Assembly: GCA_043228905.1 (NCBI GenBank)
Contig: JBHGNT010000017.1
Span: 13,268,001-13,332,000 of the forward strand
From: Azolla caroliniana
Lineage: Eukaryota; Plantae; Polypodiophyta
Length of the DNA stretch: 64,000 bases
Direction of reading: 5' to 3'
The notes under the pieces were generated by a model. That model was not told the origin of the DNA. It searched no databases and saw only the letters and a list, made by a program, of their open reading frames with translations. Both the position numbers and the translations under genes were made by a program. The stretch's first letter is position 1, and each line of letters begins with the position of its first letter. This document shows, one piece after another, positions 1-64,000 of this stretch.

Positions 1-1890
1 GCAAAAGCCCTGAACCGGTTTTTAGGACAAATCCGGTGGCATAGCCGAATGTTACTGCACTTGGCTGACTTTGCGACACCACTACATGCAGCATTGCACC
101 GATTGCCCTTTCAATGGGTGGAGCCCGAGGAAAAGGCCTATCAAGCATTAAAGGTAATGATGTCACAAGCCCCGGTGGTGCAACCTCCCGACTGGACGAA
201 GAGTTTCCATGTGTTTGTCGACACATCAGACATAGCAATCGGTAGTGTCCTTATGCAACTTACCAAACCGAAGTGGTATCGGCCGGTGTACTATGCAAGC
301 TGGAAGCTCTCGAAGGCCAAACGCAACTACTCCACAACGGAAAGGGAGGCTCTCAGAATGGTGTATAACGTAACCAAGTACCGACACTACTTGCTAGGGT
401 GGAAGTTTTCATTTCACATGGACCACCCAAGATTGATTTACTTGGTGTCTAAGGCGTCGCTAACCGGGAAAATAGCAAGATGGACAGTATTGTTGCAGGA
501 ATTTGAGTTCGACATCTACCACCAACCTAGGGCACAACACAAAGTAGCCGATTACTTGAGTCGGCTGGAATTCGGCAAAGCAGGAGACGGAGTACAAGAC
601 GAGTTCCCCGATGCCGAGTTATTCAGGGTAACATCAGAACCGGCAACCGACTCAACAATTGTCGAGGACAACAAGTGGCTTACAGACATGCATCAGTTCC
701 TGAGCATCGGATTACCTCCCGACAAAATGGATCGGGATGAACGGAAGAGATTAGCGGTCCGAGGTCGCCACTTTTGCCTCATCCAGGAGACCCTATATCA
801 CAAAGGGGTAGATGGAATCTAGCGGCGGGCGGTGCGAAGCGACGAAAAAGAAACGATTTTAAGAGAAGCCCACTGCAGAATAGTCGGAGGCCACTATGCT
901 GGCGACGCGACAGCCCGCAAGATATGGTAAAGCGGGTTATGGTGGTTGACAACCTTAAAAGACGCCATCAGGTACAGAAAGGAATGCAACCTTTGTCAAC
1001 GATTAGGCCAACCAACGGAGCAGGCCCGTATGCCCCATCACCCGATATTACCATTAGAACCATTCCAGAAATGGGGACTGGACTTTGTCGGACCAGTAAC
1101 AAATACATTATCGTGGCCACAAACTACTTCACGAAATGGGTGGAAGCAAAGGCACTCAGGGATAATATGGCGGCATCCACAACAAAGTTTCTATACGAGC
1201 TTATATGGTGCCGGTATGGCTGTCTGATTGAACTAATAAGCGATCAAGGGCCAAGTTGTGGAGAGCCTCACGACGTATTATGCGGTAGTCCACAAACGTA
1301 GTACCCCGTACTACCCACAGGCAAACGGACTGGCCGAATCCACTAATAAGACACTACATAATATACTCCGGAAAATCGTCAACGAAAACCGAACGGATTG
1401 GGACACAAAGTTGCAGAGTGCGTTATGGGCATACCGGACAACCTACAAGACAAGCATACGCACAACCCCGTTCCGGTTACCATTCGGATTGGAAGTTGTC
1501 ATGCCAATCGAGTTTCAGATTCCGAGTTTACGAATCCAAGTCAAAGAGCGCTTGAGTGAAAAGGAGTTGGAGAAGATCTGGTTGGCAACATTGTGCAAAC
1601 TAGAGGAGCATTGGATAACTAGCTTACTACAACTAGAGCTAGAGCAACAACGACGGAAAGCCTTTGTGGACAGGCATCAACGCGGCAACGAGAAGGAATT
1701 CAGCATCGGAAAACTTGTCTTGGTTTTCCAGACCCGGATGGGCAGCAAGCCGAGGAAGTTACGGTTTCGATGGACCGGCCCATTCTAGGTCACAAGGGAT
1801 TCTAATGGGTCCTACCAAGTAGGGACATTAGCTGGAGAACTTCTAAGAAAATGGGTCAATGGATTCTAACTGAAGCCGTACAAAGGATAG
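1..1890 (+). mobile_element. Ty3/Gypsy pol remnant (RT end, RNase H, integrase), with stops and frameshifts
   Basis: Motifs in Gypsy order: RNase H VFVDTSDIAIGSVLMQ...NYSTTERE, integrase zinc finger CNLCQR, core [24 protein letters not shown], and C-terminal RFRWTGPF. Confidence 0.93.
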
Positions 1891-2261
1891 ATGCTGGAAA
1901 ATCCGTTTAAAGACGAAGAGAACCCACAAAATAATGAAAACCAGACAAAAGACGGTACGACATCGTCAGAAAGCGGGGAGGCACCGGAGGCAACCGATTT
2001 GGTGGAACTGGGCACCATCGACAAGTAAGGTCATCTAAGAAAAAAAAGAGAGGAGATTAAGGCGAGAAGAGGACAGTCATCATGCAAAAAGGTGGAGGAA
2101 GAAAAAGGTGGGACGACTATTATTAGAGCAAAAGATATTATTGCGAACAAACGCTAGTAAACAAGCAGACGCGGCTATTTAAAGCACAGGACCAGGGTAC
2201 ACATACTAATTATGGTCCAGAGCATGCATGCACGGGAACCGAGAACTGGCGGTTCAAGAAG

Positions 2262-4088
2262 ATGGGGGTACAAAATCAAAGGCCAAATGAGGGAAGGGCC
2301 CTTATAGAATTTCGATTGTGGCGAGCGCAGAAAAGCACGCGAAGTCTCAGACACACAAAGCACAGCCCCCTCGCAGAGAAGCACACCGACGACGACGAAG
2401 AAGACTCAGGTCCCATGGCGCTCTCTAATGCAGCACTTGAACGGTTCACCAAGAACGGACTCGAGGGATTCCTTTGAATCGCAGATGCACCACTGCATGA
2501 AGACCCGGAACAGGTCGCACCAACTATCGACCTTGAAGAAATAACGAAGGGCACAATCCAAGCCCTCACAGGCATACAAGCGGGGGGACTTCGATCGGTG
2601 GAGAGCCCATCCACTGAGACATTAATTGAATATTTCGGTGAGTATTCCCTCAGCAGCAAGGCGTACCGAATGCAAGGGGGAGAAGACCCTCTATTCCGGG
2701 AGGTGGCCCAGGTGCTACTGGAATATGGGTTCATGCACTCACGACCGTTGGCCATACCAAAATACAGAACCGGATTCATTATAGCAACGTACGAGGGACT
2801 AAAGGTGGATTGGGTGAAGATCGTCACTGAATGCTTGAAATCCGCCATAGAATCTGTGGCGAAAGGGAAGAAATCTTGGACAGGGGTAGTGCAGTGGCTA
2901 ACCTTATTAGTACCCCCCGTCATCACCACCAAACCTAAAAAGAGGGGCTGACCGGAGACAACGCCAAAGAAAGCAACCAACAGGCGACAACTCCTGGAAA
3001 AGCACACCCCAAGATGGACCTCAGAGGACGCATCACAACAAGAGGAAAGCCAAACCAGCAGGAGACCAGAACCGGCAGAGACAGACATAGAGAGACCGAC
3101 TAAGCCAACTAACTAGACACAAGAAGCGGAGGATACAGTTCCGGTAGGAACGAAGCCAATCAAAATCACATTGCGCCGGAAAGATCAAGAACCGGAGGAC
3201 TTTATACACAAAATCTGCCTGGAGACCATAGAAGAGGAGGCTGAGGAGGAACTGGCCAAAACCTTGGAATGACACGCAAAGAAGCGGGGTCGGGAGCAGT
3301 GGGCGAAAGAACCGGCTCTAACTGTGGTGGTGGAAACCCAAGACAGAGAGGAACCATGGAGTGGACAGAGCAAGGCACCAGCCGGCCAACTGGCACCGGA
3401 CAAGGAGCAAGTCCTTTCATCGGGGCTAAGTCCCAAGCAGCCAGAACAACAGCCGAAACCGCCACTGAACGAGGGCGCACAAAGCGCCCCAACGGATGGG
3501 GGAACGCATGGGCTGGAATAGGGCACATGCCAACAATGGCTAAGATGGATGGGAGAGCATGTCGCCGGCGTGGCGGACGAACTAGACGAGGAACAAAGGC
3601 AAAATAGACACCTCATGTGCACAACTACCGAAGACCTGGAGAAGGTCAGAGCCCAGATGCGGGGCATGGAAGAAGAGTTAACAAAGGCCAAGGAATATGC
3701 GGCCAACATGGCCAACATGGGCCAACAAACGAGTGTCGACAAAGAGCTGATTTGGTCGACAAGGAAGCAAAGGGCAACACTGGAACCAGAATCGGAACCA
3801 GTGGTGGATACAACCTCGAAAACCGGCACTGAGTTCGCCCAAGAACTAAGGACCTTAATAGAGGAATTGGCGGCTTAGGAGGCACTAAGAGGAAAAGAAA
3901 GGGAACATAAGAAATTGGTTGAGGAAGAACGACAGAGAGTCGAGGAGAACCTCCGAAAGAGCCACGCCAACAATGACCGGCTAAAGGAAGAAAGGGAAAA
4001 GCTGCTACAGGAGAAGGATAAGCTCCGTCGACAAGTTGGAACAGAAATAGAACGGCTGAAAGAGGAGCTCCGACAATAGAAAGACAAG
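2262..4088 (+). pseudogene. Extra ORF downstream of Gypsy pol (5' part), coiled-coil rich, interrupted by a DNA transposon
   Basis: Same-frame ORF pieces (2262-2477, 2598-2951, 3324-3521, 3549-3878) are separated by single stops. The reading resumes in frame at 13038 once the DNA transposon is removed (K-D-K|D-D-Q-L-R-S-Q). Confidence 0.7.
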
Positions 4089-4457
4089 AACACGTTCGCG
4101 TTCACAAGTGGAAGGATCGCGCATAAATGGAAGGATACGGGGAAATTTTGGTTGATTTTAGGGTTTTTTCAATGATTTTACAAAACACATTGATACTAGT
4201 ACCATACATGTTCAAACATACTATGAAAAAGGTTAAAAATCCACTATTTTCGTGATTTAGAAGTAACTAAAAAAAGACGAATTTCAAAAAGTTACATTCT
4301 CAATTTATATCACAAACTTTACAACCAATGTTATTTTATAAGAAACGATTTTTTAGAAATCATAAGAATTCAAAACACATGCTTTTATATTACTCGATTT
4401 GTTACAAGCGGAATGTAGTTACACTTTATAGCCAAATATACATTCATCATCACTCCT

Positions 4458-7192
4458 TTACGGAGAATCGCTACTATAACTAATATACAATGACGATTCC
4501 TCCTCGTCATCCTCAGATGTACCAATCAATGCATTATCTTCGTCATAAACCAAATGGTTTGACTCTAGATTATACGTAGCAGATCTCGTTTGCCTTTGAT
4601 TCGAGCCACCTTGTAGACCTGGTAATTTTTCTTTTATTATATCTATTGTTGACTTCCTTAATCGTCTGGCTTTTGTAAGGGTGAAGCCGTACACGATGAT
4701 ATCCACATCAGAGATATCAAGGGTCGAGGTGTTACGAATGTTTTGCTTCCTCTTCCTACCTCCCCTTGTTGTTGGGCATTCAATCATCTCCAATGTATAC
4801 TTACCTGTAAAAGCATTTGCACTTCTAGTGTTGTACCAATGAACATTTATAGACTTGATCGTGTTTTCTATTTCATGCATTAGCACTTCTAGAATTTTAC
4901 CAACCCAAAATTGGTGGCCTTGTGAGTTCTCATCAGTCAGCGTTGCAATCAACATCCCCGCGGTGAGCTCATGCAAATTGCCTTGCCATCTAGCTTCGGC
5001 TGCTTTGGTCATCCTTGGTCCCACATAAATGTCTCTTTGTTGTGGATGGACCAAGCTGTCATTAATCACATTTGTTGGTTGCTCTGGAGTTCTATTTACA
5101 CGATCATGTTGCAGCGACCATGTGAATGGCGTTTCCAAATTCCAATTATCACCAAATACACAATTGTCTATAATTCCTTTCTGATCACTATAAAATACAT
5201 CCCACCATGACGTGTCTTGTTGTGCGTCATATTTCTTGGCGGCCTCAATATGCTTTCTTTTTTCTTCTAAGGCTTGGAGCCATGACCGTTTTTGTTCCGA
5301 TACCAAGTCACTCTACAATTGTCCTTTCTTCTCAAATGGCATTTGCGTAGCTCCATGGACAATTGAACTCGGCATACAAAGTAATAACTGGCAACCACCT
5401 TCAGGTTCCCATGTTGTAGAAGATGAATATTGTTTAGCATACAAAAGTGTAGAACCACTTACTCCATTTTTCTTTATCATAAAAATGTGATTGAAACTTA
5501 TATTGTTTAACTGAGCAAGCACTTTAACATTCCCACCACCCCCATCTGATATATATCTCTTAAAGTCATATACCTCCTTCAAGTGTAACACTTTTGGGCG
5601 TGGTGTATATGCATCACAAATGACATCAAATAGTTTAGGTAAAGTGAAAGCATCATGCTGAGACAACTGTCTGGAGAATGTGCTAAACATCTGATCTATA
5701 TGGTCATGTGTGTGGCCAACCAAAAGAAAATTGACTTTCACTTTCCTAAACAATTCTTGGTTGACCAACATGCTTAGATAGCCAAACACAGTTGAATTTT
5801 TGTTCTCTCTAGCAGTATTGTCCAATTGAATGTATAGAACAGGGGGGAAAGGTTGGCCCCAAGACATCAAAACTCGGTGAATGACTGTAACTATTAGGTT
5901 AGGGTCATTGTGAACATTGGGGTATGTAATGAAGACGTGAGGTCCAACAGACCTATTATAAGCCAACCATCCCACCAAGTGCATTTGAACAAGGCACTCA
6001 TCATTGACATCTTTGGGGAGCCTCCACATATGCGGCAAGCACGTCTTCTTCTGGTTCATGCCATCTATCATTAAGCACATGTATTGTTCGGGCCTCTTCA
6101 AACACTTCTCTCTATGATGCATCGCCTTCTTTCGTTCTAACGATTGTGCCTCACGATGCTCTTGTAGTAACTTCTTAAACTCATATCCTTTTCCATTGAT
6201 GTCTTTGCACCTTTAGCCAAACTTTTAAGATTTGCACAAATGGAGTAATACCCCATGCGTACTTTACGTGGAATGATACCATTTGAAAACCGAGCTCTCC
6301 ATAATCTTGTGAATTGGCTATAGGTGATAGACTTATTACGTGAGCCCACCATATCAGATCGATAAACATCATAAACTTCCCAACGTGTATAATTATCAGA
6401 AAGGTGCATTCTACCTGTAGTGGGCATTACTTCACAATTTAACTGAAAGTAACTTTTCATCCAACCAATAGCATGTCTTCCAATTGCACCTTTCATACTT
6501 GGAACCTCTTTACAATTGAGCATCTGATCCCCGCTAAGTAGACGTTGTTGTACTCTATGTAGCCGCATGTTACTAACACATAACGCAATTTTGAATGCAA
6601 CTCTACATATCTGTTGCGTATGGAAGATATAATACTCGAATGATACTTTGATCCCCGTATGTTGCATATGTGACCCGAGGTAAGTGTCTTGCTCATCACC
6701 AGTCATCGAAAAATAGTATCGCCTTAATTCTCGCAACTTTGATTTTCCAATCATAGACATACAACCACAGGCACAACATATTTTTTTGACATCAAATCCA
6801 ATCTATTTATCTGATGTCACCAAGCTAAATCTAGCTAGACGAATTCTTCGTGGGATTCTTCTAATATGCATAGGGCTTCCAGATTTCTCTTCCTGCATAG
6901 AGGTTGGTGTAACCTTGTTACAATCTAATTCTTTGTTGTGACCATCGCCAATGTTATTCGATGTTTCATTGGCACTACCTTCATTCTCCGTATCTTTATT
7001 AATATCGTATTCTTCAATAGAGAACTCTTCACTTGTGTCATTATTTACATTCCCTGTAGGTGAAGAGGTGCTCAGACAATATTCTTCGATAGAATGTGGT
7101 GAGTCTGTCGACAAACAATACTCTTCAGTAGAAAACGATGAGTCTGATGACAAACAATATTCTTCAATCGAGAACAGTGAATCTTCACTCAT
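4458..7192 (-). pseudogene. DDD-type transposase (Sola-like / DUF7869-like), disrupted
   Basis: ORFs 6803-7192, 6137-6760, 5313-6122 and 4458-5306 join via two in-frame TAGs and one frameshift (~6140-6190). Motifs: CCACGC, ICRVAF..L.VS..RL, CEVMP...HL, IDGM(N)QKKT.LP, YIQLDNTARENKN, FLLVGHTHDHIDQMFS. Confidence 0.85.
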
Positions 7193-7860
7193 GGCTTAAG
7201 GTCTAGATAGGGCTCTGTAAGTTATGTGCTTAGGCTAAGCCAAAAAACTAATAAGCTCCTCTCTAAACATATACTTCTCTCTAAACATAAACTTCTCTCT
7301 AAACAAAAGCCCCCTCAATAGAATGTCTATATTATTTAATATTATATTAATACAATACATAGAAATATTATTTTTAATATAGTAATTGTATTTAAAATAT
7401 CAATAATTATTTAAACTAGGTCTATATGAAGTTAAATCAAGTATAATATAAATCCAATCATTACCAACCCATAAATATGATGGATTAAAGTTAAAATCAT
7501 TGGCTAATTAATGGCACCCATATTTGATATAGAACCTCTCAGTCATTGGTTCATTAATGCTCACCATTGTAAATATTAGACTTATCAATCATTGGTTAAT
7601 TCATGCCCACATCTTTAATACACAGCAATTGAGAGTCATAAAAATGTTGTTTTTAGTAATCAATCATTGGTACATTCATGAACCTCTATCATTGTCTCCT
7701 TCATGACCTTTAAAGTCATTGTAAGTTATTATGACTTTGTAATCATTAATGCAATCATAAGTTACTCTAGTTAATGTGACTGTGGTTACCAACTAACTAA
7801 CCTTAAACTTACCAACCTTGGTTAGGGTGACTAGGTTACTTTAACCACTGTGGTCAATCC

Positions 7861-7870
7861 CTATAAATAG
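7861..7870 (+). promoter_or_regulatory. TATA box of the ParB-methyltransferase gene
   Basis: CTATAAATAG lies ~118 bp upstream of the ATG at 7979 and is followed by a CA-rich 5'UTR-like stretch. Confidence 0.6.
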
Positions 7871-7978
7871 GAAGACCTCGTCATATTTCACTCACAAGAG
7901 TACACAAGACCATACAAGAGCACACAGAGCACGAAGCACGAAAGCGCGATCTCCATCTCCACTGCCACAAATTCAACC

Positions 7979-10900
7979 ATGTCTTCAAAGAGAATTGAGC
8001 ACCAGGACTCTAGGTAAGCCTCTGACACTGTGGACATTTTTGTAAATATGTTTTGTCACTCAAGAACTCGATACGCCGTATCGAGTTCCTGTGTGTTCTT
8101 TGCTTTTTAAACAGGAACTCGATACGGCATATCGAGTTCCTGTTTAAAGTTAAGGTGTGGAATATTTGTGTTTAAAACATGAACTCGATAACGTGTGTCG
8201 AGTTCCTGGATTATTTTTGCGTTTTACTCGATAACTTGTGTTTTTGGGGCAACAATTGAGTATTGTGTGGAAAAGATATCAAACTGGCTGTCAAAATCAG
8301 TCTTTTTTATGTCGACTTCCCTTACTTTTAAAAAAAACTGGGCCTTAATTATAAGTGTTTTATGACCTACTATAGCCTAAAATAGTAGAAAATAACCCAC
8401 AAATTACCTTTACGATACCAATCTCAAGTCTATCATATGCAAATTATCTACAATGTAGTTATGGAATCAATATAAGTCATACCTGCCCTTCAAGACAATA
8501 TATAACCTTGTATACTCATTACGATATATATTTTCTAAGTTGTATACTCATTACGATATTTGAATATAGGACTACCATGTACTCTAAATGCATGATTGAT
8601 ATTTATAGTTCACCACTAATCGCCTGCTAGTGTATTTCTTCATCTACTTATTTATATTTTAATATACAACCTTAATCTACGTGACCGCCTAACTTATGTT
8701 TTCACATGTACTTTCTTAAATAGGTCGTTTGAGAACCTGTTGGACCGACCTGTGAAGAAAATAAAGCTTCGCATATAGGGTTCTCCAATCGAAACACAGA
8801 CCCTAGTAGCTCCCGAGTCCATGAAGAGAGGAAAAAAGCTTCTCTTCAACGAGGAGTCAAAATCTCAACCACACATTGACGTCAGCCAAAAGAAACTTGT
8901 AGCAGCAACTGGAGGTGAAGACCTTCCTGACCGTGATCTAACGGACAAGGAATGGTGTATGCAATATGTCGACTCAAAGAAAAAAGTCATATTGTATACA
9001 GCAAAGAAGAAGGGGGAGGGGCAGTTTGGAAAGGAAACCCCATTTATGTATGGCCGTATTCTACGATTTGACTACGAAGATGCAGATTCGGCCAACATAC
9101 TGGTAATGATAGAGTGCTCCAAGGGGGTACATAAAGTGTTCCTTTCAGAAGATCTTCTAGTAAAGGAATCTTGTGGGCCAGAAGCGTTCAAAAAAGATCT
9201 TGAAAGCTCACAAAACCTTATTGTTACCTTGAGGCCTTATATACAAGGCCATGTAACTCTAAGAGATGAAGTGCCCTCCCCAGTGAAGGCCACAAAAAGG
9301 GTATCTAAAGTACAATCAAGACCACCAAAGAAGAAGACAACGAAAATGTCGGAGTCTGATTCAACAAGTGAAAACGAAGAGGAGGACACTAAGGGGACGC
9401 CAGGAGCTGAGCTGGCATCGGGTGTGTTGTCATCCGAGCAGAATAAGATAAGGAGAGAGTTAATGCAGCGTAAACTGGTCAGGAAAGGGCAAGTGTTTAA
9501 TTTGCCTATAACACACATCCATCGGCCCCCTATTGATGACAAAACAGGTCAAAGACCACTTGAGATTAGAGAGCCACACCGCATGCATGTACAAAATCTC
9601 AAGAAAAAAATGAAAATTAATCCTCATGCCACTGTGGTGCCTTTTATTGTTATGGTAGATCCTGAAGAATGTGAAACCATTGAAGATTTTGATATTAGAA
9701 AGCATGATCAATATAATTACTTTGTCATTGGTGGATCGCATTCAGCGGAGGCACGTCGGCAACTTGTGAGAGAACATCCAACAACTTTCTTCTTCAAGTA
9801 TGCCGAGTGCAAAATTTATGTGGGGCTCACAACTGAAGAGGCCAAGCTGTTGGCATGGGACCATAATAATGATAATGACTATAGGTAGAAAATGTCGTCG
9901 ATTGAGCGTATACGGTTCTTCCACCACGAGTATTTGGACGTGAAACAAAAGTTTGGTGTGAAGCTACATCCAGGTCTACGACATCAATGTCTGCATGAAG
10001 TCGGTATTGTTGTAGATGATAATGTTAAGTCCAATGGTCTTCGAAAATATGAGTCTTGGTTTCAACTGGCCTTTAGAGATGGAGAAGTATGGGACCTACA
10101 GGATCAAATCTTCTAAATGTGGGAGAATAAGGAGGTAAAGGGTCAACGACAAAAGAAATGTAAGGTTGACCCTCAACTAGAGTTAAAGTCACAAGCCGCC
10201 AAGAAAATTGACTTGACAATTGAAGAAGCGGCTGACGACATGAAGTTGTCTCTGTGGAGAGCGATGCAAGGTATTAAGGACGAGTAGCTTCTTGTGCCTG
10301 TTTTGTTAAGGGTTGTGGCGAAAGATTTAAGCCTTGAAGAAATGGTCACTGAGTTCAATAAGTCTTTCAAATACTGAAATTGTAGTCTATATGGTGTAAT
10401 TCAAAGTTCTAATCTTGATTTCTAATTTTACAGTCATAAGGTGTACATGAAGATCCAAGAAGTTATGATGAAACAACTTGGATGTATAACTTGGGAACAA
10501 GTGACCGAGGATTATCCTCTAACGTCTTCATATAAGGCGTTATCAGAGTATTTTATTGCATTCAAGGATTGGGTTATTATTGGTGGTTTTTCATTACACT
10601 TTCATCATATGTAGAGCTTGTATAATAATACCTGATGTCCTATTGCTTCTATTAGAAACCGTGTCGTGGCAAGAAACAAGGAGAAGTTAAGGATATACAC
10701 GATTTCCCTACATCCTTCCTTGCACATCTCGAGCGAGCCAAAAAAGAAAAGGATCGTTGCTTAGTCAAGGCGTACGAAATGGAGGAAGATGGCTCCTTTA
10801 AAAAATTTAGCCACAAAAAAGATATTACGAGAGATCTTTACTACAATGTGGTTTGCGGCGATGTCGTCGACTTGATCCAAAAAGTGCCAAAGAAGGAATA

Positions 10901-11946
10901 TACGCTAATGATTGCGGATATTCCTTATGGATTTCGAATGGTTGGGTCATCATACGACGATGAACTATTTAGGTTTAAACAATTGGAGAAGATGGTCAAG
11001 GATTTCGTTGAGCTAACGACTGCATCCTTGTGGCGAATAGTTGTCTTTCATAGTATGGACCAAGGGTACTCGGTAGCTCAAGCTTTGAGATCTCGTTGCC
11101 ATGGCATCGAGAACCTTGCATGGTAAGGATTATTTATAGGTGTCATTCACTATATTGCATTTCTTGAGGTTGTTCAATCTATTCTTAACTCGATGTATTA
11201 TTTTTTATAGGATAAAAACCAATGTAAATAGAGGGCCAACTTTTCGGTTCGTTAATTCCATTGAATACATCACGGTTGGCTACTTCAATGAAATTAAGAA
11301 ACAGAGAATCAAGGAGCATTCTAATGAAGTGGGAGGTTCAAATCTGTTGGTATATCCAGTAGTGACACGGAAATTGCGACATGTCACCACGACAGAACGG
11401 GGACTTGTCAACCCATATCAAAAACCTCAGCGACTTATGATATGCTTGATCGAGATGTTTTCTATCGAAGGAGACTGGATATTAGATCTCTTTTCTGGCA
11501 CAGGTATTCCTCGAACTAGGGTAACGATCTTGAGATAACCAATACCGAATCTTTTTTTTTGACAACTAAATCTTCTTGTTACTTACTTCACAGGAACGAC
11601 GTTTGCATGTGCATTGAAGCTCTTTAGAAATACAATTGCATTGGACAAGGACGAGGAGCAGGTTATATTTATTAATATGCGGATTAAGGCTTTGTGGGAG
11701 TGCTCAGACCAGGATGAGGAGGTCGGTGCAAAGAACCTCGCTAATACAGAAAGGTTTCAACCTGCTTCGCGAGAGCCTATTCCTCCGTTAGTCGGCGAAC
11801 CGGGGGAGCTAATAGAGCTTGATGATGAGCTTATAAAAGATATTTTGTTGGCTCAGCTAACAAGGGAAGCCAATGCACGTATAGCCGAAGAGAGTTCTAC
11901 ACAAGATGATGAAGAAAATGACGTTGATGAATTGATTGCTATGTAA
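7979..11946 (+). pseudogene. Six-exon gene: ParB/Srx-like domain fused to a beta-class N4-cytosine/N6-adenine DNA methyltransferase; premature stops in this copy
   Basis: Exons 7979-8013, 8724-10361, 10434-10572, 10656-11122, 11211-11503 and 11594-11946 are joined by GT-AG introns in consistent phase. ParB-like motifs: YFVIGGSHSAEA and GLTTEEAKLLAWDHN. MTase motifs: CGDVVDLI, ADIPYG, W|IK, NPYQKP, DWILDLFSGTG|TT, LKLFRNTIALDKD. Stops at ~8776, 9886, 10114 and ~10285. Confidence 0.88.
8064..8205. repeat. Three palindromes GAACTCGATA-N5-T(A/G)TCGAGTTC in intron 1
   Basis: Copies at 8064-8088, 8115-8139 (extends to a 19-bp stem, 8106-8148) and 8181-8205, plus a half-site near 8226. Confidence 0.9.
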
Positions 11947-12405
11947 TAGACTCTATGAAGAAAATGACACTGACGATTTGTTTGGATTTCACATTATTAA
12001 TACAAATTTTGGGTTTTACCTAGTGGATTCTATTCTTTATAATCTTCTATATGTTTCAATTTTATTTTTATATACTTGGTTAGTAGATTTATGACATTGG
12101 TTTCACCGCGTGCATAGCTGACTACCAAATTTATGGAGAAACATGAATTAGTTTAAATTGAGGCTTATTTTGGTCCAAGCTAATCTTAACATAACATGGC
12201 CCTACAATTGTTGCCATGACTGTCCATGTTGTTATTATGGATCTTTATCTTCTATTGTTAAAACTATTATGTTTCTATTCCATTGCTGCTTAGATTGTGT
12301 AGTGTGTTGATAATGGTTCCACTAGCGTTATCCGCATGTTTTTATACGCTTGTAGTTCCACTTGCGTTATCATTCAGAGTTTGATCCTGTGTGAATCACC
12401 TAAGC

Positions 12406-12656
12406 AATAGAGTAGATCAATTTTAAATATAGGTATGAAAGCCTTAATAGGTTTGTTATTTCCACGACATTATCCTAAAGTTCACTGCCTTACATTGTCC
12501 ACAGTTATATACATATGGTTTGATCCCATTCGAACAAACTGAGGAATAGATTAGATCAACTTTAAATACAAGTATTGAATACTTTAATAAGTTAGTTATT
12601 CCAATCACATTATCCTAAAGTTCACTATCCTACATTGTCCACAATTATATACATGC
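12406..12656. repeat. Diverged ~110-bp direct duplication near the right end of the DNA transposon
   Basis: AATAGA.TAGATCAA...ACATTATCCTAAAGTTCACT...ACATTGTCCACA.TTATATACAT occurs twice, about 140 bp apart. Confidence 0.8.
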
Positions 12657-13037
12657 ACATATGGGTCAAAGTATAAATTATAACTCATTTTATTAGTATG
12701 GATACAAGTACACCTCATATTTTTGTAAAACTTACCTAATTAATATAAGTCTTTAACTTAGCGTTTCCCTTGTCGCACAATAGTGACATATTGAGCCATT
12801 GTTGAACTTTATTATGCCTACATTAACTTATCAACACGTCCAAACTTGCATGATTTCTAATGATCTCCACTCGTAGACCTATCATGTATTTTTATATTTG
12901 CAAATTCTCATCAAGTTGAGGAACATGTGATACTAGTGCATCCAATTTTTGTAGAGAGGGTATATTTGCTTCATTTCAAGAAGATTCTACAAGTGGAATG
13001 CGCAATCCTTCCACTTGTGAACGTGAACATATTCAAG

Positions 13038-13527
13038 GACGACCAATTGCGTTCCCAAGTAAATCGACGACCCAAGCAAAAGATCGAATATTTTGATAAA
13101 CTGTACCGGGAGCACAAGCAAATAGAGGCAGATTACAAGAGGCGGGAAGCAGAATTCGACCGGCAACAGGATAGATTGAAGGAGCTGCTGAAGGAGGCAC
13201 GGATGGACCTGGCACAAAAAATGGACGAGCTTGAGAAGAAAATGGAAGCTTTGGCAGAGGAGACGACAAAGGCGGTAGAAACGGCAAGGTTATTGGAAGA
13301 AGCGGGAAAGGAAAAGTTGGAGCTCAACAAGCAGCAGTTTGAGGCGGAACGGGAAAAGCTAGTGCTAAACAAACTCCAAACGACATATCAGCACCCAAAG
13401 GAAGCCGGGGACAATCGCCGAAACGGAGGAGCAGCCCCCAAAGGAAGTCAAGGAAACAATAGAAGCAATTGTAGCAGCAAAGCACCCGGTTGATACCGGT
13501 GATAGAAGAGATCCCAACGTCGAAGCC
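13038..13527 (+). pseudogene. Continuation of the Gypsy extra ORF (coiled coil)
   Basis: E/K/Q-rich heptad-like sequence in frame with the 4088 end. It ends abruptly at a junction with minus-strand protease sequence. Confidence 0.65.
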
Positions 13528-14527
13528 GCCGAAATGAAATCATATTGTGTTGCCAATGTTGCTTGATGTTGGTCGTTCGCAACCACGGTCTTCCCAACAG
13601 GAATGGGTAAGCGTTTGGCGCATCGAGGCATAAGACAACTGCGGACACGGTGAAGGTATGTGGACTCCCAAAATAAATTCCAGGTTCAGTAGGAGCCCTA
13701 TCGGCCGCACCGATCTCGTATCTACCATTCGTAACCAAAATGGACATGGCTCCCATTGAGTGATGCGGATCTCGCTAATGACATTTACACCTAACCCGCC
13801 ATCGATAATGCATCCAGGAATTTCATGACTGTGGATGATGAGTTGTACTTCCTGATTTTGGGAATCCATAAGGGGAGGTTCTAGTGTTGGGGCCGTGAGA
13901 TTGACGAAGGGATGAGTCGGATCCAGACCGTTTGTGAGGGAATGAACCATCCCTTGGAAGCCTGACAGCATGTGTAGCAATTTGTGCAGCGGCATGGATA
14001 TCTGGGAATCCACGAGCACCTGCTAAACTGGGTCGGGATTAGTGTGATCCAAAGTGCTTAAGCTGGGTAGATCTGGGTTTGTGGTTTGCGGTTGGCCGGG
14101 GTTTCATTTCTTTGTTTCTGTTATTTGGGCTTGCATACGGTCGATGTTGGCGTTATTGGCTGCGTCAACCCAGTCCTTAGTGTGTTGTCGAACAGAGTCC
14201 TGGATATCCCACTAGGATTGTTGGGTCTTGGTACGTGTAGTCACATGTTGCACGTCAACCGTAATCATATTTACAACTAGTGCTTTTCCCCGAGTGTTGG
14301 TAGGGCACTGGTTGGCATAGTGGCCGGGTTGGTTACAATTCAAGCATGTGGTTGTTGTCGAGGTACTAGGCTCGCCATGCTCGAATTGGGGTTGTGCTAA
14401 GTTGTGTGGCGGGTCTTCCCGCCCCTGCTAGGGATATGCTTGTGGAGGGTTGCCCCGAGACTCGATTTGTGGGGTTCGCCAATTATCGGTGCATTGATTA
14501 TCGCAGCGAGGGTTGTCAAAGTGACGT

Positions 14528-17500
14528 TGTCGTGCCTTTCGGCTCCGGATCGTTTGCGTGAGTCGGGTGGGAACCACTGGGGTTTTGGACTAGGAAGAAG
14601 AGAGTTTTAAGGCTAATAAGAATATAAATATGTTGTAAGAAAGAGTTATAAGAATATAAACTTCGGTTGAAAGAGAATGATATAGAATTCTCGTGAATCC
14701 CACGAGTATAGTTTATTAATTGGTGTTTTTTAGAAACATATCTAGTTTCCAAATATTTTTCACACACAATTACATTGTGCTCCCCATCCTTATGTAGTGA
14801 TGAGGAAGTCTTAGTAATCTATGCTTTTTCTCTAACTATAGACCCCATGCTTTTCCTATAGATAGACTATATGCTTTATCTAAAGTGATCATGCTTTTTT
14901 CTAACTTGTGCGTTTTTTATCATGCACGCTAGATGTGTATGTGTAGCTTTTTCTTTTGTTATGCGTTTTTCTAATGTTTATCCTAGCTTGAATTTACCTT
15001 TCTATGTGGGACATCTATGCTTTAACACTAATGAAATGCTAGTGTAATGGTAAGACATTACATTATTAACATGGAGGTGCAAGGTTCGAATCTTGCCCTA
15101 TGCATGTTCCATTTATTTTGTTATTTTCTTCTATTTCTTCATTTTTTATTGAATCTAATACTATATACGTTTTTCACGTAGTGTACAAAATACACTACGA
15201 CACTCACCCCCTCCAAACCCGCACATCCTCCGGTATGTGCCGAAGTTGTTGGTGTTTGTTAGTCTCCTCCTTCATCCTCCGTTTGTCCCGCTATGTCAAC
15301 TTTGTCTCTCCATTTTGAGTAGACCCATTCTTTCCACCCGAACCATTGTCGCCATCCGATCCACCATATTCTATGTTCGCTTTTTGCATGGCCCGCTTGG
15401 TCCTTGTCATCCGCGGTAGTATCTTTTCTTGCCCTCTTTCTTTTCTTCATCAATCTCGACTTCTTTTCGGATTTTCGGTTTAGTCGGATTAGCTTACTTC
15501 CGATTCGGTCTCGTCGGATCGTCTTTCGTTTAGTTCGGCTTCCTTTCCGATTTGTATTCGGTCGATCCGGACTCGGTTGATCGGTTTTTACCGATTCAGT
15601 GCTCTTTCGGGTCGGTTTCTTTTCTTTTCTTTTCGTCCGGATTTGCTTTCTTTTCTTCGTTTTCACCTGCCTTGTCCGGTTCGACTTTCGGCACTTCTTT
15701 CCGTTGTTCGCCACGTAGGTCCTCCGATATGTGCTCGTTGTTCGGTCCTCGTGTGGTTGTAATGCATGCTTCTTTTCTCGCCGTAGCGCGTGCTTCTTTA
15801 TTCGCCATAACACGCGTTTCTTTATTCGCCGTAGAGCGTGCTCTGTATTACGCGCTTCTCCCGTCGTAGACCCGACCTCCGCATTGTCGCACTTTCTTTT
15901 AGATTGGAATTTCGGATGGATCATTTTCCATCCGAACCGACTTCCGACTTTACCTTCCTCGCCGCCATCTCCCGTCTCTCCGGTCTCACGTTGGTTCTCG
16001 GACACAACCGCCGAAGTCTCTAGATATTGTTGGCATGAATCCTCGGTATTACCTTCTTTCGTAGTTTCACCCTTAGCATTCTTCTCGGCTATCTCTTCAT
16101 CGTATTCGTCGGCTTCGACATTCGTTTTCTCTCCGCCACCTTCCGTCTCTTCGGTCTCACGCTGCCTTTCGATCGCAACCGCCGGAGTCTCTGGAATCAG
16201 TGGTGGGGAAGTCTCGATATGGCAATCCGCCATTGATTCGTCCATAGCCACCTCCGATTCGATTTCGTCTTTTGTGGTTACCTCCTTAATCACATCCGCT
16301 TCACACTCTTTATCTGCATCAATTATGCAAACATCTATTATGCTTACCCCTTTTTGACCCGATGTCTCGGGCACTTGTATCCCGAAATTTCCTTCTACAC
16401 TTGAATTATCGGCCTTATCCTTCGCCATCGTTCTTTCACAAGACGAGTGGGTGTCTTGTTCCACTCTTTCTCCCGTGGTACCATCATGTTGTATTTCGGC
16501 CTTCATATTGGCTTCATCGTTTTTCCTCAATCGACCATCCTTCATGGGCCATGTCGTTGTTGACGAGATTCTCAGCTTCCTTTCATCATGTCTTCGGCAT
16601 ACCCTTTCGACTTTGGCCCAATCCTCGGTAAGGCCGTTCGCACCGTCATCATCTTCGAGTTCGATCCCAATGTCCATCCTTTCTTTCCGATCGATCGATC
16701 TTACGAACATTAAGACTTTATCTTCTCCCACCAATCTTCGTTCCCGCTCCGAGAGTCGAGCAAAACGATGCTCGAACTCTAGGAACGCTTGCGTTGCACT
16801 TCGGTGAGTCTTCTCCGACGCCACCCATTCGTCGAATTCTCGTCGATCTCGTCCCGTCCATCTCTCATAGTCATATGCCTCCCGTAAAGCTTCTTCAAAG
16901 GACTCCCATGTCGAGTTTTGTTGCCATATCTTGTGGATTCTCTCTTGTAGCTCATCCGTGGCCACCCGACTAAAGGATATCACTTGCAATCCTTCCGGTA
17001 TCCGATATTGCATCATCTCCGCCTTATATTCACGTAGGTAGCGTGACACACCCTTACCGTTGAATTCCCCGTTTCGTCGCAGAAGCCGCTCTACTGCCGC
17101 CTTCATCTCCGACATCGCACGTTGTTCTTGTAGCATTCTCTCGAACATCATCATCATCATGTTCATCGCCTCTTGTTGATTCTCCATCTCCTTGCCACCC
17201 GCCTTCACGTCGGGTTCACCAACTGTGTCGTGCCTTTCGGCTCCGGATCGTTTGCGTGAGTCGGGTGGGAACCACTGGGGTTTTGGACTAGGAAGAAGAG
17301 AGTTTTAAGGCTAATAAGAATATAAATATGTTGTAAGAAAGAGTTATAAGAATATAAACTTCGGTTGAAAGAGAATGATATAGAATTCTCGTGAATCCCA
17401 CGAGTATAGTTTATTAATTGGTGTTTTTTAGAAACATATCTAGTTTCCAAATATTTTTCACACACAATTACATTGTGCTCCCCATCCTTATGTAGTGATG

Positions 17501-17900
17501 AGGAAGTCTTAGTAATCTATGCTTTTTCTCTAACTATAGACCCCATGCTTTTCCTATAGATAGACTATATGCTTTATCTAAAGTGATCATGCTTTTTTCT
17601 AACTTGTGCGTTTTTTATCATGCACGCTAGATGTGTATGTGTAGCTTTTTCTTTTGTTATGCGTTTTTCTAATGTTTATCCTAGCGTGAATTTACCTTTC
17701 TATGTGGGACATCTATGCTTTAACACTAATGAAATGCTAGTGTAATGGTAAGACATTACATTATTAACATGGAGGTGCAAGGTTCGAATCTTGCCCTATG
17801 CATGTTCCATTTATTTTGTTATTTTCTTCTATTTCTTCATTTTTTATTGAATCTAATACTATATACGTTTTTCACGTAGTGTACAAAATACACTACGACA
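14528..17900 (-). mobile_element. Young non-autonomous gag-only LTR retrotransposon (TR-GAG-like)
   Basis: 675-bp LTRs at 14528-15202 and 17226-17900 (TG...CA; one mismatch seen); ACGT TSD; PBS at 17204-17221 complementary to the plant tRNA-Trp 3' end; PPT at 15203-15214; no pol. Confidence 0.93.
15259..17187 (-). CDS. Gag-like protein with acidic middle region and very basic C-terminal tail
   Basis: Uninterrupted ~640-aa ORF (first ATG MENQQEAM). Gag-like N-terminus FNGKGVSRYLREYKAEM...WESFEEALREAY. No protease, RT or integrase motifs. Confidence 0.75.
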   Translation of the reverse strand: MENQQEAMNMMMMMFERMLQEQRAMSEMKAAVERLLRRNGEFNGKGVSRYLREYKAEMMQYRIPEGLQVISFSRVATDELQERIHKIWQQNSTWESFEEALREAYDYERWTGRDRREFDEWVASEKTHRSATQAFLEFEHRFARLSERERRLVGEDKVLMFVRSIDRKERMDIGIELEDDDGANGLTEDWAKVERVCRRHDERKLRISSTTTWPMKDGRLRKNDEANMKAEIQHDGTTGERVEQDTHSSCERTMAKDKADNSSVEGNFGIQVPETSGQKGVSIIDVCIIDADKECEADVIKEVTTKDEIESEVAMDESMADCHIETSPPLIPETPAVAIERQRETEETEGGGEKTNVEADEYDEEIAEKNAKGETTKEGNTEDSCQQYLETSAVVSENQRETGETGDGGEEGKVGSRFGWKMIHPKFQSKRKCDNAEVGSTTGEARNTEHALRRIKKRVLWRIKKHALRREKKHALQPHEDRTTSTYRRTYVANNGKKCRKSNRTRQVKTKKRKQIRTKRKEKKPTRKSTESVKTDQPSPDRPNTNRKGSRTKRKTIRRDRIGSKLIRLNRKSEKKSRLMKKRKRARKDTTADDKDQAGHAKSEHRIWWIGWRQWFGWKEWVYSKWRDKVDIAGQTEDEGGD

Positions 17901-19779
17901 ACGTCAGTTCCCTAAAGCTTGGAAACCACGATTATTCTGTCGATCATACCATGAATGCCGAGGTGCATCGTAGTCATTGTTGTTGTAATTCCTACAGCAG
18001 TGGTGGTGGTCCTGATGACAGTGCCAATGATCATTCATGTGGTGTGATTGATTGGGGTAGCAAGAGGGCTCTGACCGATACTGGTTATCCCTATGGTAAC
18101 AATCCAGTTCGGAATTGCCCCCCTTGTTGCAGTGGGGCCTATCGTCTTCCCATGGCCGTGTCGGCTCTTTATTCCATGGAGGTGGTTGCTCTTGAGGTTG
18201 CGTGTGGTTGGCGCGGGGCTCAATTTGGTGGACTGGGGCCGTGTTCGTTCAATTCAGCATGTTGTATTCAGTGTTCACATTGCTCCACCGTATGGACCCT
18301 TGAATGGCAGATGAGGTAGTGTGGTCGTGAGGGACAATCAAGAGCGGAGTGGCCAAATTGGGCACATATCGTGCATTGCAGCGCTTGCCGGAACTGAGTT
18401 TCCTCGGCCATTGGTAAGGTGGTTTGAAGTGTGCCCATAGCGAATGAATTATTATGATGTGCCCTATCCAACACAAGGACGTGGGCGACCGCTTGCTCGA
18501 TGGTATGTTGAGAAAAATCCGTAAGAGCCAACGTCATGCGTAGAGGCTCATGGAGACCAACCAGAAACATATCTTTCAAATGATTCACAAATACATACTG
18601 TGCGAGTTGGCGGTACAAGTCTTGAAACCGGCAAACAAACTGGGACACGGTTTCGATAGGTCCCTGGCCAATCGTATAAAATTGACGAAGCAATTCCTGC
18701 TTCGGGATCTCTTGGTGGAATAATTCCAAAAACTGGGTGCGGACATCCTGGAACGTGGTAAACTCCCCAGGATCATGCCGGGAATACCACTGTGCAGCGG
18801 GGCCGTCGATGAAGAGAGTGAATTCAGCGATTTTGGAGGCGGCAACCTCCTTGGCGGTGAGTCGCTATGTCGAATGGTTGGCTTGCCATGTGTTGAGAAA
18901 GGAACAGATGTGGCCGTCGGTGTCCAGGCCATTCGTGTAGCGGGCATAGGGGTGGTATGGCATTATGTCAAGCTCTGGATCTTCCGGTAGGGCCAGGAAT
19001 GGGTTGAGCTCCAGTTGTGGTGAGACTTCTAGAGGACTTGGAGGGGTAACAAGGTCAGGACCGATCTGCGACTATGTGTCCGGGATCACCGATCGCGAAG
19101 ATTGCAATTCCGGGGATGAGTGTTGTGTGGGGCGGGGCGGCGGCCGAGAGCAAGTAACTCTGTTTGGCGTCCTAATGACGACTAGGATGACCACCAACGT
19201 AAGTTCGTTGTATTGCACAACGTGAACCGGGTGTGCCAAATTGTGTTGCCTTCCCTTCCGGAGGCAACACCTTCGATTTCCTAGTCAAAATCAGACCAAC
19301 AGTTGTGGTACGTGGTAGTCAGGGCGATACCAGAAAACAAGATTTCAAATACGTTACGTAAGAGGAGGTCTCTTCCGAGAGAGTGTTTCACCACATCAAT
19401 TCCATAAGGGACAACAATCACATAACACCAACACAAGAAATAGACCCAAAACTATATGTATTACGAGTAGGTAATGAATACAGTTACACAGCTCATGGCT
19501 GGAATTAACAGCGAAGTGATAGTATGACCTAGACCCTCAGAATCCCATAATCACGGGTTATAGTTCCGTTCGTTTTTCTCCTCTCTCGCACTTTGCTTCT
19601 TTTTATAGCTTTTCCCTTCCTCTTTGCTTCGGCGCGCTTTGCTTCTTCCCGTTCTTGGCTGCGCATACTGCAGATGTCTTCGTTCCTCACGGTTGTTCGT
19701 AATTACGGTTGTTCACCTACTTTGACCTACTTCCTCTTATGTTTCTTTGAATTACCATTTTTGCCCATGGACAACAAAA

Positions 19780-19930
19780 GGATTAGGAGTGAAATGATTA
19801 GGAATAGAAGGATTAGGAGTGAAATGATTAGGAATGGAAGGATTAGGAATGAAAGGATTAGGGATGGAATGATTAGGAGTGAAATGATAAGGAATGAAAG
19901 GATTAGGAATGGAAGGACTAGGAATGATTT
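19780..19930. repeat. Tandem minisatellite, ~15-bp unit (GATTAGGA(G/A)TG(A/G)AAT/G)
   Basis: About 10 consecutive variant units immediately outside the putative LTR end. Confidence 0.85.
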
Positions 19931-22900
19931 GCGAAGCTAATTTGGTGTATGTGAATGCCAGAGTTTGTCGAGTGCCACATGTATCGACTACACGATTGTC
20001 GCATCATTATTGACGTCATACTCACGTCCGAAGAAATTGTCACAGCACCCAATAGGACCGGTTCTCAACACGAATTTCAAGCCTCGTGCACGCCAAGGTT
20101 GTGCAAGTGACCCCCAAAGCATGGCAGCAAGGGTATATGTGCTCTTTTAATCTGCGTCATCTATGTATGTCTTCATTGGGATCTAGTGTATTTTAAATGT
20201 TTGATTAGCCATTAGCAAGATGTGTCCAAACCATTCTTTGTGGAATAGCTTATATCCAGCTTGGCTTCACTAATACTCTCCTAGGACAAACTTAAAATCC
20301 AAGCCCATTAAGAGACTATGGGATCCCCCCTTAGAAACACACATGCCTCAAAATGATCATCGGAATTGCTACTAGTCAGAGTGCCTCTCATGATTGTGCA
20401 TGGCTTCACGATATCGCACATATAGTAATTTAATTCATTTGCGACCATGAAGTAGCTTTCGTGTCCATAACAAGTTACATAATCACAATATAGGGGGCCA
20501 GTACCGAAATCTTTCTGTCTGTAGCCGGCGGAAGAAGCGCCTCTCACCAACCAAATAACATGGCGCCCGCCACTTTCCCAGCAAGCACGAGTAGCACATG
20601 GACATTGACTAGAGCATAATCGAACATGAATTAATGTCCAATGTTTTGTTTACCAACCATTTGGAAATCTCTTTCTCAAATGGTATGGTGCTTCTTGGAA
20701 TCTATGTTGCATGTGTGATGATGATCTCATTGGATATAATTACCACTTCACACAACTCAATACACTTAGAAAATATAGATTTTACCATGCAAGGTCATCA
20801 TGGCTAGAGCCATTGTAATGTTTTCAACCTAATCATTTCGTCATGTATGCAGAAGTTCTACTAATTAATGTTTTTGGAAAATAAAACCAACACTTATTAT
20901 TGCTCATCATCAAGTGGGTGAACATCAAACACCCAGGTGACATTGATTAGTTGAAGCTAGGTTCGTTTCCAAGCCTCAATAACGCTAATCACAATTTCCA
21001 CATACTTTCCTCTCGCACCTTCACCTAAGGCCTTACACACAAACGATGCCCAAGCATTGGTCGGTATGTGCTTCTCTCTATGTCTTCACTAACTAATTGA
21101 GAGTCATCCATAATATTGTATACATATATACATGATGGATGAAGTTGGGTGGGAGCATATGCCTTGTAACTATTACCGTCCGAACATAAAACCCAATGGA
21201 ACACACAGACACACAATGTCCTACTCATAATTCCGACTTATCGATTAGCTTCATATGTTCAAGAAGCTGAGTATAGAATAGCATCATTTTATTGACATAA
21301 TCAATCATGAGTTCCAATGAGAGTAAAGTGGCAAACGTGGGGTAATCATTTGGATCCAGGCTTCAATTCATTCTTGTATGCATTAGAAGTAAGTTTAAAA
21401 AATCCAATCACCATGAGAACATTTTTGCATTCTTCTTCTCTTTCTTGTTTCTTTTGGAAGGGATTTGTTACCTTTATGTCCAGATTTTGAGTTTGAGTTT
21501 AGTGCGATTGTACAAAGGTTTTATGTCTGCTTGTTGTTTGACAACAAGAGTTTGAGTTTTCTCGAATAATAACAGTAGTATCATCAAATTACATCATTAA
21601 TGAGAGCTTCACTCTTGAATCAATTTTCATTCATTTAGCATCAATCACAACATTCAACCCCTGGTACACAAAAATCCCACCACCCTCCTTAATTTCATCT
21701 GTAACTTAGCAACATATAACATAATATTCATAAGAAGCCAATAGACTCTCAATTCATTCTTCCAACAATTGGTGATGGATGAAGGCTCATGGCACATGAG
21801 ATTGTGTGTTGCATACTTGTAAAGAGTATCATAATTATTCAAAGGGGTATAGACAGGTATATACAAAATATGAAGGTTCAGAGTTTGTTATGCGTTAATC
21901 CCTGGATTGTTGTTCCATATGTGCAGGTTACATCAAGAGTTGTGATGTTTTCTAACTAGCTAACTTGATACATGTGAATTGATTTAGATCTATGCATCAA
22001 GTTTCTTTCAAGTTTCTACAACCCATCCTGGAAGAAAGTGAATATCCACACAAACTTTTAAATTTCAATAAGAATGTCTGTCAATCATAAAAGCTTCATC
22101 CAACAAAGTTGTGAGTTCAATTGAATCTTGCAAATCTCGAGCAAGAGAGATTGCTTTTTCTTTTTTGCATATACAGTTCAATGGCTTGAAGTAAAGAACA
22201 AGCCTGCCTTAGAACTCTTAGTAAGATTCCTATAATATATAACACTGGGTGTTGCCTCTGAGTGCCGCACTCACTTTCTCCACTGACTACTATTCTATTT
22301 CGGGAACACATCCTAAAAATGAATGGCCATCCTTTGAGCTGTGTGCAAAATATTCGTGCCAGAACTAGTGACATTAGAATGCAGCATACATATATCCTCC
22401 CATCAATAATGAGTTTGAGAGATTTAGCCACTCCAAAATTCCCCATGTTGCTACCAGCAACTGACCTACTCTCGAGCCAAACTGCCTCAGCCTAGCCTTT
22501 CTTAGAGGGACTGAATGGTCATCCACAACAGCACGATCGCCTTGTTGGACGAATTTGCAGATCTAGAAATTAACTTCTGCTTGCCCAATAGCACTCACTA
22601 CATTAGCTCTATAACAAGGAATAAATCGACAGAATGCATATTGTGGTCATAGCATCAAGTTCATATTTTCTATCTATTGGTAGCGATCATGTGTCAGGCA
22701 TGGAATTGATTCAAAGATAATGAAAATTCCATAAATAGAGGAATATTGAATGGAACTTAACGTGTTCCTGTATTGAGTTAAAAGAGCACACACACATTCC
22801 TGTGGGTCTATTCTAAAGTTATCAACTGTACATGATTGAGAAAAAAGAAGCATGACTACAAATCCTAATGTTAAATAGCAATCAAAATGCCCAAAATTGA

Positions 22901-23098
22901 AATTGATCGAAGAACATGTACACATACATACATATATATTTGCCCAAAACGAGATTGGAATGGCACTTACAGGAGAACGCCATTAAGATGATCGAGAGAT
23001 ACATGACGCATCACAAGTTTTCAACCATGGATTAATATAAGCCTACTCTCATACACAAAAAAATATGGTTCATTGTGATGTTGCTAAATATGGTTGAA

Positions 23099-25541
23099 TC
23101 ACTTCTGAACTTGTGCAACTATCTCTTTGACAAGATTGTCTAGGTCTGTGTCCCGAAGCTTCTTAAAGGGCCTTGGCATGTTCTACAAAAACAAGAGAGA
23201 TTTGACAATAAGGTATTATCTGAATGTGGCGGTCCTGGACATGGAATCACAATTAAAGAAATGGAAGTTCAGGACAACAGACGTACCTGGAGAGAGATGA
23301 AGACTTTCCCCTCCTTATCCCGTATCTCAAAGCATCCTTTCCTAGGCTGAAGAAAACAGTGAATACGATATTAAAAAAACATAGAGCAAAGATGCATCAT
23401 CATAGGATACAAACGCTTATGTGAGCTTATTATTTATGTACAAACATTAGTTCCCTACGTCCAAATAAATATGTAGATGTGTGTATATTTATTATTTATG
23501 TATATATATATGTATATATATGTATATACATGCATGTAAATGCATTATCATAGCATAAAAATGCATCGGTAAGATTATTGTGTATGAACAATGATCCAAC
23601 GGATAGTGCCCTACGTCAAAACAATAAAAAATGCATGGATATGAAACTATGAATGGATGCATGCATGTAATGTATGTATCAACAGAACAACGATTAGCAG
23701 AAAGAGAAATCACCTTATCAGGATTCACAACCACCTCTATCCCAGAAAGAGCTTTCGTCAGATCCTCTTGAACCTTGGCAGCCCTTGTCTTGAAAACATT
23801 ACATTCTTTGCTGTAGGGGAAAAAAGCAATAAATATGCACATATATTAGAGACCACAATGATCTAGCACCATATAAAACCAAAAATATGAATGGCATCAT
23901 GAAGACAAAGTCTAATGTAGCATATAGTAAATGAGCCAGATTCAACAATTATGATAGATGTCATCATTTGTTATTGATTGTGATGTAAGAGTTACCAATA
24001 ATTTTAAGGCAAAAATATGCACGAAATCGAGAATTTTATTGAAATGTGAAACCAAATCATTGGTCTAAATAAGAAAACACATTCTGGGTCTGATTGCTTT
24101 TGTGGCAATCCTGCCTGAAAAGGCTATTCTAACATGGACAGACAGACGGTTACCTTTATGTGAAGAATGCCTAATCTCTCATCTATAAAACGACCATTCT
24201 TACCCAACAGTACTGCATGCAAAAAAAGACCTAGAATAACTCTTAAGAAAATGAAAATGGCTGCTAAAACATACATAAGATGGCCAAGATTATGCAGATA
24301 AACTTCTATCTAGCTAAAACATTCCCGAAAATAGAAAAACACTTCCACTGAGATAGCATAAACAGTGTCTACACACAGATAAATCAAAACAAACACAAAC
24401 ACACGACGAAAATACACTAAACTAACACATAACCAAAGGACAATGTCTATAGACCTACCTAGCATAAGCAAAACTCTAAAATGCATTTTTGGTTAAGGAT
24501 CACAACAGAGAACTTATATAACTTTTAGCAAAATTAAACCCTCCAAGAAAAAATTTCCTATCTATAAGTACGAGCTAACCAACAGTTCAGTAAAGCAGGA
24601 AAGCTCACATACCTCGCCTCAATAATGATGAGGGAAGTTGGTTGAGTTGTTTTTGCCCCACGCTGCTTTTTTTCATTACGTTCTTCTTCTTTCTCAACGT
24701 CATTATTGCCTTTGTTATTCTCGTCATCCACAACTTTGTTCTTCTTGGATGGAGGAGGAAGTTTCTTAGGAGCAGGTTTTGCGACCTGACTCTCTTTACT
24801 CTCAGCTTTAACTCTCTGAGCAGAAGGTTTTGTAGTTACTTCTTCTTCTTCTTCTATTTCATTATGTTCATTTTCTTCTTCTTCTTCTTTTTGTTGGACA
24901 ATGAGGGATGTTGGTTGAGCTGTTTTTCTCCCACGCTGCTTTTCCTTTTGTCCTTCGCCTTTCTCAACTTCACCATTGCCTCTGTCGATCTTTTCATCCA
25001 CAACTTTCTTCTTCTTGGATGGAGGAACAGGTTTTGCCACCTGACTACTCTCCTTCCTCGCAGCTTTACTTCTCAGAGCAGAAGGCTTCTTAGTTGCTTC
25101 TTCTTCTTCTATTTCATTTTCTCCTTCTTCTTCTTCTTCTTCTTCATCATCATCGTCATGTTTTCCTTCAACGATGAGGGACGCTGGTTGAGTTAGTTTT
25201 CTCCCACGCTGCTTTTTCTCCTCACGTCCTTCTTCTTTCTCATTATTCCCTTCATCCTCAACTTTCTTCTTCTTCCTGGATGGAGGAGGAGCAAGCTTCT
25301 GCTCAGCAACAGGTTTTGAAACCAGCTGCTCCTTCCTCTCAGCAACAGGTTTAGCTCTCTTTGCAGAAGGTTTCTTAGATGCTTCTTCTTCTGCTTCTTC
25401 TTCTATTTCATCACCGTCGTCTACTACTTCATGAAGTTCTTTCCCGCCTTCTTCTCCAACAACAGAGGTGCGTGGAAGAGGAGGTTCCTTAGAAGCCTTT
25501 GCAGAAGAAGAATTACGAGTACTCCTCCTCTTAGGAGCCAT
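23099..25541 (-). CDS. SelT/SelW/SelH (Rdx) family thioredoxin-like protein, SelH-like, with a long K/E-rich repeated N-terminus (~389 aa)
   Basis: Exons 25541-24613, 23810-23714, 23346-23287 and 23182-23099 (GT-AG introns) give IIIEASKECNVFKTRA...VNPDKPRKGCFEIR...FISLQNMPRPFKKL, matching plant SelH-like proteins. Confidence 0.9.
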
Positions 25542-25547
25542 GCTTAT

Positions 25548-25678
25548 GTCTGTCTGTCTGTCTGTCTGTCTGTCGGTTGCTGCACCGGCACCAACCCTAA
25601 CAGTAACCCTAACCCTAACCCTAACCCTAACAGTAACAGTGACAGCGACAGCGGCAGAGAGTGAGAGACAGGGAAAGT

Positions 25679-25719
<41 letters not shown>
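25548..25719. repeat. Microsatellites in the 5' region of the SelH-like gene: (TCTG)n, (CCCTAA)n-like, (GA)n
   Basis: Directly visible simple repeats. Confidence 0.9.
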
Positions 25720-25724
<5 letters not shown>

Positions 25725-26149
25725 TACCGGACTAATTTGAATTTACCGACTTCTTCTTCAATATATTTTCAAGTGAGCGACGAAGCACGTGACGGGGGTG
25801 ATGATGACGCACGCACGCACGTGACGCACCGGTGACGATGGCTGTCGTCATCACACCTGCTCCATCCATGACGACCGCCCCGAGAAGGCTCCAATGGAAA
25901 GCCGCGTGCCCGCCCAGCCATACGTATCGTCTTTTGGTGTGCGCTCGATTGAAAGCATTTTGACTGTTAGGGCACATAACTTCATGACAATCGTAGTGGA
26001 ACTTCTCCTTTTTTTCCATAAAGATTTCCTTCATTAGTATTAAGAAAAAACGTCGTAAGGCTACAAACTGTACAATTGGAGAGTGTTATATACAAAAAGG
26101 ATAATCAGGGGAAGGGTTAGGGATGATGATATTTTCATATAGGTCCTTG

Positions 26150-27990
26150 AGAGGAGACCGTGAATAGAGGCAACTTCCTCCATAACTGCAATAATTTTTT
26201 CCTTTTCTTAAGAACAACCTCCGAAGGGCCCAACATATTGTCATATTGCCCACGCACTACCACCAATAAGTTGTCCCATAATTCTAGTAATATATCTTAG
26301 AGAAGGGGAATTATAGAATGATATCATCTTTTACACAGATACTTCCATAAGGTCCATAATGTAACTGTGGATATTGTTTTCCATACATGGGCTGCACACA
26401 TTTGCTTTCGAGGTTGTTGAAAAGGGGAGACAGACATTAGATGCCTGTTGACGACTGTCTTAGCCTCTAGAGCATCATCTGCCTCATACAATAAGAGACT
26501 GGAATGGAGAACCCCCCATATCGTTGATCCCCAGGAGAATAGGCAACCTACATTAATTGTTAGGAATAAAGAAAGAACTTTATTCCATACCTGTTGGGCT
26601 ATTGAACATGACCAGAGAGCATGCTTGGTAGTTTCCTGCAAGTCACCACAATAACTACATTGTCTAAGAACGGGTGCCACGTTTCCTTTTAAAGACTGAC
26701 CTACTGGTAGTGTTGCATGTAGTAAAAGCCATCTAAAGAGAGTGTATTTTGTTGGTCCACTAAAAGACCAAATCCATTTCCAATAAGCCTTCAAGTGATT
26801 GCTTGATACACCCCACTTATTCCAGTGCTTTTGAGCCGCAGGAGTTGGAATATTCTTAGACATGAGTAAGGTTCTACCAATTTTCACAATATACTGAAAG
26901 AACAGAACTTTTTTGCATTGGATCCATCATGGGACTAGTCCAAGATCATCCCCTTGGGTCCCACATTAGCCTATTATTTGGTTGTCATGCATATAACCAA
27001 AGCATATTCGACAAATGGGCTATTGACGGTTGTGGATCCAAGAGCCATTTCTTACCAGATTCGGCAATCACCCTAACTAGCAGCAAGCAGGTTTTGCAGC
27101 AAATTATTAGAGGGTGTATAAGGCTGCAATTTATTATCTTGTTGAATATGGAAATAAAAAATACACCCGTCTGTAGAAATTCCTTTAACAAAGAGCATCA
27201 TGCCATTCGTCAGGCAACCAAACCACATATGCTCCTTCATTGGCTGAAGTCGTGATGAGGCCTGAGAGAAGGATGTTGAAATATCCATTGTCATTGTCTT
27301 CGCCCCATATATCGAGTGTAACTACTTAAGGCGATCCACTTCTAGCATCTGCTAAAAATGAATCCAGGATCTTACTGATGTTGCTGACCCATTGTCTAAT
27401 TTTCCCCATGCAAGACAAGGTCTAAGGCCCAATACATTTCGAGTAGAATCCCGAACAAGAGAATTAGCCAAAAGCGGTTGATTCATCCAACTATCCAATG
27501 TGTTAGGCATGTCCTTGCGTAAAAAAATCTTGATTGCATCCCATGCTCTGACGATCCCTAGTAGAAATCTATTGGATGTTAGATTCCGTCTCGGTGTCTA
27601 AATATATGTCAAGAACATCCATTTAAAAGACGGCGACCAGTTTCCTCCCATCTTGGGAGATAATTGCATCAGCTGATTAAGCAACATATCCTTCCATGCC
27701 TCTGTCCCTGGCAACAATCCTCTGACTACAAACTTTGTCAAGAGAGCTCGAGATTGTATCAAGGGATCTATTAGAGCCAACCCTCCCTGACTTTTTGGCC
27801 TAATCAAAACATCCCATGCCACCTTGGCCACTACACGAGATCCATTTTTTCCACCCCAAACGAAGTTACGTATGAGGCTTTGAACTTTCATGATTGCTGA
27901 CCTAGAGAACAACCAAGCAGATGCGATAAACCACATTGAGGCCAACAACACCAAATTTGCAATGACAACCCGACCTACAATTACAATCGT
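26150..27990 (-). mobile_element. L1-type LINE ORF2 3' remnant (post-RT region, zf-RVT)
   Basis: IRNFVWGG...KVAWDVLIRPKSQGGLAL and CSYCGDLQETTKHALWSC, with frameshifts. Confidence 0.85.
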
Positions 27991-30406
27991 AGTGGAACTA
28001 ATCTCTATGCATATATATAATATGCCTTTTCCTTGCATAGATTTTGGCATAGTTGCGGCTCCATTGGGTTCCTTATGGTCATTGGAATGCTTGCGGATGG
28101 CGGTGTTATCGTGTGATGAAGGTGTACATACACGTATTGCAGCAACGATTAAGTTGGCAATTGCATGGCTCTACTACTTATATTATGTTATTGGCTTGTT
28201 GGGTATATTTACTGATTGGGGCGTTTATTGCACGTCGAGCGGGATGAGCATACCTTGCTTCTAGTGTCATTTATGTGATGTGGGTGGTGGATGCCTATGG
28301 TAGTTGGTTGGTTGGCACAATGTTTGGTCGCGTAAATGCCCATGCATGTGCTACTCGTGCAGGATAACACAAGGACCATGGAGGATGCAAGGACTTGGAA
28401 GGTGCAGACATTAGGCGACTCAAACATTCTTAGGTGTCGAAATCTTGTCAAAGTCGAAGGCTTTTCAAAGTTGAAATCTCTTCAGATTTGAAGAGCCCTT
28501 TTTAGACTCAAAGACTGGCCTGAGTCAAAGGCTCTTGAGACTCAAAGGGTCTTCATATGTGAAGGTTGTTTAGAAGTGAAGGCTCACCAGACTCGAAGGT
28601 TCTCTAAACTCAAAGGCTCTTTAGAGTCAAATGCTCATAGGACGAGAAGGGACCAACGAGTCAAATGATGATTAACATACAAGGTTAATACCAAAATACG
28701 TGATTTGCACAAGGAACACAAGGGTGAAGGCTGAAACACTAGATTAAGAAGAAAAATCCCTTTATAAAGTAGGGTTACAATTGTACATAGCGATTAGTTT
28801 CAATGGCAGTAACGAGAAATGATACAATGAACGATTAGAAGATAGCCATTAAGTTTAAACGAATCAAAAGTTGGGGGGGGGGGGGGGGGGGGAGTCAATC
28901 GAATTTCCAGTGAAGGTGTGAGTCAACTGGGCCACTGAGATCTTGCCTCAAATCAAAGTAGCATCCCTTTAAACGACTGATGAACATGTTTGCCTAACCC
29001 CTTCTTTGAATCCACCGACACGTAACAACCCTTGGTACAGAATTGGTCTCAATGTACACTTGACAACAACAACAAGGACCATTAAATCTGGCGAAGAAGA
29101 AAACCCTAAACTCTCAAGTAAGTTGAGACAAGAACCAAAAGAATCCCTAAAGTTTGAAGAAGAAACGAAGATTTCCTAATGGTATGCTCCAAGACACGCA
29201 ACCTCAAACCCTAATGGTACACCCCAAACTACACAATAGGCAACTTCCTAATGGTACACGCACTCCTGAACCAAAATGAGCAACCCAAAGTAAGCCATGT
29301 TCTCCTCTTTTTATAGAGAAAAGAGGCGCCCAATTTTCGCATTAAATGTGCTTATTCCCTATCTTTCCTCGAAAAAGAAAAACGAATCAATTGTCCTTAA
29401 TCAGTGTTTATTCCTTGGATACACCTTTAGTACAAGGTCTATGGTTTTATTTATTATATTTAACTTTTCATATTTGCATGTATTTTTATGGATGTGAGTG
29501 GATCCTCCCTTTTTCCACTTTCTACCTTAGGCCATGCCACATCGCAACATCGCCATTATTGAGGATTTGGTTAATGAGAGATGGGTTAAAATGTGATGTT
29601 GAAGGAGGAGGAGGAGCATAACTAAAAGTTGTCTCTCTCTCATGCTTTCTTCTTCTTTTATTTGTTTATACGTCCTTAATAAGCTGAGCACAACATAGAC
29701 TTTCTTCTCTACTATGCCATAACCACAACCATAACACAAGAAAGTTTCCTTATACCACTCCTTTATAGTTGCCTATCACTTCTTCTTCTCCTACCTCCAA
29801 TGGTTGTTAGTATATTTGTTTCCTCATCTTATGCTTCTTCTTCTCCTACCTCCTATGGTTGCTTTCATATTTGTTTCCTCATCTTATAGTGTCTGCCCCA
29901 TGGGGGTTTCTTCTTCTATTTCTTCTTATGCTACAGTTTCCTCCTTTCCTGTTCACTATGGTGCCATGGTTGCATCCCCTTCTCTATTGTTTGTGCTTTC
30001 CATCATCACCATGGGCATTTGTGATAGGATCCACGATAGCACTTCATCACTTATTAAGAGCCAAATATTATCGTATGCAAGTTATTGAAGGAAAAAAACA
30101 AAATACACAACAATGATATACCACAAACTTTTAAATGTGGAAAATCCTCAAGGAGCGAATAAAAACCACGTGACCAAGTCCAAAAACAATTCACTATCAT
30201 CATATGCATTCGTACCCCAAAGTTCTATTCTAAATATATTAGAGTACTATGTAAAGAGGAAAATATCCTAAACCCAACGACTCGCACGAAGTGGCTAGTA
30301 ATAGAGGTAGTGATGTCCAAAAATGTTGTTTAATTGATGTACTTAGAAGCTCTAATGGAGAAGGCCAAGAAGAAAAGTATGAACTCTCCAAAATTCTGTT
30401 TCACGC

Positions 30407-31492
30407 TGTCGTGAAGATTTTCGGCAATAGTGTGAAAATCCCATAAAACGTACGAAATCGAGTATGAATCATGTAGTACAATAATTGTGAAGATAACATT
30501 TTAAATAGATTTAATATCTAAGTACAAAATGATGGAGGTTTCGAATGCACTTTATTACACGAGAAACGGACAACTAAATGTCAAGATATGAGGGTATAAA
30601 GTTTGTAAAAGGAAAGGAGAAAATTGTGAGATATCCCACATAGGCACGACAAATACAGCTCTCATCATATATAAGGTGGAGCAAAAGATATTATCTTTGT
30701 GTTTATGTGTGGAGCATAGAGAGTTCAAGGTAACTTGAACTAAGAGTGGAGGTGGGCTAGCTACTCGTAAAGGGTTTTGGCCAACCAAAACCGGACCGAC
30801 GATGGAGCCGGTGATCCGGCGACAATCCGGCACCGGTATCCGGCGAGGCACCGGTAACCGACGGTATCCGGCGGCGGCATCCGGTGACGGCACCGGTAAC
30901 CGTCGGCATTCGGCGAACCGGCGTCCGGTGACTAGATAAATAAATATATAAATATATATACATATTTACATATACAAGGAGGGCAAGTAAGGATTCGAAC
31001 CTTGCACCTCCAAGTTAGGAGTCAATTGGCTTACCATGCTATTTAGTTGAAATTATATTTCTATCATTGTACTTTTACATGTAAATTCTCATACATGAGA
31101 ACTAAAATGAGTGACATGGTTATCATGCACCATATGTAATACATAAGCGCCAAATGGCAAACATGCAATTTATGCATGTCTTGTACCCTCACATGCATCA
31201 TATGCATGAGAGCATCTATAAAAGAGGGAAGGGGGAGAAGAAAAAACACGGTTTTTTTTTATGAAAATTAAGAAGAGGAAATTCGTTATCAAATTGATCG
31301 TGTAACTTGTTTCTTAAATCTAAAGTTAAAAGTTCAATCAATCTCTCTCAATCGTGTAATCTCAACTTCTCTCTTTCCCAATCTATCTTAAGTACTTTCT
31401 CGCCAAAGCTTGTATCGACTCTAAATCCTTCTGGTCCAAAACCCCAGCGGTTCCGCCTCACGATCCGCGCGTAGTGACGGATCTTCACGACA
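30407..31492 (+). mobile_element. Solo LTR related to the 14528-17900 family
   Basis: Termini TGTCGTGAAGAT...ATCTTCACGACA; ACGC duplicated on both sides. Shares GTCCAAAACCCCAG.GGTTCC and the tRNA-like motif with the gag-only element LTR. Internal CCGG-rich repeats at ~30790-30930. Confidence 0.85.
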
Positions 31493-31599
31493 ACGCTCTA
31501 ATAGAAATCTACATGTTCCCCCCTTTTCTCACTTTTAAAAAGTGAGTATATATGTAAAAACTAAGGCAAGGTAACAATAGGAAGAGTGAGAGAAGGATT

Positions 31600-31694
31600 G
31601 ATTATGAAAGGGAATAGAAGAGATAGTAGTGGATAGAGCGAGCAAGCCAGCAAGAGTGACGATGGAAGGAAATTGGCGATATAGCAATAGCAAT

Positions 31695-31729
<35 letters not shown>

Positions 31730-34700
31730 ACAATGTACAGAAAACAAGAAAATTGTATATTGACAAGAATAAGACAACCAACAGTTACAAAGAGGAAGAG
31801 AAAGGTGGTTATGTAGTCACATTCTCTCTATACAACCACCACTTACTAAAGAGAGGTGGAGACTTAACTACACTAAATATGTGTCATAGAATTTCGGCTT
31901 TGAGTTGGCTCCAGCTTCGACTTTGGATGGCCGGCTCACTCTTGTGTTCGCTTTGGTTCGTTCAACGTCATGTTGGATGGATCCTTATACACACTCCCCC
32001 TCAAGCTCGGCTGGTCGGTGATCGAGAGACCGAGGTTTGTTGTGAACTGCCGTAGTTTGTCGTCTCCCAGGGCCTTCATGAAGATGTCAACCATTTGCAG
32101 ATTCATGTTGATGTGTTGCAGGTCGACATCTCTGGCCAGGACATGTTCTCGAATGAAATGATAGTGCACCTCAACATGCTTAGTCCGAGCGTGGAAAATT
32201 GGGTTTTAAGCCAGATGAATGTTGCTCATGTTGTCGCAATACACAAGAATTGGATCCTTGATGGGAACACCCAAATCCTGCAAGATTCATTTTAGCCAAA
32301 CAACATTGCATGCGGCGACGACCGCGCCCCTGTATTCAGCTTTTGTGCTCGACAATGCGATTGTCGGCTGCTTCTTACTGCTCCATGATATGGCTCCGCT
32401 ATTGAGGGAGAAGACAAATCCAGATGTTGATCATCTATCGACTTTGTAGTTGGCCCAATCGGCATTGGTGTAACCTTCGAGTCAAATCGGTGAGACCGAT
32501 TTGTAGAGGATGTCGTAATCCATGGTCCCACTCACATACCTTAGTACTCGCTTAGCACAGTTGAGATGAATGTCACGCGGAGTCTGCATGAACTGGTTAA
32601 GGAGTCCGACCGAGTAACTGAGATCGGGTCGGGTGACAGTGAGATAGATTAGGCTTCCAACTAGCTGACGATAGAAAGTCGGCTCACACTCTTTTGTGCC
32701 AGACTTGGCATCTAGCTTTAGGTTCCGATCGAGAGGGGTAGAGACAAACTTACACTCAGTCATCCTAAAGTTGTTAAGAAGATTGAGAATATAGTGTCGT
32801 TGGGAGATCATGATGCCGTTAGGAGTTCGAATTACTTCTATCCCTAAAAAGTAATGGAGCTCCTTCATGTCTTTCATTTCGAATCGGCCGGAGAGTAGCT
32901 TTTTGGTATGTTCAATATCACAAATGTGCTCTCCTCCAATGACCAAGTCGTCCACAAAAATTATAATTAATAGTTGTCCTTTGGAGTTGCTCCGGATGAA
33001 CATAGAATTGTTGAACTTGGACATTTTGAAGCTAATTTGGTGAAGATAGTGGGTTATCTTCGAATGCCATGTTGTCGGTGTCTGCTTGAGGCCGTAGAGA
33101 GGCTTCTTGAGTCGGCAAAAAACAGTTGAATCCATACCCGACATGAATCTGGATGGTTGTACCATGTACACCTCCTCTTCTAACTCACATTGGAGAAAGG
33201 CATTCTTCACGTCCATTTGGTGGAGGTGCCACCCTTTTGCTATTGTAAACGTGATCATGGTTCGAATGGTAGTCATCTTTGCCACTGGGCCAAAGGTCTC
33301 TTCATAGTTGTTGAGATATCAAGCTCAACTAGTTTAATCTAGTTAGTCAACACATGTAACTTAGTAGTTACCTAGATCGAATCTAGTTAATGTGTTGACC
33401 TTAAGCCTTTAAATAGGACCTTGTACTTAAGTGGGATATTCTAGATCCTCCACTCCTTAGTACATTTAATGTAGGACTTACACATAAGTACCTATGTTCT
33501 ACCCACACATGTGCACCTTTGCACATGGGTTGTATATACACCTCATTGTGGGTATTTTTGTAGTTGATGACACTTTTCAATATAGTCAATCATCCCCCAT
33601 TTATCTTTGTGTTCAAGTGTAACTTCCTCTCTCTCTCTCTTCCTCTCACACACTCTCACCCGCATATCATACTAATCTTCCGCTGCTTAACGTAACCATA
33701 TAATTAGTCTCTAATTAACCCTAGTTAATTACCTAATTACTTAACATGGTATCAGAGCGCGTGGTTTAGGAAATCCACTAAGCCCATCGCTTATTCGTGA
33801 TTGTGTGTTCGAGATGCCGACGACAAATCCCGGCTATTCGCTATCCGCTACCGTAATGCCGCTACGAAGGACGTGTATGCGACCAAGAGAAGAAAAACAA
33901 AACGGAAGACACAACAATCAACATGAACAAACAAATGGGAAGCTCGCTCCCTAGCGAAAAGCTAGACCGAAGCAACTATTCATCTTGGGAGTACAAGATG
34001 AATCAATACCTTGTCGGCCAAGGGTATTGGAGCTACATAAACGACGCACAAGAAAACAAACCCGAAACCACGCACGCCAACTACCCAACATGGGAGCAAG
34101 GCGCGAGTCGGGTAATGTATTGCTTGGAAACATGTGTAAATGACCACATGCTTAGCCACATTCGTGACGCCAAGACGCCCAAAGATGCGTGGGAAAATCT
34201 CAAGAAGATTTTCACCGCGGACACATCCGCGCGCAAGCTTCAACTCTGGCAAGAGTTGAACAACATACGACAAAAAGAAATGTCCGTGACGGACTACACC
34301 GCCAAGATCAAGAGCATTTGCGACTCTCTTGGCTCCATCAACGTCAACATCGATGAGGACGAGATGGTGCAAGTATGCTTGGGCGGCCTCGCATAACAAT
34401 TCAACCCGTTGAGAACGGCAATCTTGGCGAGAGATACCCCTCCCTCGTTCTTCAACCTCTAATCAATGCTATTGGTCGAAGAAAACCACGTTCAACCAAA
34501 GACCAACACATCGGAAGGACAAATGCTCTTCTCCGATACGGATGGTGCCCATAGACGAGGTCGACGCGGAAGAGGTCAATTCGATCTATCCCACGAAGGG
34601 AATTCACAATTTCGACAAGGAAACGGAAGCCATTGAGGAACCTTCACAAGAAGGGGGAGCTTCCATGCCGAACAAGGTCGGCGAACGACGCCACCTATGT

Positions 34701-37570
34701 GCAACTATTGCGGCAAAATCGGCCATCGCGAAGAGGAGTGCCGAAAAAGACGAAGCGAGTCGGCCTCAACAAGCCGGCAACTCACAAATTACGCCGCGAA
34801 CGCGGAATACGTGGACTACGGCGGACTCTTCGTGATGAGGCATAGAGCGAACTCTATGATGGCCTCCGATCCCGCAAACTCCGCAAGCACCTCCAACTCC
34901 GAACACACGTGGTTCGTAGACTCCGGCGCCTCGCACCACATGACGTCGCACCAAGAGTGGTTTCACGACTTGCGAACGCCGGATCGACCCGGCTACATAG
35001 AGACCGGAGACGACACTCTACATCCCATTCGGCACATCGGCGATGTCCCATTCGGGAAAGAAGGCGAGCAAACTTGCATCAAGAATGTCTTGCACATGCC
35101 CACAATAACAAAGAATTTGGTCTCGGTCGGCCAAATCGTGGAGCAAGGCATGCAAGTCCACTTCAACAATGAAGGTTGCTTCATCGAGAAAGACGGCCAA
35201 CTCATAGCCAAGGGACGGAGAGACGGTCACTTGTTCATCCTCGACTCAAACGAGGTAAAATCGACCATGTACGCCAAAGGTCTCAAAGACCGAGACAAAC
35301 ATCGAGTTGTGGTACAAGCGAATCGGCCACGTAAACCTCCAACGGCTTCGCGGAATGCAATCAAAGGGAGTCGTAATCGGACTTCCGGCCTTCGAATCGA
35401 AACGAGTCGACAGAGTGTGCGAAGCATGCCAACTCGGCAAACAACATCGACTCCCATTCCCGAAGGAGAGCTCCGCGAGCAAAGGCCTCCTCAACGTCAT
35501 ACACTCGGATGTATGGGGACCGGCTCAAACGCCGACGCTCGGCGGATGCCGCTACTACGTCACCTTCATCGACGACCACTCGCGCTACGCGTGGATATAC
35601 CCGATGAAGAAGAAGAGCGAAGTGCTCTCCCACTTTCAAAGGCTCAAAAGCCAAGTGGAGAAAGAAACCGGTCGGCACATTCGATGCCTACGATCGGACG
35701 GAGGAAAGGAGTACTTCTCCAACGAGTTCACCTCCTACCTCCAAGGTGAAGGCATTCGTAGAGAATTCTCATGCCGACACACTCCCCAACAAAACGGAGT
35801 AGCCGAGAGAAAGAATCGGCAAATACTCGAGGTAGCACGCGCCATGATGCGTGAGAAGCACATGCCGAACTTCTATTGGGCGGAAACGGCATCCACGGCC
35901 GTCTATCTCATGAATCGATGCACCACAAATAGCGTGCACGAGCTTACTCCATACGAGATCTTCGTTGGAAGAAAGCCCATCCTCTCACACCTCAAGGTGT
36001 TCGGAAGCATTGCGAATGTACGCATCCCAAACGAAAGTCGAGAGAAGCCCGACGCGAAGTCGGAGGAATGTATCCTCATAGGATACTTGTCCACGAAAAA
36101 GGCGTACAAATGCTTCAACCCTTCAACCCGAGCGGTGCGGATAAGTCGCGACGTCGTTTTCGACGAATCGGCATCTTGGTATAAGCCCGATGCGACTCCA
36201 TCCGACCCGATCGAGGAAGCGTTGAACGCCAACTCGGACGACGAAACTCGGCCAAGTCCTCCACCGACGGACAATCCAAGCTCTACCGAGCTAATTGGCC
36301 CACAAGAGCCTCCACGCAATGAAAACACGTCGCGGCCAAGTCCGACATCGGACAAAGGCAAAGGTAAGATGCCCGAATACGAAGTCGAGGTCCACCCCGA
36401 CGACCGTGATTCGGATGATTCGGCTCGCTCATTAGACAGTGAGTTCGGTGTACCCATCATGAGGACACCCGGAGTAAAGAAGGCGCTCACATCGACAAAT
36501 GAGAAACTCCGCCGCTCATTACGAGCGAAAACCCAAGTCACTCGTTACACCTACAACGAGTATATGGCCCATCACTATGCCCTCGCGATGAAGGTAGTGG
36601 CCAAACAAGAGCCCGAGGATCCAAGCCTTCGTCACAGGCTTGAGGGGGAGAACAACGCCGCGCAACAAAGCCGCGGAGAGCCGCACAACAAAGCCGCAAA
36701 TACACGAAGAAAGCCGTGCAACACCGCGAAGAAAGTTGCAAGCCGCACCGATGCCGACGAAGCCGAAGGAAGCTAAACCGGACCTTGGACGCCTCACACT
36801 TGAGCTTGAGGGGGCGTGTTGAGATATCAAGCTCAACTAGTTTAATCTAGTTAGTCAACACATGTAACTTAGTAGTTACCTAGATCGAATCTAGTTAATG
36901 TGTTGACCTTAAGCCTTTAAATAGGACCTTGTACTTAAGTGGGATATTCTAGATCCTCCACTCCTTAGTACATTTAATGTAGGACTTACACATAAGTACC
37001 TATGTTCTACCCACACATGTGCACCTTTGCACATGGGTTGTATATATACCTCATTGTGGGTATTTTTGTAGTTGATGACACTTTTCAATATAGTCAATCA
37101 TCCCCCATTTATCTTTGTGTTCAAGTGTAACTTCCTCTCACACACTCTCACCCACATATCATACTAATCTTCCGCTGCTTAACGTAACCATATAATTAGT
37201 CTCTAATTAACCCTAGTTAATTACATAATTACTTAACAATAGTCGACCCCGTGTGTTTGTGCATACCCTTTTGCCACAAGTTGGGCCTTATATCGATTGA
37301 TGGTGCCGTTGGCATTGTGCTTCACCTTGAATATCCACTGGCATCCAATTTCCGTTTGATGGGGTGAAGAGGGGACAAGATCCCATGTCTCATTTTTGGA
37401 GAGTGCTTGCATCTCCTCATTCATCACTCTGACCCATCATGGGTCCTTCGCGGCTTCGGAAAATGTTTTTAACTCTCGGATTGTTGCCACCTTCATCATG
37501 AATGCATAATGATATGCCATGTAGTCATTATAACCGAATCCGTTGACTACGTTCTTCTCTCGGGTGGACT
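31600..37570 (-). mobile_element. Ty1/Copia remnant (RT, RNase H, PPT, partial LTR), split by a nested Copia
   Basis: LHQMDVKNAFL, FVDDLVIGG, TKHVEVHYHFIRE. RT continues at 37239-37570 across the ATAGT TSD. Outer boundaries approximate. Confidence 0.85.
33309..37238 (+). mobile_element. Ty1/Copia element lacking RT and RNase H (gag-protease-integrase only)
   Basis: LTRs at 33309-33746 and 36817-37238; ATAGT TSD; iMet PBS TGGTATCAGAGC at 33747. Motifs: gag, CNYCGKIGH, WFVDSGASHHM, integrase HSDVWGP/RSDGGKEY/PQQNGVAER. The sequence jumps from EPE (~36615) to the pol end. Confidence 0.93.
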
Positions 37571-37679
37571 AACGTGTCCATCTTCAATAAGAAGGGATAA
37601 TTCTCCTTTCCTAATATTAGCATCTACCGTGGATAAGAAACAACCAAGTGTTAGCCAAATTTGAGATATGCTATAGTCA

Positions 37680-39003
37680 CCTACATGTCCATTTTATGAT
37701 TGTACAGAAGGCCTTGAGCAGGTCATTCTCAATGAAGGATATGGGTTCGGCAAGGCAGATCCTAGGGATGCACATTGTCCGGGATCGGACAAAGAGACTA
37801 TTGTGGTTATGACAAGAAAAGTACGTGACAAAAGTGCTCCAGAGATTCAACATGCAAAATGTGAAACCAGTCGGTTCGACAGTACTGACAAACAGCAAGT
37901 TGTCTGGGAGATAAAGTTCGAAGATGAAGGCGGAAAGGCTGAGATGACAAAGATTCCCTATGTCTCAGCCATCGGAGGCCTTATGTATGCGATGGTTTGC
38001 ACCAAACTGGACATCGGATATGTTGTTGGAGATGTCAGCCAATTCATGAGCAATCCTGGCAAAGAGCACTAGGCAACGGTCAAGTGGATACTTCGGTACT
38101 TGAAAGGCACCTCAAGCACGTGCCTCCGATTCGGTTCAGGTAACCCCTTATTGGAAGGCTTTACCGACTCGGACATGTCAGTTGATGTAGATACCAGCCA
38201 ATCCACGTCCGGGTATGTAATGACTAATGCAGGGGGAGTTGTCTTGTGGCAGTCGAGGCTGCAAAAGGCCGTGGCGCTGTTGACCACAGAAGCCGAGTAT
38301 ATGGCTACAATAGAAGCTGGCAAGGAGATAACTTGGATGAAGGAGTTCATCGAAGGGTTGGAGATTCGGCAAGAAGAATTCTGACTCTACCACGATAACC
38401 AAAGTGTCATCCATCTTGCGAAGAATGTTGCCTACCACTCGAAGATTAAGCACATCCAACGAAGATACCATTGTCTTAGAGAGAGGGTAGAAGAAAATGA
38501 CTTTGTTCTAGTGAAGGTGCACATAGTAGAGAACGGGTCAGACATGTTGACGAAGGTGTTGTCGGAAGATAGACTGGACGCGTTTCGAAGTCGGGTTGGG
38601 TTGATGCAACACCCCATGCTGGAGTGAAGGGGGAGTTTGTTGGGAAACAAGATCCCTCTAGATGGGAAGGAGATCACGAGCCGGATCAATAGGATCCTAA
38701 GGAAAAGAGAGACCGGGTTCGGATCTGGATTGGTAACCAGGATAGTGTCCGAATCGACATCCAAAAAAGGATACATATGTAAATATGTTTCGGTTGCGCC
38801 TACTTGGGCCAGATTTGTGAATACACCCAAAGTTATATAAGTATAAATATAACTAGGGCAAAACTATGTAGTTGTAGTTCGTAAGTGTAGAGTGTTCTTG
38901 ACTGTGTAACAGTTAGATAGCGTGAGAGATAGAAAGAAAGAAGAAAGATATATTAATGTCTTCTAAGGCCAAAATTGACCCATGAGACAGTTGGTTTACA
39001 ACA
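37680..39003 (+). mobile_element. Second-family Copia 3' fragment (RT end, RNase H, PPT, LTR start)
   Basis: IPYVSAIGGLMYAMVCT, GFTDSDM, LLTTEAEYMA, KHIQRRYH; PPT GAAGGGGGAG then TGTTGG at ~38639. LTR end uncertain. Confidence 0.8.
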
Positions 39004-39479
39004 AAACGGGTATTTATCCAATCATCAGAACTAAAAATAAAATAAAATAAAAATAGAACTTAAGCTAAGAGAGTTCTAGTAGTTTACAAAACGTGGTATA
39101 TTCGATAAAGGAAGTGCCTTTGCACTAAGCCTAATTTCATTTCCACCCAAGCCTCTCGAAAAGAAGTGGGAGGTCAAAGGGTTTTGGTGTGGGTGTGACC
39201 CATGGTCCCAGTGTAGAGAGTGCCCCAACCATGGCTTCTAGGCGGTGTAGCTCACGTTCCCTTATTTTCTTTATTGCTTCTACACCACATCGAGTTGCTT
39301 TGAAACTCGGCATCCGAGGTCGTTTGGTTCTTCTTTGGTTTTCTGCTTCATCAAGGAAAAGGCTGAGTGGTGCAGGTGTGTCAAAATTCGTTGTCTCCCC
39401 CTATTCTTGAAAAACTTCATTTGTTACATGTTGGTGAATATTAGCAACATTATTGTCAACGTTATTGTCAACATTTTGT

Positions 39480-41975
39480 AACTTATTCTCTCTGTGTTGT
39501 TTTAGCTCTGGGATGTATCTGCCTAATTTCTTTATATCTAGAGTATCTAATAGTTTGGGGAGGGTGGGAGAGGAACCAAGTATGTCTTGGTATTTTGCCC
39601 TTATCTCAGTGTAGGTTGGACACTTGCATGTAAAGTGGTACTCATCCTTTATCTCTATGTGGCATAACCTACATATCCTTTCCTCCTAGGGATTCCATTA
39701 GTACGACCATTCTCAATTTCAAGTTGGTGAGATGATAATCTAAGTTGTCCAATGGCAACCCTTAGTGCATGTGGTAAGAATACATCTAGATATTTTGGCC
39801 CCGTAATAAAACCTAACTTAGAGAAGTGCATGGATTGTTCCTTATAGTACAACATTTTAGATGGGAGTGGCTCTAGTGGGGTGATCCATTTATACCGAGT
39901 GTAAATTTGCGATATTTCTTGGCGTATTACTTTATTGCGGTTAACAATCGGCAACGGTTCAGTTTGGTTTGAGAGGGTCCAAACCGAACCGTTTAAATTT
40001 TTTGAAACCTGAACCAAACCGAAATGAACCACGAAACCGTTAAACCGAACTGTTAAATTTTTTCAAACTGTTAAACCATTAAACCGTAAAAACCGCGGTT
40101 TTGTGGTTCGGTTTTGGTTTTTCAACATAGGTCAAATTTTTAATTTTTGAAATTTTTGAAATTTTTGAAGATGTTTCTAAAATGTGAGAATAAGGTCTCA
40201 AAATGAAAAGATTGTTTAAAAACAATTTTGTAAATTTATTTTTATTTTATTTTTTTAAAAACTGTTAAACCGTTTAACCGTTTAAACCGCGGTTTTTTAC
40301 TGTTGAAACTGAACCGAACCGTTGAAACCGTTAAGTCGTTAAACCGCAGTTTAGCGGTTCGGTTCGATTCAAACCGAACCATTGCCGATTGTCAATTGCG
40401 GTCCTCATGAGAGATTAAAGTGTTATCAATCGCGTGGTTGTACCCAAGGGGAGGTAGGTTATTAATGTCTAAACCATTCGCAAGAAGCCAACTCACTATC
40501 ATGCCATACCATGAGCTAGTATAATTAGACTCATACAGTGATCGAGAAGCCTTAAAGGCTTGATGAGATATTCTATCATGTGGTTGGCTATGTATCTTGT
40601 GAATAAAGACTACAAGTTGAAAAAGGGCATCTACTAACGTCGGGGGTAAAGTGAACTCAGCCCTAATAATGTCATGTGGTACTGTCGATTTGCTTCGGAG
40701 TTGGCGTGATAACATCATCACCAATGGTCTCTCTAATTGCGTCCACATGAAAGATGGTAGTCTTGGAGCCCAAACCACTTATGCATACATGAGGGAGGGG
40801 GTCACTAATGAGTCAAAGAGCCACCCTTTAGTCTGTGGCTCTTGAAAGTATGCTTCATGGCATTGTCTCTCTAGGAGTGAGAGGGATGCATGTCCTCTCG
40901 TAAGTCTATCCTTCACTGCCTGTCGAAAATTTACTTGAGCAGGCACTGAAAGTGACTCTAAGATAGACATATGATCCAACCACCTCAATTGGGCTATGGG
41001 AGATAGTTAGGTGACACTTAGCTCTAACTTGGGCCGATGCGTGGAAGATAAGGACTTTAGTTTTCCCTTGGTTCACTATCAATCCTCGTGCGCAAAAGTC
41101 ATCTAAGGCATTAAGGTGCCTTTGTAGGTCGTGTTCGGATTCAGAGAGCAAAACTATGTCATCTGCATAAAGCAAGATATGAAACTGCGTATCCCCAAGG
41201 ACTACTCCGTTGCCTCCCTTACGAGCAATAAAATCTGTGATCTCATCAATGTAGATCCCAAAAAGAGTCAATGATAGGGGGCAACTTTGGTTTACACCAA
41301 TAGTGCATTGTGCTAGTGAAACAATTGGATAGACCAAATGGGCATAAGACACACCCAGACACTTGTTCATATAGTGCGTAGATGGCCCAAACCATGTCAT
41401 CTGGTATCCTCAAGCTTTTAAGCCTATCAAACAACCGCTATCTAGGGACCATGTCAAAGACTTTGTGGAAGTCCACAAAAGAGCAATATAATTTCTTCTT
41501 GCGAGCCTTAGTCTGGTCAATTAAGCATCTAAGTGTGAAGATATGATCAATAGTGGAAAAGGCTCGCCTAAAGCTAGCCTGTTCTGGTGCGTGAAGATTT
41601 AGGGTCTCCATATAATCGCTAAGCTTTGCCTCCATTACTGCACCATATAATTTAGCAAGGGTATGACCTACCATAATGGTCCTATATGTATTTGGGTCCA
41701 TGGGGTTCCCCCCTTCATGTTTGGGGGTCACTGTGTTCATAGTCCATTGTGGTGGAAAACCCTCAGTGAGGGCACACTTGAAGATTAGAATTAGAAATGT
41801 AGCTAGACACTCTCGCACATTTATGATGTGTTCTGCTCGCAATTCTGTGTGTTCCATGGAGTCCTTCCTATGTTGTAATTTCTTTATGACCTTCGCGACC
41901 CTAGAGGTCGTGAAAAGTGTCCCCATGGTAGGTCGGGGTGTAGAAGGCACTAGAATGGGTGGTTGGTTTGGGATT
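39480..41975 (-). mobile_element. RTE-like LINE reverse transcriptase remnant
   Basis: QASFRRAFSTIDHIFTL, FVDFHKVFDMV, LLYADDIVLLS, LRLSSHQLEIENGR; interrupted by a MITE. Confidence 0.85.
39942..40394. mobile_element. hAT-type MITE
   Basis: 8-bp TSD ATTGCGGT (39934-39941, 40395-40402); ~25-bp TIRs T(A/G)ACAATCGGCAA(C/T)GGTTC; many AAACCG subterminal repeats. Confidence 0.88.
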
Positions 41976-42514
41976 TGGTAAAGTCTCTCTGTATATGTGT
42001 GCCAAGTTTCGATTGTTACATCTCTGTTGTAGCCTCCATCAGACGAAGAAGACGAGCTCGAGGTTGTTGCATGCGAATCTCATTGTATTCCTCTCATATC
42101 AAAGTGAAACAGTTCAAACTTCGGGAACTCCCGTGGTTTTTCCCTATTAGGGTTTCCACGTTAAAATACCTTGTCTTTGTATTTGTGTTTCTTATGTTTT
42201 CTATCGGTTTAAATGTTTGCACCTCTCATACATGAATCTAGAACCGGTTGTGGCCGGCATCGATCTCTACAAAAAATGTGAAGATGGCTTCCAATATCCT
42301 TACCCTAAAAGGACAACCTTCAATATACTAATATCATGTAATAAATTCCTAATATACACATATATATGTTTATGACATTTATACGATTAGACGTGTATAT
42401 ATATAAGAATCATCAACAAAACATAAACCAACAAATGATGTAATCGAGAAACATAATCGAGGCATATAGCCTCTACACACACAACATAAAAAAAATAAGA
42501 TGAAAGTAATATGG

Positions 42515-42725
42515 AATCGAGGTATTGACCTCTTACGCATATGACACAAATTGCATATCAAATACATGGCAATTGAGGTATTGACCTCATAAGCATACAT
42601 AACATATGTACGTCTACATAATACGCAATTGAGGTATTGACCTCTAACGCATATTACACAAATTGCATATCAAATATATGGCAATTGAGGTATTGACCTC
42701 ATACGCATACGTAGCATATGTACGT
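42515..42725. repeat. Local tandem duplication (GAGGTATTGACCTC x4)
   Basis: Two ~110-bp units, each with two copies of the motif. Confidence 0.75.
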
Positions 42726-44679
42726 TTTATACAACCAAACTATTACCACTACAACATAATTGAATGGTTGAACGTATTACATATCGACTTAAACATGATT
42801 GGGAAGAAAAAGAATAGAAAAAAAGAAAAGGAAGGAAGTACCAAAGTTCCTTTGTTGATGCGTTTTTAGATCAAGCTCGAAAGAACATCGATCAATCAAA
42901 ATCCAAAACAAATCACAACAAAAAAAACATTAAAAAAATGCTCGGATACCAAATGTTAGAGCTTAATCCTAATGTAGCAGGAAATAAGGAAATATGAGAT
43001 AAGTAGATAGAGGAAGAGAGAAAGAAGGGTGTCGATCCACCCGACCATCCCGAGCGAAGGGATCGAGACGGACTTGAGCCTTGATCGGCGTCCCACACCA
43101 CCGCCATGGCATTGAGTCGTACCTGGTACTAGCGTGCTTGCTACAAGAGTTCGTTCACCACACGATCACAGTCTTGGCATAGTCAAATGATGTGACTAAT
43201 GAGGATAGTTAGGGCTCATATTTATAGCCAAACCTAAGGCCCCTAGGCAAGTTCACACTTGGCCCTTGTGGGTTGTCTCAATTCCTAGGATTAAAAGTAA
43301 TCCTCCCTTCTTTACACTCTCAATTAACCCTCACACTTTATCGTCATGTAAAGAATACTACGATACAACTTACCATGGGATCATTTATGGCTATGCTCGT
43401 AATAGTATCTATGGGTTGAACCTGTGCATTAACTCATTTTCTACTACAAATTTCTTGGTTTTTCCAATTAATCTTTGGATTATGCATCTCAAATTAGGGC
43501 AAACCAAGGACAACCGAATGTTCGAGACTATTACACATGCTAATTCTTCTAAGACCGCTCAAACTAGTTCAGACACTTCCACTATATTGCCCGAAGCAAT
43601 AGCTTGTCTATCTATAGCTAGTAATAAAGCTAGACAAGGAAGCTTTTCTAAAGTTATTTTGTGTGTCAAAGCAAAATCTCGATCCTTGAATCAAGAGTTG
43701 GCACCAATATCTAAGGCAGTAGGAAAATGTATGGTGGTACCACTTAATGTATTCACTAGGGCTAGGGTTGAGAAAACACTACTAATTTGCTTGGATAAAA
43801 TGAAACCATTACTCGGAATTGGTTAAAACGATCTCTAATTGTCTCACCAAATGGCCCCAATTTTGGTTGGACTCACACCACATGGCTAGTGACGAAGGCA
43901 ATAATGTCCAAAAATGTTGGTGCATTGATGGAGAATGCCAAGAGAAAAGTATGAGCTCTCCAATATTTTGTTCCTCTCACTAACAAAAATCTACCCATTT
44001 TCTCACTTTTGAAAGTGAGTATACATATGAAAATACATATAAGTGTGAGCCTTTTCATACAATATTTAATAATAACATTTGGGTATCTATGACCCATCAA
44101 CACACCTAAATAGTGTAGCTAGAAATACTAACAATTTGTGCCATGATCCACACCTAAATAGTGTGGCTAGAGGTGGGAAGAGGAATTGTAAAGAATATAT
44201 TCAAGGAGGAATTGTAAAGAACATATTTGAATCAGAATTGCCTTCCTTTTGCAAAAAGAATTTCTACTAATGTATTAAACATGCATGTACACTTGAATAT
44301 GGATGTTGTTATTATCCTCGTCAAGTCGAGGCAATGATGTGTATTTAGAGAGGGGGGGCTGGTTTTAGTTTGGTTCAATTTCTTTCTGTTGAAACCAAAT
44401 TGAATTGAACTGAACCATTTATAGAAAACAAAAATCAAACCATTTTTGGGGGGAATGGAATCTGACTATCATTTGTAGTCATATTTCTGAACTCAAAAAA
44501 AAACTATGAAAATACAAAAAAAACTGTGAATTTACCAATTCCCTAAAAATATTTATTAAAGCATTAAATTAATAAAGTATTAAGGAAATAAAAAAAGTTA
44601 ATTAATAAACCATTAAATCAATAAACCCAAGTTTTAGAACCAAACCCAACCATTTAATTATATTGGAACCAATAAACTT

Positions 44680-45154
44680 GAAAATAATTAGGTACTTAAC
44701 TAAGGGTTAATTAGTATCAAGTAATTAATCACATATGCGATTAAGCAACGGAAGACTATGTGACATACGAATGTGTGTATGTGTGTATGTGTGTGCGCGC
44801 GCGTGAGAGAGTGAGAGAGACAAACACAATGGGGGATCATTAACACAAATTGTGGCTAGAAGACCTTTTTCACTATTAATAAGCATCATCAACAAAAATA
44901 CTCACAATGAGGTATAAATACATCTCATGTGCAAAGGTGCACATGTGTGAGAAGAATATAGGTACAAGGGTGTAAGTCCTACATTAAATGTACATACTTG
45001 GTAGTGGGGGATCTAGAAAATACCTCACTTAAGTACAAGGAACAAAATTCTATTTAAGCCTTTATAGTCAACACTCTAACTAGAATCTATATGTAACTAC
45101 TAAGCTACATGGTTGGCTAAATGATTAAACTTAGTTGATTTTGATATCTCAACA
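44680..45154 (-). mobile_element. Solo/decayed Copia LTR related to the 33309 LTR, inside an AAACC-rich MITE-like sequence
   Basis: The reverse complement begins TGTTGAGATATCAAAATCAACTAAGTTTAATC and shares CTTGTACTTAAGTG and CACATGTGCACCTTTGCACATG with the 33309 LTR. Confidence 0.8.
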
Positions 45155-47199
45155 AAATTGTTAAACATGGCTTAACGGTTTGGTTTGAGCCGAAACCAAG
45201 CCCATAGCTAGGGTTAATTGCAAGTAGCATACCTATTAAAAACCATATTCCACATTTAGAATACGTTTTAGAATACTCTAAACTTTAAAGTATTCTACAC
45301 ATATTCTACATTTTAGAGTTCCCATTTTTCAAAATTTCTCATATTCAATGTATTCTAAAAATTTGACATATTCAATGTTTAAAACTTTTAAATTTTATGG
45401 TTTTTCAAAAAAGCTTTAGATTTTAAGAAGTATTGAGCGTATTTTACAAGTATTCTAAATATTTTATGTATTTTATATGTAAAATACGTATTCTATGTAT
45501 TTTTCAAAAAAATATTAGAATACTTAGCATCATAGTATGAACCATACGTACCATTTTTTCGTGCATTCGTGTTCGAGAATGATTCAATCATTCGAGAATG
45601 ATAAGCACCCTCGAAGAATGATAAATACCATACTTTTGGATAAATGATTTACTATAAGGTAAATATTTTTTCACGGTAAAAAAATTTTAAAAATTGCAAA
45701 AAAAACACATTACGTTTTTAATAACAATATGCTTTTTTTCATAAATCTATTTATTGTAATTTTTGTGCATATAAATTTTGTACTACATAGCTTTGTGTGT
45801 GTGTATAGACATTACACGAATTACTTCAAAATGATAGAAATTATAGACAAATTAAAGCAATTACAAGCTTTATAGAATAATTTCATTACAGAAATTTCAT
45901 TATAGAACTTTAAACCCTATTATTAACCCTAAATATACCTAAATCTCATTGGTATGCAGATCGTTCGAGGCTAGGTGGGAGAGGAGAGGAGAGCGTAACG
46001 TTACGTTGATGTGCAGAGGAAAAGGGGGAAAAGGGGGGGAAAGAGAGAAAAAAGAAAAAAAAAAAAGGAAAAAAAAAACACACGAATATTTATTTTTTTT
46101 CCAAAAAAAGATACTACATTAGTATTAGAAAACCGCCATAAGGCTAAACATACAAGCTATACCGATCCCCTATATTTTTCTAAAGTCTAACCATTGGCTT
46201 GAATAAACACTTTGGTGTTGAGTAGAACCACTCCACCTTACCAAAATACCAAAACACACGAATATTTGAATATCATTCGTGTTCGTTTTCCAACGTATGA
46301 AAATGAATGATATGGCAGACGATCACGAATTTTACGTACTATGCTTAGCATACATATTTGATGCGTATTGTATGTTAAGTATTCTACATCAATGGTTGGG
46401 AGGATGGATAGATTTTCGTTGTATACTTGCTTAATAATAAAGTTTTTAAGTTCCATTGGCACAAATTGCATTATTGATTGTACCACTCATAATTTTATTT
46501 GTAGATAGCACACCGTAACAACATGGAGTGTAACGTTCATTATGGAAAAAGAGATAGAGTCATAAATTGAATAGTGGTTATAAAATATTTGGGATGGAAG
46601 TACATGATTAAGGAAACCCTTTTACATAGGGTGTCAAGCTTAGGAAGAGAGAAGAGGTAATATTGAGACAGTGGTAGAGGGGAATCCTTCACTTTCAGCA
46701 TGGTGAGACTACAAATGATGATGGCAACATTCCCTTCCGGTCATCATAGGCCTCCTACCACTCATCGTGATTCATTGACAAAGCCTAGGCATTTTGATTA
46801 CCCAAGCATGTAAACCCAAAAATGAGCTATAATATTTTGGAGCTTTCCAAAATATCATAGAGATATGTTGCCTCCTTCAACATTGCTTTTCCTCTTTTAA
46901 CATGCACCATCTCTTCTACGTTTGAGCATATATGTGATTTATCTTTGCATGGGTGCTAGATTTTGGCAAAATGTACATCATTGAGTCCCAATTTATCACA
47001 TACTTCCTTGCCATCTCTCGTTCATTGTATATCATTGTTCCTTGTCTGCCACCTTTAGTTTATATCAAATTATTGATCTTGTTATTGCAATGCTTAGCTC
47101 TTACCAATGGAACTATATTCACATTCTCATATTTTCCCTCAATTGTTAGTTCGACTCAAATCTCAACCTAATGTGAAACTGAACATTTGAGCTTCTTTG

Positions 47200-48480
47200 T
47201 CGCTTCTCACATGCCACAACATGACATCGACAATGATGGTGACCATATAGAATGATTCAAACGTATTACGCAAGTTGAGGAACCACTCCCAGTTGGAACA
47301 AGAGTTATTGCTATTGGCCTAGAATTAGACAATCAAGAAAAAGTTTGGTTTTGCACACTTTATGATGAAATCCAGAATGACATAATTTATGTCAAAGAAT
47401 AAACATTGACCAACTTTGCGAGAACGAAAATTAAGTTGAATCCCATAAACCTATTCTTCTCTCTAGACAAGAGGCAAACTAGACATTTGGGAACTCTATC
47501 CATTAGATTAAAAGACTAGACAACATTTGTGGCACCAACGACAAGATGACAGATGAAAAACACATGAATCAATTAATTCACAAGTTGAATGACCCCATCC
47601 TGAAAAACTTCCCGATCATTTTCCAATGCCAAAACCTCAAGCATCCTTGCATGATATTATGAGGTTCTATGATTCAATGACGACTTTGTAAAAACCCACC
47701 AAAAGGGCCATAAATCTTGGGGCCATTGAGTTAAAGGAGCCTAAATTTATTTATCTACCCTCCTCTATTCTATAGTCATTCTAGTTTAGACCATGTTTTG
47801 CTTCACCCAATATTGGCAATAGAGAGGCATGATAAATTCTTGAAAGAACCTTTACTTTTTTGCTTGGGAAACCATGAACTTGAGCTCGGGGTCGAAAATA
47901 ATCTCACAACCCCCCGTGACCATTCACCATACCACAAAACTAGAGTGAGCCTCTGGATACATTGTCCAAGAGAATATATATTGCCATACATGCAATGCCC
48001 ATCCATGGGCATAAATGTCCATTATTACATCAATGCATGACATAAATATACAATTTGTGCAAGGTGTTTGTGATGCTTAGCCTCAAGAATTTTTCATGGC
48101 CCGCAATGGGATATTCAAACAAAAGTCATAAGTCGAACATTTGTGATGCACACATTTCGAGCTGTTATGCTACCCCAAAAATTGCCATTACCTAGGATTA
48201 TGGCATGAGTCCCCGAACCCTAAACCTATGACAAAGAGGATAGTATTTAGAATGACAAAGTTTTCTCACATTATTCAAAAATAGATGGCGATAATTGTCC
48301 TCTATATGTGTTGAGAAGTGACACTCATGACCAAAGAGGAGGACCATGACATCCTCAACAGGTCTAAAGTAAAATGTGGCTTTGCTATAACATATCTTAT
48401 AACCTAAGGTGGTATACCTGCTCCATTAGTGCACCCAAGATTGTGTAGTACCCATTAAGTTTTTTTTTTCTTGGGGGGTG
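47200..48480 (-). mobile_element. Highly degraded Gypsy integrase remnant
   Basis: Fragmentary motifs such as PWMGIA and EIIFDPELKF (IVSDRD-like) in broken frames. Confidence 0.4.
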
Positions 48481-49522
48481 GGGGGATGGAGTTAATTAAG
48501 TATCCACTGGACATCTCACATCTTATGCTTTGGCTAGTGGGTATAGTCAAGATTCCTAATAGAAGAAGGGCAATAGTGAGAGATACAACACTGTAAATGC
48601 GTTAGAAAGTAATTACTTATAAACCTTTATACCCTTCAATATTTAAAAAGGATAGAGTTGTAATTAAGTTAAATGATGGAGGAAGTGTAAAAGTGAAACT
48701 ATGAACTTTGAAGTGTAAAAGTGAAACTATGAACCTTTTACAAAGGTTATTTTTCAATTAAACATACTCCCTAGAACTAAAGCTCGAGTCATTATGTCTC
48801 TCCTTAAATCACTTTCTCCACCTTGAGCCCTATGCCTAAAGCTTGTATCTAATTAAGTGGACTAGTAAAAGCTAAATTGTGTTGGCGATTTCTCGTTCTT
48901 TCATTCTTTCATCAAGTGCTTGGAAATATGGTAAAGTGTCTTCATGATTAAGCGATATTTCGTCCCTAGCTAAGGACTATTTTGGCGTAGCTATAATATG
49001 AGCAAGCAATGGCCCTATTGCCCCATTGAGGCAATGGTTAGTGATGCACCAATACAAAAAATGCGTTTCCAAGAGTGGGGTGGCAGAAAATCAACATAAC
49101 ATTGATTTGTCAAACCTAGGTTCGCCCCGAGCCTAGGTGCTAGTCATGACCTTCCCACACTTTCCTCTCATACCTTCCCCTAAGGCCCTACACACATACA
49201 CTCCTATGGCGAAGAAATTTTATGTTCGAAGCCTCATAAACAATGAAACTATCCTTATTCCCCATAAAATCCTAAAGTCTTCTTCCTATTAGGTGGATTA
49301 GGGAGAACAACAGGCAACATGGTACATGGGAGCATCATGTCCCAATACACACGAGATCATCCCAACCTCGTGCAAATGTAGTGAGGGGTAATCATGCAAA
49401 AGCTAACAAAGATACATACATACACATATAAATACGTACATATAAATACGAGATGTACATATAACATACATATGTAGATACTAATGGGTTGTGGTTTTTT
49501 TGTTTGTTTGGACTCTGGAGTG

Positions 49523-49533
49523 GCCGCTGGTTT
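49523..49533 (-). promoter_or_regulatory. HRPE-consensus motif AAACCAGCGGC upstream of PCO; G-boxes (CACGTG) nearby at ~49627 and ~49648
   Basis: Exact match to AAACCA(G/C)(G/C)(G/C)GC, ~625 bp upstream of the first ATG. Confidence 0.45.
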
Positions 49534-50157
49534 TGGCAAAAGAAGAAGAAGAAGAAGAAGAAGAAGTATAGAGGTTTCTGGTGGGCGCACGCTGATTTTT
49601 GTTTGGCCAACTCATAAGAAACTGGCACGTGCCGGACACCCGCTTCGCACGTGCCTCTCATTGATTCATGAGTTTCACTACAATATATTATGTATTTTGT
49701 TCCTTTTTTTTGGTTAACTTCTTTTTACATATGTAGTAGAGTAGAAAGAACCATATACATACATAAAGTTCCTTTTCATGAATTACGTTATTTTTGTTCT
49801 TATTAATTAACTAATTAATTAATTACATACTTATTTTCGGCCTCTTTGTCTTTTCTCTTCAAAATTTTCGTCGTCCTTTCTTCTTCCTTTCTGCTGCCGC
49901 AGCTGCCGTCGTCATTCAACACACCGAACCCTAATTTCCTTGGATCAGCCCTTTTCCTCTTCATCATCGGACGAAAACCCTAGCCTCACGTCTCTGCTTC
50001 GGAGAACCCTAAATTTCCCTTTTCCCCATCGTGCAACTTTAATTCTCGCAGTTCCTGCCATCGCAGAAACCCTAACCCCCTAACCCCCCGCTAAAATCCA
50101 TCTAATTAGAAGGAAAAACTTGCAGATTCTTGCCCTACCACCCGGTCTTTCCTGATC

Positions 50158-53100
50158 ATGTGCGGTAAGGAGAAACTGATGCAGAACGCACAGTCTGCTA
50201 CCTTTACTATTCCAACTGCCATGGCTTCTTCTTCTTCTCTGGAATCTGAATATCAGACGAATCCATTGGATGATGAAAAGCCTGAGTGTAGCAATGCGAT
50301 CCAGTGTCTTTACAACGCTTGTAAATCAACCTTCACACAGGTTAAAGGCTCTTTCTCAGCAGAAGGTCTCGACATGGTTCGATCTCTTCTAGGTATGGAG
50401 AGATTCTCGTGTTTAATGTCGTTGCTTCGTAATGCTGGAAAAATGCTTTTTTTACTTTGATTTCTGAAGCGTTTGCTCGACGTATTTAATCCATCCATCG
50501 ATGTAAATTCTTTATCAAATGATCTTCACCTCATCCGTGCAGATTTAAACTTGAAAGGCATGTCTAGTATCTTCTTCTTTCAACAAGAACGACAAGTACT
50601 GGTTTTGTGCGTAAAAACCAAAGGCTACTTGTTTTTGTTGATATTTTGAACCGTTAGAAATATTTAGAATATGATTAACTGCTATACATATGAACCTGTG
50701 TTCTGTATATAGTAGAAGTTGGTCCAGAATGGAACCGTGTTTACCTTGTCATGATCATGATATTATTAGTGCTTGGAGTCCGAGATAAAAGGAAAAGATT
50801 GCATTGTTTCCTTATCAAATATGACAAACATATGAAACTCTAAAGTTTATTTCTGGAAGATGCAACCGAACTTGGAGGAAACAGACGGCGTCCATCTCAG
50901 GAGCTACTACAAAGACCTCACCTCAATTGGTCGATTTCTCTATTGTTACGAAAAAAAATGGTGAGATCACAGCTCTGGAAGTAAATCCTCATTAGGTATC
51001 GGCTTTACGTAATGGTTGGATCAGTAAAGGCAATAGTTTTAAGCACATTATGGTCCCCCATCGTTCCTTTCGAAGAAGCTTCCTAAAGGTGCATTGCAGA
51101 AGACAGACTAGTCCAAAATACATCACAAAACTTGCATTTATGGAAGAGTTTCACTGGTGCATCGATAAAAGAAGAAGAAGATCAGGTGTATTGATTTGTG
51201 ATGAAGACATGGCAATGGCATTGCTAACTTGTCTTCTTGACTCCAATAGCAATGCGCAAGAGTCTGTGGCTTGTGAAGATGGAATATTGAGAAGATAAAA
51301 TGTAATTAGTGCATCCTTTGCAAGCTTACCTGTTTTGAATGAAGCAAGAGAAGTGTATAGTACATTTGGCAACCTTGTGATGGAAGCAAGAGAAGGAGAG
51401 CCTAGCTTTGTCAAAAGGTTGAACATGTGTCTTGGCTTTGTTCTCTTCCAAGGAGAAGATAGATTCATCTCAAAAGAGTAACGGAAAGCCTGTCAAGTGT
51501 AAGGAAGATAAATAATGGAGCTCAAAAGGAGCAAGAGATTTCACTGTTTCAATTCTTGAAGTTCAACATTTTGTTGCTGATACCATTCAGACACATGATA
51601 TGAGGCAGAAAGGTTTTCTTGAGAACAAAGGTAGAATAAGATCAACTCACTCAATCAGTATGGTTGCTGGAAGGACCAATGGGTTGAAGAAGAGTCATAC
51701 ATGGCCTAAATGGCATTTGAAGAGAAAGATGGTAGATAGGTTCTATATTCAACGGTGAGATACAAATGACGGTGGATAGATCCAGATTTTGTGTGCATTC
51801 CTGGATATGGAAGTCGAACATTTTGTAGCTGGAACACGTTAGGTTTACAAGCTGGAGGTTTTCATGAAGATAGTTAAAAGACATCCAGGAATTTGAGAAC
51901 GTTCTTACATTGCACATCTTCATCGAAACTTTAGTGGAGAAGTAGTTTAAGTGGAGGATTGGTTTATCCATCAACCCTAGTGATTCATCAAGCAAGGAAG
52001 CAAGGTGTGTGGGTCAAATAGAACAGTAATTTAAGTGGAGCCATAATTTATGTATTAACCCTAGTGATTCATGGATCTTCTGTTTCATTCGAGGATGATT
52101 CAAAGCTCTCCATCTTTGAATACTTTTTGTTATTATGCGATGATAACATCATGAAAGAGGATAATTAGAGAAAGGAGTAGAGAAAATGATGGCGAATTTA
52201 AGGAGTTGACAGCAGTTAATTTGGAAAGAAGACCTTCCAAATCCCAATTGATTGTGGGTTTTCAAATTAGGCATTGTAGAGAGACTTGGAATCCATTACA
52301 CTTATAGTTGTTTAGATCATTGGTATCCAGAGGGAATGTGTGGCGAACTTTTTTTTGCACCTTTGTTGTGAGGCTAATTTCGTTATTTTTCCACTCATGA
52401 TTAATTGAGGACATTGTAGACATAGACTTGGATACTATGGAGTCCAAGGTAAATATGTAGTGAACTTATTTGCAAAAATAAATTGGGGCTAATGTCTTTA
52501 GTTTTACATTCCTTTTGATTTATTTCTTTGGTTTTGCACTCCTTATGTTTCATCAAAGATATTTAATTTGTCCACTTTAGGGGGAATACCTATTAATTCG
52601 TAACTATTTTTTGCAGCATAAGACTGAGGTTAAACTCCAATTCTGGATTCATAGCCTTGTTCATGCGATTACTCTACACATTTGCATATTTTTTTGTATG
52701 TGAATGTGTTTCGCTCTGTAAATAATTGTTTGAAAATGCACAGAAAGGGAGAGTGTATCTTTACAATTTTCACTATCTGAGATCTCTATTGAAAGCTGTA
52801 TGCAGCATTAACATTAGCTTTTCTTCGAGTTTTATGAATTTCATGATCTTTAATTTCTGATATTGGTACATGTAGACAACATCAAACCATCGGATATTGG
52901 ATTAAATGAAGCCTTGATCACGGAGCGATTTGAGAATGCGCAGTTTTTGAATAGAATAGGAGGTCAACAGGGCAAAGCAAATCCACCAATCTCCTACATT
53001 CAAATATTTGAGTGTGAATATTTCTTGGTAAGGATTCAAATATTCAATGTTTTCGGCAAAAAAGTTGTGTTAAAATTTTAGAATGGTTAGTGTTAATTTT

Positions 53101-53842
53101 AATCTTTGTAATGTAGATAGGAGTATTTTGCTTACCTCCCACTGCAGTGATACCACTACATAATCACCCAGGTATGACTGTGTTAAGTAAACTCTTGTAC
53201 GGGTCAATGCATGTCAAGGCTTATGACTGGTCTGAACATCCGACTTTATCTCGACCGGATTCTTCACACTGTAAGTTCCATTTTTGGAATCTTCTTTTGC
53301 TTGATTAATATAATGCTCCTGACATTTTCAATCACGCTTAAGAGTCTACGTTTGACTTAGCAGCTAGATTAGCCAAGCTAGTAACAGATAAGGTGATGAA
53401 AGCCCCTTGTGGATCGACTATTCTATATCCTACAAGTGGTGGAAATATGCATTCTTTTAGAGCTGTGACGTCATGTGCAGTACTCGATATCCTAGCACCA
53501 CCATATTCTGAAGAAGAAGATAGGCATTGCACATACTACAAAGCCAGTTTATGCTCTCCTCAATCAGGTAAATAGCTCTTTATTTGCCTATGTTTCATCT
53601 TGCACGAGTAAATGAAATGACAGCTTATGATGTGCTAATAATCCTCATGAATGATGAACTGCTAATCCAATCCACAGTATGGTGCATTACTTACAACTCA
53701 TTTTGTAATTGCAACAGGAGCATTCACAAAGTATAAGAAAAAGAATACACGACAAGCCTATGCATGGTTGGAAGATATTGATCACCCAGTTAATTTTATT
53801 GTACAGCCAGTTTCTTATGAGGGACCAGAGATCATACAATAG
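50158..53842 (+). CDS. PCO: Plant cysteine oxidase (PCO/ADO, DUF1637 cupin dioxygenase)
   Basis: Exons 50158-50392, 52876-53027, 53117-53270, 53361-53567 and 53718-53842. Motifs: [57 protein letters not shown]...RHCTYY, AWLE, YEGP. Start codon uncertain (50158, 50179 or 50221). Confidence 0.93.
50860..52280 (+). mobile_element. Very degraded Copia-like remnant in PCO intron 1
   Basis: Gag-like fragment [17 protein letters not shown] and purine-rich decayed coding character; no intact ORF. Confidence 0.35.
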
Positions 53843-54680
53843 TACAAAGAAAGAGTGCCTTTTGTACAAGCAGAATGTTGCTAGTGATGCTGACCTAAGA
53901 ACATATGATAAATGGAGGTTTGATCCTGCAATGTGAAAAGCTTCAAAGTGGAACAGGACAGTCTTCAAAGCCATTCACATTCAAACAGTACATGTTGCCC
54001 AAACAAGCAATTTTCTGGTTGGGAACTATTGGAGCACGGAATAAAAATTATAACATGTCATAAACCTTGGACATCACTTCTAGATATAATCCCACTTTAG
54101 AGTTTGTAGTACTCTGGTTATTTGTCTCTCCACATATCAATGCTATTTCAAGATGCTCCTGTACTCCAGTATTCACATTCTCATTCCACAGAAATCAACT
54201 ACTCTCTCTTTACCTTAATGAACTCATGCTAAAGTGTATGCGTTAAATGTAATGAAGAAAATGTAACCCCAAAACATGAATGGATAATGCTTGCATATTT
54301 CTTATATATTGAGATTGATGTCATGTCTAAGAAGCTTTTTTAGGCCTTAAAATTCGTCCCATTAAGAATATGTAAGATTTTTGTGTGCCACTTGAATATC
54401 AACGTATTGGATGTTTTACTGGTATTGGGTGTGAGTAGGGGAATCCTACGTGAAACAGGCATTTAAGTATTTTCAAAGTTTTGGGAGTTTTGACAATACC
54501 TTGTTCTCATATCTCACAATCTGGTTACAAGCCTCATGAAGACCTTATGCTCATCTCAGCAATTTAGCAAGCTTAGAGAGTCCTTTTTATCCATCTTGTA
54601 GTTTGGGTATCAAGCATTAAAAACAATCATCATTTACTTAATATGGGTGGCTTGGCATCCTTCTTGGCACTCTAGTCATA

Positions 54681-54892
54681 TAGAGGCTATTCATCACCAC
54701 TAGCTATCAATTGTTACATTGTACATGTACTAACAAGACTCCTCATACTAGAAAACAAATATGCAACACTAATTTGTGACATGGAACCACAGTCATCTAG
54801 AGGCTATTCATCACCACTAGCTATCAATTGTTATATTGTACATGTAACAAGTACTAGAAAACAAATATGCAACACTAATTTGTGACATGGAA
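54681..54892. repeat. ~100-bp tandem duplication
   Basis: TAGAGGCTATTCATCACCACTAGCTATCAATTG...TACTAGAAAACAAATATGCAACACTAATTTGTGACATGGAA occurs twice. Confidence 0.85.
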
Positions 54893-55859
54893 AACTTTGG
54901 CAATGGGTGATCTTTGGTGGAGGCTTTGGATGAAACTAGTTGATGGGGTTGCTTTGCGTGGTCTATATAGAGTCTAGAGTAATGTATTCACCTTGGTATA
55001 TTGGTTTGTCATTAATAGTAGACCTTACATTGGTAGTATACTGAAGGGATTGCACATTTTAATTCAGTTGGCAAAAGGTTTTACTATACTTGCACTTCAA
55101 TATGAAGTACATATATAAAATGGATGGGTTCAAGAGGAAAGGATTAGAGTCATATGTGCCTATTAACAATTATAGGGCCTTCCAAATAGAGAATTCGCGG
55201 TTGGCTTTTTGCCCTTCTCTACATGGTGTTTAGCAAACAACACAATCCAAATTCGTAGTATTGACTTTTCCCAAATTGCATCTCTTTGTTTTGTAAGTAA
55301 TGCAACAAGATAACTCAACAAAAACAAAATATCTCTACACAAGTGATCAATGTTGTGACCATGCCATCATACTTCACATGCAATATGTGAACATACTTCA
55401 TCACAATAACTTAGATGTCGATCTTCACTAACCTTTACAATTGCCATCTAGTTTGGAAGATGCTTTATCCTTGTTTTAGCACATTTGATTTCTTGTCTTT
55501 CACTATCAAAATTCGTCAAGTTTTGGGTTCTTATGTCCTAAGTCCACATCTCTTACCGATTCTGAGGAATTTTTGATATATTTGTCGCCTTTATCATATG
55601 TGGAGTCAACATCAACACCAAATAAATTCTCCTCATGGAAAACCTCTGTGCGCGCACACATCTCGATGGAGCCTTGCTTCGCCTCCGTGCGCGCGCAAGC
55701 CCCGACCGAGCCGTGCGTCGTGGCTGATCAAGCCGTGACCCAAAATCGGCTCCGAGCAAACCATCCACACAGTTCAGCTGTGCTCACCTTGGTCATTCAA
55801 TGCTCCAAACACAAAAATATGAAGTAATTTGTTTTGGCTCTAGTTATATACTGTTGGAT

Positions 55860-56079
55860 TCGATGTTGTCCTAACTATGTGGGATATCTCACAGTTTTGT
55901 TTTCCTTATTTTCTCAAACTTTATAGTCACCTAGCTTGATACTTAGTTACCCGTTTCATATGTAGTAAAATGTGTTTGGAAGCTCTTGAAGACGTCCATC
56001 TTTCGTACTAAGACATTTAAGCTAACCTAAAATAATTATTTCATTAATTTTCTTATCGTGTGTGAAAAATCACACGACA
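55860..56079 (-). mobile_element. Partial LTR related to the 30407 solo LTR
   Basis: Reverse-complement similarity to ~30470-30645 (TATGTGGGATATCTCACA; AAACTTTATA). Ends CACACGACA, followed by ACGG. Confidence 0.65.
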
Positions 56080-56745
56080 ACGGTTCGGAAGAGGTGGTTG
56101 ATTCAGATGAGCCGGATCAACTCAAGGCCAAATAGACGAGGAGGCAGCAGAAGTCGACACCGATACGGAGGGACCGATGGGTCGAAGAGCTCCAAAGTCG
56201 CAACAACGAAGGAGCTGAGAAGGGCCTTATGAGCAAACAAGCCGACCGAGAAGGTCGAGGAGCGTGAAACCGAATGAGTCGAGGAAAGCAAGACTGGACC
56301 AGACGAGGAGTGCGAGCCAAGCGGGAGGATGCCAGGTCGAGCCAGAGGCAAGGACCAACAGACACAAACAGTGACACTATGATTCGACCTCACGTTGAGC
56401 TTGAGGGGGAGTGTTGAGCAGACAAGCTCAACTGGATCTGGATCAACTGAATAAGCCAGAGTTGGATCGGTATCCGGAACCAAGAGCCGGATCAGATTGC
56501 AACCGATAGGCTGTTAGAGGCCTACGAATCTAGCCTAGTACTTAGGCATATTTTTGGGAGTCAGTGTTCGTCGCTCGTATGAGTATTGAAGTACTGCTTA
56601 GTACTTCTGTCAGTCCTTTTATGGACTTGTATAAAATTGCTGATTGAGCACATTGTATGTACAGAGCGTTATAATTTTTGAATTAAGTTTCTATTGTTAC
56701 TCTCTCTATTTCTCCCACTCTTTGTGATTCAAGATTCCATTAAAC
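56080..56745 (+). mobile_element. Copia 3' UTR, PPT and LTR fragment
   Basis: TTGAGCTTGAGGGGGAG then TGTTGAG...AAGCTCAAC at 56412, the same end structure as the other Copia elements in this window. Confidence 0.7.
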
Positions 56746-56749
56746 CTTG

Positions 56750-58300
56750 TCTCTATTTTCTGTTGCTATCTGGATAAACTGTTTTGTCAAAGCTTCCACA
56801 TATTAACTTTGACAATGGGAATGGCTTTATACCATTTTGGACAATCAAGGTTGTGCAATTTAGCATATTAATCAAAAGTTTTCCATAATCTGACACGACA
56901 CAATGCTCTGAGTCACGCAATAGACAATTCAAATGTCTCCACATTTTGGAAATTTCCAACTCTTGCGTTGAAGTCTCCCATAATTAAAACTTTACCAAGA
57001 TTCTCATATAAAAGTATATCATGGCATAATTCTGTAAAAGGATCGTCATAATCTAACCCAAACCTACTATAATAGTTTGAGTTTTTGTGAGGAATGTAAT
57101 GTGCAACTATATACAACTTCTCTTTCCCCAAATTAACCTCTATCCATATGTATGTCTTATAGTCATCATATTCGCATACTTTGATAGAATGATCTATTAA
57201 GCTCTCATGGTAGATACATGCTATCCCGACATGCCCAATATTCCCTTTGGAGTGAGGCCATATCGATTTTATGAGGTAACCGTCTATCTTAGGTATACGT
57301 TTTGCCTCATGCCCCCATGTTTCAGCCAAAAATATAATATGCATACCTTGAGCTACATCATTGAGTCCTAAACCCTTATTCCATGGATATCCTCTACAGT
57401 TCCAAAACATTACTTTCAATCATGAAGCACTTATAGTCCCATAGGTCGTTGCTTGCTATGCATTTTGATTTGCTTTCCTAGATGCATATGCTTGCCTTCT
57501 ACGTTGTTGCTCTTGTGGAGTTCTATCCTCTGTTACAAAAAGACTTTTTCCTTTTAAGTACACCTTACTACTATCTAGAATCATTGCCCTTTTACATTCA
57601 TCAAGGATTGTACAAACAATAGCTCGAGATGACTTTCCCTCTAGTTGTTTTTTGCCAATCCTATGTGCGGCATATACAATAACATCTCGCATAACAAAGT
57701 GATCTTCAAAGAATTTTGTAATATTCTCTCCTAGAGATAATGCATTCTCTTGCATACCTCTAATGACAATATTATTCTTTCTTCTTTCGATTCATATTGC
57801 TCCTTAGCATCTAACACATCCATGGTATTAGAATGCCTTTGCGTAATTTTTGGTGTTTCTTTCAAGAGAACATCTTTCCACCTTGTCACATCACATCTTC
57901 CTTCCCTTCAATTGTAGATTTTATTTTGGCATTTTCCTTCACTAAAATCTCTTTTTCTGCTTCAAGACTCAACATTTTTCTTTCTATTTCAGGCTTCCGA
58001 TTATCTTGCATTTGAAAGTCATGTTCTTCATTGCATGTAGTTCTTCACGCAAAACTTAAATCTCTAACTTTTGCATTTCCATTGTATGTTGAAGAGTTAA
58101 TTCTCTCCTTACAAGCATACATTTCTCTTTGCATATGCATCGCTGTCTCTTGCAATGAGATATACATAGCTGCCATCTTTTCCATTGACAAAGTATGAAT
58201 TTGATGGTTTGGGTTTTCAATCACATCATCATTCACTTTTACTCTTGGCATATTTTCTATTAATAAAAAGATAGAATAAGTAGAACGCACCTTTCAATCA
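56750..58300 (-). mobile_element. LINE 5' part: ORF1 remnant and APE endonuclease start
   Basis: MKVMFWNCRG, IFLAETW, IMGDFNARVG (endonuclease). ORF1-like AHRIGKK...LKGKSLFVTEDRTP. Confidence 0.85.
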
Positions 58301-58491
58301 ATTTAGGGTTTCAAAATCTACCTTGAGTTTGAGGAACTGCGGGGGAAAGAGGGTTGTAGACAAAAATGCTCATAACTTCTCATCACGGTAACGAAATTGA
58401 GCAAATAAACATTTGTTAGAAATCTCTCTGAAAGAGCTTTCCAACGAGATATAGAACGTAGAAAAAGATGGCAGGAGAGATACAAGCGCAC

Positions 58492-58494
<3 letters not shown>

Positions 58495-58551
<57 letters not shown>
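58495..58551. repeat. (GA)n microsatellite
   Basis: Directly visible. Confidence 0.95.
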
Positions 58552-58555
<4 letters not shown>

Positions 58556-58605
58556 GACAATTACACGGTTATAGCTCAAGAGAAAACTGTATATTTCAAA
58601 ACCCA

Positions 58606-61600
58606 TGTTGAGAATCAAGCTCAACATAGCACAATGTGTGACCACACCTTTTGAGAATCTATGATTACTCAAAGGTCAAGAGTCACACCACTACTCTTTA
58701 CACATTAACTATGTGTCATAGAATCATATTCTATGACACATAACTAATGAGTTACATATTCCCCATGACTATGAGTCTTCACATTCCCCAAGAGAGAGAG
58801 AGTGGTTGTTGTAAGTTAATGAAGAGAGAGGGCGACTCTATATAAAGCACCCTCCTCATACTTCATACTAAGTCGGTTGTGACTCCTTGTAATGCTACAT
58901 TTTCATTTATCATATTGTCCTTGTTAATATACATCTCCTTCTTCTTGAGTACTTCATTTTTGTCTCTTATCCATCTTGCGTTTCTCTCCTCTCCTCTTTC
59001 CTCTCACACATACACATAACACACATCTCTTCCGCTACACAAGAATCACCATTGATTTATTACATGGTATCAAAGCGATTTGGTAGCTCGATCAAGCCCA
59101 CTCGCCTCATCGTGATCGTGTGTTGTGCTCTACGCCAACGTTCAAGAAGAATTGGCTCATTGCTATTGTAGTGCGACTACATAGCTCATGTTCGAGAGAG
59201 AAGGAAACGAAAAGAAGGAAGAAATCTACATCGACAATAAATACTCAAATGGGGAGCGCTCTCCCTAGAGAGAAGTTGGACCGAAACAACTTCGCATCTT
59301 GGGAGTACAAGATGCACCAATACCTTGTTGGCCAAGGCTATTGGGGTTACATCAACGGAGCACAAGAAAACCGACCCAAGCCGGAAGACGCCGACTATGC
59401 AATGTGGGAGCAAGCGGTAAGCTGAGTGATGTATTGCTTGGCGACATGTGTTCACGACCACATGCTCGGGTACATTCGAGAAGCTAAGACACTGAAGGAA
59501 GCATGGGAGAATCTACAAAAGATTTTCGCCGCCAACACTACCGCAAGAAAGCTTCAACTTCGCCAAGAGTTGAACAACATTCAACAAAAGGGATATGTCC
59601 ATTACAAGCTACACCTTGAAGATCAATGAGCTTTGCGACTCGCTTGGCTCGATAAGCATCAATGTGAATGATGATGAGATGGTGCAAATATGCCTCGGCG
59701 GTCTTGCACCACGATTCGTCGCGATGCGGACCGTCGTACTAGCATGGGAGAATCCACCCTCCTTCTTCGATCTTCAATCTATGTTGTTGGTCGAAGAAAA
59801 CCATGTTCGAATGAGGAGCAACGCCTTGGAAGGCCACATGCTCTACATGTATTCGGACGGAGGAAGATGACACAACCGTGCAAGAAGAGGCCGATTCGGC
59901 CAAGGATGAGGCGGACGAGGCTCGGGTTACGAAAACAACTCTCAATTACAGAAACAAGATAGAGGCCATCGGGGAACCTTCGGAAGAAGGGGGAGCCACC
60001 ATTCCGGTCCAAGTTGACAAACCTCAATCGAATGCGGATATTGCGGGAAAGTCGGCCACCACGAAGAAGAATGCCGTAAGAAGATACGCGAGTCGGCTTC
60101 CACTAGCCAACAACTCACCAACTATGCCATCAACTCCGACTATGACGATCGCGACAGAATGTTCGTGATGAGACATAGAGCGAATTCTATGTCGGCCTCT
60201 ACTTCTACTAATGCCTCCAGTTCGGAAGACGTATGGTTCGTCGATTCCGGTGCCTCGAACCATATGATGTCGCATCAAGAATGGTTCTGAGAACTTCGAG
60301 AGTCGGACCAACCTGGGTATGTCGAAACCGGAGACGATACTACGCACCCGATTCAACACATCGGCAATGTTCTGTTCGGAGAAGAAGGTAAGCAAACTTA
60401 TATTAAAAATGTCTTGCATGTACCAACTATCATGAAGAATTTGGTCTCCGTCGGCCAAATTGTAGAGCAAGGAATGCAAGTACGATTTAATCAAGGCGGT
60501 TGCTTCATCGAAAAAGAGGGCCGACTCATCGCACTGGGACGAAGAGAGGGCTGAATGTTCATTCTCGACTCACACGAGATGAAATGGGCCATGTTCGCAA
60601 AGGGCATGAAAGCCGATTCCGACATAGAGTTATGGCACAAGCAGATTGGCCATATCAACCTCCAAAATCTCAAGGCAATGCAATCAAAAGGAGTCGTCAT
60701 TGGGCTCTTGACATTCATGGAGAAAGAGATTGAAGGCGTGTGTGCCGCTTGCCAATTCGGCAAGCAACATCGGCACCCATTTCCGAAGGAGCGGAACGTG
60801 AGCAAAGGCGTACTCGACGTAATTCATTCTGATGTATGGGGTCCGGCTCAAACGACGACATTCGGATGATGCCGATACTACGTGACCTTCATCGACGACT
60901 TCTCTAGGCACACTTGGATCTACCCGATGCGACAAAAGAGCGAAGTGTTCGGACACTTCCAAAAATTTAAGAATGAAGTCGAGAAATCCACGGGCCGACA
61001 TGTACGATGTCTTCGGTCGGATGGAGGCAATGAGTACTTCTCCGACAAATTTTCGCGTTTCTACGGAAAAAAGGAATACGACGAGAGTTTTCATGTTGAC
61101 ATACACCACAATAAAACGGAGTGGCCGAATGCAAGAATCGGCACATCCTCGAAGTGGCACGGGCTATGCTTAACGAAAAAGCACATGCCAAAATCTTATT
61201 GGGCGGAAGTAGCTAACACGACCGTCTATCTCATGAATCGGTGTACGACATTGGGTGTGCACGAACTTACTCCACACAAGAAGTTCTTCGGAAAGAAGCT
61301 AGACCTATTGCATGTTCGGATATTCGGCTCCATTGTGTACGTGCACATCCCCAACGAGAAGCGTCAAAAGCTTGACCCGAAGTCGGAGAAATGTATCCTC
61401 GTAGGATACTCACTGGAGGAAAAGGGGTACAAGTGCTACAACCCCTCAACTCGAAAATCTCGAGTAAGTCGAGACGTCGTTTTTGACGAGTCCACATCCT
61501 GGTACGCACCAGAGACAACTTCGACTCCGATTCCGCTCGACCCGGAATCTGCCGAACAAGAGATAGAGGATGAAGATCGCCTTACACGCATGTTCGAAGA

Positions 61601-64000
61601 AAGTCCGATCACGACCCGACTGAGCGAACCACAAGAGCCTTTGAGCAATCAAAGCACATCTTGACCAAGTCCAAAGTTGGACAAAGGGAAGGCTCCAAAA
61701 TGCCGGAGTATTAAGATGCTCATTTTGATGGCAACGAATCGACTCACTCCCTCGATAGTGAGTTCGAATGCCTTGACATCTAGACAAATGGAGTGAAGAA
61801 AGCCTTAGAATCCGCAAACGGGAAGCTACGCCGATCCACCCGTGAAAAGAACCCCGTAAGCCGCTTTGGCTACGATGAGTATATGGCATACCATTACGCC
61901 TTTATGATGAAGGTTGCAACAGTATGGGAGCCGGAAACCTTTTCCAAAGCCGTGAAGGACCTGCGATGGATCGAAGCAATGAACAAGGAGATGCAGGCAC
62001 TACGCATGAATGACACATGGGATATCGTTCCCCACTCACCGCACAGGAAGGCGATCGGAAGTAGATGGATCTACAAGGTGAAGTATAATGCTGATGACTC
62101 CTTCAACCACTACAAAGCTCGACTCGTAGCGAAAGGATACACACAAACACATGGAGTTGACTATGAAGAGACCTTTGCCTTGGTGGCAAAGATGACAACG
62201 GTGTGGACCGTGATCGCACTTGTAGCGGCAAAAGGGTGGCACCTCCACCAAATGGACGTCAAGAACGGCTTTCTTCAAGGCGAATTAGACGAGGAGGTGT
62301 ACATGGTACAACCACTCGACTTCGAATCGCGCATTTATCCAAAAGCCGTATGCCAACTCAAGAAGCCACTCTACGGCCTCAAGCAAGCACCGCGTGCTTG
62401 GCATTCGAAGATTACACAATATCTTCATCAAATCGGCTTTCGAATGTCGAAATCCGACAACTCCCTCTACGTACGACACAACTCTAGAAGCTTAATTGTC
62501 ATCATCCTATACATGGATGATCTGGTGATTGGAGGTGAAAGTCTAGTCGACATCAACAAGGTCAAGTCCCTCCTCTCCGGAAAATTCGAGATAACGGACA
62601 TGAAGGAGCTCCATTACTTCCTTGGCATCGAAGTAATTCGGATTCCGACCGGCATTATGATCTCTCAACGGCACTACATCCTCAACTCGTTATACAAGTT
62701 CGGGATGACGGAGTGCAAATAGGTTGCTACGCCTCTCGATCGAAACCTCAAACTAGTTGATGACTCCGACACAGATGAGTGCGAACCGACCCAATATCGT
62801 CAACTGATCGGGAGCCTCATCTATCTCACGATCACTCGACCCGACCCTAGCTATCCAGTCGGACTCCTTAGCCAATTCATGCAAACTCCGCGAGATATCC
62901 ATTTTGATTGCGCTAAGCGAGTATTATGATACGTAAGCGGCACAATGGATTATGACGTTCTCTACGCATCGACCACACCAATACGACTCGAAGGGTACAC
63001 AGACGTGGACTCGGTAGGCTACAAAGCCGATCGACGATCAACCTCCGGATTTGTCTTCTCGCTCGGTAGCGGAGCAATATCTTGGAGTAGTAAGAAGGAA
63101 CCTACCGTCGCACTTTCAAGTACGGAGGCCAAATACAAGGGTGCAACCGTAGCTGCATGTGAAGCCGTATGGCTCAAGAGGATTTTGAAGGATCTGGGTG
63201 TCCCCATCAAGGATCCGACTCCCATTTACTGCGACAACATGAGTAGTATATATCTGGCTCGGAACCTGGTGTTCCACGCACACACAAAGCATATCGAAGT
63301 ACACTATCACTTCTTTCGAGAGCGCGTACATGCCGGAGATGTCGACCTTCAACACATCAACACGAATCTTCAGATGACCGACATCTTCACCAAAGCCTTA
63401 GGAGCTGACAAGCTTCGACAATTCATGTTAGACCTTGGATTGACGATCCCTGACTTGCCAAGCTTGAGGGGGAGTACAAGCGAGAATCAGATACCGTCCG
63501 AACCAGGTACGAGCCGAAGCGGACACCGGAGATCGTTCGAACCGGATACCAACTGAAGCGGACATCAATCGAAAGGAACCAACCCGAGTTGAGCTTGAGG
63601 GGGTGTGTTGAGAATCAAGCTCAACATAGCACAACGTGTGAACACACCTTTTGAGAATCTATGATTACTCAAAGGTCAAGAGTCACACCACTACTCTCTA
63701 CACATTAACTATGTGTCATAGAATCATATTCTATGACACATAACTAATGAGTTACATATTCCCCATGACTGTGAGTCTTCACATTCCCCAAGAGAGAGAG
63801 TGGTTGTTGTAAGTTAATGAAGAGAGAGGGTGACTCTATATAAAGCACCCTCCTCATACTTCATACTAAGTTGGTTGTGATTCCTTGTAATGCTACATTT
63901 TCATTTATCATATTGTCCTTGTTAATATACATATCCTTCTTCTTGAGTACTTCATTTTTGTCTCTTATCCATCTTGTGTTTCTCTCCTCTCCTCTTTCCT
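58606..64000 (+). mobile_element. Near full-length Ty1/Copia retrotransposon, degenerate; 3' LTR runs off the window
   Basis: 5' LTR 58606-59064; PBS TGGTATCAAAGC; gag, protease (WFVDSGAS), integrase, RT (YMDDL), RNase H; PPT; 3' LTR from 63606. Many stops and frameshifts. Confidence 0.95.

Follow-up and report, generated by a model that had tools for sequence, protein, structure and literature searches.

A decayed Sola1-like transposon in the fern Azolla caroliniana and its predicted ParB-methyltransferase cargo

Introduction

Why should a cut-and-paste DNA transposon of a fern carry a bacterial-type amino-methyltransferase gene beside its transposase, and what would the encoded enzyme do for the element? 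Such a unit had been predicted in a window of 64,000 nucleotides from Azolla caroliniana (contig JBHGNT010000017.1, positions 13,268,001 to 13,332,000), by which we mean the whole stretch of DNA analysed here. Transposon-borne ParB-methyltransferase genes were previously noted only as algal predictions. If active, the gene in this family would give land plants a writer of 6mA (or 4mC) that is encoded by a transposon. This would bear on the debate over whether these marks occur in plant genomes and where they come from, and it would represent a means of self-recognition taken over from phages and plasmids.

A Decayed Copy of a High-Copy Element

The segment at 4089-13033 (8,945 bp) belongs to a high-copy family of Sola1-like cut-and-paste DNA transposons and has decayed (Table 1). 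The 36-bp terminal inverted repeats (TIRs) and the CAAG duplication that the original prediction had placed around two divergent genes were confirmed by alignment and by an empty-site join, in that related retroelement contigs from public runs connect 4086 to 13051 with 15 letters between them and a single CAAG. The two TIRs agree at 32 of 36 bases, all four mismatches being C>T or G>A, and the family consensus reads AACAC...GTGTT. Copies were sampled from metagenome contigs and public runs, and the sampled family members are 6-9 kb long. In public runs, reads cover the element about 70-110 times more deeply than its flanks, and the depth falls at both TIRs; the cargo half reaches 0.68-0.81 of the depth of the transposase half, a ratio of depths that does not equal copy number.

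Table 1. Features of the transposon copy, in positions of the window.
Feature	Position	Strand	Basis or location
Left target-site duplication, CAAG	4085..4088	+	sequence; empty-site join
Left TIR (AACACGTTCGCG...), identical to family consensus	4089..4124	+	
Sola1-like DDD transposase, intronless (DUF7869; IDGM, LDNT, GHTHDHIDQ)	4458..7195	-	
Cargo exon 1, with ATG	7979..8013	+	GT-AG sites, frame
Three-palindrome array, candidate ParB loading/operator sites	8061..8208	.	intron 1
Cargo exon 2: PH-like domain, acidic linker, ParB-N fold with GGSHS, helical DNA-binding-like region	8724..10361	+	
Cargo exon 3: helical linker	10434..10572	+	
Cargo exon 4, with catalytic motif IV (IADIPYG)	10656..11122	+	
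Cargo exon 5, with NPYQKP and beginning of SAM-binding motif I (DLFSG-TG)	11211..11503	+	
Cargo exon 6: end of methyltransferase domain, acidic tail, stop	11594..11949	+	
Right TIR, 4 C>T or G>A changes	12998..13033	-	
Right target-site duplication, CAAG	13034..13037	+	

It had also been claimed that excision restores the open reading frame of a host Gypsy element, and this holds in part. Removing the element with one CAAG in silico (8,949 bp) keeps the flanking reading frame, but the frame is not restored because stops persist at 3876 and 4077, and it belongs to a coiled-coil ORF located 3' of integrase fragments, not to gag-pol.

The transposase matches the Pfam family DUF7869 (4458-7195, E 1.1e-51). 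It is split over three frames and is therefore broken in the window copy, one of the frame breaks consisting of two extra bases near 6177 that are absent from other copies. The motifs IDGM, LDNT and GHTHDHIDQ, which we take to resemble those of Sola1, are invariant in 13, 13 and 14 loci, respectively, and a CxxC lies ahead of the DDD catalytic core (CSIC in the intact transposase of locus L006). As in Sola1, TIRs are combined with a 4-bp duplication (CAAG in the window, TGTT in locus L028, and the empty-site join). The motifs are unlike those of the Sola2 proteins in the supplement of PMC3627910 (DFKEN, SDGAKHFKS, HGKSDVD). A search of viral contigs returned no relatives of the transposase. 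The termini of the element resemble those of Sola1-1_Ec32.

Two Genes Inherited as One Unit

The family has defined boundaries and many independent insertions, its two genes are inherited together, and the catalytic domain of the cargo evolves under purifying selection. A divergent transposase was present in all 12 contigs, drawn from 80 related loci, that extend at least 2 kb upstream of cargo exon 2, a count in which transposase-only relatives do not figure because loci were sought by means of the cargo gene. Across 14 elements, transposase and cargo distances are correlated (Mantel r 0.91, p 0.0001). The methyltransferase domain has dN/dS values of 0.02-0.08 in the seven of 15 pairs with measurable dS; in the remaining eight, dS is saturated and dN is 0.06-0.13. 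For the transposase core, dN/dS is 0.05-0.06 in three of five pairs. The linkage, the co-divergence, the selection and the depth over both genes bear out the earlier view that the two move together as a transposable element family.

These observations, together with the conserved exon structure, already refute the explanation that a host or bacterial gene was captured in a single event or that the two genes adjoin by chance. We found no supporting point for it and assign it practically no probability.

A search for copies with intact reading frames and duplications of their own had been proposed as a check. Open frames are common: of the 39 loci in which all five coding exons are present, 30 are stop-free. 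Locus L028 holds a complete element between copies of a TGTT duplication, and the flanking sequence differs at each of 27 right termini; L037 and L056, two of the three contigs with both termini, lack a matching duplication.

Structure of the Cargo Gene

The cargo gene lies on the plus strand, divergent from the transposase, with six predicted exons (7979-11949, 974 codons) whose borders we infer from GT-AG sites and frame. A TATA-like box can be read from the sequence at about 7863. Like the transposase, the gene is broken in the window copy: it has four premature stops (three TAG, one TAA), all in exon 2, and the splice donor of exon 2 is four bases short.

The predicted identity of the gene as a ParB-methyltransferase stands, the two halves on different grounds. 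Exon 5 matches Pfam N6_N4_Mtase (E 2.8e-7), and the order of motifs is the permuted one of the beta class, with motif IV (DIPY) at residue 692 and motif I (DLFSGTG) at residue 852. The exon-2 product had no match in Pfam, including ParB, or in PHROGs, so that the ParB assignment rests on fold. The structural model of exon 2 matches the ParB, Noc and KorB folds, with a Foldseek E of 2.5e-6 to 6sdk and, by VIA, Z 9.2 to PadC (rmsd 3.0, 100 aligned), Z 8.7 to pNOB8 ParB and Z 8.3 to KorB; the KorB DNA-binding domain is matched with Z 5.0. Exon 2 is thus predicted to encode a ParB-like domain followed by a KorB/ParB-like helical DNA-binding region. The arginine-finger motif for CTP binding in bacterial ParB is GxxRxxA. 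In the cargo protein, GG[SNC]H replaces GxxR (GGxHxxxA versus GxxRxxA), and CTP clamping may therefore not apply to it.

For the N-terminal domain, the fold search suggested a PH-like/SANTA arrangement, a weak match (Z 6.0, rmsd 5.2, 101 aligned), with Z 4.6 or less to other PH domains, and all scores in an Atlas look-up were below 0.8. A Tudor identity was also considered and is unsupported by the fold search.

Candidate Binding Sites in the First Intron

Intron 1 of the cargo gene contains an array of palindromes, which was missed in the first reading of the window. In this copy, cores of the form CGATRC-N3-GYATCG lie at 8069 and 8120, and a third, at 8186, has decayed. Across the family we counted 145 sites in 37 kb of intron-1 zone and 8 in 296 kb elsewhere, 7 of the latter in a nested second element; the pattern was derived from the same loci in which the sites were counted, and the counts are not independent because the contigs are related and partly collapsed. 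The exact palindrome is absent from 6 of the 26 loci with at least 700 bp upstream, and 12 of the 26 have fewer than two sites.

The palindrome arms covary (A-T 80 and G-C 51 of 142), and a period of 10.4 bp fits the 24 distinct spacings between 31 and 105 bp (p 5e-5, four longer spacings of 141-380 bp being left out of the test), the second spacing in the window (66 bp) being off-phase. A DNA site is preferred over an RNA hairpin because the spacing tracks the DNA helix and mismatches are not clearly G-U over A-C. TCGA was rejected as an invariant target, as one clade carries CCGAT. The palindromes are likely to be a ParB loading array or a set of operator sites.

Bacterial ParB, Noc and KorB load on cognate sites. 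We lean towards the hypothesis that, in a similar way, the cargo protein binds the phased palindromes in its own intron and methylates the element locally, most likely at adenine, and that it is kept by selection for this reason. By analogy, dimers of the protein would load on the array, which adjoins the divergent promoters, and deposit what is probably 6mA, and this mark could then tune how strongly the transposase and the cargo gene are expressed. The mark would be confined to array-bearing DNA, so that only members of the family would profit from it, and the retention of the cargo gene by selection would thereby be explained. With a candidate array present, self-marking is plausible.

The ParB-like protein and its array could instead serve the mechanics of transposition, by bridging or compacting the element or delivering it to the transposase, with methylation acting as a timing switch, as Dam does on IS10 and Tn5, and not as a transcriptional mark. 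DNA bridging by ParB/KorB-type proteins is established, and the elements are long, 6-9 kb here and, according to the accessible part of its description, 21.5 kb in Ectocarpus; regulation of IS10 by adenine methylation is covered by a reference cited in the accessible text of PMC3627910. Yet the array sits beside the divergent promoters, distant from the element ends, and many DUF7869 elements elsewhere may transpose without such a cargo, and we regard this explanation as quite unlikely.

Nature of the Predicted Mark

Local adenine methylation, the hypothesis we prefer, agrees best with the comparison of catalytic domains. A full-length homologue of the cargo has fold matches to CcrM, M.BceJIV, M1.HpyAVI and RsrI (E 2e-11 to 4e-9) and a profile match to CcrM (E 4e-15). 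The cargo enzyme is therefore predicted to be a bacterial-type methyltransferase of the beta class, closest to N6-adenine enzymes. We infer that the mark is probably 6mA; 4mC is considerably less probable, and an absence of any mark is improbable.

In a second version of the same binding system, the mark would be 4mC on CpGs in or near the array, where it would block the maintenance of host 5mC and counteract silencing. Each palindrome half-site has an invariant CpG, no core variant occurs among the host's own copies listed, whereas the flanks vary, and the bdelloid N4C enzyme is among the fold matches (E 6e-9, rank 20). A motif IV with D is compatible with N4-cytosine activity, as in M.BamHI. 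Against this, the motif is D-x-P-Y and not the SPPY of N4-cytosine writers, both in the family (DIPY in 46 of 50 loci) and in most relatives with motif IV recovered, and N4C structures align by sequence over the C-terminal half alone, whereas CcrM, MboII, DpnA and RsrI align over the whole methyltransferase domain.

Nor is the suggested escape from 5mC silencing evident. CpG protection is absent across the element: the observed/expected ratio is 0.58-1.01 in the coding parts and does not exceed that of neighbouring retroelements, and the depletion of CpG and CHG equals or exceeds that of these neighbours. Since these sites are depleted and every premature stop in this copy is of the C>T type, the element can be protected from 5mC only in part or for a time, if at all. 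We consider the 4mC version unlikely. The methylation target is unreadable from composition, as TCGA, GATC and CGAT showed neither avoidance nor excess in a 4-mer analysis of 16 elements with arrays masked (ratios 0.91-1.05).

It is very improbable that the cargo is a sequence-specific repressor or autoregulator that leaves DNA unmodified and uses its methyltransferase domain for binding, dimerisation or RNA. KorB is a transcriptional repressor with a ParB fold, animal relatives of the cargo have a degenerate motif IV (DMPQ/DMPK), and the fold of the cargo homologue resembles METTL3 (E 3e-7), but in the plant family the catalytic and SAM-binding motifs are near-invariant (DLFSG is kept in 38 of 40 loci) and the domain has the low dN/dS given above.

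Distribution and Implications

Homologues of the cargo were found in ferns, Ginkgo, Chara, Riccia and invertebrates, and none from brown algae was among the matches listed. Among named relatives, Ceratopteris proteins come closest (72% and 59%), and some contigs are closer still, at up to 95%. In Riccia, R1sor_010795 (DUF7869) and R1sor_010796 (ParB-methyltransferase) have consecutive gene tags, and a second such pair, R1sor_022315 and R1sor_022317, is two tags apart; within each pair, both genes are assigned to contigs of the same length. Homologues match PHROG DNA-methyltransferases, down to E 1e-27. Phage clusters with ParB_N and N6_N4_Mtase appear as look-alikes at 0.86-0.87 and serve as leads only. 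The data support a ParB and amino-methyltransferase gene that is stably carried by a transposon family, with homologues across non-flowering plants, and gene models annotated with a "DNA methylase N-4/N-6 domain" or DUF7869 in Chara, Riccia, fern and Ginkgo are likely to be transposon parts and not host genes.

More broadly, it is a real, if tentative, possibility that these elements belong to an ancient, eukaryote-wide class of programmable self-markers, each with a ParB-like reader, its own phased array and 6mA or 4mC as the mark, a class that may also include the animal and amoebozoan relatives. If so, ferns, liverworts, Ginkgo and Chara would gain a transposon-borne, non-canonical DNA methylation parallel to host 5mC, and the cargo would be a natural module for site-directed methylation. 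For tests of these ideas, the family offers many intact genes, a precisely defined and helically phased candidate site, and a catalytic domain under strong selection.

Comparison With Known Systems

The original prediction did not recognise the design as described, but the same pairing and the same hypothesis have been published for Sola1-1_Ec32 of the brown alga Ectocarpus, for which a ParB-like and N4C/N6A methyltransferase accessory gene was proposed by prediction in 2025 and the authors suggest that proteins of this kind bind to the element that encodes them and modify it (PMC12477816, accessible text). As described there, the cargo of Sola1-1_Ec32 lies inside the TIRs on the strand opposite to the transposase, as in the window, and both elements are of Sola1 type, with AAC...GTT termini (AACCG-CGGTT in Sola1-1_Ec32, AACAC-GTGTT in the window family) and a 4-bp duplication. 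The cargo proteins have 1,104 and 974 amino acids, respectively, and are comparable here in domain architecture. Sola1-1_Ec32 is 21.5 kb long with an imperfect 282-bp TIR and two intact copies, whereas the land-plant family has 6-9 kb elements, a 36-bp TIR, a high copy number and many open genes.

Other systems are more distant, judging from the accessible parts of their descriptions. In the Plavaka (EnSpm) elements of the red alga Bostrychia, the accessory genes PAG2 and PAG3 encode ParB-like and N6-methylase proteins (bioRxiv 10.1101/2025.02.11.637652); a transposon-borne ParB-like gene likewise lies beside tandem inverted repeats, the proposed binding sites, and the methylase is of family PF01555, but the superfamily is another one and ParB-2OG oxygenase and methylase-SET fusions are on separate genes. 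The ParB plus amino-methyltransferase architecture is shared by methyltransferases of phage ParB-terminase loci and by the eukaryotic group-1 clade 6, or chlorophyte ParB-HTH Dam, enzymes (PMC4738411); these are phage packaging-locus or host genes, and the accessible text draws no tie to Sola or land plants.

The link to Marchantia DN4MT1 and bdelloid N4CMT is weak. They too are eukaryotic beta-class amino-methyltransferases of prokaryotic origin, but, as far as the available accounts go, they are host genes that make 4mC, with SPPY or TSPPY as motif IV and either no extra domains (DN4MT) or a chromodomain (N4CMT), whereas the enzymes of the window family have D-x-P-Y and a ParB fold, are nearest to N6-adenine enzymes and are located inside a transposon.

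Our literature search found no ParB-methyltransferase/Sola pairing in land plants, and Iyer 2011 or Repbase may list such families. The palindrome array, a selection test and the PH-like domain are not reported for Sola1-1_Ec32 in the accessible text of PMC12477816. Compared with the Ectocarpus description, the land-plant range, the selection on the cargo and the phased sites are new.

Results

The transposon under study carries a transposase gene and a divergent cargo gene, and its ends were read directly in the sequence (see table). The two terminal arms are identical at 32 of the 36 positions, all four mismatches being C>T or G>A, and the terminus consensus from related contigs, AACACGTTCGCG, places the element end at the same base as in the window. 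In public DNA runs from the same or a close species, read depth over the element exceeded the flanking depth about 70-110-fold and was even across both genes, with the cargo half at 0.68-0.81 of the transposase half. The public runs also yielded the empty site: in contigs from the surrounding retroelement, 4086 is linked to 13051 by the 15 letters that such a site should have. The original prediction was right about the anatomy; excision, however, keeps the frame of the host open reading frame (ORF) without restoring it as claimed, since other stops stay in the flanking ORF.

Coordinates of the transposon ends and of other features in the window
Feature	Position	Remarks
Left target-site duplication	4085-4088	CAAG, read in sequence
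Left terminal repeat, 36 bp	starts 4089	inverted partner at other end
39-bp tandem repeat	7076-7175	at transposase N-terminus
Inverted repeats (palindrome array)	8061-8208	counterparts in related loci
Right terminal inverted repeat	ends 13033	pairs with 36-bp repeat from 4089
Right target-site duplication	13034-13037	CAAG, read in sequence
Direct repeats, 460 bp	14528-14987 and 17226-17685	identical
15-bp tandem repeat	19777-19927	10 copies, AAAGGATTAGGAATG
Host-like gene with introns	23492-25742	minus strand
Inverted Copia	31993-37568	
Copia, nested in the inverted Copia	33309-37238	
Copia	58606-64000	

The minus-strand gene matches DUF7869 (E 1e-51) and is split over three frames in the window copy; an unbroken transposase ORF of 818-915 codons is present in 9 of 13 related loci. 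The transposase motifs IDGM, LDNT and GHTHDHIDQ presumably fit Sola1, to which we take the element to be alike. They are unlike the motifs of Sola2 proteins given in the PMC3627910 supplement. Translation of the 39-bp tandem repeat gives a series of FSIEEY-like motifs, and the same motif stands at the start of intact transposases from each of the family's three clades.

The plus-strand cargo gene has 974 codons in six exons with GT-AG splice sites. Its window copy is interrupted by four premature stop codons (TAG or TAA), each at a position where relatives have glutamine, and its exon-2 splice donor lacks four bases present in other copies; because of these lesions and the three-frame split of the transposase, the window copy is dead. 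The family has open cargo genes, with zero stops in 30 of the 39 loci that retain all five coding exons.

As modelled (mean pLDDT 78), the product of exon 2 shares its fold with ParB, Noc and KorB (Foldseek E 2.5e-6; VIA Z 9.2, 8.7 and 8.3). Its N-terminal domain is weakly PH-like (Z at most 6.0), and one helical region is similar to the DNA-binding domain of KorB (Z 5.0). At the ParB motif the cargo protein has GGSH, replacing the arginine patch of the bacterial proteins. The methyltransferase was modelled from the full-length homologue P0049 (pLDDT 82) instead of the separate exons of the window, and the best fold matches are the N6-adenine enzymes CcrM, M.BceJIV, M1.HpyAVI and RsrI, the bdelloid N4C enzyme coming at rank 20. 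The same N6 enzymes rank first against a profile from 63 family sequences (E 4e-15), to which N4C enzymes align over the C-terminal half only. The catalytic DIPY is present in 46 of 50 loci, and 38 of 40 retain DLFSG; published writers of 4mC carry SPPY.

Of the 124 relatives found by scanning metagenomes, we retained 80. The two genes are linked: a divergent transposase is present in all 12 contigs with at least 2 kb upstream, in a search that was conditioned on the cargo and thus counts no cargo-less relatives. One contig holds a complete element, about 55% identical, with its own TGTT duplication, and 27 right termini were recovered, each with its own different flank. Two further loci, L037 and L056, have both termini with unmatched flanks and are probably collapsed or rearranged contigs. 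Pairwise protein distances of transposase and cargo correlate (r 0.91, 14 elements), and both genes show selection, with dN/dS of 0.02-0.08 for the methyltransferase domain (7 of 15 pairs, those not saturated) and, at the same level, of 0.05-0.06 for the transposase core (3 of 5 pairs).

Named cargo homologues occur in Ceratopteris, Adiantum, Ginkgo, Riccia and Chara, and in Riccia DUF7869 gene models neighbour two cargo gene models by locus tag. More distant homologues (P0111, P0125, P0192, P0151 and P0121) come from sea cucumber, hemichordate and an amoebozoan transcriptome; motif IV of the sea-cucumber type is degenerate (DMPQ). Family members are also nested in one another (L014 3280-5883, L033 4033-6332, L043 3960-4052), some copies being inserted into the transposase gene of another, and the element inserted in L014 belongs to clade C and has its own array.

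The palindromes share the core CGATRC-N3-GYATCG in all three clades, and their arms covary. There are 145 sites in the 37 kb upstream of exon 2 versus 8 in 296 kb elsewhere, counted with a pattern derived from these same, mutually related loci; seven of the eight belong to a nested second element. Among 26 loci with at least 700 bp upstream, 20 carry one site or more, and 14 of them two or more. Spacings cluster at 31-32, 40-42, 50-52, 63, 72-73, 81-85 and 102-105 bp, and the 24 distinct spacings up to 105 bp follow a period of 10.4 bp (p 5e-5; of 105 spacings in all, the four that were longer were left out), with the 66-bp second spacing of the window's own array as a caveat. With this period the sites all lie on the same side of the DNA helix, a layout to be expected where protein is loaded onto an array.

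Elsewhere in the window, the 460-bp repeats and the 681-codon minus-strand ORF between them, which had zero Pfam matches, make up an LTR-type or TRIM-like element that entered the retroelement very recently and has tentative GTGA/CGT-like flanks. The nested Copia and the one at the window's end are related (about 75% alike), with near-identical LTRs. The host-like gene has a long N-terminus of acidic and basic repeats and a short C-terminal exon, which we take to resemble selenoprotein-H-like proteins; its fragments had zero Pfam matches.

Discussion

In the reading that we consider most likely, the cargo protein would bind specifically to the array next to the divergent promoters of the element and methylate adenines nearby, which may regulate expression, or when transposition occurs, within its own family. 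The element's ends, the linkage of its genes, the selection and the array are observed and the protein domains are predictions, while binding, catalysis, the modified base and any benefit are inferred. Evasion of 5mC silencing had also been suggested. The CpG observed/expected ratio is 0.58-1.01 in the coding parts of the element versus 0.82-1.28 in neighbouring retroelements and is therefore no higher, and the window copy has decayed via C>T, both of which argue against evasion.

The feature is real and represents, in land plants, a kind of transposon cargo that was proposed only lately and whose function is predicted. Our literature searches, which did not extend to Repbase, Iyer 2011 or the paper that first described Sola, returned no land-plant description. 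The design had been thought undescribed, which is not so. PMC12477816 reports Sola1-1_Ec32, whose termini are AACCG-CGGTT and which has a 4-bp duplication. On the opposite strand it carries a gene for a 1,104 aa protein with ParB and N4C/N6A methyltransferase domains, for which the authors of that paper propose self-binding and self-modification. The present work adds evidence that selection acts on the genes, a broad range of hosts and a specific candidate site with phasing, which makes the idea of self-marking testable.

ParB-linked adenine methylases are traced to phage packaging loci in PMC4738411. The Bostrychia preprint describes Plavaka elements with ParB-like and N6-methylase accessory genes and inverted-repeat arrays, and it is partly because of the suggestion made there that we read the array of the present family as a candidate ParB site.
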